Positions 1 through 64,000 of a DNA stretch of 64,000 nt are shown here, in pieces. Both the position numbers and the translations under genes were made by a program. Within the stretch, counting starts at the first letter, position 1, and each line of letters begins with the position of its first letter. The stretch spans positions 7,343 to 71,342 of the forward strand of contig JBBDWM010000042.1 of the NCBI GenBank assembly GCA_040902845.1, in the 5' to 3' direction. A model generated the notes under the pieces. It made no database searches, was not told the origin of the DNA, and saw only the letters and a program-made list of their open reading frames with translations. The DNA comes from Acidimicrobiia bacterium (lineage in GTDB: Bacteria > Actinomycetota > Acidimicrobiia > Spongiisociales > ZC4RG35).

Positions 1-132
1 CGGTGACACCACGTGGTTGAGCCGCACCAAAGGTGTCGGGTTGTCCACCCCGGGGAGCAGATCCCTCACATCCAGAAAGCGCCGCAGATCCCGATCAGTG
101 TCGAGCGAGAGGGCGACTGTTGTTGTTGTCAT
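1..132 (-). CDS. Cysteine synthase-family PLP enzyme (CysK/CysM/CysO-like), 5' end only; runs off the window
   Basis: Not in the ORF track. ATG at 132 reads MTTTTVALSLDTDRDLRRFLDVRDLLPGVDNPTPLVRLNHVVSP. NPTPLVRL is the typical fold-type II PLP enzyme N-terminal motif. GAGGA RBS lies upstream, and a Cys-rich leader precedes it. Confidence 0.75.
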   Translation of the reverse strand, partial: MTTTTVALSLDTDRDLRRFLDVRDLLPGVDNPTPLVRLNHVVSP

Positions 133-158
133 TGTCTCGTTTCCTCAAGTTGGGCAAC

Positions 159-189
159 AAAAAACCCGCATCCGAATGCCGGTGCGGGT
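159..189 (-). terminator. Intrinsic terminator of the cysteine attenuator
   Basis: Minus-strand RNA ACCCGCACCG-GCAUU-CGGAUGCGGGU followed by UUUUUGUUG: a 10-bp stem with one bulge, then a U-tract. Confidence 0.85.
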
Positions 190-223
190 CTGGTGTCTGT
201 CTTGGTTCTTGTTCAGTACATCA

Positions 224-292
224 CTACCCAACCGGCGCGGCGGCACAACAACAGGCGCAGACGCAAGCGCGGTCGGTGAGGTGATAGGTCAT
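224..292 (-). CDS. Cys-rich leader peptide, 22 aa: MTYHLTDRACVCACCCAAAPVG
   Basis: ATG at 292, TAG at 226-224 followed by TGA. Five Cys codons within seven. Lies directly upstream of the terminator and the cysteine synthase-like gene. Confidence 0.85.
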   Translation of the reverse strand: MTYHLTDRACVCACCCAAAPVG

Positions 293-300
293 TGCGCAGG

Positions 301-328
301 ATGGTAGGCGTTACTGGTGGTTCGTCAA
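301..328 (-). promoter_or_regulatory. Sigma70-type promoter for the leader peptide
   Basis: TTGACG (328-323), 16-nt spacer, TACCAT (306-301), then 8 nt to the leader ATG. Confidence 0.7.
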
Positions 329-348
329 GGGGAGGCTCCCCCGTTCCA

Positions 349-392
349 GAGACACACAGGGGTCATATCCGGCCCTGAGCGTCCCAATTACG
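349..392. repeat. Palindromic repeat family A, degenerate copy 1
   Basis: CAGGG-GTCATATCCGG-CCCTGAGCGTCCCAATTACG matches the copies at 34991 and 40387; the left outer arm is decayed. Confidence 0.6.
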
Positions 393-407
393 AAGAGAGG
401 AGAGGGG

Positions 408-1145
408 TCAGTTGCTGAAGGTGACCGAGAAGGCGGGGGCCCATCTGGTCACGACCCGGCCGTAGTTCTCGCCGGCGGCGAGCATGTCCCCCTCGGCGAG
501 GGCGTTCACCGACTGCTGGACCAACTCCACGGATTCGTCGAAAACCAGGTCCTGGGGGTCGAAGAGCTCTGACACCTGGTCGTAATCCAATTCCAGCATC
601 GAGTCGTCGGGGAACAGACTCAGCCACTCCGAAAGTTGCCCCAACTCCTCGGCTGGCCCCTGGAAGATCTGCAACCCGCGCAGCACCTCCAGCACCCGCT
701 CGATGCGCTCCCGCGCCACCTCGAGATCGACCCGATAGCGAAGGCGGGCCTGGCCCTCGATCTCGTAGACCTCCTTGTCCTCGGAAACGAAGGCGGTGAA
801 CCAGCGAACCGGCACGTGCCAAGTAGAAGTCAGCACGTGTGAACGATGCAACGGGTGTTCTTCGTGATACCTGCGCAACTCCTGGTCGGCGGACCGTGCC
901 GCTTCCTCGGGGATCAGCCCTGCCCCCATCCCCCGAAACGCATTGGCAAAGGCGACCGTCGATTCGAGGACGCGAAGCCGGAGGTTTCGCGGGCACACCA
1001 GCCTCCTGCCATTCCAATCAACGGCCCAATCGCCTTCACCCTCGGTTTCGGAGAGAAGGCCATACGACCGCACAAAACCAGGCACCAAGTCGTCGCCTTC
1101 GACGACTTCGGGGGTGTAGACCCGGAGAAAGGCGGTCTTGATCAC
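408..1145 (-). CDS. Conserved actinobacterial hypothetical protein
   Basis: About 245-aa ORF with a likely GTG start at 1145 (VIKTAFLRVY). Motifs WHVPVRWF and LELDY. No function recognised. Confidence 0.7.
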   Translation of the reverse strand: MIKTAFLRVYTPEVVEGDDLVPGFVRSYGLLSETEGEGDWAVDWNGRRLVCPRNLRLRVLESTVAFANAFRGMGAGLIPEEAARSADQELRRYHEEHPLHRSHVLTSTWHVPVRWFTAFVSEDKEVYEIEGQARLRYRVDLEVARERIERVLEVLRGLQIFQGPAEELGQLSEWLSLFPDDSMLELDYDQVSELFDPQDLVFDESVELVQQSVNALAEGDMLAAGENYGRVVTRWAPAFSVTFSN

Positions 1146-1225
1146 GCCCCCATCCTGGCAGAGGGCGAGGGGTAGTATCGAAGAACGGAGTGACACCACC
1201 CGTTTGAGAAGGAGGACGGAGCCCG

Positions 1226-2305
1226 GTGGTATTCGACGACGTGGCCCGGGAGGGTCACGAACAGATCCTCTACGGGTACGACAAAGTATCCGGCCTCCGA
1301 ACGATCATCGCCATCCACTCCACGGCCCTCGGTCCCGCCCTCGGCGGGACCCGCTTTTTCCCATACGAAACCGAGGACGCTGCCCTCACCGACGTCCTCC
1401 GGCTGTCCAAGGGGATGACCTATAAGGCGGCTGCGGCAGGTCTCGACCTCGGTGGCGGCAAGGCGGTCATCATCGGCGACCCCAGGACCGACAAGAGCGA
1501 ACGTCTATTCCGCGCCTTCGGGCGGATCGTGGACAGTCTCCGCGGCCGTTACATCACCGCTGAAGATGTAGGTACCACCGCCCCCGACTTGGACATCGTT
1601 CGGCGTGAGACTCGATGGGCCTTTGGCAACAGTGTCTTCGAAGGAGGGTCGGGTGACCCCTCGCCGATCACCGCACGCGGCTTGTACGCCGCGGCAAGGG
1701 GTGTGGCTCAGTTCCTCTGGAATGACCCCGAACTTGGTGGACGGCGTTTTGCGGTCCAGGGGGTGGGCAAGGTCGGCTCGGCCTTGGTCCAACTTCTGGT
1801 GGAAGCCAGGGCAGAGGTGATCGTCTCGGACTGCTACGAACCGGCGATCAAGGCGGCCGTCGAGAACTTCGGAGTCAAGAGCGTGGAACCAGATCAGATC
1901 CATGCCGTCGACTGCGATTTCTATTCGCCTTGTGCCCTCGGAGCCGGATTGAACCCGACGACTATCCCCGAGCTCAACTGCCAGGCCATCGTGGGCAGCG
2001 CCAACAACCAGTTGGCCAATCCAAGCGACGCGGATCTGTTGGCGGCCCGGGGAATCCTCTACGCCCCGGACTTCGTGGTCAACGCCGGAGGGTTGATCAA
2101 CGTCTACGACGAGTTGCAGGGCTACTCCAAGATGCGCGCCATGCACCGGGTCGACTCGATCTTCGAGGCCACGATGGAAGTCCTGGCAAGGGCGAAGCGA
2201 GAAGGGGTGAATCCCAATACGGCCGCGGTGAGCAAGGCCGAGGAGCGGATCAGGGACATCGGCGACTTGCGGCGATTCCGGAGAAGCGGAGAAGATCGGA
2301 ATTGA
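1226..2305 (+). CDS. Leu/Val dehydrogenase (Glu/Leu/Phe/Val dehydrogenase family)
   Basis: GPALGGTR, LSKGMTYK, GGGKAV, AEDVGT, GVGKVG, GSANNQL; AGGAGG RBS. Confidence 0.92.
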   Translation: MVFDDVAREGHEQILYGYDKVSGLRTIIAIHSTALGPALGGTRFFPYETEDAALTDVLRLSKGMTYKAAAAGLDLGGGKAVIIGDPRTDKSERLFRAFGRIVDSLRGRYITAEDVGTTAPDLDIVRRETRWAFGNSVFEGGSGDPSPITARGLYAAARGVAQFLWNDPELGGRRFAVQGVGKVGSALVQLLVEARAEVIVSDCYEPAIKAAVENFGVKSVEPDQIHAVDCDFYSPCALGAGLNPTTIPELNCQAIVGSANNQLANPSDADLLAARGILYAPDFVVNAGGLINVYDELQGYSKMRAMHRVDSIFEATMEVLARAKREGVNPNTAAVSKAEERIRDIGDLRRFRRSGEDRN

Positions 2306-2322
2306 TTCATCGTTCCCTTGGC

Positions 2323-4347
2323 ATGGACTTCGACAGGAACCTGCACCATTGGGAGTTGGGGTTGACCGACGACCAGATGGTCGAGATGTACCGCTTGATG
2401 CTCACGGCGAGACGTGTCGACGACCGCATGTTCGCACTCCAACGCCAGGGCCGGGCCCCGTTTGTGGTCGGCTCCTCTGGCCATGAGGCGGTCCAGGTGG
2501 CGTCAGTATTCGCCCTCGACCGAGCCAAGGACTGGGTCCTCCCCTACTACCGGGACATGGGCGTGGCCCTGGCCTGGGGCTTCACCCCCGAGGACATCTT
2601 CCTCGGGGCCTTCGCCAAGAAGTCCGACCCTATGTCCGGCGGGCGCCAGCTCCCGGGGCATTGGTCGAGCCCAGAGCTCAGGGTTCTTACTCAATCCTCG
2701 GTTATCGCGACTCAATACCCGCACGCGGTCGGGATCGCCCAGGCGATCGTGACCAGAGGAGAGGATGCGGTGGTGGCCGTATACGGGGGAGAAGGGTCGA
2801 CCTCGGAGGGGGATTGGCACGAGGCGATGAACTGGGCCGGCATCCGCAAGCTCCCAATCATCTTCGTCATCGAGAACAACAACTACGCCATCTCGGTGCC
2901 GAGCGAGGAGCAAGTGGCCGGGAGTCTTGCCGCCAGGGCCACCGGCTACGGGTTCCCTGGAGTCGAGGTCGATGGCAACCGGACACTCCGGGTCCTCAAG
3001 GTGATGCAGGAGGCCGTGGCCAGAGCGCGAGCCGGCGAGGGCTCGACCCTTATCGAAGCAGAGACCTATCGCTACTACGCCCACACCTCCGACGACAACG
3101 ACGCCCTCTATCGCAGCCGGGAGGAGGTCGAGACGTGGCGCAAGCGTGACCCGGTGGCCCGGGTCCGCCAATACCTCATCGAGAACAGATTGCTGACCGA
3201 GGCCGAGGAGAACGCGCTCGACGACGAGGTGGTCAGGAGCCTGGCACAGGCCGTGGAAGTGGCTGAGGCTGCACCTGTCCCGGATGAGCCGACGTCGCGG
3301 GTCTACGCGAGGGTCATCGAGCCCGGGCCTCCGGTCACCGAGCCGGAGCCGACGCCCATAGGAGAGACGGTCAACCTGATCACAGCAATCAACAGGGCCC
3401 TCCACGAGGTCTTCGAGGCCCACGATGACGTGGTCCTGTTCGGTGAGGACGTTGCCCGGCGAAAAGGCGGGGTGTTCAAGGCGACCCAGGACCTGACCGA
3501 GCGTTTCGGGGCGAAGCGGTGCTTCAACACCCCGATTGCCGAGTCCTCGATCATCGGAGCCGCCATCGGAATGTCGGTAGCTGGGTTCAAGGTGATCCCC
3601 GAGATCCAGTTCGCCGACTACATCCATCCGGCCTTTGACCAGATCGTGTCCGAGGCGGCAAGGATCAGTTTTCGATCCGACGGCCGTTGGAACGTGCCAA
3701 TCGTGATTCGAACTCCATACGGGGCCGGCATCCATGGAGCGCTCTATCACTCCCAGTCGATCGAGTCGTTCTACGCCCACGTCCCGGGTTTGAAGGTCGT
3801 GGTCCCGTCAACACCTGCCGACGTCAAGGGACTCCTGTTCACTGCGGTCGAGGATCCCGATCCGGTGATCTTCCTCGAGCCGAAGAAGCTCTACCGGCTC
3901 GCCAAGGGCCCCTACCCCGAGGGCGAGTACCGGGTGCCATTGGGCCGGGCCGCGATACGTCACCAGGGATCGGATCTCACGATCATCGCCTATGGGGCCA
4001 TGGCTCATTTCGCCATGGAGGCGGTTCCCGTTCTCGAAGAGTTGGGGATCAGCCCAGAATTGATCGACCTGCGCAGTCTCAAGCCTCTCGATTGGCCGAC
4101 GATCGAGGAGTCGATCAAGAAAACCTCGAGGGCTCTCATCGTGCATGAGGACAACGAGTTCGTCGGCTACGGCGCTGAGATCGCAGCCCAAATCGCCGAC
4201 AAGACCTTCGAATACCTGGACGCCCCGGTTCGGAGATACGCCCTGGCCGACGTGCCGTCGATGCCCTACGCCGGATCGCTGGAGAACGAGCTGTATCCCT
4301 CCCCTGAAGGGATCGTCCGCCACGCCCAGGATCTGGCGAAGTATTAG
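2323..4347 (+). CDS. Fused E1 alpha/beta 2-oxoacid dehydrogenase, probably branched-chain specific
   Basis: ThDP motif GEG...ENN in the alpha half; GEDV, GGVF, EIQFADY, HSQS, FLEPK in the beta half. True start is ATG 2323, not 1930. Confidence 0.9.
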   Translation: MDFDRNLHHWELGLTDDQMVEMYRLMLTARRVDDRMFALQRQGRAPFVVGSSGHEAVQVASVFALDRAKDWVLPYYRDMGVALAWGFTPEDIFLGAFAKKSDPMSGGRQLPGHWSSPELRVLTQSSVIATQYPHAVGIAQAIVTRGEDAVVAVYGGEGSTSEGDWHEAMNWAGIRKLPIIFVIENNNYAISVPSEEQVAGSLAARATGYGFPGVEVDGNRTLRVLKVMQEAVARARAGEGSTLIEAETYRYYAHTSDDNDALYRSREEVETWRKRDPVARVRQYLIENRLLTEAEENALDDEVVRSLAQAVEVAEAAPVPDEPTSRVYARVIEPGPPVTEPEPTPIGETVNLITAINRALHEVFEAHDDVVLFGEDVARRKGGVFKATQDLTERFGAKRCFNTPIAESSIIGAAIGMSVAGFKVIPEIQFADYIHPAFDQIVSEAARISFRSDGRWNVPIVIRTPYGAGIHGALYHSQSIESFYAHVPGLKVVVPSTPADVKGLLFTAVEDPDPVIFLEPKKLYRLAKGPYPEGEYRVPLGRAAIRHQGSDLTIIAYGAMAHFAMEAVPVLEELGISPELIDLRSLKPLDWPTIEESIKKTSRALIVHEDNEFVGYGAEIAAQIADKTFEYLDAPVRRYALADVPSMPYAGSLENELYPSPEGIVRHAQDLAKY

Positions 4348-4362
4348 GCGCCCGGCGGGCGC

Positions 4363-4392
4363 CGCAATACGCAAAACGCAAAACGCAATACG
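4363..4392. repeat. Heptamer tandem array CGCAATA-CGCAAAA-CGCAAAA-CGCAATA following a GC hairpin
   Basis: Read directly; preceded by GGCGCCC-GGC-GGGCGCC (4347-4363). Confidence 0.7.
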
Positions 4393-4428
4393 TTGGGCGT
4401 TTGACGGACTCCTAAGGTCTCCGACCAT

Positions 4429-6192
4429 ATGTCGCTGATCGCCCATCTGACCCAAATCGCCGGTGCGGCCTTCTCCAAGCTCGGGTTTCCCGCCGCCCTC
4501 GGTGAGGTCGTGCCCTCGCAGCGGCCCGAACTGGCCCAGTTTCAATGCAATGGGGCCATGAGCGCGGCCAAGGTCGCAGGAAGGCCCCCCGCTGAGATCG
4601 CGGCAGAGGTAGCAGGCCTAATAGCGGCCAACGTGGACATCGCCCGGGCCGAGGTGGCCCCACCCGGCTTTATCAACATCACACTGACCGACGACGCCCT
4701 GGCGCGCTGGGCCGGTCTCTCAGCCGGTGACGGCCATCTGGGGTATCCGGTCACCGCTACTCCCGAGAACGTGGTGGTCGACTACGCCGGCCCCAATGTC
4801 TCCAAGGCGATGCACGTCGGTCATCTCCGGGCAACCATCATTGGGGACTCCCTGGCCCGCCTCTTCACCTTTGCCGGGCACAAGGTGATCCGCGACCCCC
4901 ACTTCGGCGACTGGGGCTTCAACATGGGGTTGCTCATCGCCGCCATCGAGGAGGCCCAATCCGACCTTCCGTACTTCGACGCCGGCGTCTCCCAATTCCC
5001 AGAACAGTCTCCTGTGTCCCTCGACGACCTGGAGCGGTTGTATCCGGAGGCCGCGGCGAGGGCCCGCGCCGACACTGCTTTCGCCCACACCGCGCGGGAG
5101 GCGACGGTCCGTCTCCAACAGGGCGACCCTGGGTATCTGGCCTTGTGGCGGCACATGAAATACGCCTCCGAGGTGGCCCAACGCGAGGACTTCGCCTCCC
5201 TCGGGGTGAACTTCGACCTCTGGTACGGGGAGTCTGACGTCCGAGATCGGATCGCCCCGATGGTCGCCTCGCTGGTCGCGTCCGGGGTCACCGAAGAGTC
5301 GGACGGTGCGATCGTCATAAGGGTCGCCGAGGAAGACGACAAGCGAGACATCCCACCGCTGATCCTGGAATCGTCGGTGGGAGGCTCCCTTTACAGCACG
5401 ACCGATCTGGCCACCATCGAGATGCGGATGGAGGAGCTTCACGCCGAACTCGTCCTCTACGTGGTGGACAAGCGGCAAGCCGACCATTTCCTCCAGCTGT
5501 TCCGTGCCGCACACAAGGCAGGGATGATCCCGACCGGGGCCAGACTCGAGCACATCTGGTTCGGGACCATGAACGGCCCCGATGGCAAGCCGTTCAAGAC
5601 CAGAGAGGGGGGTGTAGTCCGGCTGGCCGATGTGATCGAGATGCTCACCGACGCCGCCCGCCGCCGGTTGGACGAGGCGCATCTAGCCGAGGACTACCCC
5701 GCCGAGGAAAGGGAACGCATCGCCTCGTTGGTGGGGATCGCCGCGTTGAAGTTCGGGGACCTGATCAACAACCGGGTCTCGGACTACGTGTTCGACCTCG
5801 ATCGGTTCAGCTCCTTCGAGGGAAAGACCGGCCCCTACCTCCAATACGCCGCGGTGCGCATCAAGTCGATCCTGCGCAAAGCCGTCGAGGCAGGTTTGAG
5901 CCAGGGCGAGATCTCACCGCCGGCGGTCGATGTCGAGCGAGACCTGGTCGTGGATCTGTTGCGGCTCCCCGAGGTGGTCCAGCGCACGATCGACCTCCGA
6001 TCTCCCAACCACGTGGCGGAGTTCGCCTACGGGGTGGCGGGCCGTTTCAACCGCTTCTATGACACCTGTCACATCCTCTCCGAACCCGACCCGGTGCGAC
6101 AGGCGTCATGGCTTGCGCTTTCGGCGTGGGCGCTGAGGGCATTGGAACGTCTGCTCGACCTGTTGGGGATCGAGATTCCCGACCGGATGTAG
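4429..6192 (+). CDS. argS: Arginine--tRNA ligase
   Basis: PNVSKAMHVGHLR (HIGH-type motif), GDWG, FKTREG, GKTGPYLQYA. Confidence 0.96.
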   Translation: MSLIAHLTQIAGAAFSKLGFPAALGEVVPSQRPELAQFQCNGAMSAAKVAGRPPAEIAAEVAGLIAANVDIARAEVAPPGFINITLTDDALARWAGLSAGDGHLGYPVTATPENVVVDYAGPNVSKAMHVGHLRATIIGDSLARLFTFAGHKVIRDPHFGDWGFNMGLLIAAIEEAQSDLPYFDAGVSQFPEQSPVSLDDLERLYPEAAARARADTAFAHTAREATVRLQQGDPGYLALWRHMKYASEVAQREDFASLGVNFDLWYGESDVRDRIAPMVASLVASGVTEESDGAIVIRVAEEDDKRDIPPLILESSVGGSLYSTTDLATIEMRMEELHAELVLYVVDKRQADHFLQLFRAAHKAGMIPTGARLEHIWFGTMNGPDGKPFKTREGGVVRLADVIEMLTDAARRRLDEAHLAEDYPAEERERIASLVGIAALKFGDLINNRVSDYVFDLDRFSSFEGKTGPYLQYAAVRIKSILRKAVEAGLSQGEISPPAVDVERDLVVDLLRLPEVVQRTIDLRSPNHVAEFAYGVAGRFNRFYDTCHILSEPDPVRQASWLALSAWALRALERLLDLLGIEIPDRM

Positions 6193-6194
6193 AC

Positions 6195-7037
6195 ATGGCC
6201 TTCACGCTTCGCCCCGCACGCCAGGACGATGTGCCCAAGATCGAGCCCTGGACTCGTGACACCTTCACCTGGGGCGACTACGTGGGTGAGGCGTTGCCAA
6301 CATGGATTGAGGATCAGAGGTCAATGGTTGTGGTTTGTGTCGACGGCGACGACAACCCCCTGGCGATGTCACGTGCCGAAATGCTGTCCCCGACCGAAGG
6401 ATGGTTGAGTGCGGCGCGGGTCCATCCCGATCATCGTCGGGCCGGGATGGGTGCGGCCATGAACGACTACGGGGTGCAATGGACACGAGAGCATGGGGCA
6501 CAAATCGTCCGACTCGTGATCGAGGAGGAGAACCAGGCGGCAAGATCCCAGGTCGAGAAGCTCGGCTATCGCAACACCTGTGTCTGGATCCTGGGGACCG
6601 CCGAGACACCGCGAGGGCCGCTGCCGCGAGAGCGGGACCGGCTTCACCCGGCCTCGGGCGCCGATGCCGATGCCGGCTGGCTGATGTGGCTGGGAAGCGA
6701 TTTGGCCCGGGCCGGCCGGGAGCTCTATCCGGGGAACTGGCGGTGGCGCAAGGCACTCCGAAGCGACCTCGACATCCCGGTGAGCGACCGGAACCTGCTC
6801 CAGGGTGGCGCCGGTTGGGTGGTGGCCGTCCCCGATCAGGACACGCTGGGGGTGGCTTGGATGGTCACCGACCCGGCTGACTGCCCTGCGCTCCTCGAGG
6901 GAATCGCCGAAGTTACCCGTCAGTTGGGAATGGCCCGGATCGAGATCTACATCCCGGAGACACCATGGAGTGGCGAGGCGTTGATCAGGGAAGGATTCGC
7001 GACTCGACGACTATTGATTTACGCCAAGAGTTTGTAG
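6195..7037 (+). CDS. GNAT family N-acetyltransferase
   Basis: RVHPDHRRAGMG motif A and N..A...EKLGY; start refined to ATG 6195. Confidence 0.8.
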   Translation: MAFTLRPARQDDVPKIEPWTRDTFTWGDYVGEALPTWIEDQRSMVVVCVDGDDNPLAMSRAEMLSPTEGWLSAARVHPDHRRAGMGAAMNDYGVQWTREHGAQIVRLVIEEENQAARSQVEKLGYRNTCVWILGTAETPRGPLPRERDRLHPASGADADAGWLMWLGSDLARAGRELYPGNWRWRKALRSDLDIPVSDRNLLQGGAGWVVAVPDQDTLGVAWMVTDPADCPALLEGIAEVTRQLGMARIEIYIPETPWSGEALIREGFATRRLLIYAKSL

Positions 7038-7040
7038 GTC

Positions 7041-7631
7041 TCAGGCGAAGATCGCCATCGTGGCGATAGCCCAGACCACGAACAGACAGGGCACATCGGC
7101 CCGCTCCAACCAGGACGGGGCGTTCGGGGCCCAGCGAATGAGCAGTGAAAGCGGCACCCCGATCAGGGGCATGACCACCATGCCGGCGATCCCAACCGCC
7201 CGCAGCCCTTCGGCGCCCTTGTGAAGGGGCTCAGGTAGGTCTTCGAGAAGCCCACTGATGACCCCGTAGGCCAGCAAGGCGGCGAATCCGACAAGAAACA
7301 CAGCCACCGTCCGGCCGATACCCACTTCCCAGAGCTGGAAACCGACCAGTTTTCGGCCCCGGCCGAGAGGGCCCTCGGATGCGACCCCAAGACAGAACAG
7401 ACCGACGATCGCCAGAACGAGAGCAGAAGCGAGCATGGCACCGGTGGATAGTTCCTGGACGACGTTGACGATCTCAAAGCCGGCGAGCAGAACGGCGATC
7501 GCCAGGCCAACGAGAAGACTTCCCAGGACCATCAATCCCACGTCGAGCATCGTGCCGAACGCCCCATAGGCGAGGATGGCGTAACGCTTGACCATTGCGA
7601 GGGGGTCGGTGCGGCTGGCGCCTTCGGTCAA
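7041..7631 (-). CDS. Hypothetical integral membrane protein
   Basis: Several hydrophobic helices; TTG start overlapping the glcF stop (TTGA) with a GGAGGAG RBS. Confidence 0.65.
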   Translation of the reverse strand: MTEGASRTDPLAMVKRYAILAYGAFGTMLDVGLMVLGSLLVGLAIAVLLAGFEIVNVVQELSTGAMLASALVLAIVGLFCLGVASEGPLGRGRKLVGFQLWEVGIGRTVAVFLVGFAALLAYGVISGLLEDLPEPLHKGAEGLRAVGIAGMVVMPLIGVPLSLLIRWAPNAPSWLERADVPCLFVVWAIATMAIFA

Positions 7632-8881
7632 CGTGACTCCTCCAAGGCGGCGACGATACCGCCCAACCTTTCCCGTTTGATGGCTTGCAGGTACCACTCG
7701 ATGGGGTGGGCGACCTCAAACCCGTCACCGAGTGCGCTTCGCAGCTGCATCTCACAACCGGGGTTGGCGGACGCCACTTTTGTCACCCCGGTTGAACGAA
7801 CCTGGGCCGCCTTTTGGTTTCCGAGCTCCTGGGAAGCCTCAGGCTGGAGGATGGTGTAGAGACCGGCAGCGCCACAGCACATGCCGGTGGGGTCGATCTC
7901 GACCACCTCGTAACCGGCGGCCTGGAGGATCAGCCTCGGCTCGACCATGACCTTCTGGGCATGACGAAGATGACACGGGTCCTGAACCGCCATCGAGCCG
8001 GATACCGATGCAACCTTGGGCAGCAATCCCCTTTCAATTGCGTTGGCGACCGCCACCGTCACGTCCAGCGCGGTCGACCCAACCCCCTCCCCACCACTCG
8101 CCCAGTGGGCGTAGTCGCGGAGATGCGCCGAGCAACCAGCCGCGGTGGCCACGACCATGTCGTAGCCGCTCAACACCGGCGTGTTGCGCTCCGCAAGCAG
8201 ATGGGCCTCCGGCGCCTTGCCGTCGTGGGCGGCGAGGGCGCCACAACAGGTCTGTCCCACCGGCACCTCGACCCGGTAACCGGCCAATTCCAACAACTCG
8301 ATGGCGGCGTGGTTGACCGGTTGGAACCACTGGTCCTGAATACACCCGGCAACTAGGGCCACCCTCCCCGACGTCCCGTCGCCTCCAACATGCCCGACCA
8401 CCGAGCCAGGCCGACCTCGCAGGTCCCGCATCCCCGAAGCCAGCCGACGCCACCTTCTTGGGGCCAGCTTCGTCGCCCCGGTCATCTGGGCCAGGCTGAG
8501 GGCGCTGCTCCCGAAACCGAGCGACCGACGAGAGCCGAGCACCGAGCCGAGCAGGAACGACCGGATTCGATGGGACATCGACGGGCGTTGGGCGACGATC
8601 TCGGCTCGAGTTCCCTCGAGGGCACGCCCGTATGGCACCAGACCGGGGCAAACCGGCTCGCAAGCGCGGCAACCCAGACAGAAGTCGATGATCCCCTGGA
8701 AAGTGGCATCGATCTCGATCACTCCCTCGTGAACTGCGCTCATCGCGTGCAACCTGCCTCGGGGCGAAGCGGTTTCCCGACCTGTGAGACGGTAGGTGGG
8801 GCAATGGGGCAGGCACAGACCGCATTGCACGCAGGCGTTCAACTCGTCGGTTGTCGGATGCTCGATCGTCACCCAACCCAT
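7628..8881 (-). CDS. glcF: Glycolate oxidase Fe-S subunit
   Basis: CVQCGLCLPHCP, SPRGR, CLGCRACEPVCP, two CCG domains; TGATG coupling to glcE. Confidence 0.88.
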   Translation of the reverse strand: MGWVTIEHPTTDELNACVQCGLCLPHCPTYRLTGRETASPRGRLHAMSAVHEGVIEIDATFQGIIDFCLGCRACEPVCPGLVPYGRALEGTRAEIVAQRPSMSHRIRSFLLGSVLGSRRSLGFGSSALSLAQMTGATKLAPRRWRRLASGMRDLRGRPGSVVGHVGGDGTSGRVALVAGCIQDQWFQPVNHAAIELLELAGYRVEVPVGQTCCGALAAHDGKAPEAHLLAERNTPVLSGYDMVVATAAGCSAHLRDYAHWASGGEGVGSTALDVTVAVANAIERGLLPKVASVSGSMAVQDPCHLRHAQKVMVEPRLILQAAGYEVVEIDPTGMCCGAAGLYTILQPEASQELGNQKAAQVRSTGVTKVASANPGCEMQLRSALGDGFEVAHPIEWYLQAIKRERLGGIVAALEESR

Positions 8882-9993
8882 CAGATGCCCCCAGGCAGCC
8901 GACCGGGGTTGATCACCCGCGTCGGATCGAACTGGCCGATCAGACGACGCTGGATCTCGAGGCCTTCCGGGACCGCTCCCCACGGATCGAATTGGGTGAG
9001 GGATCCCGGTGGCGAGTCGACAACCACCAACCGACCTGAATTGGCTTCGGCCCACCCCCTCAACTCGGGAGCCGCCTCGGCAGCATCAGAGCCGAGCCGG
9101 ATCTCCCCTACCCCGTGAATCGCTAGGTATCTCCAGGAGTCGGGCAGATTCGTGATCGCCGTTGCCGTCAGCGCCGGCGGCACCCGCATCGACCAGCGGA
9201 ACGCACCTTCAGGATCGGTCGGCCAGGTGTGGCCGGTGGTGACTTGGCCACCGATCCGGTCGGCGCTGGTCTCCACCTCCTCTTTGATCCCCCAGAGAAA
9301 CACCTGGGTGGTCCCGTCCTTCTCGAGCACGGCCAAAGGGCGAGACAGCACCCCGAGACGATCAGGGTCCGGATTGGTCACCGTGGCCTTGGCCCGAGGA
9401 ACCGGCCACAGCTTGAGACAAACCGACACCACCACCCCGAGGGCGCCGAAGGCGCCGACCACGAACCGGGACAGGTCGTAGCCGGAGACGTTTTTCACCA
9501 CCCGGCCTCCCGCCCGCACCAGCCGGCCATCCCCGGTCACCACTGTCACCTCGAGCAGCCGCTCGCGGGTGCCGAGGAGCCGGCCTCGCTTCAACGACGA
9601 CACACCGGCGGAGATCACTCCACCGATGGTCGCCGGCCCGGGATGCTCGGGCATGACCGCGGTTTGGTTCCGCTCGGCCAGCATTTTCTCGAATCTCGCC
9701 ACCGGCGTCCCCGCACCCAGGGTGAGAGTCATGTCATCGGGCTCCCAAGCCTCCACCGCGTCGAGACGCTCGGTGAGTAGGGCCAGATCCGGTGTCTCCA
9801 TCCGGCCGTAGCCCTGATGCGATCCCCCGCCCCACACCTGAATCTTGAGTCGGTGCTCGGTGGCGAAGCGAAGGATCGTTGCCACCTCGCCCGGTGAGTT
9901 GGGGGCAAGACCCGTCTCCGCCTCGGAGCCGGAGGGGACTTCGACCTCCATGCTCCGGATCGTGGCCGGGATGGCGCCGGGGACAACGGTCAA
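8881..9993 (-). CDS. glcE: Glycolate oxidase FAD-binding subunit
   Basis: GGRVVKNVSGYDL, GAFGALG, FDP..VINPG; TTG start coupled to the glcD stop. Confidence 0.8.
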   Translation of the reverse strand: MTVVPGAIPATIRSMEVEVPSGSEAETGLAPNSPGEVATILRFATEHRLKIQVWGGGSHQGYGRMETPDLALLTERLDAVEAWEPDDMTLTLGAGTPVARFEKMLAERNQTAVMPEHPGPATIGGVISAGVSSLKRGRLLGTRERLLEVTVVTGDGRLVRAGGRVVKNVSGYDLSRFVVGAFGALGVVVSVCLKLWPVPRAKATVTNPDPDRLGVLSRPLAVLEKDGTTQVFLWGIKEEVETSADRIGGQVTTGHTWPTDPEGAFRWSMRVPPALTATAITNLPDSWRYLAIHGVGEIRLGSDAAEAAPELRGWAEANSGRLVVVDSPPGSLTQFDPWGAVPEGLEIQRRLIGQFDPTRVINPGRLPGGI

Positions 9994-11417
9994 ACCCAGG
10001 CCCCCTCGGGGATTTCCTTGCGTACCCCGCCGAAATCGAAACACAGGGAGCCCTGTGGCAAGACCTTCGAGGGGTTGAAGATCCCCTTGGGGTCGAAGGC
10101 CTGCTTGAGCCGAGCCTGGGCGTCGAGATCGAGCTCGTTGAAGTTCATCCTCATCAGATCGCGCTTCTCGACACCGATCCCGTGCTCGCCGGACAGGGCA
10201 CCACCGTTTCGAATGCAGAGGGCCACGATTTCGTCCCCGGCGAGTCGGACTTTCTCGGCAGCAACCGGGTCAGAGGAGTCGAAGGCGATCAACGGATGGA
10301 GGTTGCCGTCGCCGGCATGGAACACGTTGACCAGAAGCAGCCCATGGCGGTCGGCGATTTCGGAGACGTCACGCATCGTCTCCACCAGACGGGTCCGGGG
10401 GACGACGGTGTCATGGAGGTAGTAGTCGGGCGCCAATTGGGCGACGGCGCCGAATGCCGACTTCCTGCCCTTCCACAAGAGCTGGCGTTCGGCTTCGGTC
10501 GACGCCATCCGGATCGCTTGGGAATGGCGACCCAGTGCAATCTCCCGGATGAGCTCCGCCTCGGCCTCCACGCCTGCGGTCTCGCCCACCACCTCGACGA
10601 GGAGGATGGCGGCCCGATCGGTAGGGAGACCGGCTTGAAGCCAATTCTCGACGGCCTGCATCATCCTCTGGTCCATCATCTCCAACGCCGCAGGGACACA
10701 GCCGGCGGCGATGATGTCGGAGACCGTGCCGCAGGCGTCCTCCACCTGGTCGAAGTCGATGAGCAGGGTCCTGACGTCGGGGTCGACCGGGATCAGCCTC
10801 ACCATGGCGCGGGTCACCACGCCGAGCGTCCCCTCCGAGCCCACGATGAGGCCCTTGAGATCGAGACCCGGGGTGTCGGGCGCCAACCCCCCCAGGACCA
10901 TCACCTCACCACCGGCCAGGACGACTTCGAGCCCGAGGACATGACTGGTGGTGCTGCCCTCGGCGAGACAGTGCGGACCGCCGCTGTTGTTGGCCACATT
11001 GCCGCCGATGGTGCAGGCCGACTGCGACGAGGGATCGGGGGCGAATTGGAGACCGAAGGGCGCGGCTGCGCGGGTGAGGTCGAGATTGATGACCCCAGCG
11101 CCGACCCAAGCCGACCGGTTCTCGAGATCGATTTCGACGGAGTTGAGCGAGGTGGTGGAGAGGACGATCCCACCCTCAGTGGGGCTGGCCCCAGCGGTGA
11201 GACCGGTCCCGGCCCCCCGCGCCACGACCGGCGCCTCGTGGATCTCCGCCAGTTTCACGATATCGGCCACTTCCCCGGTCGACCGGGGAAACACCACGCA
11301 GTTGGGGTGACCGCGCACCAACGACGAGGCGTCCTTGGAGTAGAGATAGAGCTCCACCGGCTCGTGGAGCACCCGGTCGGCACCAAGAAGATGTTCGAGA
11401 TCCGAGATCAATGACAT
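9990..11417 (-). CDS. glcD: Glycolate oxidase FAD-linked subunit
   Basis: RGAGTGL, PDPSSQ, GSEGTLG, HAGDGNLH, GEHGIG. Confidence 0.88.
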   Translation of the reverse strand: MSLISDLEHLLGADRVLHEPVELYLYSKDASSLVRGHPNCVVFPRSTGEVADIVKLAEIHEAPVVARGAGTGLTAGASPTEGGIVLSTTSLNSVEIDLENRSAWVGAGVINLDLTRAAAPFGLQFAPDPSSQSACTIGGNVANNSGGPHCLAEGSTTSHVLGLEVVLAGGEVMVLGGLAPDTPGLDLKGLIVGSEGTLGVVTRAMVRLIPVDPDVRTLLIDFDQVEDACGTVSDIIAAGCVPAALEMMDQRMMQAVENWLQAGLPTDRAAILLVEVVGETAGVEAEAELIREIALGRHSQAIRMASTEAERQLLWKGRKSAFGAVAQLAPDYYLHDTVVPRTRLVETMRDVSEIADRHGLLLVNVFHAGDGNLHPLIAFDSSDPVAAEKVRLAGDEIVALCIRNGGALSGEHGIGVEKRDLMRMNFNELDLDAQARLKQAFDPKGIFNPSKVLPQGSLCFDFGGVRKEIPEGAWV

Positions 11418-11439
11418 TGTTGGAAACGATAGGGGCAAA

Positions 11440-11607
11440 CCCCCCTCGCCTTCGCTGCGCTCAGACGGTCCCCCCTTCAAAAGGGGGGACAACAGCGGAG
11501 CAGGCGGACCGGTCGCCAGCGAGCGCGAGCCGCCAGAAAAGGGTTGTCCCCCTGCGGAGCGGGGGGGCCGGTCGCCAGCGAGCGCAGCGAGCGCGAGCGA
11601 AGGGGGG
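11440..11607. repeat. Composite REP/BIME-like palindromic element
   Basis: GTCCCCCC-loop-GGGGGGAC hairpin, an inverted partner GTTGTCCCCC...GGGGGGG, and an internal direct repeat CCGGTCGCCAGCGAGCGC. Confidence 0.6.
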
Positions 11608-11612
11608 ACTCA

Positions 11613-13151
11613 TCAGGGTTCCCCCCAGCCACCCCCGCCGGGGGTGAGGACCACCAGCCGGTCTCCGGGCTCCACCTCGACAGTGGTCTTGCCCGGAAGA
11701 CGGGTCCGGTCCCCCCGCCTCACCAGCCAATCTTCTCCGGGCTCCCCGGGCTCGCCACCGGCTAGGCCCCATGGCCGGTGGCGTCTCCGCTCGCCCATCA
11801 ACGACAGCGTGGCCGCAGCCTCGAACACGATGTCACGTTGGATGCCCTCACCACCTGGGAAACGGCCAGCGCCCCCGCTGCCCCGACGCAGGGTGTACTT
11901 CTCCACCCGAAACGGATAGTGGGTGTCCAGGGACTCGATCGGGGTGTTCTCGGTGTTGGTCATCCCGGTGTGGATCCCCGACTGCCCGGGCTTCCCCGGA
12001 CGGCCGCCCTGGCCTCCTCCCACCGTCTCGTAGTAGGCGAAATCGTCATTTCCGATCAGGACATTGTTCATGGTGCCCTGGGAGGCGGCCGGCACCCGAT
12101 CCGGTGCTGCCTGGGCCAGGGCTCCGAGCAGGACGTCGGCGATCCGCTGCGAGGTTTCGACATTGCCGGCCGCGACCGCGGCAGGAAATCGGGCATTGAC
12201 GATCGAGCCCTCCGGTGCGATGAGCTGGAGCGGGCGATAACAGCCCCCGTTGGCCGGGATCGTGGGGTCGGTGGCCACCCGTACCGCGTAGTAGAGACAG
12301 GACCGGGTGACCGCCTCCACGGCGTTGAAATTGGCCGCAACCTGCTCGTCGCTTCCGGTGAAGTCCGCGGTCAAGCTCTGCCCCTCGATGCTGACCCGAA
12401 CCCTGATCGCCACATCGCGGTCACCGTGCTCCATGAAGTCCACGAACTCGAACACGCCATCGGGAAGAGTGGAAAGCGCCGCCGTCATCCGCCGCTCGCC
12501 GTAGTCGAGGAGGGCCGAGGAGACGGTTGAGAACGTCTCGTGTCCCTCGGTCTCGACAAGCTCTTCGAGACGTCTCGCTCCGACCGCGTTGGCACCGATC
12601 TGGGCCGCGAGGTCTCCCCTCCGCTCCCATGGGGTGCGCGAGGCTGTCACAAAGGGCTCGCTGAAGCCCTCGACCCACCGGTCGTCGGAAACGGCCAGCG
12701 TCGGCGGCACCCGATGCCCTTCTTGATCCACGGTGACCGCGTGGGCCGGCATCGACCCGGGCGCCTCACCCCCGACATCGGCGTGATGGGCGCGATTGGC
12801 CACCCATCCCACATGCTGGCCGCGCACGAATACCGGTGCGACCAAGGTGAGGTCGTTGAGATGGGTGCCCCCGGCGAAGGGATCGTTGACTGCGTATTGA
12901 GATCCGGGCTCCGGGTCGAACCGCTGGAGACAGGCGGCCACCGACTCAGGCATCGAGCCGAGATGGACCGGGATGTGCTCGGCCTGGGCAAGCATCTCGC
13001 CTTCGGCATTGAAGATCGCCGCCGAGCAGTCGGCACGCTCCTTGATGTTCGGAGAAAGCGAGGTATGGCGCAGGACAATGCCCATCTCGTCGGCCACCGC
13101 AGCAAACCGGTTTCGGGCGACCTCCAGGGTGATGGCGTCGACCGTGGTCAT
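11613..13151 (-). CDS. Hydantoinase B / 5-oxoprolinase subunit
   Basis: SPNIKERADCS, HIPVHLGS, NDPFAGGTHLND, QGTMNN, TPGGGGWG. Confidence 0.92.
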   Translation of the reverse strand: MTTVDAITLEVARNRFAAVADEMGIVLRHTSLSPNIKERADCSAAIFNAEGEMLAQAEHIPVHLGSMPESVAACLQRFDPEPGSQYAVNDPFAGGTHLNDLTLVAPVFVRGQHVGWVANRAHHADVGGEAPGSMPAHAVTVDQEGHRVPPTLAVSDDRWVEGFSEPFVTASRTPWERRGDLAAQIGANAVGARRLEELVETEGHETFSTVSSALLDYGERRMTAALSTLPDGVFEFVDFMEHGDRDVAIRVRVSIEGQSLTADFTGSDEQVAANFNAVEAVTRSCLYYAVRVATDPTIPANGGCYRPLQLIAPEGSIVNARFPAAVAAGNVETSQRIADVLLGALAQAAPDRVPAASQGTMNNVLIGNDDFAYYETVGGGQGGRPGKPGQSGIHTGMTNTENTPIESLDTHYPFRVEKYTLRRGSGGAGRFPGGEGIQRDIVFEAAATLSLMGERRRHRPWGLAGGEPGEPGEDWLVRRGDRTRLPGKTTVEVEPGDRLVVLTPGGGGWGEP

Positions 13152-13846
13152 CGCATCAGATGCTGGATGTGCTTAGTCGCCTCACGAAAGCTGAGGCCGG
13201 AAAGCCGATCCCGGTGCGCCTCGGCGAAGTCGGCGACCGCCTCAGGATCGGTCTTGGCGTATTCGCGTAGCGCCCACCCGATCGCCTTGCGGATGAAGAA
13301 CTCCTTCTCATCGAGACGTCCCGCGCAGAACGAGAAGAGCCGATCGATGTCGGTTCTCCCCTTGGCCCCGACCTGACAGATGATGACGCTGCGACGCAAC
13401 CACATATCGGGATCGTCGATCCAGCGGTCGACCTCGGGCCAGACCTCAGTCGGGTGATGGACGACGAGATGGCCGACGAGATGAGTGGCGACCTCGTCCA
13501 CGAAATCCCACCAGGCCCCTTCGACGATCAGACGGCGATAGAGCGGAAGCGACGCGGTGTCGACAAAACTTCGGAAGTGCTGGGCCACCCCTAGCGCCAG
13601 GTACTTCTCCTCACGATGAGGCAAGTCCCAGAGCCCGAGGACCAACGCTTCATACTGGTCCCGATCGGCCGGGGGTAACTCTGCGACCAACTGTCGCAGG
13701 ATCGGGACACGCGCCGGTGTCTGCACCCCGAAGAAGGGCATTTCGGTCTTCATGTAGGCCTGCATTCCCGCCGCCTTCTCCGGTTGGGCCACCTCCGCAA
13801 GGGAGGTGGAGACGAAACGTCGCGCCCGTTCAACCAGATCGTTCAC
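13148..13846 (-). CDS. AlkD-like DNA alkylation repair protein (HEAT-like repeat)
   Basis: MQAYMK, WWDFVD, W.RR, EFFIRKAIGWALREYAK; GTG start at 13846. Confidence 0.88.
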   Translation of the reverse strand: MNDLVERARRFVSTSLAEVAQPEKAAGMQAYMKTEMPFFGVQTPARVPILRQLVAELPPADRDQYEALVLGLWDLPHREEKYLALGVAQHFRSFVDTASLPLYRRLIVEGAWWDFVDEVATHLVGHLVVHHPTEVWPEVDRWIDDPDMWLRRSVIICQVGAKGRTDIDRLFSFCAGRLDEKEFFIRKAIGWALREYAKTDPEAVADFAEAHRDRLSGLSFREATKHIQHLMR

Positions 13847-15744
13847 AGGCTGATCTCCAGAGTGCCGTCGTCGTGGACCAGCATCCGGTCCTCGGGGTCG
13901 AGCAGGGTCACCGAGTCCCGCTCCACGATGAGCGCCGGGCCCCGGGTCTCGAACCCGGCGGGAAGGTGGTCCCGATGCCAAACCACGCGGCCTTCCCCCG
14001 TGGTCGACATCGGCTCCGGTGCTCTATCGACCGATCTCCGGGGAAGATCACTCCAGTTGACCGGCGCATTCCCGGTCACGTCGGCTCGGAGGTCGACGAG
14101 CTCGATCGGCTCGCCCGGGCGATCGAACCCGAAATGAGAGCGATGGGCTTGCTCGAAAGAGGCTCGAACCTGGCTCCAGTCGGGATCAGCTAGCACCGCC
14201 AGCTCGTGGGACTGACCGACATACCGCACCTCTCCATAGACAACCGCCTCCCCCGACCCTGAGACATGCATCTCGTCAAAGGCTGCCCGGGCTTGGTCTC
14301 CGATCTCGGCCATCAGCTGGGCGAGTTGTCCCGAGCCTTCCTCCAGAAAGACGGTTCGCGTGGCGTCGGCCCGCGGTCTCGCCAACAACAGCCCGAGTGC
14401 GGAGAACACTCCCGACAATGGGGGAATCAGCACAGTGCGCATCCCCAGACGGCGGGCGAGTCGGGATGCGTGAAGCCCTCCAGCGCCTCCGAACGCCACC
14501 AGCACCGCATCACGCGGATCGGAGCCCTCCTCCACCGACACCGTTCTGATCGCACGTTCCATGTGGGAGTCGACGATCTCGAGCACCCCGCGGGCGGTTG
14601 CTGTCAGGTCGAGTCCTATTTCCCGACCCAGTTCGGTCAGAGCTTCGGCGGCGGCTGCCGCATCGAGGGGCACCGACCCGGCGAGGGCCAGATCGTCAGG
14701 CAGGAACCCGAGGATCACGTTGGCGTCAGTGACGGTTGGAACAGCTCCGCCCCGACCGTATGCCACCGGGCCGGGAATGGCGCCCGCGGACCGGGGCCCA
14801 ACCCTGAGGGCGTCTCCCTCGTCGCGCCAGCCAACGCTTCCCCCGCCGGCACCGATGGTGTTGACCGGGAGCGACGGCACCCGGTTCACCCGGCCCGCCA
14901 CCTTTCTCCCCATTCCGGCCAGGGCCTCGCCGTGGGTTATCCGGCACACATCAGTGGAAGTGCCACCCATGTCGAAGCTGATGGCCGAGCCGTGGCCTTT
15001 GGCCCGGGCGATCTCTGCTGCTGCGACCACCCCGGCTGCCGGGCCGGAGAGCACGAGGCGCCCGGCCAGCTCGGCGGCCGTGTTGAAGGGCAGCAGACCG
15101 CCGGCGGAGGTCATGACCAGACGGCTCGATGTCGCCAGCCTCTCGCCGAGATGTCGGAGATAACCCGACACCTCAGGTGAGAGATATGCGTTGAGAACCG
15201 TGGTGACGATCCGCTCGTACTCCCGGAACCCCGGGGAAACCATGGCACCGGAGGACACCGCTACTCCGAGCCGGGCCCCGATGATCGAAGCCAGCTCCAA
15301 TTCCTCTCGATGATCGGCATATGAGCGGACCAGGGCGACGGCAACCGCCTCCGGTTCGAGGGCTCCGAGCTTTTCCAGGATCTCCTCGGCCTGACCATCG
15401 ACTCCGAGACGAAGCTGGGGCGGAACCAGCGGGATCGGTCGGTCGACGAAGGGGTCGTAGAGGGACGGTCGAGCCTGACGGCCGATCTCGATCAGGTCCT
15501 CGAAGCCCTCGGACGTGACCAGAGCCACCCGGGCCCCACGTTCCTCGAGGAGGGCGTTGGTCCCGGCTGTCGTCCCGTGGAGAAACAGGGTGTCGGAGGT
15601 GACCTCGAGATCGGCAATGGCCTTCATCACCCCGACTGACTGATCGGGGGTGGTGGGAACCTTTCGTCCGATCAGGGTCTCCCCGTCGAAGGCGACGACA
15701 TCGGTGAAGGTGCCGCCGACATCGACTCCGACCGTCGAGGGCAC
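13843..15744 (-). CDS. Hydantoinase A / 5-oxoprolinase ATP-binding subunit
   Basis: GVDVGGTFTD, HGTT..TNALLE, SGPAAG, DMGGTSTD, GAGGGS, PTVTDAN. Confidence 0.92.
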   Translation of the reverse strand: MPSTVGVDVGGTFTDVVAFDGETLIGRKVPTTPDQSVGVMKAIADLEVTSDTLFLHGTTAGTNALLEERGARVALVTSEGFEDLIEIGRQARPSLYDPFVDRPIPLVPPQLRLGVDGQAEEILEKLGALEPEAVAVALVRSYADHREELELASIIGARLGVAVSSGAMVSPGFREYERIVTTVLNAYLSPEVSGYLRHLGERLATSSRLVMTSAGGLLPFNTAAELAGRLVLSGPAAGVVAAAEIARAKGHGSAISFDMGGTSTDVCRITHGEALAGMGRKVAGRVNRVPSLPVNTIGAGGGSVGWRDEGDALRVGPRSAGAIPGPVAYGRGGAVPTVTDANVILGFLPDDLALAGSVPLDAAAAAEALTELGREIGLDLTATARGVLEIVDSHMERAIRTVSVEEGSDPRDAVLVAFGGAGGLHASRLARRLGMRTVLIPPLSGVFSALGLLLARPRADATRTVFLEEGSGQLAQLMAEIGDQARAAFDEMHVSGSGEAVVYGEVRYVGQSHELAVLADPDWSQVRASFEQAHRSHFGFDRPGEPIELVDLRADVTGNAPVNWSDLPRRSVDRAPEPMSTTGEGRVVWHRDHLPAGFETRGPALIVERDSVTLLDPEDRMLVHDDGTLEISL

Positions 15745-15764
15745 CCGATTAGCCTCGGTGACCC

Positions 15765-16022
15765 ATGCCGGTCAGCGTCGCCCCTACCCCCAACCCGAAT
15801 GCAGCCAAATTCTCGGTCGGAGAACCGGTGGGAGGGCCGGCCACCTTCGTCGCCGGATCCAATCCCGACGATCCGCTGGCGGCGGGCCTGCTGGCCATCA
15901 CGGGGGTCACGAGCATCTTCATGACCGCCGACTTCATCACCATCTCCAAGGCTCCCGACTCCTCCTGGGAATCGATCATCCCCGAGGCGACAGCGATCCT
16001 AGAGACCAGATTCAGCGGCTGA
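15765..16022 (+). CDS. NifU/Nfu N-terminal domain protein
   Basis: PTPNPNAAKF...PLA...GVTSIF..DFITISK...W. Confidence 0.8.
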   Translation: MPVSVAPTPNPNAAKFSVGEPVGGPATFVAGSNPDDPLAAGLLAITGVTSIFMTADFITISKAPDSSWESIIPEATAILETRFSG

Positions 16023-16844
16023 TCAGGGCACGGTCACCGTGGTGGGACGGGAGACACCGTCGGGGCCTGGCGCTACCACCACCACCTGCCAACCGCCCGT
16101 GGCTCCCGGGACACCGCCGAGGACCTCGGTTGCACCCGTGGCGGTGATCGCCGCCTGCTGCACTTCCGCGGGCACCTCCACCAGTGCCAACAGCTCCTGC
16201 TCGGGAGGTGTCAGGGGGCTCAACGCGGGAGGCATCACGACCCGAGCACCGTTCTCGGCGACGGCGACCTCCACGGTTACCAGCATCGGCGGCAGACGGC
16301 GATAGTCCTCCTCGCCCTGAGCAACCAGGGATCGCACCAACACGCCGACCCGATATCGAAGAGGAGCGACCTCCTCCACGGAAACCGTTCTCACCCACTC
16401 GACGAAAACCCTCGTCGAATCGGGTGCAACCGGAACTGCAATCCCCGCGGGCAGCAAGGAGCCCAGTGTCGCCCTGCTCTCCTCGGAGCCGTCGACGCCG
16501 ACGTACTCCGCCACAAACCACTCGGCGTGAGCCGTTGCCTGGTCGAGCAAACGCTCGGGGTCGATGGCGTAGAGATCGGCTTCGGCAACAATCATCGGGC
16601 TGCTCGGAGTCGGGATCGGCGGCGGTGGCGCGGTGCCAGCCGGCTCCACAGCGACAGTGGCGACCACCCCTGCCATAGGCTCCGTCGGGACCGCCAGCGG
16701 ACGGTTGCTCATGAACGAATAGGCAAGGGCGCCGAGCACTATCGCCCCGGCGATGGCGATCATCCACCATTGCCGGTCCCCACCCTTCCGTTCCAGCGTC
16801 TCCCAGGGGATCCGCTCGTAGACCTCGTTTCTCTCGCTCTCCAT
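16023..16844 (-). CDS. Single-pass membrane protein, possibly TcpC/VirB8-like
   Basis: N-terminal TM, Pro-rich linker, then AEWFVAEY and VTVEVAV...VVMPPAL. The family assignment is only a visual resemblance. Confidence 0.55.
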   Translation of the reverse strand: MESERNEVYERIPWETLERKGGDRQWWMIAIAGAIVLGALAYSFMSNRPLAVPTEPMAGVVATVAVEPAGTAPPPPIPTPSSPMIVAEADLYAIDPERLLDQATAHAEWFVAEYVGVDGSEESRATLGSLLPAGIAVPVAPDSTRVFVEWVRTVSVEEVAPLRYRVGVLVRSLVAQGEEDYRRLPPMLVTVEVAVAENGARVVMPPALSPLTPPEQELLALVEVPAEVQQAAITATGATEVLGGVPGATGGWQVVVVAPGPDGVSRPTTVTVP

Positions 16845-16951
16845 GGTCTCGAACCTATGGGGACCGAAGTGCCCGTTCAAGGGGGTCGTGTTTCTAACCG
16901 GACCAGGCCAACCCGGGAACTCCAGGGGTTGAAGCTATCGTTTCGCCAGTC

Positions 16952-17554
16952 ATGGCAGCCAACCCCGACCCGAAACCGGGCCGCTGGATCCTCCCGCTGG
17001 TCATTCTCGGGATGATCGCATTCACCTATTTCTTCGTGAGTTCTTTGCCCGAGGGATCTCCTACCACCACCCTTGCCCTTGGCACCACGACCACGACGCT
17101 GGAAGGAACCGGCACCACACAGCCGGGCACCGGGACCACTGTGCCCAGCACCGCCCAGGCCTATCTGGACGAGTTGGATGCGATCAACGGGGAGCTCCAG
17201 TTGTTGGTGACCGAGATGGTCACCGTCAATGAAGGTTTCGACGCCGAGCCGAGGACGGTCGAATTCGACGATGCCGAGACGAGACTGGAAGCGGTCGCGA
17301 CCGCCACCCAGGCCCTCGCCGAGCGAGTGGGAGCATTGACCGCGCCAGCAGGGCTCGAAACCAACCAGCAGGCCCTGGTTTCTGCCATCGACTTTTGCGC
17401 CGGGGCCGCTCAGGACACCATCGACGGTCTTCACTCCACCGACACCGGTGAATTGAGGAGTACGGCGGTCGAGGCATTCATCACGTCAGCGGCTGGCTTC
17501 GACACCGAAGTCCAGAACACCAATACCGCTGCCGGGGTCACTCCCGACGCCTGA
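16952..17554 (+). CDS. Hypothetical membrane-anchored protein
   Basis: TM segment, Thr-rich linker and helical domain; TGATG-coupled to the next gene. Confidence 0.65.
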   Translation: MAANPDPKPGRWILPLVILGMIAFTYFFVSSLPEGSPTTTLALGTTTTTLEGTGTTQPGTGTTVPSTAQAYLDELDAINGELQLLVTEMVTVNEGFDAEPRTVEFDDAETRLEAVATATQALAERVGALTAPAGLETNQQALVSAIDFCAGAAQDTIDGLHSTDTGELRSTAVEAFITSAAGFDTEVQNTNTAAGVTPDA

Positions 17555-18765
17555 TGTCCGTCGAGTTTCGGGCCATCGAGCCCGACGAGTACCCCGAGCT
17601 GGTGCGGACAATGGGTCTTGCATTCGGTTTCGACCCGCCCGAAGACGACGACTTCCGTCATCTGCTCCCCCTGGAACGCACCGTCGTCGGTTTCGACGGC
17701 GCCAGGATGGTGAGCACCGCCGCAGCTTTCTCACTCGACATGACGATCCCAGGGGGGACGGTCGAGTGCGGCGGGACGACCATCGTCTCGGTGGTGCCGA
17801 CCCATCGCCGTCAGGGGCTGCTGCGGGGAATGATGCGTAGTCACCTCGACGATGTCCTGAGTCAGGGCGAGCCGATCGCTGCACTCTGGGCCTCGGACAG
17901 TGCGATCTATGGGAGGTTCGGATTCGGACAGGCAGCCACCCACTACGACATCAGCGTGAGACGAGATCACGTCGAATTCCACCGCTCTGCTCCCCAACCC
18001 GCACCCGTCCGCCTCATCGACTCCGGCGAGGCACAGAGCCTGCTCCTCTCTTTCTATGACTGCATCCGCAAATCGACACCCGGTTTCTATGCTCGCTCCC
18101 CGCTCTGGTGGGAGCATCGCATCCTTGCCGACCCCGAAAAACGACGGAACGGGGCAACGGCCTATCGATTCGAGGTCGTCGACGATGCAGACGGCATCGC
18201 CGGCTATGTCCAGTACCGCGTCAAGAGTGACTGGGACGACAGCCACGGTGCAGGAAAGGTGCTCATCAAGGACCTGTTCGGCACCACGCCGGAGTCGTGG
18301 TCCGGGCTCTGGAGTTACATCCTCAACCAAGATCTGATCGCCGAGATCACAGCCCACCATCGCTCGGTCCAGGATCCGTTGTTCGACCTCCTCGCCGGTA
18401 CCCGGCGGGCCAAGGCCCAGCGATTCGACAACCTCTGGGTTCGCATCATGGACGTACCCCGCGCCCTCGAGGCACGCTCCTATTCGGCCCCGGTCGACGT
18501 GGTTGTGGAGGTCCACGACCCGATCGGGGACATCGATGGCAGATATCACCTGGTGGCCTCGACCGAAGGCGCCCAGTGTCAGCGAACCGATGCCGAGGCG
18601 TCGATCAGTCTCGACGCCGAAGACCTCGGGGGGATCTATATGGGCCGATCCCGGCCGCGGGCTTTATCACGGATCGGCAGGTTGCAGGGCGATCCGGCGG
18701 CCCTGACAGCGGCTGACGCTGCCTTCACCTGGGAACCTCAACCCTGGTGCCCCGAAGTGTTTTGA
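17554..18765 (+). CDS. Eis-like GNAT acetyltransferase with SCP2-like C-terminus
   Basis: VVPTHRRQGLL, LWAS..IYGRFGFG, LWVRIMDV..AL, C-terminal WCPEVF. Confidence 0.9.
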   Translation: MSVEFRAIEPDEYPELVRTMGLAFGFDPPEDDDFRHLLPLERTVVGFDGARMVSTAAAFSLDMTIPGGTVECGGTTIVSVVPTHRRQGLLRGMMRSHLDDVLSQGEPIAALWASDSAIYGRFGFGQAATHYDISVRRDHVEFHRSAPQPAPVRLIDSGEAQSLLLSFYDCIRKSTPGFYARSPLWWEHRILADPEKRRNGATAYRFEVVDDADGIAGYVQYRVKSDWDDSHGAGKVLIKDLFGTTPESWSGLWSYILNQDLIAEITAHHRSVQDPLFDLLAGTRRAKAQRFDNLWVRIMDVPRALEARSYSAPVDVVVEVHDPIGDIDGRYHLVASTEGAQCQRTDAEASISLDAEDLGGIYMGRSRPRALSRIGRLQGDPAALTAADAAFTWEPQPWCPEVF

Positions 18766-18847
18766 CTCGCTGCTGAAGCAGCGGGTCAAAACACCGTTGT
18801 ACGTTCAACGCAATACGTAAAACGGAGCGCGGGCGAAGCCAGCGCTC
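18757..18847. terminator. Long hairpin, heptamer array and second hairpin between the convergent eis-like gene and glnA
   Basis: GTGTTTTGACTCGCTGCT / AGCAGCGGGTCAAAACAC inverted repeat (18757-18794); CGTTGTA-CGTTCAA-CGCAATA-CGTAAAA (18795-18824); GAGCGC-GGGCGAAGCCA-GCGCTC. Confidence 0.6.
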
Positions 18848-20272
18848 TCAGATGTCGTAGTAGAGGTGGAACTCGTAGGGGTGGGGCCGGAGCCGGACCG
18901 GGTCGACTTCGTGTTCGATCTTGTAGTCGATCCAGGCCCGGATCAGATCCTCGGTGAACACACCGCCCGCCAATAGGAACTCGTGGTCATCCTCAAGGGC
19001 CTTGAGCGCCTCGGTGAGACTCCCCGGGACCGATGGCAGCCCGGCGAGCTCGGCCGGGGGAAGGTCGTAGATGTCCTTGTCGACCGGGTCATGGGGTTCG
19101 ATCCGATTCTGAACACCATCCAGACCGGCGAGCAGCATCGCCGCAAATGACAGGTACGGGTTACAGGACGGGTCCGGGCACCGGAACTCGAGTCGTTTCG
19201 CCGCAGGGGCCTGTGAGTACTGCGGGATGCGGATCGCCGCCGAGCGGTTCCGGCTCGAGTACACCAGGTTGACCGGCGCCTCATAACCCGGCACCAGCCG
19301 GTGGTAGGAGTTCGTGGTCGGCGCCGCAAAGGCGAGGATGGCTGCGGCGTGCTTCAACAGACCGCCTATATACCACCGAGCCATCTCGGATAGACCGGCG
19401 TAACCGGACTCATCGAAGAACAGCGGTGTGTCGCCGTTCCACAACGACTGATGGGTGTGCATCCCCGAGCCGTTGTCCTCGAAGATCGGCTTGGGCATGA
19501 AGGTCACGGTCTTGCCCGCCGCCCAGGCGGTGTTCTTCACGATGTACTTGTAGAGAGTCACGTTGTCCGCGGTGCGTAGCAGGGTGTCGTAACGCATATC
19601 GATCTCGGCCTGACCCGCGGTCCCCACCTCGTGGTGCTGGACCTCGATCTGGATGCCTGCCGCTTCGAGGTTGGCCGTCATCTCCGAGCGAAGGTCCTGA
19701 AAATGGTCGGTGGGGGGAACCGGGAAGTAGCCCTCTTTGTATCTGGGCTTGTACCCGAGGTTGCCGCCCTCCTCATATTCGCCGGTGTTCCACGAGCCCT
19801 CGATGGAGTCGATGTAATAGAAACCCGAGTACTGGTTCTGTCCGTAACGGACGTCGTCGAAGATGTAGAACTCGGCCTCCGGCCCCCAGTAGGAGGTGTC
19901 GGCGATGCCGGTGCTCTTCAGATACTCCTCTGCCTTCTTCGCCACGTAACGGGGATCGCGGTCATAGGGGGCACCGGTCACCGGGTCGTTTACGAAGCAA
20001 TAGAGGATGAGGGTCTTGCGCTCCCTGAACACGTCGTCCACGGCGGTGGTCGGGTCGGGGATCAGGAGCATGTCGGACTCTTGGATCTCCTGGAAACCTC
20101 GAATCGACGAGCCATCGAACCCGAATCCGGCCTCGAACGAGTCTTCTGTAAGCTCGCGGGCAGGGACGGTGAAATGCTGGACCTGACCCGGCAGGTCGCA
20201 GAATCGAAGATCAATGAACTGGTAGCCCTCGTCTTTGACGAGGGCCAAGACGTCGCCTGGCGTCTTGGTCAC
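18848..20272 (-). CDS. glnA: Glutamine synthetase type I
   Basis: [30 protein letters not shown], adenylylation-site DIYDL; GTG start with GAAGGAGG RBS. Confidence 0.97.
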
Positions 20273-20347
20273 GGTGCCTCCTTCGGTTGTGTCAGTCGTG
20301 AACAGATGCGTTCTATCGGTGAGGGATTTCTCGGCCATTGCTGAAAT

Positions 20348-20363
20348 GTGAACACTGTGTTTC
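20348..20363 (-). promoter_or_regulatory. Putative GlnR box upstream of glnA
   Basis: GAAAC-ACAGTG-TTCAC has the AC-n9-AC spacing of actinobacterial GlnR sites, 76 bp upstream of glnA. Confidence 0.6.
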
Positions 20364-20373
20364 GGGCATGACG

Positions 20374-20466
20374 GCCGGCCGACTTTGCCCTCGGCCAACC
20401 CTCACACCTCTGTTGAGCACTGCGGGCCCAGCCCCCACAGCCGAGGGCAAACAGACGCCGGTCGGC
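20374..20466 (-). repeat. Bulged-hairpin repeat family B, copy 1
   Basis: Minus strand GCCGACCGGCGTCTGTTTG-CCCTCGGC...GCCGAGGG-CAAAGTCGGCCGGC. Confidence 0.75.
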
Positions 20467-20530
20467 CGGAGCTGCCGCCTCGTGGTTCGGCCTTCCTCTA
20501 GAAAGAACCCGACTACCGTCCCGCCACGTC

Positions 20531-21805
20531 ATGCCAGCCACCGTAGTCCTGGGTGCCCAGTGGGGTGACGAGGGAAAGGGTCGAGTTGTCGACTATTTCG
20601 CCGAGAAGGCGGACTTCGTCGTCCGCTTTCAGGGCGGGAACAATGCCGGGCACACCATCGTCGTCGGTGACCAGCGACTGGCCCTGTCGCTGATCCCTTC
20701 GGGCATTCTCTACCCGCACTGCACCCCGGTCATCGCCTCGGGCACTGTCATCGACCCCAAGGTCCTGCTCGAGGAGATGGAGATGGTGGCCGCCCGCGGC
20801 CTCGACCCCTCCCGGGTCCGCATCTCCTCCAACGCCCATCTGATCATGCCCTATCACCGCAAGCTCGATGCGATGATCGAGCGCTATCTGGGCAAGAACC
20901 AGATCGGCACCACCAAACGGGGCATCGGCCCCGCCTACACCGACAAATACGCACGGGTCGGGATCAGGGTCCAGGACCTCTTCGACGCCAAAATCTTCCG
21001 AGAGAAGGTCGAGGCCGCCTTGGACGAGAAGAACCGGGTTCTTCCCAGGATCTACAACAGCCTGCCGATGGACCCCGACGAGATCGTCGCCGAGTACCTG
21101 GGTTACGCCGAACGGCTGGCACCCCATGTGGCTGACACTTCGCTGCTGATCTGGGAAGGGCTACAGGCAGGAAAGGAAGTGCTACTCGAGGGAGCCCAGG
21201 GGACCCTGCTCGACATCGATCACGGCACCTACCCCTTTGTCACCTCCTCCAATCCGACCGCGGGGGGCGCAGTGGTGGGAACCGGGATCGGTCCCAAGGC
21301 GATCGGTGAGGTCATCGGGGTGGCCAAGGCCTACATCTCCCGCGTCGGCACCGGGCCCTTCCCCACCGAGCTCCACGACGAGGTGGGTGACGCCATGATC
21401 GAATTGGGTGGTGAGTACGGGACGGTGACGGGCCGACGAAGACGTTGCGGATGGCTCGACCTGGTGGCGCTTCGCTACTCGGCCCGGGTCAACACCTTCA
21501 CCAGTCTCTTCCTGACCAAGTTGGACATCCTGTCTGCATTCGACACCATCAAGGTGGCCACCGCCTATCAGAGCGATGGGGAGCGATACGACCACTTTCC
21601 CTCCCAACAGAGTGTCCTCTATCACTGCGAGCCGGTCTACGACGAGATGCCGGGATGGAGAGAGGACATCACCGGGGTCCGCTCCTACAAAGACCTGCCC
21701 GGCGCGGCGCGGGACTATGTCGAGTACATCCAGCAGGCGGTGGGGGTCCCCATAGGCTGGGTCTCGGTGGGCCCCGAGCGCAGCCAGCTAATCAAAGTCT
21801 CATGA
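20531..21805 (+). CDS. purA: Adenylosuccinate synthetase
   Basis: [35 protein letters not shown]. Confidence 0.97.
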
Positions 21806-23040
21806 GGGTGCTGCTGGTCGGCAGCGGCGGCCGTGAGCATGCCCTGGGATGGAAGCTGGCCCAGTCTGCCCGTGTCGACGAGCTCATCTCCCTCCCCGGC
21901 AACCCCGGTCTCGCCGAACTGGGGTCCGTAGTGGAAGGAATCGCGACCACGGATGTCGGTGCCATCGCCGCCATGGCCCGGGTCCAGGGAGTCGATCTGG
22001 TCGTCGTCGGGCCCGAAGCGCCCCTCGCCGCCGGAGTGGTCGATGCCGTCTCCCGACTTGGTATCCCGGTGTTCGGCCCCACCCGGGCCGCGGCCCGGCT
22101 CGAGTCATCGAAAGCCTTCGCCAAAGCGGTCATGCGGAGGGCCGGTGTCGCCACCGCAGCCTCAGGTTCTTTCACCGATCCGGCCGAGGCTCATCGCTAT
22201 CTCGACCGGATGGAGGGCCGGTTCGTGGTCAAGGCTGACGGTCTGGCGGCGGGCAAGGGGGTCCTGGTCACCGACTCGAGGGAGGAGGCCACCGGTTGGG
22301 TCGACCGCTGTTTCGGCGGAGGCTTCGGCGCTGCCGGGGAATCGGTGCTCATCGAGGATTTCCTGGAGGGCTCGGAGGTAAGTGTTTTCGCGGTCTGCAC
22401 CGAGCGTGGCGCCGTTCCCCTGGCCCCGGCCCGTGACTACAAACGGTTGCTCGACGGGGATGCCGGCCCCAATACCGGCGGCATGGGCTCCTACTCACCG
22501 GTCGACGACGTGCCAACAGATCTGCTCGCGCATGTGATGACCCGGGTCATCGAGCCCACCCTGGGCCAGATGGCTGAGGATGGGAACCCGTTCACCGGAT
22601 TCCTCTATGCAGGCATGGTGCTCACCGCCTCAGGGCCTCAGGTGCTGGAGTTCAACGTGCGTCTGGGAGACCCCGAGACTCAGGCCGTCCTCCCCCGTCT
22701 GGAATCGGATCTGATCGAGGTCTTGGAAGGGACAACGCCCGTTTGGTCCAATGCGGCGGCGGTCAACGTCGTCCTTGCCGCCCGTGGCTACCCGGAGGCA
22801 CCGGTTGGTGGTGACGTCATCAAGGGTCTCGACGGAGTTGGTCAGGACGTGCTGGTCTTTCACGGCGGGACCAAACGCGAAGGAAGGCGTCTGTTGGTCG
22901 ACGGCGGCCGGGTCATAAACCTGGTGGGCATCGGCGCCACGATCGCCCAGGCTCGGGAGCGGGCTTATGCAGCGGTGTCGGCCGTGAACTGGCCGGGCAT
23001 GCAGTACCGGACTGACATCGCTGAGGACACTCAGTCGTAA
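21802..23040 (+). CDS. purD: Phosphoribosylamine--glycine ligase
   Basis: [36 protein letters not shown]; ATGA overlap with purA. Confidence 0.96.
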
Positions 23041-23633
23041 CTGCGACGGAACATGAGAGCGATCCGCGGCGGGGCTGAGGCCACCTTCGGGACCGTGTGC
23101 TCCCATAGACGCTGGCAGGCCCCTCCCATCACGAGGAGGTCCCCGCTGCCGAGATCGAAGGCCATCGACTCGCCCCCACCTTTTGGCTTGATCAGGAATC
23201 GTCGCGGCCCACCAAGGGAGACCGTGGCGACTATCGAGTGGGGAAGCTCACGGGCGATGCGATCACCGTGCCAGGCCACCGAATCGGCCCCGACGCGATA
23301 CCAACTTGCACTGACCCGGTCCAGGCTGATCCGATAACGGTCAGATAGTAGTTGGACCATCGACTCGAGCACCGGATGCGAGCCGGCATCGACCTGACCC
23401 ACCAGGCGGGGAGTCCTCACCATCTTCTCGTACATCCGCACCTCGGGCTGTTGCCATTGCATCGTCCCGGCCAGAAAATCGAACAGCCTCGCATCACCGG
23501 CCAACCACCCCGGGGCGAAGTCGAGCCAGCTGAGAGGATCCAGATCGATTCGCTCCAGATCGCCGAAATCTGCGTCGGGGAAGGGATCGGTATCGCCGAA
23601 CAACGACGGTTGGATTGCATCGACTACGAACAT
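23031..23633 (-). CDS. AlkB-family 2OG-Fe(II) dioxygenase
   Basis: WHGD (HxD), WEHTVPK, RIALMFR; start ATG 23633. Confidence 0.88.
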   Translation of the reverse strand: MFVVDAIQPSLFGDTDPFPDADFGDLERIDLDPLSWLDFAPGWLAGDARLFDFLAGTMQWQQPEVRMYEKMVRTPRLVGQVDAGSHPVLESMVQLLSDRYRISLDRVSASWYRVGADSVAWHGDRIARELPHSIVATVSLGGPRRFLIKPKGGGESMAFDLGSGDLLVMGGACQRLWEHTVPKVASAPPRIALMFRRSYD

Positions 23634-23640
23634 ATGTTCG
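23627..23640. promoter_or_regulatory. LexA (SOS) box overlapping the alkB-like start codon
   Basis: CGAAC-ATAT-GTTCG is a perfect Gram-positive LexA palindrome, next to a TAACAT -10. Confidence 0.85.
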
Positions 23641-23710
23641 ATGTTAGTGGGATCTAGGACCGCTGACCACAAGACCCGCTCGAGGACGGGCAATATGTGG
23701 CGATGTCAAA

Positions 23711-23926
23711 GGTCGCGGGCGGGGACTCGGCCGAGCGATCCTCCAGGCCGGACACGACGCCGCACGCTCCGAGGGCTTCAAGCGGCTTGATCTCGGAGCG
23801 ACCTTGCCGGGCGTCGCCCTGTACCGCGCTTTCGGGTTCCGAGAGGTCGAGCCGTTTGTAGTCACGATGCCCGACGGTGTAACCCTCGACGCTGTCGCCA
23901 TGGAGCGCCCCATCGACCCTGTCTGA
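23711..23926 (+). pseudogene. 5'-truncated GNAT acetyltransferase remnant
   Basis: Reads GRGRGLGRAILQAGHDAARSEGFKRLDLGATLPGVALYRAFGF...MERPIDPV*. No in-frame ATG/GTG/TTG occurs upstream of the motif before the stop at 23645. Confidence 0.7.
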
Positions 23927-23976
23927 CCCGCCTTGCAGAGGAGCCCCGCCCTGACTCGCCAGGTACCGTCACGTTC

Positions 23977-24441
23977 ATGTCTCACAAAGTCGCTGTCGTC
24001 ATGGGATCCGGCTCGGACCGGCCGATCATGGAAAAAGCCGGCGCCACGCTCGAACAATTCGGAATCGAGCACGTGACGAAGGTGCTTTCGGCACACAAGA
24101 CACCGGATCAGGCGATCGAGTTCGCTGCGACTGCCGCCGACCAGGGCTTTGAGGTGATCATCGCCGGCGCGGGGAAGGCGGCGCATCTCGCCGGGATCAT
24201 GGCCGCCAAGTCGTTACTCCCGGTCATCGGGGTTCCGCTCAATGCATCCCTCGACGGGATCGACGCCCTGCTCGCCACGATGCAAATGCCGACCGGGATA
24301 CCCGTAGCGACGGTGGCTATCGATGGGGCCCAGAACGCGGCGCTGCTCGCCGTTGCGATCCTCGCCATCAACGATGGCGCCCTTCGCCAGAAACTGGCCG
24401 ACTACCGGGCCGATCTCGCCAGGAAGACGCTGGCCGGATAG
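23977..24441 (+). CDS. purE: N5-CAIR mutase / AIR carboxylase
   Basis: [32 protein letters not shown]. Confidence 0.95.
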
Positions 24442-24473
24442 AGATCCGCAGTTGCGGATACCATCCATCCCGC

Positions 24474-25658
24474 ATGAACGACATCGTCTTCGAAAAGCCC
24501 GATCCCCGGGACTTCCTCGATATCGACTCTCTTCTCTCCGACGAGGAGAAACTGCTGCGGGGCACAGTTCGCGACTACGTGCAGAAGGAGATCGTCCCCC
24601 ATGTCGGCGACTGGTGGGAAGAGGGAAAACTGCCCCAGGCCGAATTGGCCAGGGCGTTCGGCGAGATCGGTCTCCTGGGCATGCATCTCGATGGTTACGG
24701 GTGTGCCGGGACCTCTGCCACGGCCTACGGCCTGGCCTGTCTCGAGTTGGAGGCGGGTGACTCGGGAATCCGCTCGTTCGTGTCGGTGCAGGGCTCGCTG
24801 GCGATGTTCCCCATATGGAAGTTCGGCTCCGAGGAGCAGAAGGAAACCTGGCTGCCGCGGATGGCGACCGGCGAGGTCATCGGCTGCTTCGGTCTGACCG
24901 AGGCCGACTCCGGTTCGGACCCGGCCTCGATGAGAACCAATGCCAAGCGGGACGGATCCGACTGGGTGATCAATGGGACCAAGATGTGGATCACCAACGG
25001 CTCGATCGCAGACATCGCCGTTGTCTGGGCCCGCACCGACGACGGGGTCCGTGGGTTCATCGTTCCCACCGACACCCCGGGTTTCTCGGCGCCTGAGATC
25101 AAGAAGAAGGCTTCATTGCGGGCCTCGGTCACCTCCGAGTTGATCCTCAACGAGGTGAGGGTGCCCGATGAGTTCGTCCTGCCCGGTGTGGCTTCGATGC
25201 GGGGACCGCTGTCCTGTCTCAACGAGGCCAGGTTCGGGATCGCCTTCGGAGCGATCGGAGCGGCTCGCGCTTGTTACGAGTCGGCCCTCGAGTACTCCAT
25301 CGAACGTCGCCAGTTCGATCAGCCGATCGCGTCGTTCCAGCTCACGCAGAAGAAACTCGTGGAGATGATGGTCGCCGTGCAGCGGGGGACGTTGCTTGCG
25401 CTCCATCTGGGGAGACGCAAGGACGAGGGCAAGCTCTCCCCCGAGCAGGTCAGCTTCGGAAAGTTCGACAACGTGCGAAATTCACTCGAGGTGGCCAGGA
25501 CCGCCCGATCGATTCTTGGGGCCAACGGGATCACCTTGGAGTACCCGGTGATGCGACACATGGCCAACCTCGAGACGGTCTTTACCTACGAGGGAACCAA
25601 CGAGATCCACACCCTGGTAATGGGTCAAGCGATCACCGGAATCAGCGCGTTCAGCTGA
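24474..25658 (+). CDS. Acyl-CoA dehydrogenase, glutaryl-CoA dehydrogenase-like
   Basis: GCFGLTE..GSDP, KMWITNG, RRQF, TYEGT. Confidence 0.9.
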   Translation: MNDIVFEKPDPRDFLDIDSLLSDEEKLLRGTVRDYVQKEIVPHVGDWWEEGKLPQAELARAFGEIGLLGMHLDGYGCAGTSATAYGLACLELEAGDSGIRSFVSVQGSLAMFPIWKFGSEEQKETWLPRMATGEVIGCFGLTEADSGSDPASMRTNAKRDGSDWVINGTKMWITNGSIADIAVVWARTDDGVRGFIVPTDTPGFSAPEIKKKASLRASVTSELILNEVRVPDEFVLPGVASMRGPLSCLNEARFGIAFGAIGAARACYESALEYSIERRQFDQPIASFQLTQKKLVEMMVAVQRGTLLALHLGRRKDEGKLSPEQVSFGKFDNVRNSLEVARTARSILGANGITLEYPVMRHMANLETVFTYEGTNEIHTLVMGQAITGISAFS

Positions 25659-25706
25659 ACCTGACGGTTCAGCTCGTTTTGCGTTCTACGTTCTGCGTTG
25701 TGCGTA
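25653..25706. repeat. Hairpin plus heptamer array in inverted orientation
   Basis: AGCTGAACC-TGAC-GGTTCAGCT, then CGTTTTG-CGTTCTA-CGTTCTG-CGTTGTG. Confidence 0.65.
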
Positions 25707-25740
25707 CCAGCGGGGAAGGCCAGCGAGGCGAAAGCCCCCG

Positions 25741-25853
25741 GCCGACCGGCGTCTGTTTGACCGAGGTCAAGACCTGAGGCCACGACAACCGAGGATGGTC
25801 CCCACTCTGGACGACCTCGTGTCTCAGGAGACAATCGGTCAAAGTCGGCCGGC
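25741..25853 (+). repeat. Bulged-hairpin repeat family B, copy 2
   Basis: GCCGACCGGCGTCTGTTTG-ACCGA...TCGGT-CAAAGTCGGCCGGC; overlaps the stop of the ycaQ-like gene. Confidence 0.75.
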
Positions 25854-27029
25854 GATATATGCCGCCAGGTCCCCGTTCCTGGACACATCCACCTTTCCCA
25901 GGCCCAGCCAGGCGGCGACCGCCTCCAACTCCTCACGCAGCTCCCGGCCCACCCGCACCAGGTCAACCCCCGGCTCGGCAAAGGCCCCCCTCACCAGCAG
26001 CGCTCCCGCCTTGCGGTCGGTCTTCAAATCGACTCTCCCCACCAGATCCCCGTCCAACAGGAACGGAAGCACGTAATAGCCGTGGACCCGTTTTGGCTCG
26101 GGAACATAGATCTCGATTCGATAGAAGAAGTCCCAAATCCGCTCCACCCGGTCCCGGTACCAGATGAGATTGTCGAAGGGAGAGAGCACGGCTCTGCCCT
26201 CGACGCTTCGGGGGAGCCTGGCATCGGGGTGAAGTAGGGCGGGCCGGTCCCAGCCCCGAACCTCGACCTCGACAAGACGGCCCTCTGCCACCAATCGCTT
26301 CAACAAGGGCCGAGCCTGAGGCATCCGTATCCGGTAATAGTCGGCCACATCGTCGGCGGTGCCCACCCCCAGGGCCAGCGCCGACCGCTCGAGCAGGTCC
26401 GACTGCGCCTCTTCCTGGGGGACGGCAGGAGCTTCGAGATGAACTTCAGGAATCACCCGCTCGGCAAGGTCATACATGCGGACGAAATTGCGTCGGTCTG
26501 CGGCAGAGATCTTTCCCTGGACAAAGAGCATCTCCAGGGCAACCTTGCCGTGCGACCAATTCCACATCGGATTCGACGTCCGGTCCTTCTCCCCCGGATC
26601 GTCTAGGTCGCTGGTTTGCAGTGGCCCACGATCACGCACCTGCTCGAAGACCGCTTCCAGGTATCCGGGCCGATCGGCGACCAATTGCTCCGCTCGGTCC
26701 CAGATGTAGCCGCGCTCCATACGCCAGCGGAACAGCCTGTGATCCCCAACGGGAAGGACCGAGGCCATGTGCCCCCAGTACTCGAACATCTCGCCCGATC
26801 GCCAAAACCATTGATCGAGGGCGGCACGGTCGTAGCCGCCGAGACGGGAGAAGAAGGGCAGGTAGTGGGTACGACTGAACACATTCACCGAGTCGAGCTG
26901 GATGACCAGGACCCGATCCAGCACCCGACGGAAATGACGGACGTCGACCCGACCTGTCGGTCGGGGTTCGGTGAAGCCCTGGGCCGCAAGCGCATAGCGT
27001 CGGGCCTGTTCGATGCTGATGCGGCGCAT
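25839..27029 (-). CDS. YcaQ/AlkZ-family interstrand crosslink DNA glycosylase (winged helix)
   Basis: IQLDSVNV (QxD), FEYWGH, LSPFDNL, YRIEIY.P..KR.HGYY. Confidence 0.9.
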   Translation of the reverse strand: MRRISIEQARRYALAAQGFTEPRPTGRVDVRHFRRVLDRVLVIQLDSVNVFSRTHYLPFFSRLGGYDRAALDQWFWRSGEMFEYWGHMASVLPVGDHRLFRWRMERGYIWDRAEQLVADRPGYLEAVFEQVRDRGPLQTSDLDDPGEKDRTSNPMWNWSHGKVALEMLFVQGKISAADRRNFVRMYDLAERVIPEVHLEAPAVPQEEAQSDLLERSALALGVGTADDVADYYRIRMPQARPLLKRLVAEGRLVEVEVRGWDRPALLHPDARLPRSVEGRAVLSPFDNLIWYRDRVERIWDFFYRIEIYVPEPKRVHGYYVLPFLLDGDLVGRVDLKTDRKAGALLVRGAFAEPGVDLVRVGRELREELEAVAAWLGLGKVDVSRNGDLAAYIAGRL

Positions 27030-27078
27030 GGGCCGGGGGAGGGTAGCTGTGACCTATCGAACTGCCCACTGGCGTCCA

Positions 27079-27171
27079 GCCGACCGGCGCCTGTTTGGCC
27101 GAGACTGCGATGACGCGACCATCAGCCATCGATCATGAAATGAGGGTTGGTCTCGGCCAAAGTCGGCCGGC
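27079..27171 (+). repeat. Bulged-hairpin repeat family B, copy 3
   Basis: GCCGACCGGCGCCTGTTTG-GCCGAGAC...GTCTCGGC-CAAAGTCGGCCGGC. Confidence 0.75.
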
Positions 27172-27194
27172 ACATATCTGCCAATATGCAAGTC

Positions 27195-28496
27195 GTGATC
27201 GAGCGGTACACGCTTCCGGAGATGGGCCGGATCTGGTCGGACCAGCGCCGACTGGAGACCTGGATGGAAGTCGAGGTCCTTGCTTTGGAGGCCTGGTCCA
27301 GACTGGGCAAGGTCCCCGACGATGTCGCCGCCGCCGTGAGGTCGGTCAATTGCCCCACGCCAGAGGACGTGGCGGCCCGTGAGGAGACCACCAACCACGA
27401 CCTCGCCGCCTTCGTCGACCTCCTGGGTGAGGCGGCCGGGGAAGAAGCAGCGGGGTGGGTCCACTACGGGCTCACGTCGTCGGACGTGCTCGACACCGCG
27501 CTCGGCTCATCGCTCATGGAGTCGGCCGACCTTCTTCTGGGTGCGTTGACCTCGCTGTTCGAGGTGGTCAAACGGAGGGCAGAGGAGCACCGAACCACCT
27601 ACATGATCGGCCGCACCCACGGGATTTGGGCCGAGCCCACCACGTTTGGCCTGAAACTGGCCGGATGGGCCTTCGAGTTGTCTCGAGACCATGCCCGACT
27701 CGAGGCAGCCCGCAATTCGGTGGCAGTCGGGAAGATCTCGGGGACGGTCGGCACCTACGCCCATGTCCCGCCGGAAATAGAGAGCCACGTCTGCGCCTCG
27801 CTCGGACTCGCAATCGAACCGGCATCGACTCAGGTCACGGCCCGGGATAGGCATGCCGAGTATCTGCAGACTCTGGCCCTGGTCGGGGCTTCCATCGAGC
27901 GGATGGCGACCGAGATCAGACACCTCCAGCGCTCCGAGATCTCGGAGGTGAGAGAGGCGTTTGGCAAAGGGCAGAAGGGCTCCTCCGCAATGCCCCACAA
28001 GAGGAACCCGATCCTCTCCGAGCGGATGACAGGAATGGCGCGTCTCCTTCGCGGTTACGCCCAGGTGGGTCTGGAGAACGTCGCGCTATGGCACGAGCGG
28101 GACATCTCACATTCCTCAGCCGAACGGGTGATCCTCCCCGATGCCTCCATCGTCCTTCACTACATGCTGGTCAAGTTCGAAAACCTGATCGACAGCCTCG
28201 TCGTCGACGCCGACCGTATGCGAGCCAATCTCTCCTCGACCAGAGGGCTGGTCTTCAGTCAGGCGGTGTTGCTGGCCTTGGTCGACAAGGGTCTGACCAG
28301 AGATCTCGCCTACCGAATCGTGCAGGGTCACGCCATGACGGTCTGGAACGAGGACAGTCACCTTCGTGATCATCTGGCGGCCGATCCCGAGGTCGGCCTC
28401 GGCGATACGGACCTTGATCGTTGCTTCTCGTTGGAGAGGGTGGGAGAGTCCTCCGGCGTGGTCTTCCAGCGTCTCGAGTCACTTCAGATCGTCTGA
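27195..28496 (+). CDS. purB: Adenylosuccinate lyase
   Basis: IERY, HYGLTSSD, GRTHG, GSSAMPHKRNP; GTG 27195 is the likely start (ATG 27186 is the alternative). Confidence 0.96.
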   Translation: MIERYTLPEMGRIWSDQRRLETWMEVEVLALEAWSRLGKVPDDVAAAVRSVNCPTPEDVAAREETTNHDLAAFVDLLGEAAGEEAAGWVHYGLTSSDVLDTALGSSLMESADLLLGALTSLFEVVKRRAEEHRTTYMIGRTHGIWAEPTTFGLKLAGWAFELSRDHARLEAARNSVAVGKISGTVGTYAHVPPEIESHVCASLGLAIEPASTQVTARDRHAEYLQTLALVGASIERMATEIRHLQRSEISEVREAFGKGQKGSSAMPHKRNPILSERMTGMARLLRGYAQVGLENVALWHERDISHSSAERVILPDASIVLHYMLVKFENLIDSLVVDADRMRANLSSTRGLVFSQAVLLALVDKGLTRDLAYRIVQGHAMTVWNEDSHLRDHLAADPEVGLGDTDLDRCFSLERVGESSGVVFQRLESLQIV

Positions 28497-28502
28497 GAGA
28501 CA

Positions 28503-28567
28503 ACGAAGACCGCCTCTGGGGCGGTCTTCGTGAGTTCCGAACTGCTCAGATGCCGAGCAGTTTTTTT
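28503..28567 (+). terminator. Tandem hairpins after purB; the second is an intrinsic terminator
   Basis: ACGAAGACCGCC/GGCGGTCTTCGT (12 bp), then AACTGCTC-loop-GAGCAG plus a run of 7 T. Confidence 0.75.
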
Positions 28568-28620
28568 GGCCGCCGGGCCTCCTTTCTGTCCACGACCTAC
28601 GCATCGTCGGACAGCAAGGC

Positions 28621-29736
28621 TCAATCGATCGGGTAGATCTCCTCCAGTTGGTTCCAGAAGGACATCGTGGGAAGTAGCACCGCCGCACCGGCGGGACTCC
28701 GGTGGTTCTCAACTTCGATCGAGAAACGCGAAACGGAGTCCTTGGAGATCCCCCGATAGCGCCAGGCCGCTGAAACGGCCTGCCCGAAAGACCAGGAAGA
28801 GTCGAGACGGACCGATGAGACCACCGCCGACATCTTGTTGGTGAACGACCCCGGAGAGGAGAAACCTGCCGCCTTGCCTGCCAACTGGAAGAGCACATCC
28901 TGTTGGCGGTTTTGGCGGGCGAAGTCGGATCCGGCCACTCGAACCCATTTACCCCCGATCAGTTGCTCGGTGTTTCGCGACCTAACCCATGCCAGGGTGG
29001 TCTCACCGTCGGCTCGACGGCAGCCGGCGGAGGCGATCTCCAAATCCGACTTGGGATCGCGGGTCGGATGATCGACACATATGGTCACCCCACCCATGGC
29101 GTTCACGACCCTCGCGAAGCCGCCGAAGTTCACCCTTGCCACATGGTCGACAGGTATCCCGGTGTAGTCCTCGACCATGATCGCCAAGAGCTCCGAGCCC
29201 GAGGCCACCCCGGTGCAACCTCCCAATCCTTCGTTGAGCCTGGTGAGGGTGCGTTTGCACAGGTTCCACACGAAGAGGTCTCTCGGGAGGCTCACCATGA
29301 TCGGGTTCGCCCCGTCCTCGGGTTGAAGAGCGAGGATGATCACGTCGGCGAGGAATCCAGAAGCATCGGCTCCCACCAGGAGGTACGAGGTGAAGACCTC
29401 GTCATCGATGGGGGTCCCGAATGAATACGGGGTAAGGGAGTGGGGATCGAAGGACCCCGATAGGTCGAACCCACCTGCCAGCTCCAATTGATGCTCGGCG
29501 AGTTCCTCGCCCTCCGGATAAGGGGCAGGCTCGACGAACACGATGTCGCGCGAAGTGGTGCCGGTGACGTCGATCGCGGCTCGGGCTGCCTCGGGATCGA
29601 ACTCCTCGCTGGCCACGGTGCCCAAGGCCGCCTGGACCTGATACACGTAGAACGCCCCCAGCCCGAGAAGCACCCCGGCGGCGACGGTGATCGCCACCCT
29701 CCAGGGGTGGAGGATCACGTATTGGACGATTCCCAC
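28621..29736 (-). CDS. LCP (LytR-CpsA-Psr) family protein
   Basis: N-terminal TM, LLVGAD, SLPRD, WVRSR, DFARQNRQQ. Confidence 0.9.
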   Translation of the reverse strand: MGIVQYVILHPWRVAITVAAGVLLGLGAFYVYQVQAALGTVASEEFDPEAARAAIDVTGTTSRDIVFVEPAPYPEGEELAEHQLELAGGFDLSGSFDPHSLTPYSFGTPIDDEVFTSYLLVGADASGFLADVIILALQPEDGANPIMVSLPRDLFVWNLCKRTLTRLNEGLGGCTGVASGSELLAIMVEDYTGIPVDHVARVNFGGFARVVNAMGGVTICVDHPTRDPKSDLEIASAGCRRADGETTLAWVRSRNTEQLIGGKWVRVAGSDFARQNRQQDVLFQLAGKAAGFSSPGSFTNKMSAVVSSVRLDSSWSFGQAVSAAWRYRGISKDSVSRFSIEVENHRSPAGAAVLLPTMSFWNQLEEIYPID

Positions 29737-29763
29737 TTCGTGATCGATCCTATATCTTGAGAG

Positions 29764-30171
29764 TCACGCCGACGGGGTGATGTGGACGGTCCCGGTGAAG
29801 AGCCCGACGACCTTCCCGTCATCTCTCTTCACGTCGACCCGGTAGGTACCCAGGGTGCGTCCCCGCGACATCTCCGTGACCCTGGCCTCCAGGCGGTCGC
29901 CACTTCTGGAAGCCGCGGTGAAAGCCAGATGGGCGTCCACCGCCACGGCTCGGTCCCCGACGGCATTGGAGGCAAGCGAAAACGCGCAGTCGGCGAGTGA
30001 GAAAACCATGCCACCGTGGCCAACCTCGAAAAAGTTCAGGTGGTCGGGGCGCACGTCGAGGCCCACGACGATCTCATCGTCTGAGACGGCGATCAACACG
30101 ATCCCCAGCGATTGGGCATAGGGGTCGGCATCAAGCATCTCCTGGAGACGGGTGCGTGTGAACCCGGACAC
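29764..30171 (-). CDS. PaaI-family thioesterase
   Basis: LN....HGGMVFSLAD hotdog-fold motif. Confidence 0.88.
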   Translation of the reverse strand: MSGFTRTRLQEMLDADPYAQSLGIVLIAVSDDEIVVGLDVRPDHLNFFEVGHGGMVFSLADCAFSLASNAVGDRAVAVDAHLAFTAASRSGDRLEARVTEMSRGRTLGTYRVDVKRDDGKVVGLFTGTVHITPSA

Positions 30172-30208
30172 CTGACGAGATTAGGTGGACGGGGTGACGC
30201 CGACGTCG

Positions 30209-30904
30209 TCACCAGCTCTTGGGCGTGCCGATCCAAGACCGCGGGCTGGTCGTCTCGAGTTTCGTGTTGTCGGTCTCGAAGTCGAGGTGATTGGCAACCG
30301 AAACCACTCCGTCCACCCGTGCGGTCAGCTTGGCCAACAGTTCGGCGTCGCTTCGAGTTTCGAGGCGGCCTCTGAGGACGACGTTTCCCTCTGTGCTCCG
30401 AATCTCCACCCGCTTCGGGTCGATCCAGAGGACCTTGCCGATGAGGTGTCCCTGGATCTCCTCGAGAATCTCCTGGTCGGTGCGGGCGAACACCCTGAGT
30501 ATGTCCGATCGGCTCACCAGCCCGACGACCCGGCCATCTTCACCCACCACGGGTATCCGCTTGACTCCTCCGCTCTGCATCATTCGGGCGGCTTCAGCAT
30601 GGTCGGCTTCAGGACCGAGCACGATCAGATTGGTGCTCATCACATCACCCACGAGGCGCTCCTGGCTTGGAAGCTCCACCTCCTTGTAGATGAAGCCAAG
30701 AAGACCGGCTGAAGTCTTTCGACGCCGATCAGCTTCGGTTCGCACGAAATCGGCCTCGGTGATGATGCCAACAAGAGAGCCGTCGCCTTGGGTCACGGGA
30801 AGACCACTGACGCCACCTTCGAGCATGCGGCGTGCCGCCTCCTTGAGGGAGGCATCGGGGCCAACCGTGATGACATCTCGTGTCATCAAATCGCGGAGTT
30901 TCAT
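30209..30904 (-). CDS. CBS-domain pair plus BON domain protein
   Basis: VSGLPV...GIITEAD, KRIPVV...GLVSRSD, GNVVLRG...VDGVVSVANHL. Confidence 0.88.
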   Translation of the reverse strand: MKLRDLMTRDVITVGPDASLKEAARRMLEGGVSGLPVTQGDGSLVGIITEADFVRTEADRRRKTSAGLLGFIYKEVELPSQERLVGDVMSTNLIVLGPEADHAEAARMMQSGGVKRIPVVGEDGRVVGLVSRSDILRVFARTDQEILEEIQGHLIGKVLWIDPKRVEIRSTEGNVVLRGRLETRSDAELLAKLTARVDGVVSVANHLDFETDNTKLETTSPRSWIGTPKSW

Positions 30905-30952
30905 CAAATACCCCTTCGGCTTTCAACGTATGTCGACGCGAGTTCGGGAGCT

Positions 30953-30968
30953 AGGGCAAAAGGGCCCG
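30953..30968. promoter_or_regulatory. Putative DosR/OsdR-type binding site
   Basis: AGGGC-AAAAGG-GCCCG, 22 bp upstream of a minus-strand TACGTT -10 (30930-30925) for the CBS-BON gene. Confidence 0.45.
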
Positions 30969-31046
30969 TTTGATCGGGCGCAAATCGCAGCACAGCAGCC
31001 AGGCAAGCGGCTCAGCCCGACTGCCTCCCCACTACCCTGGCGCCAC

Positions 31047-31928
31047 ATGGTGGCTCTACCTCATGTTGCATCGGGCAAGGTCAGGGAGATGTACGAGGTA
31101 GACGAGGATCATCTTCTCATAGAGGCCACCGATCGAATCTCTGCCTACGACATCGTTCTCAACCAGCCGATACCCGACAAGGGGAAGGTCCTGACGGGTC
31201 TGAGTCTCCACTTCTTCGACCTGCTCGACACCCCGAATCATCTCGCCACCACCGACCTGAGCGTCGTCGAAGGCCTGACCGACGACGATCGAACGACGCT
31301 GCACGGCAGGGCGATGGTGGTCCGCCGGGCCGAGGTGATCCCGGTGGAGTGCGTGGTCCGGGGTTACCTATACGGGTCGTCGTGGCGGGAGTATCGCGAT
31401 GGCGGCGGCCCCACCACCGAACATCTCCCTTCCGGCCTCCAGCTGGCCGACCTACTCCCCGAGCCGATCTTCACCCCGGCCACCAAGGCCACCTCGGGAC
31501 ATGACGAGAACATCACCGAGTCCCAGACCCGCAGCCTCCTTGGCGACCAGCTCTATGAGGAGCTGCGGAAGCGCTCGGTCGACATCTACCTGCGCGCTTC
31601 TGAATATGCCGCGACGAGGGGGGTGATCCTGGCCGACACCAAATTCGAGTTTGGCTTCGCCGGTGACGAGCTGCTCCTGATCGACGAGGTGCTCACACCG
31701 GATTCGTCCAGGTACTGGCCGGCTGATCAATGGGTTCCGGGCCACGATGTCCCCTCGTTCGATAAACAGCCTTTACGGGACTGGCTCGACGACGCGGGCT
31801 GGGACAAGACCGCCCCGGCACCAGACCTCCCACCGGAGATGGTCGACGAAACCAGCGCCAGATATGTCGAGGCATACGAGCGAGTAACCGGGGAGAGTTT
31901 CGAGGCCTATCTGAACCAGGCCCACTGA
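31047..31928 (+). CDS. purC: SAICAR synthetase
   Basis: SGKVRE, TDRISAYD, ECVVRGY, DTKFEFG, DEVLTPDSSRYW. Confidence 0.96.
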   Translation: MVALPHVASGKVREMYEVDEDHLLIEATDRISAYDIVLNQPIPDKGKVLTGLSLHFFDLLDTPNHLATTDLSVVEGLTDDDRTTLHGRAMVVRRAEVIPVECVVRGYLYGSSWREYRDGGGPTTEHLPSGLQLADLLPEPIFTPATKATSGHDENITESQTRSLLGDQLYEELRKRSVDIYLRASEYAATRGVILADTKFEFGFAGDELLLIDEVLTPDSSRYWPADQWVPGHDVPSFDKQPLRDWLDDAGWDKTAPAPDLPPEMVDETSARYVEAYERVTGESFEAYLNQAH

Positions 31929-32170
31929 TGAGAGTCACCGTCGAGATCACACGCCGCCCCGAGATCGCCGATCCCGAGGGAACAAACATCATGCGGGCGC
32001 TCACCGATCTGGGTCATCCCCACATCGAATCGGTGCGGGTCGACCGAATCATCCATCTCGATGTCACCGGTGACGACCCCGACCACGTCAAGCTACAAGT
32101 CGAGGAAATGTGCCGACAACTTCTGGCCAACCCGGTTCTCGAGGACTTCCGGGTCGAGGTGAGTGAGTGA
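31928..32170 (+). CDS. purS: FGAM synthase subunit PurS
   Basis: DPEG and LLANPVLEDF. Confidence 0.93.
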   Translation: MRVTVEITRRPEIADPEGTNIMRALTDLGHPHIESVRVDRIIHLDVTGDDPDHVKLQVEEMCRQLLANPVLEDFRVEVSE

Positions 32171-32811
32171 GGACCGCGGTCATCGTTTTCCCCGGCACCA
32201 ATTGCGAGCACGACGTGGTCCACGCACTGAGGTCGCTCGGTGGCGATGCCGAACTGGTCTGGCACCGGGCAACCGACCTGTCCGACTTCGACGGAGTGAT
32301 CCTGCCCGGTGGCTTCGCCCATGGCGATTATCTGCGCACCGGCGCTATCGCGAGGTTCTCGCCGGTGATGGCCGAGGTGGGGCGAATGGCCGACGAAGGC
32401 GCCCCTGTTCTCGGCATCTGCAACGGATTCCAGGTGCTCTGCGAGGCCGGGATGCTCCCCGGCGCCCTGATCGCCAACCGGGATCTGGCGTTCATCTGCC
32501 GCTTCGTCGACGTCGAGGTGACCGACACCTCGACCATCCTCACTCGCAATGCAGCTTTGGGTCAGCGGATCCGCATCCCGCTCAACTCCTATGAGGGAAA
32601 CTGGGTCGACCCTGGGTTTGGCGCCAGGGTGGCATTGACCTATCTCGACAACCCCAATGGATCACAAGGCTCGGCAGCGGCTGTGTCCAACGCCGAAGGG
32701 AACGTGGTTGGGGTGATGCCCCACCCCGAACGCGCCTCGGATGAGTTGCTCGGGTCGTCGGACGGCTTGGTTCTCTTGGAGAGCTTCCTCCAGTCGCTGG
32801 TGCCCGCATGA
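32167..32811 (+). CDS. purQ: FGAM synthase glutaminase subunit
   Basis: FPGTNC, PGGF..GDY, GICNGFQ, MPHPER. Confidence 0.95.
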
Positions 32812-34964
32812 CCATCACCGGCCAGCCGGTCCACCGGCGGCTTGGGATGACCGACGAGGAGTACGAATCCGTGATCGGGATCCTGGGCCGGGACCCACTC
32901 CCAGCCGAGTTGGCGATGTACTCGGTCATGTGGTCCGAGCATTGCTCATACAAATCGTCTCGGGCCCACCTGCGTCGTTTCCCAACCGAGGCTCCCTGGG
33001 TGGTGGTGGGCCCTGGCGAGAACGCCGGCGTGGTGGACCTCGGCGATGGCTGGCTGGCCGCTCTCCGGATCGAGAGCCACAACCACCCCTCCTTCGTCGA
33101 GCCCTACCAGGGTGCCGCCACCGGGGTGGGAGGGATTCTGCGTGACGTCTTCACCATGGGCGCCCGGCCCATCGCCCTTTGGGATCAGATCAGATTTGGG
33201 CCACTCGACGATCCGAAGAACCGTTATCTGTTCGGCGGGGTGGTGGCGGGTATCGCTGGATATGGCAACGCCGTTGGGGTTCCGACCGTCGGTGGGGAGA
33301 TCGAGTTCGACCCCACCTATTCCGGCAACCCGCTGGTCAACGTGATGTGTCTCGGGATCCTCAGAGAGGAGCAACTGGTGTTGGGGACCGCCGGGGAACC
33401 TGGCAACGTGGCGGTCCTGCTGGGCAAGGCGACCGGTCGCGACGGCATCGGCGGTGCCTCGGTGCTCGCATCTGCCTCGTTCGATGACGGATCCCAGGAG
33501 AAACGGCCCAGTGTGCAGGTCGGTGACCCCTTCGAGGAGAAGAAGCTGATCGAGGCCTGCCTCGAGCTCTTTGAGGGAGGGCTCGTCGCCGGGATCCAGG
33601 ACCTGGGAGCTGCCGGGCTCGCCTGCGCCATCTCCGAGCCATCCGGCAGAGCTGGGGTCGGGATGGACGTCGACCTCGACGCGGTTCATGTCAGAGAAGG
33701 CGGCATGACCGCTCCCGAGCTGCTGATGTCCGAATCCCAGGAGCGGATGATGGCCTTCGTCCACCCCCGCAACGTAGAAGCGGTCCTGGCGGTGGCTGGG
33801 AAATGGGAGATCGAATCGGCGGTGGTGGGCCAGGTGAAGGCCGGTGGCACCCTGACCGTGCGTCACGAAGGCGAGATCGTCGCCGACATGCCGGCGGCAT
33901 CGCTCGCCGACGACGCTCCGCTCTACGACCGGCCGCTCAGCCGCCCTGAATGGCTCGACGGGTTGTGGGAGCTACCGGACCCACCTCAAATCGAGCCCGC
34001 CAACGCCCTGATTCGTCTCCTCGACGACCCCGCTATCGGCTCGTCGGCCTGGGTGCACGAGCAGTACGACCACATGTTGTTCCTGAACACACTCCGCGGC
34101 CCGGGAGGCGACGGCTCATTGCTTCGGATCAGGGGTACCACCAAGGGCCTCGCCGTCTCCACCGACGGCAACGGCGCTCTCTGTCTGCTCGACCCGAGAC
34201 GAGGGGCCGCACGCCTGGTATACGAGGCGGCGCTGAATGTGGCGATGACCGGAGCTCGCGCGTTGGCGGTCGTCGACAACCTCAACTTCGGCAATCCCGA
34301 GAAACCAGAGGTCATGTGGCAGTTCCGGGAGACCGTCGAGGGGATTTCGGAAGCGTGCGAGACGCTCGGCATCCCGGTGGTTGGAGGCAACGTCTCCTTC
34401 TACAACGAGACCGACGGCTTCGACATCCACCCGACCCCCGTGATTGGCCTTCTGGGTCTCGCCGATCCGATCGCCAAGCACCTCCCTGGCCTGGACCGGG
34501 CGAAAGCGGGCATGGAGATCTGGGTGGTAGGGCCCGAAGCGACCGACAACCTCGCCGGGTCGGCCTTCCAGAGGGTGGTCCAGGGCCAACTAGGTGGCCG
34601 GCCTAGCGCGGCCCAGCCCGAGACGGCCAAACAGGTGATCGAAATGGCCGTATCTCTCGCCCAACAGGTCCCTGTTCTCCACGACGTCTCGTCGGGAGGC
34701 CTGGCAGTGGCGGTGGCCGAGATTTGCATCGCCTCCGAGGTCGGGGCCGAGGTGTGGTTGGACGCTGACGCTCGGCTGTTCTCCGAGGACCCCCACCGGT
34801 TCATCCTGATGATGGAACCGGAAACCGTGAGCTTGCCGGCGAACCTGGCCAGGCGAATCGGGTCCGTCGGTGGGGACAGCCTTTCGATAGCCGGAGAAGC
34901 CGTCGATCTCGGCCTGCTCACCACCACCTACCGGGACGCGATCCCTCGCCGCATGCGAGGGTGA
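32808..34964 (+). CDS. purL: FGAM synthase subunit PurL
   Basis: [39 protein letters not shown]. Confidence 0.97.
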
Positions 34965-34990
34965 AGTCCAGTCCGGTCGCTCGACCGCCC

Positions 34991-35038
34991 CGTAATTGGG
35001 ATGCTCAGGGGTCATATACGGCCCTGTGGCTCCCAATT
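34991..35038. repeat. Palindromic repeat family A, copy 2
   Basis: AATTGGGA-TGCT-CAGGG-GTCATATACGG-CCCTG-TGGC-TCCCAATT. Confidence 0.75.
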
Positions 35039-35074
35039 TGGGAGGGGGCGACGCCGAGTCGATAGCATCGCGGG

Positions 35075-36196
35075 GTGACGAGAACAATCGGCATCCTGAC
35101 TGCGGGTGGTGACAGCCCCGGACTCAACGCGGCTATCCGTGCCATCGGCAAGGCCGCTCAACGCGCCTACCGGATGGACGTCATCGGCTTCAAAGATGGA
35201 TTCCAGGGCCTCATGCAGAACCGATACGCTCGCCTCGACTCCGACGCCCTGTCCGGGATCCTGACCAGGGGTGGCACGGTGCTCGGCACCAGCCGGGCCA
35301 AGGTCGACAAGATGGAATTGGCCGATGGCACCACCATGGACGGGCGCTCCGTGATGAGCGAGATCGTCGAACAGCATCAACTCGAAGCCCTGGTCTGCCT
35401 CGGTGGCGACGGCACGATGCGCAATGCCCTGAAACTCGAGGAGTTCGGGATCCGGGTGTTGGGGGTGCCGAAGACCATCGACAACGACGTCACCGGGACC
35501 GATGTGACCTTTGGTTTCGACACAGCGATGGGGATCGCCACCGATGCCATCGACCGCCTCCACTCCACGGCTCACTCCCACCACCGGATCATCGTGGTCG
35601 AAACCATGGGTCACGAAGTGGGCTGGCTGGCCCTGGGCGCCGGACTCGCCGGTGGGGCCGACGTGATCCTCATCCCGGAGATTCCCCACGATGTCGAGGC
35701 GGTGGCTTCCTCCATTCAGCTGCGCAAAGAGGCCGGTAGCGCGTTCTCGATCGTGGCAGTGGCCGAGGGCGCATACTCCCTGGAGCAAGCCTCGGCCCAG
35801 GTCTCGATCCTCCAGGAGTTGGAGGTGGCAAAGGGGAACGACCGTCGACGGCTCAAAAAGACACTCAAGGACCTCCAGGAGGACCGATCGAAGCGAACCG
35901 AGCAGCTTGCGGCGAGTCTCGAAAAACTGACCGGGCTGGAGTCGAGGGTCACCATCCTCGGCCACGTCCAACGAGGCGGTACTCCGTCCGCCGCCGACCG
36001 GTTGCTCGCTACCAGGCTCGGCACCGCCTGTACCGACTACATCGCCGAAGGCCTGCACGGGGTGATGGTGGCCGCCCGGGGCGAGGGCACGGAGCCGGTT
36101 CCCCTCAAGGAAACCGCAGGTATCACCAAGTTCGTTCCTCTCGACCATCCCTGGATCATCTCGGCGCGGCGCCTTGGGATTGCCCTCGGCGACTGA
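35075..36196 (+). CDS. pfkA: 6-phosphofructokinase
   Basis: [34 protein letters not shown]. Confidence 0.93.
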
Positions 36197-36762
36197 TGAG
36201 CACACTTGGAGCCGTCCTCGCCGGTGGCCGAAGCTCACGTATGGGAGCGGACAAGGCGGAGGTCGAGGTCGAGGGTCAGACCATGCTGCAGCGGGTCTCC
36301 TCTGCACTCGGGGAGATCCTCCCTCACGTCGTGGTGCTCGGCGCCGATCGGGAAGGGATCGAGTGCTGGCCCGACGTCGTCCCGGCGCGAGGGCCGCTCG
36401 CAGGAATCGTGACTGCCCTCTCCCGAATGGAGGACGACCGGGTCCTCATCGTCGCCGTCGATCAGCCGTTTGTCCGTACCCGAACCCTGGCACGACTCGG
36501 CGAGCTCGACTCGATGATCCCCGTGGTCCCGGTCGACCAGGAAGGGGTGCGTCAGGTCACCTGTGCTCTCTATCCGAAGGCGATCGCCAGTGCAGCGATG
36601 GAGGAGGCGGAGGCCGATGGGTCGATCCAGAGTCTGCTCGATCGTGTTTCGTTCCAAGCCGTCACCCCAGAGATCTGGTCCCTCTGGGGTGAGGATGGGA
36701 GAAGTTGGTTCTCCGTGGACACTCCGGGTGCGCTGGAAGAGGGTGTCCGCCGCTTCCTCTGA
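36196..36762 (+). CDS. mobA: Molybdenum cofactor guanylyltransferase-like nucleotidyltransferase
   Basis: LAGGRSSRMGADKA, GPLAGI, AVDQP. Confidence 0.8.
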   Translation: MSTLGAVLAGGRSSRMGADKAEVEVEGQTMLQRVSSALGEILPHVVVLGADREGIECWPDVVPARGPLAGIVTALSRMEDDRVLIVAVDQPFVRTRTLARLGELDSMIPVVPVDQEGVRQVTCALYPKAIASAAMEEAEADGSIQSLLDRVSFQAVTPEIWSLWGEDGRSWFSVDTPGALEEGVRRFL

Positions 36763-36817
36763 TCGCCATCGGCACGAGGCCCGTGGCTAGATTCGCTCGA
36801 GGAAAGTTGCGAGCCAA

Positions 36818-37171
36818 ATGGGTTGCCTTCTCGCCGTATTCGTCCTGATAAGCCCACGTCTCGGGATGGTGGCTATCTGGCTGTTGACCGACTGGGAGGA
36901 CCGGGTCTTCAACTCGTGGGTGATCCCGTTGCTGGGGATCATTTTCGTCCCATGGACGACGGTGCTCTACACGATCGGTTACATCGTCTCGGGCGACACT
37001 GCCTCGCCTTGGGGGATCATGGGCCTCATCATCGGCGTCTTCCTCGATATGATGAGCTGTTGCGGGCTCGTCGAAACCGGTCCGCAACAGCTAGCAGAGG
37101 AGCCCGCTAGGTCTATCCCTAGGCTGGGAGTCGATTCGAATAGGCCAGGGTCATCGCCTCACCTAGCATGA
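36818..37171 (+). CDS. Small membrane protein; C-terminus possibly extended by a frameshift
   Basis: Hydrophobic MGCLL..SPRL..W...PWTT core; the tail runs through an 11-bp inverted repeat. Confidence 0.6.
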   Translation: MGCLLAVFVLISPRLGMVAIWLLTDWEDRVFNSWVIPLLGIIFVPWTTVLYTIGYIVSGDTASPWGIMGLIIGVFLDMMSCCGLVETGPQQLAEEPARSIPRLGVDSNRPGSSPHLA

Positions 37172-38607
37172 CCGATGTGCCCAATGAGGCTGACATCTCA
37201 CCACTCGAGGGCCCCGGTGAGGCCTGCGGAGTCATCGCTGCGTACACCCCCAAGGAACGCGCGTCCAACCTCATCTACTTCGGTCTCTTCGCTCTCCAAC
37301 ACCGCGGACAGGAATCGGCAGGGATCGCGACCTCGGACGGCGAGACCGTCACCGTGTTCAAGGACCTCGGCCTGGTCGCACAGGTCTTCGACGAACCGAC
37401 CCTGGCCGTTCTCGACGGTCACGTAGGGATCGGGCACACCCGGTACTCGACCACAGGCTCCAACAATTGGGCCAATGCCCAACCGGTACATCGTCAGGTC
37501 GGCAACACCAGCCTGGCGCTGGGTCACAACGGCAACCTGATCAACACCCGCCAACTCGCCGGGGAGCTGGGAATCTCAGGCGCCACCACGGATTCAGATC
37601 TGATGGCAGAGGGCATAGCGCGGGAACTGGACGACGAGCGCTCTGATTCTCGTGGGTTGGAGCTGGCGATCATGAAGGTGGCACCCACCTGGAAGGGTGC
37701 GTTCTCCTTGGTGATCATGGACCAGGGAAGAGTGGTCGGTCTCCGCGATCCCAATGGATTCCGTCCCCTCTGTCTTGGTTCTCTTCCCGGCGGGGGCTGG
37801 GTGCTCGCATCCGAAACCGCGGCCCTCGACCTCATCGGCTCGCGGTTCGTCCGTGAGGTGGCGGCAGGGGAAATGGTGGTCATCGATGCCGGAGGGGTCC
37901 ACAGCTACTACCCGTTCGGTCAGGTGACACCCGGTCTCTGCCTCTTCGAGTTCGTGTACTTCGCCCGACCGGACAGCCAGATGTATGGGCGAAGCATCCA
38001 TGGGGCGCGTCATCAGATGGGCCAGGTCCTCGCCGCAGAGCACCCGGCGGATGGAGACGTGGTGGTTCCCGTGCCCGAATCGGGAATTCCGGCTGCTCAG
38101 GGGTTTGCCGCCGCAAGCGGCATCCCCTACACCGACGGGTTGGTCAAAAACCGCTATATCGGGCGCACGTTTATCGAGCCCTCGCAGACAATCAGGGACC
38201 GCGGGATACGGCTCAAACTCAACCCGATCGTGGAGAACCTGAACGGGAAGCGGGTGATCTTGGTCGATGACTCGATCGTTAGGGGCTCGACCACCCGCAA
38301 GCTGGTGCAGTTGGTTCGGGAAGCCGGAGCGGTCGAAGTCCATCTGCGGGTCTCCTCACCTCCCTACCGCTGGCCATGCTTCTACGGGATGGACACTTCC
38401 GATCGGTCGACGTTGATTGCCTCCCATATGGATGTCGAGGAGATCCGTGAGCATCTGGGTGCAGACTCGCTCGGCTATCTCTCGTTGGAAGGCCTGCTCG
38501 GCGCAACCGGTGTCGCCGACGCCGGGTTCTGCACCGCCTGTCTGTCCGGGGAATATCCCACCGACATCCCCGAGGTGACAGACAAGTTCCAGCTCGAGCG
38601 TTCCTGA
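37168..38607 (+). CDS. purF: Amidophosphoribosyltransferase
   Basis: Propeptide then CG, LQHRGQE, GHTRYST, DDSIVRG, Fe-S Cys ligands. Confidence 0.97.
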   Translation: MTDVPNEADISPLEGPGEACGVIAAYTPKERASNLIYFGLFALQHRGQESAGIATSDGETVTVFKDLGLVAQVFDEPTLAVLDGHVGIGHTRYSTTGSNNWANAQPVHRQVGNTSLALGHNGNLINTRQLAGELGISGATTDSDLMAEGIARELDDERSDSRGLELAIMKVAPTWKGAFSLVIMDQGRVVGLRDPNGFRPLCLGSLPGGGWVLASETAALDLIGSRFVREVAAGEMVVIDAGGVHSYYPFGQVTPGLCLFEFVYFARPDSQMYGRSIHGARHQMGQVLAAEHPADGDVVVPVPESGIPAAQGFAAASGIPYTDGLVKNRYIGRTFIEPSQTIRDRGIRLKLNPIVENLNGKRVILVDDSIVRGSTTRKLVQLVREAGAVEVHLRVSSPPYRWPCFYGMDTSDRSTLIASHMDVEEIREHLGADSLGYLSLEGLLGATGVADAGFCTACLSGEYPTDIPEVTDKFQLERS

Positions 38608-38609
38608 AA

Positions 38610-39584
38610 ATGACCTCATATCGGGAGGCCGGGGTCGACCTCGACGGCGCCGACCGTCATGTGGCCAATATCACATCGGTGGTCACCGCCACATGGGCGG
38701 CCAACGTGATCGGCGGGTTTGGTGGCTTCGCCGCAGGCGTCGAGATCCCCGGCGGGTACCAGCGGCCTGTTCTGATGATGTCAGTCGACGGCGTCGGCAC
38801 CAAGCTCGAGTTGGCAAGACTCTCCGGGCGCTGGGAGGGGGTGGGCATGGATGTGGTCGCCATGTGTGTCGACGACCTGGCGGCACTGGGGGCTAGACCT
38901 ATCGGATTCGTTGATTACCTGGCTGTGGGCGCCCTCAACGAGGAGCGGGACCTGGCAATCGTCGCTTCGATTGCCGCGGCTTGTCGCTTGGCCGGATGCC
39001 CTTTGCTCGGCGGAGAGACTGCCGAACACCCGGGTGTGATGGAGCCTGATGCTGTGGACCTGGCCGGGGCGGTGATGGGTGTCGTCGAGCACGGAGAAGA
39101 GCTCGGTCCGAGTCGGGTTGCCGAGGGCGACCTGCTGGTTGGGCTCAAGTCACCCAATCTGCGGTCCAACGGCTTCTCTCTCATCCGCTCCCTGTTCGCG
39201 GAGACTCTCGATGAGCACGTGGAAAGCTTTCTCGAGCCTTCGGTCATCTATTCGCCTGCGGTGCAGAGGGCGGTGGCCACCGGAGCCGTGCACTCCGCGG
39301 CCCACATCACGGGCGGGGGAATCGTCGGGAACGTCCCCAGGTCCCTGCCTGACCACCTGGGGGCGAGGATCGACACCACGGCATGGGCGACGCCGCAGGT
39401 GTTCACGTCGGTCGAGGCGATGGGCGTGTCTCGGGAGGACATGCTTCGGACATTCAACATGGGGATCGGGTTCTGTTTGGTGGTGGATCCCTCGGGTCTC
39501 GATGAGGTGCTCGAGGCCACGGCCGAGCACCAGCCAACTGTGATCGGGGCCGTGACCGCAGGCGAAGGCCTCGACATTCGATGA
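38610..39584 (+). CDS. purM: AIR synthetase
   Basis: YREAGVD, DGVGTK, GGETAEHPG, HITGGG, TFNMGIG. Confidence 0.96.
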   Translation: MTSYREAGVDLDGADRHVANITSVVTATWAANVIGGFGGFAAGVEIPGGYQRPVLMMSVDGVGTKLELARLSGRWEGVGMDVVAMCVDDLAALGARPIGFVDYLAVGALNEERDLAIVASIAAACRLAGCPLLGGETAEHPGVMEPDAVDLAGAVMGVVEHGEELGPSRVAEGDLLVGLKSPNLRSNGFSLIRSLFAETLDEHVESFLEPSVIYSPAVQRAVATGAVHSAAHITGGGIVGNVPRSLPDHLGARIDTTAWATPQVFTSVEAMGVSREDMLRTFNMGIGFCLVVDPSGLDEVLEATAEHQPTVIGAVTAGEGLDIR

Positions 39585-40378
39585 CCTTCGACTCCGCAAC
39601 GGCCGTTGAGCGCGCCGATGACACGACTTGGACCGGGTCGATCCAGCCTGGTTGGGACATATTCGAGAACGCCAACGGGGGCTACATGATGGCGATCGCC
39701 GCTCGGGCCATGTCGGGGGCGGCCGATGGAAGGCTCCCGGTGAGCGTGACCGCCCATTTCACCCGTCCCGGAAAGCCGGGGCGGGTGTCGATCACAACGG
39801 AGATCGTGCGAGCCGGCCGCACCTTCTCCACGGTGCGGGCCAACCTCAGCTCGGAAGCAGGCGTGGTGCTGGCGATGCTCGGGACGTTTGCGGAAGCCGA
39901 CCGCTCCCCCGGCGACACCCTTCTCGTTGACGCAGAGATCCCCGAAGTTCCACCGCCGGATGAGTGCATCCCTGCCCTGCCTGCGGTCGACGGACCGCTT
40001 CCGCCGCCGCTGATGAGCAAGGTCGAGGAGCGGATACACCCAGATGACGCCGGGACCCTGCTCGGCAAGCCCACCGGCCGGCCCCGGATGCGAGGGTGGT
40101 TGCGTCTCCGCGACGGGGAGCGGATGACCCCGTTCACTCTTCTACTGGCGGCAGATGCGTTCTCCCCTGCCATCTTCAACACCACCCTCCCCCTGGCCTG
40201 GACCCCGACCTTGGAGATGACCACCCAGATTCGGGCCACTGAGGTGGAGGGTTGGCTCCGCTGTCAATTCACGACCCGGTTCATAACCGGCGGTTTCTTA
40301 GAGGAAGATGGCGAAGTTTGGGACGAAGAGGGTCGACTCGTCGCCCAGTCCCGCCAGATCGCTCTGATTCCGCGCTAA
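39581..40378 (+). CDS. Double-hotdog thioesterase family protein
   Basis: W....NGGY, ADAF.P, PTLE, EEDGEVWD..G.LVAQSRQ. Confidence 0.85.
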   Translation: MTFDSATAVERADDTTWTGSIQPGWDIFENANGGYMMAIAARAMSGAADGRLPVSVTAHFTRPGKPGRVSITTEIVRAGRTFSTVRANLSSEAGVVLAMLGTFAEADRSPGDTLLVDAEIPEVPPPDECIPALPAVDGPLPPPLMSKVEERIHPDDAGTLLGKPTGRPRMRGWLRLRDGERMTPFTLLLAADAFSPAIFNTTLPLAWTPTLEMTTQIRATEVEGWLRCQFTTRFITGGFLEEDGEVWDEEGRLVAQSRQIALIPR

Positions 40379-40386
40379 GGCCCCCC

Positions 40387-40433
40387 TAATTGGGTTGGAG
40401 AGGTGTCATATACGGACCTCTGGGTCCCAATTA
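40387..40433. repeat. Palindromic repeat family A, copy 3
   Basis: TAATTGGG-TTGG-AGAGGT-GTCATATACGG-ACCTCT-GGGT-CCCAATTA; contains the stop codon of the deaminase gene. Confidence 0.75.
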
Positions 40434-41437
40434 CGGAACACCTGCTCCAATTCGGCCAGCAGCCCCGCTTTCCGCTCGGTGTCCAAGAACGAGGCCTGAA
40501 TCGAGTTGCGGGCCAGGGCGACGAGCTGAGGAGCGCCGAAACCCAAGCCCTCGGCCAGTGCCTGGTAGTTGTCACCCACATAACCCCCGAAATACGCAGG
40601 GTCGTCTGAGTTCACCGTCACCGTGATCCCGGCCTCGATCAGCCGGGGAAGGGGATGATCCTCGATTCGATCCACGACTTTCAAGGCTATGTTCGACATA
40701 GGGCAAACCGTGAGGGGAATCCCCTCGCGACCGAGGCGGCCCACCACCTCGGGGTCCTCGAGACAACGGACCCCATGGTCGATCCTTTCGGCACCAAGCA
40801 CATCCAACGCCGCCGTTATGTACTCCGGCGGCCCCTCTTCACCTGCATGGGCCACAGCCCGCAACCCGAGGTCTCGCGCCCTCGCGTAGACATCCTCGAA
40901 CATCTCCGGTGGCCTGCCTTGCTCGGATGAATCGAGACCGATTGCGATTACCGCCTCGAGGTGTGGCTCCGCATCCCGAAGGGTGGCGACGGCGTCCTCA
41001 CCCGACAGGTGACGGAGGAAGCACATGATCAGATCAGCGGTGATCCCACTTCCATGGGCATCGGCGATGGCGGATCGGAAACCCTCCATGAACACCGAGA
41101 ACCCCACACCACGGTGGGTGTGGGTCTGGGGATCGAAGAAGATCTCGGCGTGACGCACACCATCTGCGGCGGCCCGGCGCAGATAGGCGGACATCAGATC
41201 GTAGAAGTCGGCCGGGGTCTGGAGGACTGCCGCCCCCCGGTAGTAGATGTCGAGAAACGACTGCAGGTCGGTGAATCGATAGGCCGCATGCACCGCGTCG
41301 ACATTCTCGAAGGGAAGTTCGTGGCTGTTGCGCACTGCCAGTTCGAGTAGCAGCTCCGGTTCCAACGTCCCTTCGATATGAACGTGAAGCTCGGCCTTGG
41401 GCAGCTCGTCTATGAGCCGTCGCAAGCCCATCTCCAT
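40406..41437 (-). CDS. Adenine/adenosine deaminase (ADA fold)
   Basis: ELHVHIEG, LQSFLDIYY, FFDPQTH, HAGEE, NSDDPAYFGG; the motifs favour the adenine-deaminase subgroup. Confidence 0.9.
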   Translation of the reverse strand: MEMGLRRLIDELPKAELHVHIEGTLEPELLLELAVRNSHELPFENVDAVHAAYRFTDLQSFLDIYYRGAAVLQTPADFYDLMSAYLRRAAADGVRHAEIFFDPQTHTHRGVGFSVFMEGFRSAIADAHGSGITADLIMCFLRHLSGEDAVATLRDAEPHLEAVIAIGLDSSEQGRPPEMFEDVYARARDLGLRAVAHAGEEGPPEYITAALDVLGAERIDHGVRCLEDPEVVGRLGREGIPLTVCPMSNIALKVVDRIEDHPLPRLIEAGITVTVNSDDPAYFGGYVGDNYQALAEGLGFGAPQLVALARNSIQASFLDTERKAGLLAELEQVFRNWDPEVRI

Positions 41438-43656
41438 TACCTGTCTCCCATCGAGATGTCCTGGGGGCGGATTGGGACCCGGTTCAACTGTCGGCCAGTC
41501 GCGATGCGTATGGCGGCGGCGACCGCAGCGGTGGAAGAGATGGTCGGTGGTTCGCCAACGCCTTTGGCCCCGAACGGGCCCCAGGATCCGTCCTCTTCGA
41601 TCAACACCGCCTCGACGTCGGGCGCATCGAGGATCGTGGGCAGCAGGTAGTCGGTAAAGTTCGGGTTGCGAATGACACCGTTCTCCATCACCAGCTCCTC
41701 CATGATCGCCAGGCCTACCCCCTGCATGATTCCTCCCTCGATCTGACCCCTGATCGAGCCCGGATTCAAGGCCCTGCCCACATCCTGAACGGTGTCAACC
41801 CGGACCACCTTGACCATCCCGAGTTCGGGGTCGACATCCACCACAGCCCGGTGACCGGCCACGGCGAAGTCGGCGTGGACCGCACCCTGACCGTCGGCGT
41901 TGGGGGCTTCGGTTGGTGGGTGACGAAAGGTAACGGTCTCCTCCCACGCCTCCCGTGTCAACTCCTCCATCGGCACGACCAATGCTCCGGAACGCCACAC
42001 TCCTTCGTCGGTCAGGTCGTCGCCGTGATGGTGTCCGAGAATCCGCTCCCGAAGCCTGGTCGACGCCTCCAGGGTGGCGCCACCCGAGACCTGGGTCTGA
42101 CGCGAGGCGGAGGTCGATCCCGCGGAATCGATTCTCGAGGTGTCGACGTGACGCACCTCCGCCTTGGAGACGCCAAGGCCGGCCCGGGCGATCTGCGCGA
42201 GGACCGTCACCAGACCCTGCCCGACCTCGATCGCCGCCGTTTCCACGATCGCCCCCTCGGAGGTGAGCCGAACCCGGGCCTGGGCATAGTCATCGAATCC
42301 TTCTGCAAACCCGAGGTTCTTGATACCGAGGGCATAACCAACGCCCCTGACGACATCCCTGAGCTCCGAAGTCAGACCGCTGCCACCGGGGAGGACCGAC
42401 TGATCGCCGTCGGAAAGCGGCATCGCGCGCAAGGTCTCGATCACTTCAGCCGTGGGGAGTGGTGTGGTGATCAACTGGCCGGTCGTGGGCATGACATCGC
42501 CGGTCGCCAGGACGTTCCGTCTCCGCAACTCGAGCGGATCCATGTCCAAGGCCTCGGCGAGACGATCCATCTGGGCCTCATAGGCGAAGCAGACCTGAAC
42601 CGCTCCGAATCCCCTCATCGCCCCGCATGGCGGGTTGTTGGTCCGGGTCCCCACACCATCCACCGACACCGAGTCGCAGCGGTAGGGACCGACCACGAAA
42701 TAGCAGGCGTTGGCCAGGACTGCGGCCGTGGTCGAGGCATAGGCACCGCCGTCGATGACGACCCGAGCCTCGACACGGAGCAGTCGTCCCTCGGCGTCCG
42801 CCGTGTGCCGGTACCACATGCGTGCGGGGTGGCGATGGACATGGCCGGCGAACGATTCGGAACGCCGATAGACCATCTTCACCGGGCGGCGGGTGTGCAG
42901 CGCCAACATGCAGAGATGGATGTGCAGGTTGACGTCCTCCCGGGCGCCGAAAGCCCCGCCGATCCCGGTCGGGTGTGATCGCACTGCCTCGGGGGGCAAA
43001 CCTAGGCTGGCGACGATTTGCTCATGGTCGACGTGGACGAACTGACTGGTGGCGTAGAGGTCGATGCCACCCTGACCGTCGGGGATGGCGAGACCGGCCT
43101 CGGGGCCCAATGGCGCCTGGTCCTGCATCCCCACCTCGTAATAGCCCTCGACCACAACCGGGCCGGACACATCCTGATCGCCACGACGGATTCGCATCCG
43201 GCGGAACACCTCGTCGCGTAGATCGGCCTCCTCGGGATCGGTGAGCGGCACTTGCTCCCGATACACGACCTTCACGGCCGCCGCCGCAAGACGCGCCGTG
43301 TCGGGGTCCTCGGCGGCCACGATGGCGACCGGCTCGCCCCAGAAGCTCACCTTGTCACCGGCGAGAACGGGTTGATCGGGATGCTCTAACCCGAACGATG
43401 GCCGGCCCGGGACATCCGAGGCTGTCAGAACCGCATGGACCCCACCGATCGAGAGTGCAGGGCCGATGTCGATCGATTCGATGGTGGCGCTGGCGTGGGG
43501 GCTTCGAACCGTCGCCCCCCAGAGCATCCCCTCGGACTCGAGATCCTGGGCATAGGCGAACTTCCCTTGAAGCTTGGCGATCCCATCGGGGCGGAAGGGG
43601 GACTCCCCAACCGTGCCCTCCACCTGAAACGCCCGACGATGAGTGCGTGTGGTCAT
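41437..43656 (-). CDS. pucD: Xanthine dehydrogenase molybdopterin-binding subunit
   Basis: GGAFGARE, AMRGFG, EVGQG, GQIEGG, GAKGVGEP. Confidence 0.88.
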   Translation of the reverse strand: MTTRTHRRAFQVEGTVGESPFRPDGIAKLQGKFAYAQDLESEGMLWGATVRSPHASATIESIDIGPALSIGGVHAVLTASDVPGRPSFGLEHPDQPVLAGDKVSFWGEPVAIVAAEDPDTARLAAAAVKVVYREQVPLTDPEEADLRDEVFRRMRIRRGDQDVSGPVVVEGYYEVGMQDQAPLGPEAGLAIPDGQGGIDLYATSQFVHVDHEQIVASLGLPPEAVRSHPTGIGGAFGAREDVNLHIHLCMLALHTRRPVKMVYRRSESFAGHVHRHPARMWYRHTADAEGRLLRVEARVVIDGGAYASTTAAVLANACYFVVGPYRCDSVSVDGVGTRTNNPPCGAMRGFGAVQVCFAYEAQMDRLAEALDMDPLELRRRNVLATGDVMPTTGQLITTPLPTAEVIETLRAMPLSDGDQSVLPGGSGLTSELRDVVRGVGYALGIKNLGFAEGFDDYAQARVRLTSEGAIVETAAIEVGQGLVTVLAQIARAGLGVSKAEVRHVDTSRIDSAGSTSASRQTQVSGGATLEASTRLRERILGHHHGDDLTDEGVWRSGALVVPMEELTREAWEETVTFRHPPTEAPNADGQGAVHADFAVAGHRAVVDVDPELGMVKVVRVDTVQDVGRALNPGSIRGQIEGGIMQGVGLAIMEELVMENGVIRNPNFTDYLLPTILDAPDVEAVLIEEDGSWGPFGAKGVGEPPTISSTAAVAAAIRIATGRQLNRVPIRPQDISMGDR

Positions 43657-44123
43657 GTTCCGCTTCCCGCCGAGAGCTCTTGGAGGGCGCGCACGATCGC
43701 CCCGTAGCCGGTGCAACGGCAGATGTTCCCGGCGAGCGCCTCCTTGATCTCCTCACCGGTGGGGTGGGGAATACGCTCGAATAGATCCACTGCGGCAACG
43801 ACTATGCCCGGGGTGCAGAACCCGCACTGGACCGCCCCGCCCTCGTGCATCGCGGTCTGCACCGGATGAATCTCATCGCCCGCTACGCCCTCGACCGTGA
43901 CCACCACCAAGCCTTGGAGATCGCCAGCCATCACCAGGCAGGAACAGACCACGGCTCCATCGAGCAAGATCGAGCACGACCCGCATTCCCCCTGCTCGCA
44001 ACCACTCTTCGCCCCAAACAGACCGAGTTCGTCTCGTAACGCGTCGAGGGCGCTACCCGAGCTCATGACCCGCGCCGTCGCCGGGCTGCCATTGAGGGTG
44101 AACTCCACTATCAACGCAGACAC
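43653..44123 (-). CDS. pucE: Xanthine dehydrogenase 2Fe-2S subunit
   Basis: GCEQGECGSC, QCGFCTPG, GNICRCTGY. Confidence 0.9.
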   Translation of the reverse strand: MSALIVEFTLNGSPATARVMSSGSALDALRDELGLFGAKSGCEQGECGSCSILLDGAVVCSCLVMAGDLQGLVVVTVEGVAGDEIHPVQTAMHEGGAVQCGFCTPGIVVAAVDLFERIPHPTGEEIKEALAGNICRCTGYGAIVRALQELSAGSGT

Positions 44124-44908
44124 CGGTCGAGGAGGCGGCGGGCCAGGATCCCCGCGGCGTAGCGGCGGTATTCCTCGGTGGAACGGTGATCAGTGATCGG
44201 CCTCACCTCTTCCGAGACCAAGCGGGCGAACTCGACCATGTCGCTCTCCGAGGGTCGATCGATGGAGCTGATCATCTCCTCGGCCTGTCGAGCGCGCATC
44301 GGGGTCGGAGCCACCGAGCCGAGAGCGACGGTTGTGACTCCTGTTTGGGCGCGGGTGACCACACAGCAGACCGTGGCAATCACCATCGCGTTGCGAGTCC
44401 CGATCTTGCCGAAAGCCTGTCGCTCGGGCATGGCTTCGGGGAGACCGATGGCGGTAATCAACTCCCCGGCAAGACGAGCGGTCTTCTTGACCCCGACGAA
44501 GTACTCGTGCCACGGAACCGATCTGACGCCGGCTGGTGACACGAGCTCGATCGACGCATCGACCGCGGCGAGGAAGGGGAGGCCGTCCCCGGCGGGGCTA
44601 GCGGTGCCCACATTGCCACCCAGGGTTCCGGCATTTCTGATCTGGGGAGAACCAACGGTTCTGGCGGCCTGGGCTAGGGCTAGCGGGCCCCCTTGTTCCA
44701 GCCGGCTCCAGGTGACACCTGCTCCGATTCGGTTCGGTTCCCATTCGGCCAGTTCGCCAATTCGACGCAGGGCGACGACATTCTCGGGGCGGGCATGGCC
44801 GAAGTTGACCTCGACCATCAGATCGGTCCCCCCCGCCAGGGCTAGCGCGCCCTCCGCCATTGCGGCCACCGCCTGGTCGACCGACGTCGGGTGCTGAACC
44901 TCCACCAC
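44111..44908 (-). CDS. pucC: Xanthine dehydrogenase FAD subunit
   Basis: AGGTDL, GSPQIRNAGTLGGN, SPAGD, DHRST.EYR. Confidence 0.88.
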   Translation of the reverse strand: MVEVQHPTSVDQAVAAMAEGALALAGGTDLMVEVNFGHARPENVVALRRIGELAEWEPNRIGAGVTWSRLEQGGPLALAQAARTVGSPQIRNAGTLGGNVGTASPAGDGLPFLAAVDASIELVSPAGVRSVPWHEYFVGVKKTARLAGELITAIGLPEAMPERQAFGKIGTRNAMVIATVCCVVTRAQTGVTTVALGSVAPTPMRARQAEEMISSIDRPSESDMVEFARLVSEEVRPITDHRSTEEYRRYAAGILARRLLDRCLR

Positions 44909-44914
44909 CAGAAA

Positions 44915-46273
44915 CTACCCGAGCAAGGCCCGGGCGAGATGGTTGTGCTCGGCGACGAGCCCTCCGATGTCGACCCCGACAAGTTGTCCGTCTTCGACGA
45001 CCCGCCGCCCTCCAACCCAGGAATGGCCGACGCCGGCCGGGGAGCACATGACCACTGCGGCCACGGGATCATGGATGGCTCCGGCGAATTCGATCCGGTC
45101 GAAGTCGATGGCCACGAAATCGGCTGCCATCCCCGGCGCCAGCCGGCCGATGTCGTCCCGCCCCAGGACCTCAGCGCCACCCACCGTCGCCAACCTGAGA
45201 GCGGCCCGCGCTGTCATTTGCGACCCCACCCCGACACCCGGAGCGACCGCGAGACGGTTCAACAGCAGCGTTTGACGCACCTCGGCCAACATGTTCGACG
45301 AGTCGTTCGAAGCCGAGCCGTCGAGCCCCAAACCGACGCGCACCCCGGCGCCGAGGTAGCCGGCGACCGGGGCCAACCCCGAGGCCAGCCTCATGTTCGA
45401 CGTAGGGCAATGGGCGACCCCGGTGCCGGCTGTGCCCATTCGTATGATCTCGTCGGGTGCGACATGGACCGCATGTGCGTACCAGACGTCGGGACCGGCC
45501 CATCCCAGATCCTCCATGTACCCGACGGGGCGGCGGGCGAAGCGATCGACGCAGAACTCTTCCTCATCGGCGGTTTCGGCAAGGTGGGTGTGCATCGTGA
45601 CGCCCAGATCCCGAGCCAGGTCCGCAGTCTCCCTCATCAAATCGGTGGTCACCGAGAACGGCGAGCAGGGGGCGAGGACGATGCGGGTCATCGCGCCTCT
45701 CTCGGGCTCGTGATGGGACGCGACGACCCGCTGACAATCCTCCAGGATACGTTGGGGGGTCTCGACGATCGAGTCCGGCGGTAGACCGCCGTCCGACTCT
45801 CCGAGACTCATCGACCCCCGGGAAACATGAAAACGGAGCCCGACCGGCTCGGCGCCCTCGATCTGATCGTCGACGCTCGACCCGTTGGGCCAGAGGTATT
45901 GATGATCGAAGGCGGTGGTGCATCCGCTGAGCGCCAACTCCGCCAGACCCACGGTGGTGGCGATCCGAACATGGTCCGGGGTCATCCGTGCCCAGATCGG
46001 ATAGAGGGTTCGGAGCCATTGGAAGAGACCGGCGTCCTGCGCTCCGGGCACCACCCTGGTCAAGGTCTGATAGAGGTGGTGATGGGTGTTGACCAGGCCG
46101 GGGAGAACGACGTGCCCGGAGAGGTCCACGATCTCGTCTGCGCGGTCGGGCAGATCGGCAGTTCGGCCGACCGCATCTATCCACCCATCACGGACGAAGA
46201 TGGCGCCGTCCTCGATCTCCGCTCCGTCCATCGTGACCAGGACACGAGCGTGGCGAACCAGCAGTGTTCCCAT
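44915..46273 (-). CDS. 8-oxoguanine deaminase-like amidohydrolase
   Basis: NTHHHLYQT, PCSPFS, HTHLAE, HCPTSN, DGSASND; start ATG 46273. Confidence 0.85.
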   Translation of the reverse strand: MGTLLVRHARVLVTMDGAEIEDGAIFVRDGWIDAVGRTADLPDRADEIVDLSGHVVLPGLVNTHHHLYQTLTRVVPGAQDAGLFQWLRTLYPIWARMTPDHVRIATTVGLAELALSGCTTAFDHQYLWPNGSSVDDQIEGAEPVGLRFHVSRGSMSLGESDGGLPPDSIVETPQRILEDCQRVVASHHEPERGAMTRIVLAPCSPFSVTTDLMRETADLARDLGVTMHTHLAETADEEEFCVDRFARRPVGYMEDLGWAGPDVWYAHAVHVAPDEIIRMGTAGTGVAHCPTSNMRLASGLAPVAGYLGAGVRVGLGLDGSASNDSSNMLAEVRQTLLLNRLAVAPGVGVGSQMTARAALRLATVGGAEVLGRDDIGRLAPGMAADFVAIDFDRIEFAGAIHDPVAAVVMCSPAGVGHSWVGGRRVVEDGQLVGVDIGGLVAEHNHLARALLG

Positions 46274-46312
46274 CCTCACCACGCTACCGGCGGCCATAGA
46301 GTCGCCAACACC

Positions 46313-47632
46313 ATGACACTGCATCAAGAGTCCCTGGCGAATTGGAGCACCCGTCTCAACCGGGTAGCCAACGAGGTGAAAGCCGAGTTTCCCGGCGAGC
46401 GACCCGATCGTCAACCCGTCTCCACCGTGTACGGCGGAGGCCATCTATTCGCCTCGACCACCGCGGGCCGTCTTGGTGAGCTGGCTCAAGCCGCCCTGAA
46501 CCGCTGGCTGCCCGGTCCCGATGACTTGGTAGGGATCCTCGGAATCGACCCCCGGTTCAGCGAGAAAGTCCACACCCAGGTTCGAGAAAAGCTCGCCTCC
46601 GAGGCAGTCGAAGACTTCAGACTCGACTTCGAGGACGGATACGGGCATCGCCCCGACGACGAAGAGGACGGTCACGCTCGTTCCTCCGCCCAGGAGGTGG
46701 CGACCGGGATGGCCAACGGCTCGCTGTCGCCATTCATCGGGATTCGGATCAAGTCCCTATCCGGTGAGCTCCAACGAAGGGCGCTCCGCACCCTCGACAT
46801 CTTCGTGACCACTCTGGCCGAGAGCTCAGGCAGCCTTCCCCAAGGCTTCGCAGTCACCCTGCCCAAGATCCAGCATTCCGAACAGGTGACCGTCATGGCC
46901 GAGGCCCTGGCCGAATTGGAGCAGGAGCTCGGGCTCGACCCGATCCCGATGGAGTTGATGGTGGAAACACCACAGACCGTGATCGACCGGAACGGGACGG
47001 GTGGCGTTCGCAAGCTGGTCGACGCCGGAAGGGGCCGAGTGCGAGGGGCCCATTTCGGCACTTACGACTACACCGCCTCGATGAGCATCACCGCCGCCTA
47101 TCAAACCATGACCCACCCCGCCTGCGACTTCGCCCGTCATGTCCTCCAGGTGAGCCTGGCCGGGTCCGGGGTGTGGCTGTCGGACGGGGCGACCAACGTG
47201 ATGCCGGTGCCGATCCATCGTGGCGACAACCTGACCGATATCGAGACGCAGGAGAACGCACAGCGAGTCCACGATGCGATGAAGCTCCACTACGACCACA
47301 TCCGCCACTCACTGAGCCATGCCTACTACCAGGGCTGGGACCTGCACCCGGCGCAACTTCCGACTCGTTATGCCGCGGTGTACTCGTTCTTTCTGGAGGG
47401 TCTCGACCAGGCCGGGGAACGGCTGTCCAACTTCGTCGACTCGGCAGCGAAGGCCACGCTTGTCGGAGAGGTCTTCGATGACGCCGCCACCGGGCAGGGC
47501 CTCTTGAACTTCTTCCTGCGGGCCATCAATTGCGGGGCGATCGCCGCGGATGAGGCGATCGCCAGGTCCGGTCTGACACTGGAGGAGCTCAGAACTCGGT
47601 CGTTTGTCAGGATCCTGGAAGGAAGAAGCTGA
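46313..47632 (+). CDS. CitE/HpcH/malate-synthase-like TIM-barrel enzyme (DUF6986-like)
   Basis: RQPV.TVY, DFEDGYG, GIRIK, LPK, VET, HFGTYDY, QGWDLHP; start ATG 46313. Confidence 0.75.
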   Translation: MTLHQESLANWSTRLNRVANEVKAEFPGERPDRQPVSTVYGGGHLFASTTAGRLGELAQAALNRWLPGPDDLVGILGIDPRFSEKVHTQVREKLASEAVEDFRLDFEDGYGHRPDDEEDGHARSSAQEVATGMANGSLSPFIGIRIKSLSGELQRRALRTLDIFVTTLAESSGSLPQGFAVTLPKIQHSEQVTVMAEALAELEQELGLDPIPMELMVETPQTVIDRNGTGGVRKLVDAGRGRVRGAHFGTYDYTASMSITAAYQTMTHPACDFARHVLQVSLAGSGVWLSDGATNVMPVPIHRGDNLTDIETQENAQRVHDAMKLHYDHIRHSLSHAYYQGWDLHPAQLPTRYAAVYSFFLEGLDQAGERLSNFVDSAAKATLVGEVFDDAATGQGLLNFFLRAINCGAIAADEAIARSGLTLEELRTRSFVRILEGRS

Positions 47633-47635
47633 GCC

Positions 47636-48883
47636 TCACTGTTTTCGAATACGACGCACCTGAATCCGGGTGATACGTCGCCCACGAACACTCACCACCC
47701 GAAGCACGTGGTGCCCGTACACCACCTCGTCGCCCACCTTGGGCAGTCTTCCCAGCAGGCTCAGCACCAACCCTGCCGCCGTGTTCCAGTCGGTGTCGTC
47801 GAGGTCCTCGTCAAGGATCTCGGAGAGGTCCTCCACGGGCAGGGAGGCATCGATCAGCCACTCGTCTTCGGCCACATGCACGACATCGGCCTCGTCGCGG
47901 CCCTCACTGATCGAGCCCAAGACCTCCTCGGCGATGTCCTCGATGGTCACCAGCCCGGCGGTGCTCCCGTACTCGTCGACCACCACAGCGAGATGGGTAC
48001 CGGCTTCTTGCATCTCGGTCAGCAAACCGAGGACCCGCTTGGACTCCGGGACGACCAGCACATCCTCGCTCAGTCGTGAAACCGGCAGGTCAGCCCGGCG
48101 GCCCTCCGGCACCTGGATCAGGTTGTGCAGTTTCACGACGCCGGTGATGTTGTCGACGCTGCCTTCGAAAATGGGCACCCGACGATGGCCGGCGGCCAGG
48201 GCAGCCTGGAGAGCGAAGGCAACTGACGAGTTTCCGTCTACTGCCACGATGTCGGGACGGGGAACCATGATGTCGTCCACCTGGCGATCGCCGATCCGAA
48301 ACGCCCGCTCGATCAACTCCAGGTCGTCGGAGGTGATCTCGCCCTCGGTGGCTGCTCTGGAGGCAAGCATCCTCAACTCGTTCTCGGTGATGGTCGGGGA
48401 GGTGACCACGCCCTTGCCGGGCATCTGGATGTCGGCGATCCACACCAGGATCTTTACCAGGGGGCGAAGCACCGTCACCACCACCGCCAATGGATAGGCG
48501 AGGGTTATGGCCACCCGATCTGGGTGACGAACCGCGTAAGTCTTGGGGATGGCTTCGGCGTAGATGTAGAGGAGAAAGGTGAGCACGGCCGAGGCGATAG
48601 TGACTCCGACTGCGTCCCACCATTGGCTGGCCAGGATCCCTGCGACCGTGGCCGCCCCGATCTGGGAGAGAAGCGCCGCCAACAGAATGGCGTTGAGCAC
48701 CTCCGAGAGATGGTCCGTGAGTTCGGCGAGTTTCTTGGCCGACCGACTTCCTTCCTCAGCCAGGGTGTGGACCCGTACCGCCGGTATCCGAAGAAAGGCG
48801 GTCTCCACTGCGGATATGAACACCGAGAAGCCGAACAGGCCGATCAAAAGAAGGATCAGAGGCAGATCTCGGGAGAGCTCCAT
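47636..48883 (-). CDS. CNNM/hemolysin family protein (DUF21-CBS-CorC)
   Basis: SAVETAF, EAIPK, MVPR, VVDEYG.TAGLVTIED. Confidence 0.9.
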   Translation of the reverse strand: MELSRDLPLILLLIGLFGFSVFISAVETAFLRIPAVRVHTLAEEGSRSAKKLAELTDHLSEVLNAILLAALLSQIGAATVAGILASQWWDAVGVTIASAVLTFLLYIYAEAIPKTYAVRHPDRVAITLAYPLAVVVTVLRPLVKILVWIADIQMPGKGVVTSPTITENELRMLASRAATEGEITSDDLELIERAFRIGDRQVDDIMVPRPDIVAVDGNSSVAFALQAALAAGHRRVPIFEGSVDNITGVVKLHNLIQVPEGRRADLPVSRLSEDVLVVPESKRVLGLLTEMQEAGTHLAVVVDEYGSTAGLVTIEDIAEEVLGSISEGRDEADVVHVAEDEWLIDASLPVEDLSEILDEDLDDTDWNTAAGLVLSLLGRLPKVGDEVVYGHHVLRVVSVRGRRITRIQVRRIRKQ

Positions 48884-48889
48884 CGACCT

Positions 48890-49708
48890 CTACCGCTCGA
48901 CGGTGATCCTGATGTCACCGTAGGGCTCCGACACCGGGTGGAATACGAGGCCCTGGTCGATCATCCCGAATCGGGTGAGGTCGAAGCTCAGGTGATGCTG
49001 GTTGGGGAGGCGCAGCGTGATCTCAGTGATCTCGGGGACAGCCCCCAACACCGCCGCGGCCATCATCCAGCCCTGGTGTTGCAGCGAAGCAGACCCTTCA
49101 TCGAAAAAGCTCGCCACCAACGCGGCACGGGCAGCTTCCCAGGCTGCGGCGGTGTCTGCGGGGACGGTGTCGTAGCTCCATTCAGCTGTTACCGAGGTGG
49201 CCAGCAAGCGATCGTCCGCTTCGCGCAGGATGGTGAACTCGTCATGAGGGAAGCCGCTGAACGCCGACCCGGTTGTCTTGAGGACGATCAGACCTTCGAT
49301 CCCGGCCCAAACCCCGGTCTCGCCGGTGCCGAGGGCCACTCGCGCCGTCCTCCGCTCCGAGCCACCCCCGACGAACCCCGTGCCCGTCAGCCTCTCCCAA
49401 CGTCGTTCGACTGCCGAGACCCGAGCCCGGTCCACATCGGGCCGATCCATGAACCGTTCGCCGAGAACCATGACAAAGGCCTCCAGATCCCTGGTGAGGT
49501 GCTCCTGCGCCAGCCCATATACGGTGTTGCGCATGGTGTCGGTGGGCAGCACCGTGCTGTTGTCCCCGACGGTGTGGGTGGCTTCTGCGTCGTTTCCCAG
49601 CTGGATCTGAACTGTGAGGTCGGTGAAATCGTCCTGCTTGGGCCCGCGGCGGATCTTCGAGACGCGGACCTCGGACTTGCCCCACCAGTTCTCACCCAAT
49701 CGAGGCAC
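48890..49708 (-). CDS. pucL: Urate oxidase
   Basis: GK..VR, PTDTMRNTVY, VLKTTGSAF, SLQ, LPNQH, EPYG.I. Confidence 0.92.
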   Translation of the reverse strand: MPRLGENWWGKSEVRVSKIRRGPKQDDFTDLTVQIQLGNDAEATHTVGDNSTVLPTDTMRNTVYGLAQEHLTRDLEAFVMVLGERFMDRPDVDRARVSAVERRWERLTGTGFVGGGSERRTARVALGTGETGVWAGIEGLIVLKTTGSAFSGFPHDEFTILREADDRLLATSVTAEWSYDTVPADTAAAWEAARAALVASFFDEGSASLQHQGWMMAAAVLGAVPEITEITLRLPNQHHLSFDLTRFGMIDQGLVFHPVSEPYGDIRITVER

Positions 49709-49710
49709 AG

Positions 49711-50028
49711 CTAGTTACCCCGGTAGGTCGTGTACCCGTAGGGGCTGAGGAGAAGCGGTATGTGGTAGTGATCCTGCTCTTCGTCCAATGAGACCACGAT
49801 GTGGACCTGGGGATAGAAGACATTACCCGCGTCGGACGTGGCGAACACGAGTCGGTAGACACCCGAGATCACCGCAGCCGCCAGCATCGTGATCCGACCG
49901 TTGACATCGGTGACACCCTCGGACATGTGCTGCCATCCGCCATCGACGGATCGCTCCACGGTCACGCTGATCCCTTCTGCAGGCTCGCCGGTGGCGGTGT
50001 CGAGGACATGGGTACTGACGGATGTCAC
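49711..50028 (-). CDS. uraH: 5-hydroxyisourate hydrolase
   Basis: STHVLD..G.PA, GR, HYHIPLLLSPYGYTTYRG. Confidence 0.92.
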   Translation of the reverse strand: MTSVSTHVLDTATGEPAEGISVTVERSVDGGWQHMSEGVTDVNGRITMLAAAVISGVYRLVFATSDAGNVFYPQVHIVVSLDEEQDHYHIPLLLSPYGYTTYRGN

Positions 50029-51455
50029 CTCTGGTCTCCTTCACAAAGCATTCTTCGAAGTCTGGTGTCGGTGATCAGCCTTTGCTCGCTGGAGGCGACC
50101 TCGAGTTCCTGTTCTCTGGTGTTGCCGAGCCGTGACTTTGCAATGGCCAACATCTCCTCTGCCGTCTTACCCGAGGCGTAGACGATATAGGTGAACCCGA
50201 AACGGTCCTCGTAGTGCCGGTTGGCCTCGGTGATGGCGTCGAGAGTGCCAGTCGCTGCGTTCTGCACCCCGGCCTGTTCCCGGTTGGCTGTCGCTTCGCC
50301 GGTTTCCCCGATCCGGGGATGACCGGAAAAGGCCACGAGCCAGTCGCCCTCGTCCATGACGTCGAATGCCGACCCGGCGCCGCCGAGAACCTCGTCCAGA
50401 CCGGCAAAGGGGCGCTTCGCAATCATCGATTCGACCCAGGAGCCCGAGACGCACGCGCTTTTGAAGAACCGTCTGGCTGCGGACTCGGTCAATGAGTTCA
50501 GGTACTCGATTCTCTTGTCGAGCAAGGCCTCACGATCCGGGCGACCCAAGGCCTTCACCCGCGCCAACCCTCCGTCGGGATGAATGTCCACTCGCAGAAA
50601 GCCGGCATGGGTCGGAGCCGGAAGGTCGAGACGGGCCACATCGTGGGGAGCGATGGCGACACGGTCGACAACCATTGCCCAGGCAGCTCCGTCCTCGGAG
50701 ACGGAGAGGGAAACCCATCCCGGGGCGTTGCCTTTGAAATGGCGGGTGTCGATCACGACGACCTCGACCGTCCCGGGCGTCCCCAGCCGCAAATCGACCC
50801 AGTCATTGCCAGGGCCCCTTCTTCGTTTGGTCTCCCAACCGTCCCACATCCCCGCCGGCTCAGTGGGCCGGAGCAGGTTCGATGGTTGCGAATAGTGGAC
50901 ATCGGAGGCGTTGACCGCTTCCCCGCCAACCAACATCGAGAGCAGGTCGACCGGATCCACACCGGGGCATACCTGAGACTGGGACGGGATCGGAGCTCCG
51001 TCGACTCGAAGCCGGGCCACCCCCCCGTCGGGGAAGATGTTGAGCCGGAGACGGGTGAAACGATGGGGATTGTCGACTGCGAAGGAAGCCTGGGAGTCTC
51101 CCAACAGCGGCGTCTGCGGCAGGACCTCCTCCCAATCGGCGGCAGCGAGCTGGGCGTCGTCATCCTCCCCGCAGCCCTCGAGGGAAAACGACTCGGCGTA
51201 GTTGCCGGTGAAGAACGAGGTGTCCACGGTGACGTTTTCGATTCGTCCCGGCACCCCCAGTGCGACGACGCACCAGTCGTGACCCGGCTCTCGTCTCCGA
51301 CGGGTCTCCCAACCGTCCATCCACTTCCCGCGATCGGTGTACTCCGTGTTCGAGACAGGGTCGCCAGGGGAGATGAGATTCGAGGCCGGCGCAAAAAACT
51401 CGTCGTTGAAGGCGACGATCCTTCCCCCGACCGCGCTCGATATCAGGTCGACCAT
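50025..51455 (-). CDS. alc: Allantoicase fused to a C-terminal OHCU decarboxylase (UraD) domain
   Basis: Two DGWET(R/K)RRR / PDGG.AR repeats, then HPRIG, EQAG and YEDRFGFTYIV.ASGK; start ATG 51455. Confidence 0.88.
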   Translation of the reverse strand: MVDLISSAVGGRIVAFNDEFFAPASNLISPGDPVSNTEYTDRGKWMDGWETRRRREPGHDWCVVALGVPGRIENVTVDTSFFTGNYAESFSLEGCGEDDDAQLAAADWEEVLPQTPLLGDSQASFAVDNPHRFTRLRLNIFPDGGVARLRVDGAPIPSQSQVCPGVDPVDLLSMLVGGEAVNASDVHYSQPSNLLRPTEPAGMWDGWETKRRRGPGNDWVDLRLGTPGTVEVVVIDTRHFKGNAPGWVSLSVSEDGAAWAMVVDRVAIAPHDVARLDLPAPTHAGFLRVDIHPDGGLARVKALGRPDREALLDKRIEYLNSLTESAARRFFKSACVSGSWVESMIAKRPFAGLDEVLGGAGSAFDVMDEGDWLVAFSGHPRIGETGEATANREQAGVQNAATGTLDAITEANRHYEDRFGFTYIVYASGKTAEEMLAIAKSRLGNTREQELEVASSEQRLITDTRLRRMLCEGDQR

Positions 51456-52753
51456 CCGCGCTCCAGCATCCTGCCTCCAAACCCGACGACTCCGGCCTCT
51501 TTGGTAAAGAGAGTTTGCCCGCCCAGTGTCACCTTCTCCACTTTCCCCCGGAGTCGCATCCCCTCGTAGGGGGTGAGCGAGTGACGATGCTCGAGGCCCG
51601 AGCCGATCACTTCGGTTAAACCGTCGGGATCCCACACCACGAAATCTGCGTCTTTTCCCACCTCGATGGCCCCTTTCCGGTCGAGTCCGGCAAGACGAGC
51701 CGGGGCCGTGGAAAGCCATTCGACGAGACGATCGAGCCCGAAGCCACGCCGGCTCGCCTCGGACCAGGTTGCCTGAAGTCGGATCTGCAACGAGCTGATG
51801 CCGCCCCACGCCGCCCCGAAATCCCCGCTCTCGACTGCCTTGAGCTCCGGTGGCGACGGCGAATGATCGGAGACGATCATCGCGAGCGTGCCGTCGGCGA
51901 GCGCTTCCCAGAGAGCCTCGCGATGCTCCCGGGCCCTGATCGGAGGGGCACACTTGAACTCGGTCGCCCCCAGCCCGATCTGCTCGGCGGTGAAGGTGAG
52001 ATAGTGGGGACAGGTCTCGGCGCTGACTCCCGAACCCGCCTCACGGAGGACGTCTGTCGCATCGCCCGAGGAGACATGAAGGACATGAATGCGCCCACCG
52101 GTTCTCGCAGCGAGCGCCACCGCCTCACCAACTGCCTCCCCCTCACATTCCGGAGGCCGCGACTCCAGGTAAGCGGCGTAAATGCGGGGATCGCCGCTGA
52201 TCGGATGAAGACGTGAGGGATCCTCGGCGTGTAACAACAATGGGACACCGAGACCGGCCAGTTCGGGGAGGACAGCCTCCAGTTCCATGACGGTCATCGG
52301 CGGGAACTCCGGCACCCCGGAGTCGACGAGAAACGCCTTGAAACCACATACCCCCGCCTCGACCAGGCTCTCCAACCACGGCTCCGAGCCAGGAATCAAA
52401 CCACCCCAAAAGGCGACGTCCACCGCGAGCACCCCCGCCGCGGCGGCCCGTTTGGCAGCCAGCGCCTCAGGGCTCACAGTCGGCGGGATGGAATTGAGCG
52501 GCATGTCCACGATCGTCGCGGTGCCCCCTGCGGCAGCCGCCCTGGTCGCCGTTCGAAAGCCTTCCCACCGGGACCGACCCGGGTCGTTCACATGAACATG
52601 AGAGTCGACCAGCCCGGGCATTACCACCAGATCGCCAAAGTCCTCGTCGGCCGTTCCCTCCCCGATATCGACGATGACCCCGGCCTCGTGACGGACGGTC
52701 GCCGCTCGAAGGCCGTCAGGCAAAACCACACGCCGAGAGCGAAAGGAAGGCAC
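51443..52753 (-). CDS. allB: Allantoinase
   Basis: DSHVHVNDPG..WEGF, DMPLNSIP, GFK, ETCPHYL, FKCAPPIR, SDHSP. Confidence 0.93.
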   Translation of the reverse strand: MPSFRSRRVVLPDGLRAATVRHEAGVIVDIGEGTADEDFGDLVVMPGLVDSHVHVNDPGRSRWEGFRTATRAAAAGGTATIVDMPLNSIPPTVSPEALAAKRAAAAGVLAVDVAFWGGLIPGSEPWLESLVEAGVCGFKAFLVDSGVPEFPPMTVMELEAVLPELAGLGVPLLLHAEDPSRLHPISGDPRIYAAYLESRPPECEGEAVGEAVALAARTGGRIHVLHVSSGDATDVLREAGSGVSAETCPHYLTFTAEQIGLGATEFKCAPPIRAREHREALWEALADGTLAMIVSDHSPSPPELKAVESGDFGAAWGGISSLQIRLQATWSEASRRGFGLDRLVEWLSTAPARLAGLDRKGAIEVGKDADFVVWDPDGLTEVIGSGLEHRHSLTPYEGMRLRGKVEKVTLGGQTLFTKEAGVVGFGGRMLERGWST

Positions 52754-52847
52754 CGCCCGAACCTAATCGGATCGAACCGGTGCCACTCGCATCGCCCTGA
52801 TTGGCGGGTCCTCCCAACAACTGGTTCGGTTCGACAAGGAGTGCGAG

Positions 52848-53362
52848 ATGACAACTGCGACAAGGCCCGACCGGGCCCTGAACTACGCCTTCATCCTGGG
52901 TGGGGTGACCGGAGTCATCTTCGGGATCATCCTGTTGATCCGTCAGGAAGAGGCTCTCTCCCTGCTCGCCATCGTCCTCGGGCTCTGAGATGGTTGATCC
53001 AGGGAGCGTTCATGGTGTTCGCTGTCTTCGTCGACAACACCGATGCCGGATGGAAGCTCGCTATCGGGGCGCTCGGGATGATCGCTGGGATCCTGGTGCT
53101 CGCCAACCCGGCTGAGACTGTGAATCTCTTCCAGGGGCTGTTCGGTGGGTACCTCGGGGTGCTTGGAATCCTGATCGGCGTGGTCGCATTCATTGGCGCC
53201 TTTCGCGGCGGTGGGGTCGGGGGTGAGGTGTTCGAGGCCATCATCGGACTCCTGATTCTCTTCAACGCCGAGTTCACCACGACCCTCTTGATCACCCTGT
53301 TTGCCGCCCTCCTCCTGGTCAACGGGGTGGTCGGCATCTACATGGGTCTCAAAGCCGAATAG
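52848..53362 (+). pseudogene. Frameshifted HdeD/DUF308-like membrane protein gene
   Basis: AAGGA RBS and ATG 52848 read to TGA 52986-52988; the hydrophobic reading resumes in another frame at TGG 52991 (WLIQG). Confidence 0.7.
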
Positions 53363-53452
53363 GCACCCGTTTCCTGGTGATGCCCGGGCCTCGGTAGACC
53401 CTGATCCAAATCCTTCACTGTCAGTACACTTTGACCGCGGAGAAGGGTGGCT

Positions 53453-54793
53453 ATGCGGCGCAGCGGTCGGGTATTTCCAACGTCGACCTTGGTCTTGATG
53501 ACCTTGTTGGCCGCGTGCACCACCACCGGCACCGGTGACGACAACACGGGAGCCACCTCTTTACTCACTGTCACCACCTCCAGCGGAGGCCAGCCGGGGG
53601 TGACGACCTCCGCGGACTGCGAACCGGCCACCGATGGCGTCGCCTGGCGAGATGACGCCACAATTGACCTGGAGCAGATCTCCACAGAGGACGGTGTCGA
53701 GATCTACGCCGCCGAGTATCCGCTCCCCGGGCCAACTGAAGGGCTCTGGACACAATGGGGACAGGGGATCGCCCTCGGCGACGGACGACATCTCTCTGCG
53801 GTTGGCGACCATCTCGGTGTCGACGCCAACTCGTACCTCTTCGTCTACGACTCGGACCAGCGAACCCTGACCCGTTTCGGCGACGTCCTCTCGGTTGTGC
53901 CCCACGAGGGCGGGGCCTTCGGCTACGGGAAGATCCACGCCCAGATGGTCATGGATAGCTGCGGTTCGATTTGGGCCGCCACCTATTGGGGCACCAGGGA
54001 CAACCTGACCTACCAGAACGGATATGAAGGTGATCGCTTGCTCGAGATCGAGCCCGGCACGCAGACCATTAGCGACCGCGGGCCGGTATCCGGGGAGAGG
54101 GGCATGCCCACAATGACGATCGCCCTCGACGGCCGCACTCTGGTGGCCGCGGCAGTCGACGCCGAATCCGACACCGGGCTGCTGACCGTGTACGACACCG
54201 CAACGAGGGAAGTCGTGAATCAAGTCGACGATCCTCGCCAATACGGCTTTCGAGCCCTTGGGATCGACCCGGTGAGCGGGAACATCTTCTACTCCATCGA
54301 GAACGAAGCTCTGGCGGCGCTCGACCCCATCTCCGGCCAGTTCGAGGACCTCGATGTGACCCTCCCCGGCTGGTGGCTGCGATCGGTCACCCGTCCGGCT
54401 CCCGGCGGGACCGTCTACGGCGCCTCCGACGACGAGCCCGGACTATTCGCCATCTCGCCGGACGGTGAGCTGCGTGGGCTCGGGAATCCGGGCGGGAGCA
54501 CCACCTCGATCGCCATGACCCCCGACGGTTCGCGGATCTTCTGGATGCCGGAGGCGCACGGCGGTGCCTGGGAGGTTGGCGCGGTGGTGAACTCCATGGA
54601 CACCGCGAGCGGTGACATAACCGAGGTGACCTCACTCCTCGATCCGTTCGAGGAGGAACTGGGGCTGTTGCCGGGGGGCACCTACTCCATCGTCTACGAC
54701 GACGGACGGCTCATCCTCGGGGTGAATGCATCCCCACTGGCTGACGACTCGGGGTTCGGCACCGTGGTGCTGGTGGTCATCGAGGGCGTATGA
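53453..54793 (+). CDS. Lipoprotein with a probable beta-propeller domain
   Basis: Lipobox LLAAC, Thr-rich linker, repeated strand-DP/DG blades. Confidence 0.7.
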   Translation: MRRSGRVFPTSTLVLMTLLAACTTTGTGDDNTGATSLLTVTTSSGGQPGVTTSADCEPATDGVAWRDDATIDLEQISTEDGVEIYAAEYPLPGPTEGLWTQWGQGIALGDGRHLSAVGDHLGVDANSYLFVYDSDQRTLTRFGDVLSVVPHEGGAFGYGKIHAQMVMDSCGSIWAATYWGTRDNLTYQNGYEGDRLLEIEPGTQTISDRGPVSGERGMPTMTIALDGRTLVAAAVDAESDTGLLTVYDTATREVVNQVDDPRQYGFRALGIDPVSGNIFYSIENEALAALDPISGQFEDLDVTLPGWWLRSVTRPAPGGTVYGASDDEPGLFAISPDGELRGLGNPGGSTTSIAMTPDGSRIFWMPEAHGGAWEVGAVVNSMDTASGDITEVTSLLDPFEEELGLLPGGTYSIVYDDGRLILGVNASPLADDSGFGTVVLVVIEGV

Positions 54794-56427
54794 ACCGCCG
54801 TCTGGCTTCCCTTCTCGTAGCGTCTCTCGTCGTCGCCTGCACCAGTTCCGGGACCGCGGGGATAAGCACCATCGGGAGCGGAGCCACGAGCGAGGCCCCC
54901 GCCACCAACGGGTCCCAGCCCGCCGGGGGATTGACATGTTGGTCGGCTCCGACCTCGGGGACGGCGGGTCCCATCGTCTTCGAGGACATGACCGAGGAAA
55001 TGGGACTCGTCGAGCCACTCGTGGGAATGTATGGGCATTCCGCTGCCTTTGGGGATGTCAACGCCGACGGATACGCAGATCTGGTCGTCGGGACCTTCGC
55101 CGACCGGGAGCCAGACGCGTATCAGGTCCGGGGGGCGGACGGTCCGGCTCCAGATCAGCTGTTGTTGAGCCAGCCACAACTCGAGCCGGAGATGGGATGG
55201 AGCACCGAGTTGGGCCGGACCTCGGGAGCCGTGTTCGCCGACTTCGACGCCGACGGTGACGACGACCTATTGATCGTGCGTCACGCCGGCCGGTCCGCCG
55301 ACTCGGAGACACCGAGCCGTCTCTACGAGAACGTAGATGGTGCCCTCGAATCCCACGGCGAGATCCTCCCACCAGATTTCCGGGGCCGAACTCCTGCCGT
55401 CGCCGACTATGACGGCGACGGCCTGCTCGATGTCTACGTCTCCGAGGACAACTCGGGCGAGACCGGCGGCATCCTCCTCCACAACGAGGGGTCGCTGCAG
55501 TTCGAGGATGTGACCGATGGTTCGGGTCTGGAGGGTGTCTTCGCCCTGAGCGCGACGTCGGGCGACCTCAACGGCGACCGACGCCCGGACCTGGCGACCT
55601 CAACCGCCGTCTTCGTCAACCAGGGCGGTCTGGTCTTTACCGAGGTGACACCCGATGACTACGCCGCAATCCCCATCGGCGAAGAGGACGATGCTGCCGG
55701 AGTCGCTCTAGGGGACCTCAACAGGGATGGGCTCACCGACATCGTGGTCGGCCAGCACTATCGGGCCGCGGTCGAGTTCGACTCCGAGGTGCCGGTGCGG
55801 GTGTTCCTCAACACGGGAGGCGACCAACCGGGCTTCGAGGACGTCACGGCTTCGGCCGGACTGACTCCGCTCCCGACGCTCGCTCCCCATGTCCAGGTGG
55901 CGGATCTCGACAACGACTCCTGGCCGGACATCGTGACTTCCGCCTCGGCCGGTGACGGGACAAGCCTGGCCGTCTACCGGAATCTCGGTGGGGCGGATCT
56001 TTCGTTCGAGGTCACATCGGGTCTGGGCTCGGACCAGTACTGGGTTGGCGCGCCCATTGTCGACATCGACCGGGATGGACGGCTGGACGTCTTCGCCGTC
56101 GAGTGGGAGCCTTCTCTGCCCTCGATCATGTTTCGCAACGCCGGTGAGAGCGGTCACTGGGTCGAGGTCTCGGTGGGTGGCCCAGGGCGCGGGATTGGAA
56201 GTCTCGTGACGATTTCGACTCCGGACGGGACCGTGATCGGACAACAGGAGATCAACGTCGGGGGTGGCTACTCATCGGGTCGGTTGCCGGTCGCTCATTT
56301 CGGCCTCGGGGCGGAGACCATGGTGGATATCACCATCACCCTCCCGGATGGGACAGTCAACGATCTCCCCGGAATCACCGGTGACCAGCACATTCGTTGG
56401 CCCCAAGGGTGCGCCGGTGGCCAATGA
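54790..56427 (+). CDS. Lipoprotein with FG-GAP-like repeats and an ASPIC/UnbV-like C-terminus (CRTAC1-like)
   Basis: Lipobox VVAC; many DxNxDGxxD repeats; GGGYSS...HFGLG. Confidence 0.85.
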   Translation: MNRRLASLLVASLVVACTSSGTAGISTIGSGATSEAPATNGSQPAGGLTCWSAPTSGTAGPIVFEDMTEEMGLVEPLVGMYGHSAAFGDVNADGYADLVVGTFADREPDAYQVRGADGPAPDQLLLSQPQLEPEMGWSTELGRTSGAVFADFDADGDDDLLIVRHAGRSADSETPSRLYENVDGALESHGEILPPDFRGRTPAVADYDGDGLLDVYVSEDNSGETGGILLHNEGSLQFEDVTDGSGLEGVFALSATSGDLNGDRRPDLATSTAVFVNQGGLVFTEVTPDDYAAIPIGEEDDAAGVALGDLNRDGLTDIVVGQHYRAAVEFDSEVPVRVFLNTGGDQPGFEDVTASAGLTPLPTLAPHVQVADLDNDSWPDIVTSASAGDGTSLAVYRNLGGADLSFEVTSGLGSDQYWVGAPIVDIDRDGRLDVFAVEWEPSLPSIMFRNAGESGHWVEVSVGGPGRGIGSLVTISTPDGTVIGQQEINVGGGYSSGRLPVAHFGLGAETMVDITITLPDGTVNDLPGITGDQHIRWPQGCAGGQ

Positions 56428-56479
56428 GTACTTCGCGTCGGATTCCCGGCCTTAGGCCGTTTGGGTAGCATCTCGACCC

Positions 56480-57763
56480 ATGACCGACCTCGTCACCCGT
56501 CACAAAGACGTGATCGCCCCGGTGATCGCCTACGACACCGACATTCATGCAGTCAAGGCCGAAGGGATCTGGGTCACGGATATCGAGGGAAGCCGCTGGG
56601 CGGACTTCGCCTGTGGCACCGCGGTTGCCAACCTCGGTCACAACCATCCCGCCGTCGTCGCGGCCGCCCACAAGCAAATCGACAGCCTCATGCACTCCGG
56701 TTGCATCGTGCGCTTCGACGCCATCGTCGAGGCCGCCGAGAAACTTCGGGACATAACCCCACCCGGCATCCAGAAATTCGCCTTCGCCAACTCGGGAGCA
56801 GAGTCGGTCGAGGCGGCAGTGAAACTGGCCAAGTACTCGACCGAGCGACAGGGTGTGATCGCGTTTCGTGGGGCCTTTCACGGTCGCACGATGGGAGCGA
56901 TCAGCTACACGACCTCGAACGCCAAGTACCGCGACGGGTATCACCCAGTCCTCGGATCAGTTTTCGTGGCGCCGTTTCCTCATCCCTACCGGTGGGGGAT
57001 GACCGAAGACGCTGCCGTGGAGTATTCCCTCAATGAGTTGCGGTTGATGTTCAAGCACGTAGTCACCCCGAAGAACATCGCCTGTTTCCTGGTGGAACCG
57101 GTCCAGGGTGAAGGCGGCTACTACCCGGCCCAGCCTGCATTTCTCGACGCCCTTCGGGAGCTGGCCGACGAGCACGGAATCATGCTGATCTACGACGAGG
57201 TGCAGACCGGTTTCGGACGGACCGCCGAGTGGTTTGCAGCCGACCACTTCGATGCCAAGCCGGACATCATGGCGATGGGCAAAGGGATCGCCAATGGCCT
57301 TCCACTGTCCGCTTATGGCTCTTCACGTGAGGTGATGGACAACTGGCCGGTCGGTGCCCATGGCACGACCTTCGGGGGGAACCCGGTGTCAACCGCCGCC
57401 GCCGTGGCGGTGATGGAGACCATGGAGGGGCTCCTCCCCCACGCCAGGGAGTTGTCCAAGCAGGCTTTCGAGCGCTTCCACGAGATGCATGAGAGTCATC
57501 CCACGATTGGCGACGTGCGGGGCTTGGGTCTGATGATCGGTGTCGAGTTGGTGACCGATCGGGAAAGTCGGACACCAGACAAGGCAGCCTTCCTACACAT
57601 CGAGAAGCACGCCTACGACCGCGAGCTGATCATCATCAACTGTGGTCCGGATGGCAACGTGCTTCGATTCATCCCACCGCTTATTGCCACCCAAGAAGAG
57701 CTCGATTGGGCTCTCGATCTGGTGGAAGAGGGCTTGACCAGCTGGGAGAGCAAGCCCCGCTAG
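56480..57763 (+). CDS. Class III aminotransferase (GabT-like)
   Basis: NSGAESVE, FHGRT, EPVQGEGG, DEVQTGFGRT, GK, HGTTFGGNP. Confidence 0.9.
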   Translation: MTDLVTRHKDVIAPVIAYDTDIHAVKAEGIWVTDIEGSRWADFACGTAVANLGHNHPAVVAAAHKQIDSLMHSGCIVRFDAIVEAAEKLRDITPPGIQKFAFANSGAESVEAAVKLAKYSTERQGVIAFRGAFHGRTMGAISYTTSNAKYRDGYHPVLGSVFVAPFPHPYRWGMTEDAAVEYSLNELRLMFKHVVTPKNIACFLVEPVQGEGGYYPAQPAFLDALRELADEHGIMLIYDEVQTGFGRTAEWFAADHFDAKPDIMAMGKGIANGLPLSAYGSSREVMDNWPVGAHGTTFGGNPVSTAAAVAVMETMEGLLPHARELSKQAFERFHEMHESHPTIGDVRGLGLMIGVELVTDRESRTPDKAAFLHIEKHAYDRELIIINCGPDGNVLRFIPPLIATQEELDWALDLVEEGLTSWESKPR

Positions 57764-57812
57764 ACCGTGGGGAGGCGCCTGATTCGAGGCATCGTTGTGG
57801 GACACTCGTGGT

Positions 57813-58643
57813 GTGGACCGGAAACGTCTGCTGTCGGCTGTCACGGTCCTGGTGGCAATCGTCGCCCTCGTGCTGGTGTTGGCCAACCGGTCCGCCCCGG
57901 AAGTCGAGGCCGGTGGGACCACGATCATCACCCGAACGGATCGCTCATCGACCACGGTTGAGGCCACATCAACAACCGTGGCCGCGGCGGCGGTGAACCC
58001 GAGTAGGACCACAACCACGGCTCCTGTGGCCACCACCACCTCGTCGACCCCTCCCCCCACGACGACAGTTCCCCAGGCGCTGCCGTTTCAGTCGACGACC
58101 AACCCCGTTACCGCCGACGATTTGCTTGCCTCATGGCGTCCCGGGTGCCCGCTAGGCATAGAGGAGTTGCGTGCGGTTGACGTCTCGTTCTGGGGATATG
58201 ACGGCTCGGTTCGAACCGGGCGATTGATAGTTGCCGCCGACCTGGCAGACCAGATGGTGGCGATCATGCACGACCTATATGACGCCCGATTCCCGATCGA
58301 GCGCATGGAACCGGTCGACGTCTATGGAGGGGACGATGACCAAAGCATGGCTGCCAACAACACCAGTGCGTTCAACTGCCGGCCTGTCACCGGAGGATCG
58401 GCATGGTCGGAGCACTCGTACGGGCGGGCGATCGATGTCAACCCCCTGGTCAACCCCTACGTGAGAGGATCAACGGTGTTGCCTCCAGAAGGAGCGGCCT
58501 ACGCCGACCGGAGCCAGGACGCAGCGGGAATGATTCACGCCGGTGACGTGGTGGTCGGCGCCTTCGCCGCCCAGGGGTGGAAATGGGGCGGCTATTGGAG
58601 CTCTCCCACCGACTATCAGCATTTCTCGACGACGGGGCATTGA
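57813..58643 (+). CDS. M15-family cell-wall metallopeptidase, membrane anchored
   Basis: SEHSYGRAID, WGG.W..DYQHF; N-terminal TM and Thr-rich linker. Start uncertain (57795 or 57813). Confidence 0.85.
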   Translation: MDRKRLLSAVTVLVAIVALVLVLANRSAPEVEAGGTTIITRTDRSSTTVEATSTTVAAAAVNPSRTTTTAPVATTTSSTPPPTTTVPQALPFQSTTNPVTADDLLASWRPGCPLGIEELRAVDVSFWGYDGSVRTGRLIVAADLADQMVAIMHDLYDARFPIERMEPVDVYGGDDDQSMAANNTSAFNCRPVTGGSAWSEHSYGRAIDVNPLVNPYVRGSTVLPPEGAAYADRSQDAAGMIHAGDVVVGAFAAQGWKWGGYWSSPTDYQHFSTTGH

Positions 58644-58696
58644 TGCGCCGACAATCGACCGGGAACCGCGGAGTGGACAGACGACATCTAAACCGA

Positions 58697-59515
58697 ATGG
58701 GAAGAAGAATCATCGGGCTGCTGGTAGCAGCCGCACTGACAGTTGGCGCCTGCGGGACCGGAGGGGGCACCCTCGAGCCGCCCGACGAGCCAGATTCCCC
58801 GGTTCTCCGAATCCATTACGAAGGTGGCTTCGTCCCCGTGGAGACCAGCCTCGGCATGGGGCCATCCTTTCAACTTCTGAGCGACGGCCGGCTCATCTTC
58901 CAGGGCGTCACCACCATGCAATACCCCGGGCCCCTGGTCGTGCCCTATCAGCAGGTTCAGCTCAGTGAGGCCGACGTAGATCGGGTGCTGGCCCTGATCA
59001 ACGAGATGGGGCTGGCAGACATGGTCGACGAGAGGGACGACTCTCAGACCAACTTCGTCGCCGATGCCCCCACGTACGTGATCACCTACTGGGACGAGGA
59101 AGGTGAGCACAAGTACTCGGTGTACGGACTCGGGATTGACTCCGACTCGGGCAACGAGGCAACCCGGCTCGCGCTCGAACTCGACACCTTGATGTGGGAG
59201 CTCGCCTCAGGCGAAACCGAGACCTATGTGGCGGATGAAATCATTGTGTTCGCTGGCGTCAGCATGACTGAGCCCGAGCCCGGCTTCGAGGACATCCGCC
59301 CCTGGCCGCTCCCCGATGACCCACAGGGTTGGCGCGGGTTCAGCGGGATCGACTGGAAATGCAACGTCTACCCCGGTGACAGCCTCGATCTGTTCACCGA
59401 TGCAACCCAGGTCACCCAGTGGACCGCGCCGACCGCAGACGCCGGTCCCTACACCCTCGTGGTCCGCCAGCTCCTGCCCGGTGAGGACGGTTGCCCGGTC
59501 CTCGGCTCCCCCTAA
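58697..59515 (+). CDS. Hypothetical lipoprotein
   Basis: Signal peptide ending VGAC; EGGF, DGRLI, VADAPT, RQLLPGE. Confidence 0.7.
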   Translation: MGRRIIGLLVAAALTVGACGTGGGTLEPPDEPDSPVLRIHYEGGFVPVETSLGMGPSFQLLSDGRLIFQGVTTMQYPGPLVVPYQQVQLSEADVDRVLALINEMGLADMVDERDDSQTNFVADAPTYVITYWDEEGEHKYSVYGLGIDSDSGNEATRLALELDTLMWELASGETETYVADEIIVFAGVSMTEPEPGFEDIRPWPLPDDPQGWRGFSGIDWKCNVYPGDSLDLFTDATQVTQWTAPTADAGPYTLVVRQLLPGEDGCPVLGSP

Positions 59516-59534
59516 CCAGCGGCCGCTACGCATG

Positions 59535-59603
59535 GGAGTAGCCCCCTCCGTCGCCTACGGCGCCACCTCCCCCAACGTCGCTCCGCTCCTGGGGGAGGAA
59601 ATG
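59535..59603. repeat. 69-bp REP/CIR-like repeat, copy 1
   Basis: GGAGTAGCCCCCTCCGTCGCCTACGGCGCCACCTCCCCCAACGTCGCTCCGCTCCTGGGGGAGGAAATG. Confidence 0.85.
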
Positions 59604-59700
59604 GGGGGGAGCCCGCTACGAGAAGATCGGGTCGTTTTCCTCTACAAGGCACCCGCTTATTCCGCACAGAATCGCGGGGTCCAGCGTCCAGGAGGTCGTT

Positions 59701-60249
59701 ATGAAGGCTCTTGTCGTCTATGAGTCGATGTTTGGAAACACCAAGTTGATCGCCGAGGCGGTCGCTGGGGGCCTCACCCGCCATCTGGACGTTGAGACCG
59801 TCGAGGTCGGGCAGAAGCCGGTCTTCGGCCCAGGGGTTGACCTCGTCGTGGTGGGTGGCCCGACGCATGCATTCGGCATGACCCGGGCCAGCACCAGGAA
59901 GTCGGCTGCTGAGCAGACGGAGGGGGATCTGGTCTCGCGGGGAATCGGGATCCGGGAATGGATCGAGGGTCTGGGCGCGCCCGCAGAGTCTGTGTCTGCC
60001 GCCGCCTTTGACACAAGGATCGACAAGCCCCGTCTGCCCGGCTCGGCCGCGGCTGCTGCCCAGAGAAGGCTGCGCAAGCTGGGATTCCGCCTCCCGACAG
60101 AACCCGAGAGCTTCTTCGTCGACGGTACGACAGGGCCGTTGCTCGCCGACGAGTACGAGCGGGCCCACCTCTGGGGCGAGGAACTTGGGTCCAAGGTCTT
60201 CGCGAGGGCACCGATCAGCGTCCGTTTCTCCCCCCAGCGAACGAACTGA
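59701..60249 (+). CDS. Flavodoxin-family protein
   Basis: VYESMFGNT, VGGPTH, AAFDTR; AGGAGG RBS. Confidence 0.88.
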   Translation: MKALVVYESMFGNTKLIAEAVAGGLTRHLDVETVEVGQKPVFGPGVDLVVVGGPTHAFGMTRASTRKSAAEQTEGDLVSRGIGIREWIEGLGAPAESVSAAAFDTRIDKPRLPGSAAAAAQRRLRKLGFRLPTEPESFFVDGTTGPLLADEYERAHLWGEELGSKVFARAPISVRFSPQRTN

Positions 60250-60289
60250 GCGTTGGGGGAGGAAACAAACGGGCAACCCGTCACCCGTC

Positions 60290-60358
60290 GGAGTAGCCCC
60301 CTCCGTCGCCTCCGGCGCCACCTCCCCCAACGTCGCTGTGCTCCTGGGGGAGGAAATG
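60290..60358. repeat. 69-bp REP/CIR-like repeat, copy 2
   Basis: Differs from copy 1 at 3 positions; same orientation. Confidence 0.85.
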
Positions 60359-60364
60359 TCGCTG

Positions 60365-61723
60365 CTAGCCGGCGATCACTGGGATCTTTGCCATGGCGGC
60401 GGCAATCCGCTCCGCGGGGTACTCGTAGTCCTCCAGAGAGCCGTCGAAGTGGGACTGGTAGGCGGACATGTCGAAGTGACCGTGCCCGGATAGGTTGAAC
60501 AGGATCACCTTCTCCTCGGCGGCCTCCTTGGCCTGCTCGGCCTGAGCGATAGCCGCCGCGATCGCATGGCTCGCCTCCGGTGCGGGAATGATGCCTTCGG
60601 TCCGCGCAAACTTGACCGCCGCGGTGAAGGTCTCGACCTGATGCCTCGACTCGGCTTCGATGATCCCTTCATCCTTGAGCAGCGACACCAGCGGCGCCAT
60701 CCCGTGATACCGAAGCCCTCCGGCGTGGATCGGGTCGGGAATGAAGTCGTGGCCCAGAGTGTGCATCTTGACGATTGGGGCCATCCCCACCGCGTCCCCG
60801 AAGTCGAATTGATAGCTGCCCCTGGTCAGGGACGGGGCGGCGGCAGGCTCAACTGCGATCACGATCGGATTGGTATTGCCGGCCAGCTTTTCGCGGATGA
60901 ACGGGAACGTCAGCCCTGAGAAGTTGGAGCCGCCACCGGCGCAACCGATGATTACGTCAGGCGTCTCATCGACCAGGGCCATCTGCTTCAGCGCCTCCTC
61001 ACCGATCACGGTCTGATGCATCAAGACGTGGTTGAGGACCGAGCCGAGGGAGTACTTGGTGTCGTCGTGGGTTGCGGCCACCTCCACCGCCTCGGAGATG
61101 GCAATGCCAAGACTTCCGGTCGAGTCGGGGTCCATCTCCAGGATCGAACGTCCCGCACCGGTTCGGTCCGACGGTGACGGGTAGACAGTTGCTCCCCAGG
61201 CTTCGATCATCGCCCGGCGATAGGGCTTCTGATCGTAGGAGGCCCGAACCATGTAGACCTCCAACTCGAGGCCGAACAGGGCGCACGCGAACGAGAGTGC
61301 CGAGCCCCATTGGCCGGCTCCTGTCTCGGTCGACAGTTTCTTGACTCCGGCCTTGGCGTTGTAATACGCCTGGGCCACCGCCGTGTTCGGCTTGTGCGAC
61401 CCGGCGGGACTGACTCCCTCGTACTTGTAATAGATGCGGGCCGGGCCGCCGATCATCTTCTCCAGGTTCTTGGCTCGGTACAGGGGCGTGGGACGCCACA
61501 TCCGATAGACCTCGCGCACCTCCTCGGGGATCTCGATGAAACGATCCTGACTGACCTCCTGGAGGATCAAGTCCATCGGGAACAGAGGAGCCAGGTCATC
61601 GGGCCCAACCGGCTCGTGGGTCCCCGGATGGAGGACAGGCGGGGGCGGCACCGGCAGATCGGGGACGATGTTGTACCAGTGGGTCGGCAGCTCTGACTCC
61701 GGCAGGGTGATCTTGGTGTCCAT
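60365..61723 (-). CDS. Tryptophan synthase beta chain type 2 (TrpB2)
   Basis: [37 protein letters not shown]. Confidence 0.93.
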
Positions 61724-61790
61724 GGTTTGAAGTTACACCGCGGGGTTGGGGGTATGTTGGGCGCGGTCCCACGTATCCCGGAGCGATGAG

Positions 61791-62585
61791 ATGACCGCTT
61801 ATCGATTGTTCAACCGTCGCATGGCGATAGCCGAGATGGGAAAGGCGGGTCTGGCGATCGTCGTCTTCGGGGCCGCGGCTTGCTCAAACGAGGCGACCAC
61901 CCTCCCCGGGGACAGCACCAACCCGGTCGACAACTCCTCGTCCCAGCCCACCACATCGACGACACCTGCGGAGGCCACAACCACCGTCCTTGTCGGATCG
62001 TCGTTCCAGAGGATCGACCTCGGTTTTGTCTCGGCATACATCCTCTACCGCGGAGGTGAGGCCGCCCTCGTCGACACCGGGGTGTCGGGCAGCGAAGGTG
62101 CCATCGAGACCGCCCTCGGGGCGATCGGGCTCGGATGGGACGCCGTTGGTCATGTGATCGTCACCCACAAGCATCCCGACCACCAGGGGAGCCTGGGCGC
62201 GGTGGTCGCCCTCGCGCCTGCTGCGCAGCTCTATGCCGGGGCAGCGGATATACCCGCCATGGAGGCCGTCGCCATCCCGGCCGCGGTCGGTGACGGTGAG
62301 CGGGTCTTTGGTCTCGAGATCATCGAAACCCCGGGGCACACCGCAGGGCACATTTCCGTTCTCGACACCGTGGCGGGAATCCTGGTGACCGGCGATGCCC
62401 TCAACGGGGTGGCCGGATCTGTTGCCGGGCCCGATGCTGGGTTTTCCGAAGACATGACGGTCGCCATCGAGTCCGTGACCAAGTTGGCGGGATTCACCTA
62501 CCAGGTGGCCTTGTTCGGGCACGGGGAGCCGGTGCTCTCTGAGGCTTCGGGCCAGGTCAACGAGCTGGCGTCGAGTCTCGGCTGA
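61791..62585 (+). CDS. MBL-fold metallo-hydrolase, probable exported lipoprotein
   Basis: THKHPDH, PGHTAGH, TGD, GHG; N-terminal NRR and AAAC. Confidence 0.85.
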   Translation: MTAYRLFNRRMAIAEMGKAGLAIVVFGAAACSNEATTLPGDSTNPVDNSSSQPTTSTTPAEATTTVLVGSSFQRIDLGFVSAYILYRGGEAALVDTGVSGSEGAIETALGAIGLGWDAVGHVIVTHKHPDHQGSLGAVVALAPAAQLYAGAADIPAMEAVAIPAAVGDGERVFGLEIIETPGHTAGHISVLDTVAGILVTGDALNGVAGSVAGPDAGFSEDMTVAIESVTKLAGFTYQVALFGHGEPVLSEASGQVNELASSLG

Positions 62586-62611
62586 GCCCAACCGTCTTTT
62601 ACGATCCTGAC

Positions 62612-63091
62612 GTGAGTCTGTTGGGTGAGTTGCTCGTCGGCCTGGCGATCCTGGCCGGTCTGTTCGGGATCGTGGTGCCTCTGCTACCCGGTCTGGCGCT
62701 CCAGGTCGTTGCGATCCTTGTTTGGGCTGCCGTGGTGGGTGACCCGCTGGCCTGGGGGGTGGCCATTCTCTGTCTCGCTCTGGGGGCGGCGGGCACGGTT
62801 TTCAAGTATCTGGCGCCGGGACGGCGTCTCAAGGAATCAGGGATGCCCACCCGCACCCTGGTCATCGCGATTGCCGCCGGTGTGGCCGGGTTCTTCGTGA
62901 TCCCGGTGATCGGGGCACCGATCGGATTCGTCGCCGCCATCTACGTTGCAGAGCGGATCCGGGTCGGTCCCGAGCAGGCGTGGCCGGCCACCCGCACCTC
63001 CCTGGGCGCGGTGGCCACCTCGGTTGGGATCGATCTTCTCACCGGCCTCGTCGTTGCGGGGATCTGGTTCGTGGCAGTCGTCCTGGCCTGA
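62612..63091 (+). CDS. DUF456-like membrane protein
   Basis: G.VVP.LPG and GFFVIPVIGAPIGF...YVAE. Confidence 0.8.
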   Translation: MSLLGELLVGLAILAGLFGIVVPLLPGLALQVVAILVWAAVVGDPLAWGVAILCLALGAAGTVFKYLAPGRRLKESGMPTRTLVIAIAAGVAGFFVIPVIGAPIGFVAAIYVAERIRVGPEQAWPATRTSLGAVATSVGIDLLTGLVVAGIWFVAVVLA

Positions 63092-63097
63092 GGCGGC

Positions 63098-64000
63098 TCA
63101 ATCATCGGTGGCGTGCGAAGCCTTGTCTGCAATCTCCTTGACCACGGCCTCGTTGGCCAACGTTGTGACATCACCAAGATGCCGATGCTCCGAGATGTCC
63201 TGGAGCAGACGACGCATGATCTTCCCGGATCGGGTCTTCGGCAGGTCGTCCGTAAAAACGATCGACTTCGGTTTGGCGATCGAGCCGAGGACCACCGCAA
63301 CGTGTTCCCGAAGCTCTGTGATCAACGCTTCGTCGCCCACCACCGTCCCCCGAAGTGTCACGAACGCCGCGATCGCCTGACCCGTCAGATCATCCTTACG
63401 ACCAACCACCGCCGCTTCGGCCACCGCAGGGTGGGAGACAAGGGCGGACTCGACCTCGGTGGTCGAGATGTTGTGCCCCGAGACAAGCATGATGTCGTCG
63501 ACCCTCCCCAGCAACCAGAAGTAGCCTTCCTCGTCTCGTTTGGCGCCGTCACCAGGGAAGTAGCGGCCCGGGAAACGTGTCCAATAGGTGTCGACAAAAC
63601 GCTGGTCGTCGCCGTAAATAGTGCGGGCCATCGCGGGCCAGGGCCGGTTGATGGTGAGGTAGCCGCCGCCGCCAAGGGGGACCGACTCCCCGTTCTCGTC
63701 GACCACATCGGCGAAGATCCCGGGGAAGGGGAGAGTTGCCGAGCCAGGCTTGGTGGCCACCACTCCGGGGAGCGGAGTGATCATGATCGCCCCGGTCTCC
63801 GTCTGCCACCAGGTGTCCACAATCGGGCAGTTCCCGCCCCCGATGTGCTGCTGATACCAGATCCAGGCCTCGGGGTTGATCGGCTCGCCGACGGTTCCGA
63901 TGAGACGCAACGAGGAGAGATCGTGCTTGTTGACGTGCTGCTCGCCCCATTTCATGAAGGTGCGGATGGCGGTGGGGGCGGTGTAGAAGATTGTGACCTT
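63098..64000 (-). CDS. acs: Acetyl-CoA synthetase, 3' part
   Basis: [32 protein letters not shown]; runs off the window. Confidence 0.95.

Follow-up and report, generated by a model that had tools for sequence, protein, structure and literature searches.

A putative near-leaderless, cysteine-sensing transcription attenuator upstream of a cysM-like operon in Acidimicrobiia

Does the short, cysteine-rich reading frame that precedes a cysteine synthase-like gene of an Acidimicrobiia bacterium serve as the sensor of a transcription attenuator, in the way known from trp and his operons? The question is of interest because cysteine has long been an amino acid without a classical attenuator, and because the actinobacterial Cys leaders that have been studied act on translation. 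The locus lies on the minus strand at the beginning of the window, i.e., the whole stretch of 64,000 nt that was analyzed (C42:7343-71342 of the source assembly G000, which comprises 2.03 Mb in 45 contigs at 63% GC).

Leader anatomy and the downstream operon

The original prediction, made from this stretch of DNA, had laid out a promoter, an ATG without Shine-Dalgarno (SD) sequence, a 22-aa ORF containing CVCACCC, a linker, a hairpin with U-tract, and an RBS on the minus strand, and each of these parts was found where it had been placed. The features are as follows:

323..328, minus strand: -35-like hexamer TTGACG (sequence and consensus promoter scan)
301..306, minus strand: -10-like hexamer TACCAT, 16-nt spacer from the -35-like hexamer, ATG 8 nt on
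224..292, minus strand: leader ORF of 22 codons plus stop, with five Cys codons (MTYHLTDRACVCACCCAAAPVG)
265-263, 259-257, and 253-245, minus strand: Cys codons of the leader, within ORF 292-224
267..276, minus strand: segment 1, partner of segment 2 in the free RNA, forming a hairpin around the Cys codons (MFE and centroid)
226..236, minus strand: segment 2, putative 5' strand of the antiterminator and end of the leader ORF (duplex energies, codon bias)
190..223, minus strand: G-poor, A/C-rich linker of 34 nt (A15 C8 G7 T4)
164..189, minus strand: terminator hairpin, with 189-178 (segment 3) as 5' arm and 174-164 (segment 4) as 3' arm
159..164, minus strand: run of six T, then G and TT; position 164 doubles as the stem-closing base
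141..146, minus strand: SD sequence GAGGAA of the structural gene, predicted to be unpaired (MFE and centroid)
1..132, minus strand: 5' end of the cysM-like cysteine synthase gene (ATG at 132; 330 aa), which runs past the window

No SD sequence precedes the leader ATG at 292, and the last base of segment 2 is at the same time the first base of the stop codon (226-224). The promoter-like site at 328-301 was the single match of the consensus scan, both in 1..1300 (0.2 expected) and in 1..20000 (2.0 expected); it is well placed, without statistical enrichment. The usual distance from the -10 hexamer to the start is 6-7 nt, and the 8 nt found here are longer, which makes the start point uncertain. 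Contigs of the RNA runs X17 and X21 reach positions 1191-1500 only and leave 1-1150 uncovered. When the region 294-120 was folded, an MFE of -56.2 kcal/mol was obtained (z = -2.17; 4 of 200 shuffles were equally stable), and the centroid consisted of two elements, a hairpin around the Cys codons (276-267:237-226) and the terminator hairpin. Searching the leader against Rfam 15 yielded nothing above noise (best overlap Trp_leader, 17 bits versus a threshold of 41, E = 2.8).

That the downstream gene is cysteine synthase-like, as had been proposed, was borne out. It matches the PALP profile with 236 bits, and its best-scoring models are cysKM/cysM, yet with scores under their cut-offs; the nearest solved structures of its product are those of O-acetylserine sulfhydrylases and CysM (E = 5e-64 and below). 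By these similarities, the gene counts as a homologue of cysteine synthases, and it is the sole CysK/M-family match at E<=1e-60 in its own genome. It is followed by tusA (62.9 bits) and then by a dsrE2-like gene. This order is widespread: among 80 orthologous loci from named records, tusA comes next in 74, and both tusA and dsrE2 are present in 63. The six loci without tusA are all labeled as other phyla or as "uncultured bacterium".

Conservation and pairing of the leader elements

Sufficient upstream sequence was available for 19 orthologous loci, that of the window among them (63-100% protein identity; L017, with 69 nt upstream, was left out). All 19 have a poly-Cys short ORF (sORF) that starts 146-180 nt before the gene, and none of eight paralog loci (43-46% identity) has one. 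Leaving aside the unpublished L014 (genome G011) and L033 (genome G038), the counts are 18 of 18 orthologs and 0 of 7 paralogs. In the larger set of named records, of which five of the 80 loci were omitted for having less than 130 nt upstream, an sORF with at least three Cys codons precedes the gene at 68 of 75 orthologous loci, nearly all of them labeled Acidimicrobiia or Actinomycetota; these loci are related to each other, and their counts are therefore not independent. The conservation of the Cys run that the original prediction had called for was thus found among the orthologs and not among the paralogs. The seven loci without such an sORF are L052, which by eye has one with just two Cys, L090, and L077, L103, L108, L115, and L116; L103 is an "uncultured bacterium", and the other four of the latter group carry the labels Planctomycetota, Planctomycetaceae, Chthoniobacteraceae, and Deltaproteobacteria. 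The leader peptides vary in length, sequence, and number of Cys (3-8), whereas the Cys tract and a P-C/R/V-G tail persist.

At 47 of the 68 sORF loci, the start codon is preceded by the promoter pattern TTGnnn, 16-19 nt, TAnnnT, 7-10 nt to the start codon, and none of these 47 has an SD-like motif in front of the sORF. Because of this spacing and the lack of an SD-like motif, the leader mRNA is probably leaderless or nearly so. The linkers of 67 distinct loci measure 22-40 nt and contain little G (A 0.32, C 0.35, G 0.18, T 0.15); they are apparently long enough that a ribosome at the stop codon would leave segment 3 uncovered. Hairpin and U-tract lie 16-59 nt (median 27) upstream of the start codon of the structural gene.

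The hairpin 189-164 is present in both the MFE structure and the centroid (ViennaRNA), with -16.5 kcal/mol in a 41-nt frame. A simple consensus terminator scan did not call it (0 found), which we ascribe to its loop limit of 8, because 12 nt lie inside the uninterrupted stem of 7 bp. At 64 of the 68 sORF loci, a hairpin of <=-10 kcal/mol stands directly before a T-rich heptamer; the remaining four (L065, L072, L084, and L088) have a hairpin with a weaker T tail. When 70 distinct leaders were aligned, pairing in the core stem of 7 bp amounted to 95.5%, versus 29-43% in slid controls. Five of its pairs are invariant and two covary, namely those of alignment columns 104-136 (AU 64, GC 4, GU 2) and 111-130 (AU 42, UA 4, CG 1, UG 1), and the covariation score of the core stem was reached by none of 500 shuffles. 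The 2.03-Mb genome contains 316 runs of at least five T on both strands, of which 39 follow a hairpin of <=-14 kcal/mol, versus 18 in control windows; the simple scan counted 11 terminators versus 9.9 expected, i.e., without enrichment. Canonical terminators exist in this genome, are not common, and are approximately twofold enriched; that at 189-159 is among the most canonical.

The alternative pairing of 236-226 with 189-178, proposed as an antiterminator, was confirmed as drawn, with 11 pairs, one bulged C, and -20.3 kcal/mol (RNAduplex). With the segment definitions used for the family, the duplex amounts to -19.1 kcal/mol (calculated for L038, both segments of which are identical to those of the window), and of 200 dinucleotide shuffles and 200 natural windows, 8 and 3, respectively, were as good. 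In nearly all orthologs, the leader tail is complementary to the 5' arm of the terminator (CCCGCACCGG and variants). It mostly reads CCG-TGC-GGG, with CGC, GTT, or TGT also occurring as the middle codon. The mean duplex energy was -16.7 kcal/mol; dinucleotide shuffling of the leader tail gave -12.3, and natural windows taken from the same loci gave -9.9. No more than 5 of 200 shuffles did as well at 24 of the 62 distinct loci, and no more than 10 of 200 natural windows at 33 of them. Of the antiterminator cells in the alignment, 77% are paired, versus 24-50% when slid.

The covariation that the original prediction had suggested looking for was obtained in one of the two helices: the terminator stem has its two covarying pairs, but the antiterminator, in the MAFFT alignment of 70 leaders, scored no better than shuffles (0.058 versus 0.061; 345 of 500 shuffles were as high), because both of its strands are conserved. 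This is a weak test either way, as some leaders are misaligned (e.g., L024) and the sub-clade of the window is in a shifted register. Support for the putative antiterminator rests on conserved complementarity among related sequences. Individual loci illustrate it: L024 has changed in step (arm CCCGCT, 3' arm AGCGGG, leader GAGCGGG), and in L099 and L112, the arm begins with GCCCGC and both of its partners end with GGGC.

Codon choice in the leader tail is also uneven. Among 48 distinct sORFs with [P/S]xG after the Cys tract, Gly is encoded by GGG in 41, as compared with 26% in adjacent genes, and Pro by CCG in 41 of 43, as compared with 38%; the five Ser variants all use TCG, by which a G-U pair is kept. 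This bias in segment 2 points to selection acting on the RNA. The sequences themselves show the parts, that these are complementary and conserved, and what kind of genes lie downstream.

The effect of the ribosome's position was modeled by masking 28 nt around the A site and refolding the RNA at equilibrium. For the window, the probability of the terminator was 1.00 both in the free RNA and with the ribosome at the stop codon. The dependence on masking that had been predicted was reproduced in part: with Cys codon 1 or 2 in the A site, the probability dropped to 0.18 and 0.17, respectively, but with any of codons 3-5 in that site, it stayed at 1.00. The same pattern was obtained for most members of the window's genus and close relatives. 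For many distant orthologs, the terminator prevails at equilibrium irrespective of which Cys codon the ribosome stalls at, and the proposed switch must therefore be kinetic, i.e., operate by co-transcriptional trapping. When only the transcript preceding the 3' arm was considered, segment 3 was paired, as a family mean, to 0.82 with the ribosome stalled, 0.48 with the ribosome at the stop codon, and 0.62 in the free RNA, and stalled and stop positions differed clearly at 43 of 70 loci. The window itself showed little contrast in this respect (0.62-0.81 stalled, 0.59 stop, 0.75 free). A protector helix between segments 1 and 2 has -15.7 kcal/mol in the window (8 of 200 shuffles as good); as a family-wide feature it was rejected, since only 7 of 68 loci have it at <=10 of 200 shuffles.

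Related leaders with other sensing codons

A covariance model built of leader tail, linker, and terminator found matches in 47 of 151 sampled genomes of the order, spread over 9 of 12 families, and 27 of the 30 best matches precede a cysM-like gene. Ten further matches were extracted, mainly ones that were weaker or that came second within the same genomes. Seven of the ten are leaders of the same type whose codon runs differ: homoserine dehydrogenase is preceded by Thr runs (L153, L156, and L157), O-acetylhomoserine sulfhydrylase (metY) by Met/Cys runs (L148, L152, and L155), and anthranilate synthase by a Trp run (L154). Downstream genes were checked against NCBIfam for L148, L152, L153, L154, and L156 and named by N-terminal likeness for L155 and L157. 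The other three are L149, in which a cysM-like gene follows a Cys leader, and L150 and L151, in which leaders with spaced Cys stand before other genes.

The source genome of the window itself has a Thr leader (ITTTTMT) before hom (C19, model E = 0.003) and a Trp leader (WWWRW) before trpE (C37, model E = 0.2). The antiterminator predicted for the Trp leader has 11 bp of unrelated sequence and -24.3 kcal/mol (1 of 500 shuffles as good); that of the Thr leader is weak (-14.3 kcal/mol; 122 of 500 shuffles as good). The existence of these two leaders in the same genome makes classical attenuation in this lineage much more credible. The genome also contains 58 short ORFs with a tight Cys tract, three of which have a hairpin and T-run behind them; a wider Cys regulon was rejected because, of these three, only the leader of the cysM-like gene is in addition preceded by the promoter pattern and followed by a gene.

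The matches suggest that one scaffold may have been re-used with different sensing codons. We lean toward the reading that the Acidimicrobiia possess a family of near-leaderless attenuators whose sensing codons were swapped in evolution (Cys for cysM-tusA-dsrE2, Thr for hom, Met/Cys for metY) on one scaffold (a leader tail of CCG-NGN-GGG type, a G-poor linker, and a CCCGC...GCGGG stem with U-tract), that the Trp leaders of trpE have the layout and the terminator/antiterminator logic in common with it, with a different stem, and that in the Cys member a cysteine biosynthetic operon would for the first time be seen to have a transcription-termination attenuator. The Cys, Thr, and Met scaffold, together with the similarly built Trp leader, would then be a natural series for studying how attenuator specificity changes.

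Proposed mechanism, alternatives, and known systems

Our preferred reading, to which a probability of roughly 0.7 is assigned, is that the leader acts as a ribosome-mediated, near-leaderless, Cys-sensing transcription attenuator that operates by regulated intrinsic termination. It most likely controls the cysM-like/tusA/dsrE2 operon and would sense charged tRNA-Cys. From the arrangement of the parts, we infer the following course of events, including the transcription start, the stall, the termination at the hairpin, and the response to cysteine. Transcription would start at, or a few bases from, the ATG at 292, and a ribosome would translate the 22-codon leader while RNA polymerase moves ahead. 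With ample Cys-tRNA, the ribosome would reach the stop codon (226-224) and cover segment 2 (236-226), upon which segment 3 (189-178) would pair with segment 4, the hairpin and U6 would form, and transcription would end near 159. With Cys-tRNA being scarce, the ribosome would stall at the first Cys codons (265-257) and cover segment 1; segment 2, being free, would capture segment 3 before segment 4 exists, so that no terminator forms and polymerase reads through into the operon. In this near-leaderless mRNA, the ribosome would have to load at the very 5' end to match the pace of the polymerase. Attenuation by stalling at Cys codons, as originally proposed, is supported in silico by the downstream gene, the conserved parts, and the Thr and Trp leaders of the same genome.

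Termination might instead depend, entirely or in part, on Rho, with the linker serving as a loading site exposed once the ribosome leaves at the stop codon, and the hairpin mainly causing a pause or stabilizing the 3' end. The G-poor, C-rich composition of the linkers, the scarcity of canonical terminators in the genome, and the weak T tails at 4 of the 68 loci are all in keeping with this. However, a linker of just 22-40 nt is short for a rut site, the hairpin stands directly before a T-rich tail at the other 64 loci (with six T here), and the complementarity between segment 2 and the terminator arm would be left unexplained. Involvement of Rho, although proposed for actinobacterial Cys leaders (PMC1262725), is therefore considered unlikely in this case. 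Translational attenuation, as for Ms5788A of Mycobacterium smegmatis, is, among the papers found, the only experimentally shown mechanism for actinobacterial poly-Cys leaderless sORFs (bioRxiv 10.1101/834739), and the phylum, the kind of sORF, and the kind of downstream pathway are in common with the mycobacteria. Against its operating here, the Cys tract is predicted to pair inside the leader and not with the SD sequence, and the models give no sign of SD sequestration, since GAGGAA (146-141) is unpaired in both MFE structure and centroid. A conserved hairpin with U-tract, moreover, stands before the start codon, whereas the mycobacterial element is without one, which together renders a translational output very unlikely.

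A reading that dispenses with sensing altogether would have the sORF encode a functional Cys-rich peptide, e.g., one binding metal or sulfur, or be untranslated, with the hairpin as a constitutive, leaky terminator. Small Cys-rich peptides do occur, and the Cys tract is a conserved feature of the peptide. Its sequence, length, and number of Cys (3-8) vary widely, however, the codon choice in its tail appears to be fixed at the level of the RNA, and Thr, Met, or Trp runs on the same scaffold before hom, metY, and trpE argue for amino acid sensing; this explanation is regarded as highly improbable.

The proposed mechanism itself is classical. As in the trp leader of E. coli and the his leader of Salmonella, codons for the end product are repeated in a short ORF, a predicted intrinsic terminator comes between this ORF and the first structural gene, the 3' part of the leader could alternatively pair with the 5' arm of the terminator, and a 1:2 hairpin is predicted (in the window). 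Unlike in those systems, cysteine would be the regulator, the leader has no SD sequence and starts 8 nt after the -10-like hexamer, an unstructured linker of 22-40 nt separates segments 2 and 3, and the family as a whole does not conserve the 1:2 helix. New here are the amino acid (for a biosynthetic operon), the lineage, and the near-leaderless form.

The statement in the original prediction that known actinobacterial Cys leaders were described as acting through translation or Rho proved right (bioRxiv 10.1101/834739; PMC1262725). Canestrari et al (bioRxiv 10.1101/834739) describe leaderless sORFs of mycobacteria whose polycysteine tract base-pairs with the SD region; regulation there is exerted on translation, and no termination of transcription was seen with a reporter. 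The authors call uORF-mediated attenuation for cysteine previously undescribed, and a paper of 2026 still cites this case as translation attenuation (PMC13236596). The Acidimicrobiia leader resembles these sORFs in belonging to the Actinomycetota, in its Cys-tract sORF (leaderless, here by sequence) before cysteine genes, and in the stalled ribosome as putative sensor; it differs in that the SD sequence is predicted to be free and the conserved hairpin with U-tract is the likely output. Seliverstov et al (PMC1262725) describe Cys leaders for cys operons in Mycobacterium and P. acnes and for cbs in B. longum; they report no conserved terminator hairpin at these leaders, propose Rho, and predict actinobacterial trp attenuators. 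The phylum is the same as here, and so is the position of the Cys runs close to the stop of a short ORF that precedes cysteine genes, but the leaders analyzed here have a nearly invariant GC stem with U-tract.

The supposition that the architecture may be undescribed holds with a restriction. In the searchable full-text literature (subscription-only papers and supplements lie outside it), no report was found in which a cysteine synthase is preceded by a Cys leader that has a terminator, and no paper that combines Acidimicrobiia, leader peptides, and attenuation. However, a Cys uORF with an intrinsic terminator, uORFC-8-2, had been predicted before cysS of Rhodobacterales (Brewer et al; PMC8632094), a prediction only, which its authors read as ribosome-mediated transcription attenuation with Cys-tRNA sensing. 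Like the Acidimicrobiia leader, it has a Cys-codon uORF followed by a stem and a U run. It differs in belonging to Alphaproteobacteria, in controlling a tRNA synthetase rather than a biosynthetic operon, and in having two tandem Cys codons inside the first stem, and no sequence relation to the leader was seen.

If the preferred reading is correct, attenuation of the trp/his type extends to cysteine biosynthesis, to a little-studied, uncultured class of Actinomycetota, and to near-leaderless mRNAs. One phylum would then use the same signal, a ribosome stalled at Cys codons, for two outputs, i.e., termination here and SD masking in the mycobacteria. In practical terms, the cysM-like/tusA/dsrE2 operon would be marked as cysteine-regulated, and the leader would provide a signature by which small ORFs overlooked by gene callers can be recognized.

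Leaders with other codon runs in the same genome and in relatives

The assembly to which the window belongs (G000) contains two further leaders, both on the minus strand:

G000:C19:49057-49146 plus about 100 nt upstream, minus strand: threonine leader (locus L158), ahead of homoserine dehydrogenase
G000:C37:34428-34526 plus about 70 nt upstream, minus strand: tryptophan leader (locus L159), ahead of an anthranilate synthase component I homologue

The leader ORF of L158 is Thr-rich (21 codons, with the run ITTTTMT). This locus also contains a promoter-like site, as well as a linker and a hairpin whose tail is T-rich; the gene behind it was identified as homoserine dehydrogenase (422 bits versus a cut-off of 205). 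L158 is likely to be a threonine attenuator, although the complementarity available for an antiterminator is weak. The leader ORF of L159 comprises 26 codons, including the Trp run WWWRW, and its ATG lies 10 nt downstream of a promoter-like TTGACG-17-TAGCGT. Here, the predicted antiterminator extends over 11 bp (−24.3 kcal/mol), which was equalled by 1 of 500 shuffles, and the predicted terminator is a hairpin with a T-rich tail.

In three genomes of relatives (loci L148, L152, and L155 in G127, G090, and G041, respectively), the same scaffold, i.e., leader tail, linker, and terminator stem with its T-rich tail, carries mixed Met and Cys codons (e.g., RMMCMACM) and precedes O-acetylhomoserine sulfhydrylase (696 bits versus a cut-off of 495). 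These loci may be methionine/cysteine attenuators. The scaffold was also found with spaced Cys codons, ahead of a gene other than cysM, at L150 (G144) and L151 (G164). The first long ORFs downstream both scored below the cut-off: one (47 bits) resembled a RimK-family ATP-grasp fragment, the other (72 bits) an OsmC-related protein. At both loci, a start codon lies nearer to the hairpin than these ORFs.

A palindromic repeat next to the leaders

About 392-345: window copy of a dispersed palindromic repeat, between the stop codon of the upstream gene (410-408) and the −35 hexamer

The repeat is ∼50 nt long and consists of an 11-nt centre flanked by two 20-nt inverted arms, the right one of which has decayed in the window copy. 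Searching the genome with blastn yielded 27 matches including this copy, i.e., 26 more, and a copy is located immediately 5′ of the promoters of both the Thr and the Trp leader. Many contigs of the DNA runs diverge or break at the edges of the window copy (349-351 and 392-394). The repeat could be of the REP or MITE type, or it could insulate the upstream gene or terminate its transcription.

Gene order behind the leader and a possible transcript end

L009:5685-7474, minus strand: cysteine synthase homologue with tusA and dsrE2, just beyond the window

Among the 80 named-record orthologues, the Acidimicrobiia loci always have tusA and usually dsrE2 behind the cysteine synthase homologue (74 and 63 of 80, respectively), whereas in loci labelled as other phyla it stands without them. 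This distribution points to cysteine being made by a putative sulfur-relay-fed route, in which TusA and DsrE2 would act as carriers of persulfide or thiosulfate.

The only RNA contigs matching the window, from runs X17 and X21 (region 1191-1371), start at 1191 and 1195, respectively. These starts fall between divergent genes beginning at 1199 (minus strand) and 1226 (plus strand) and weakly suggest that an end of a transcript lies around 1191-1195, on one strand or the other; the loose end of the X17 contig looks like sequencing adapter.
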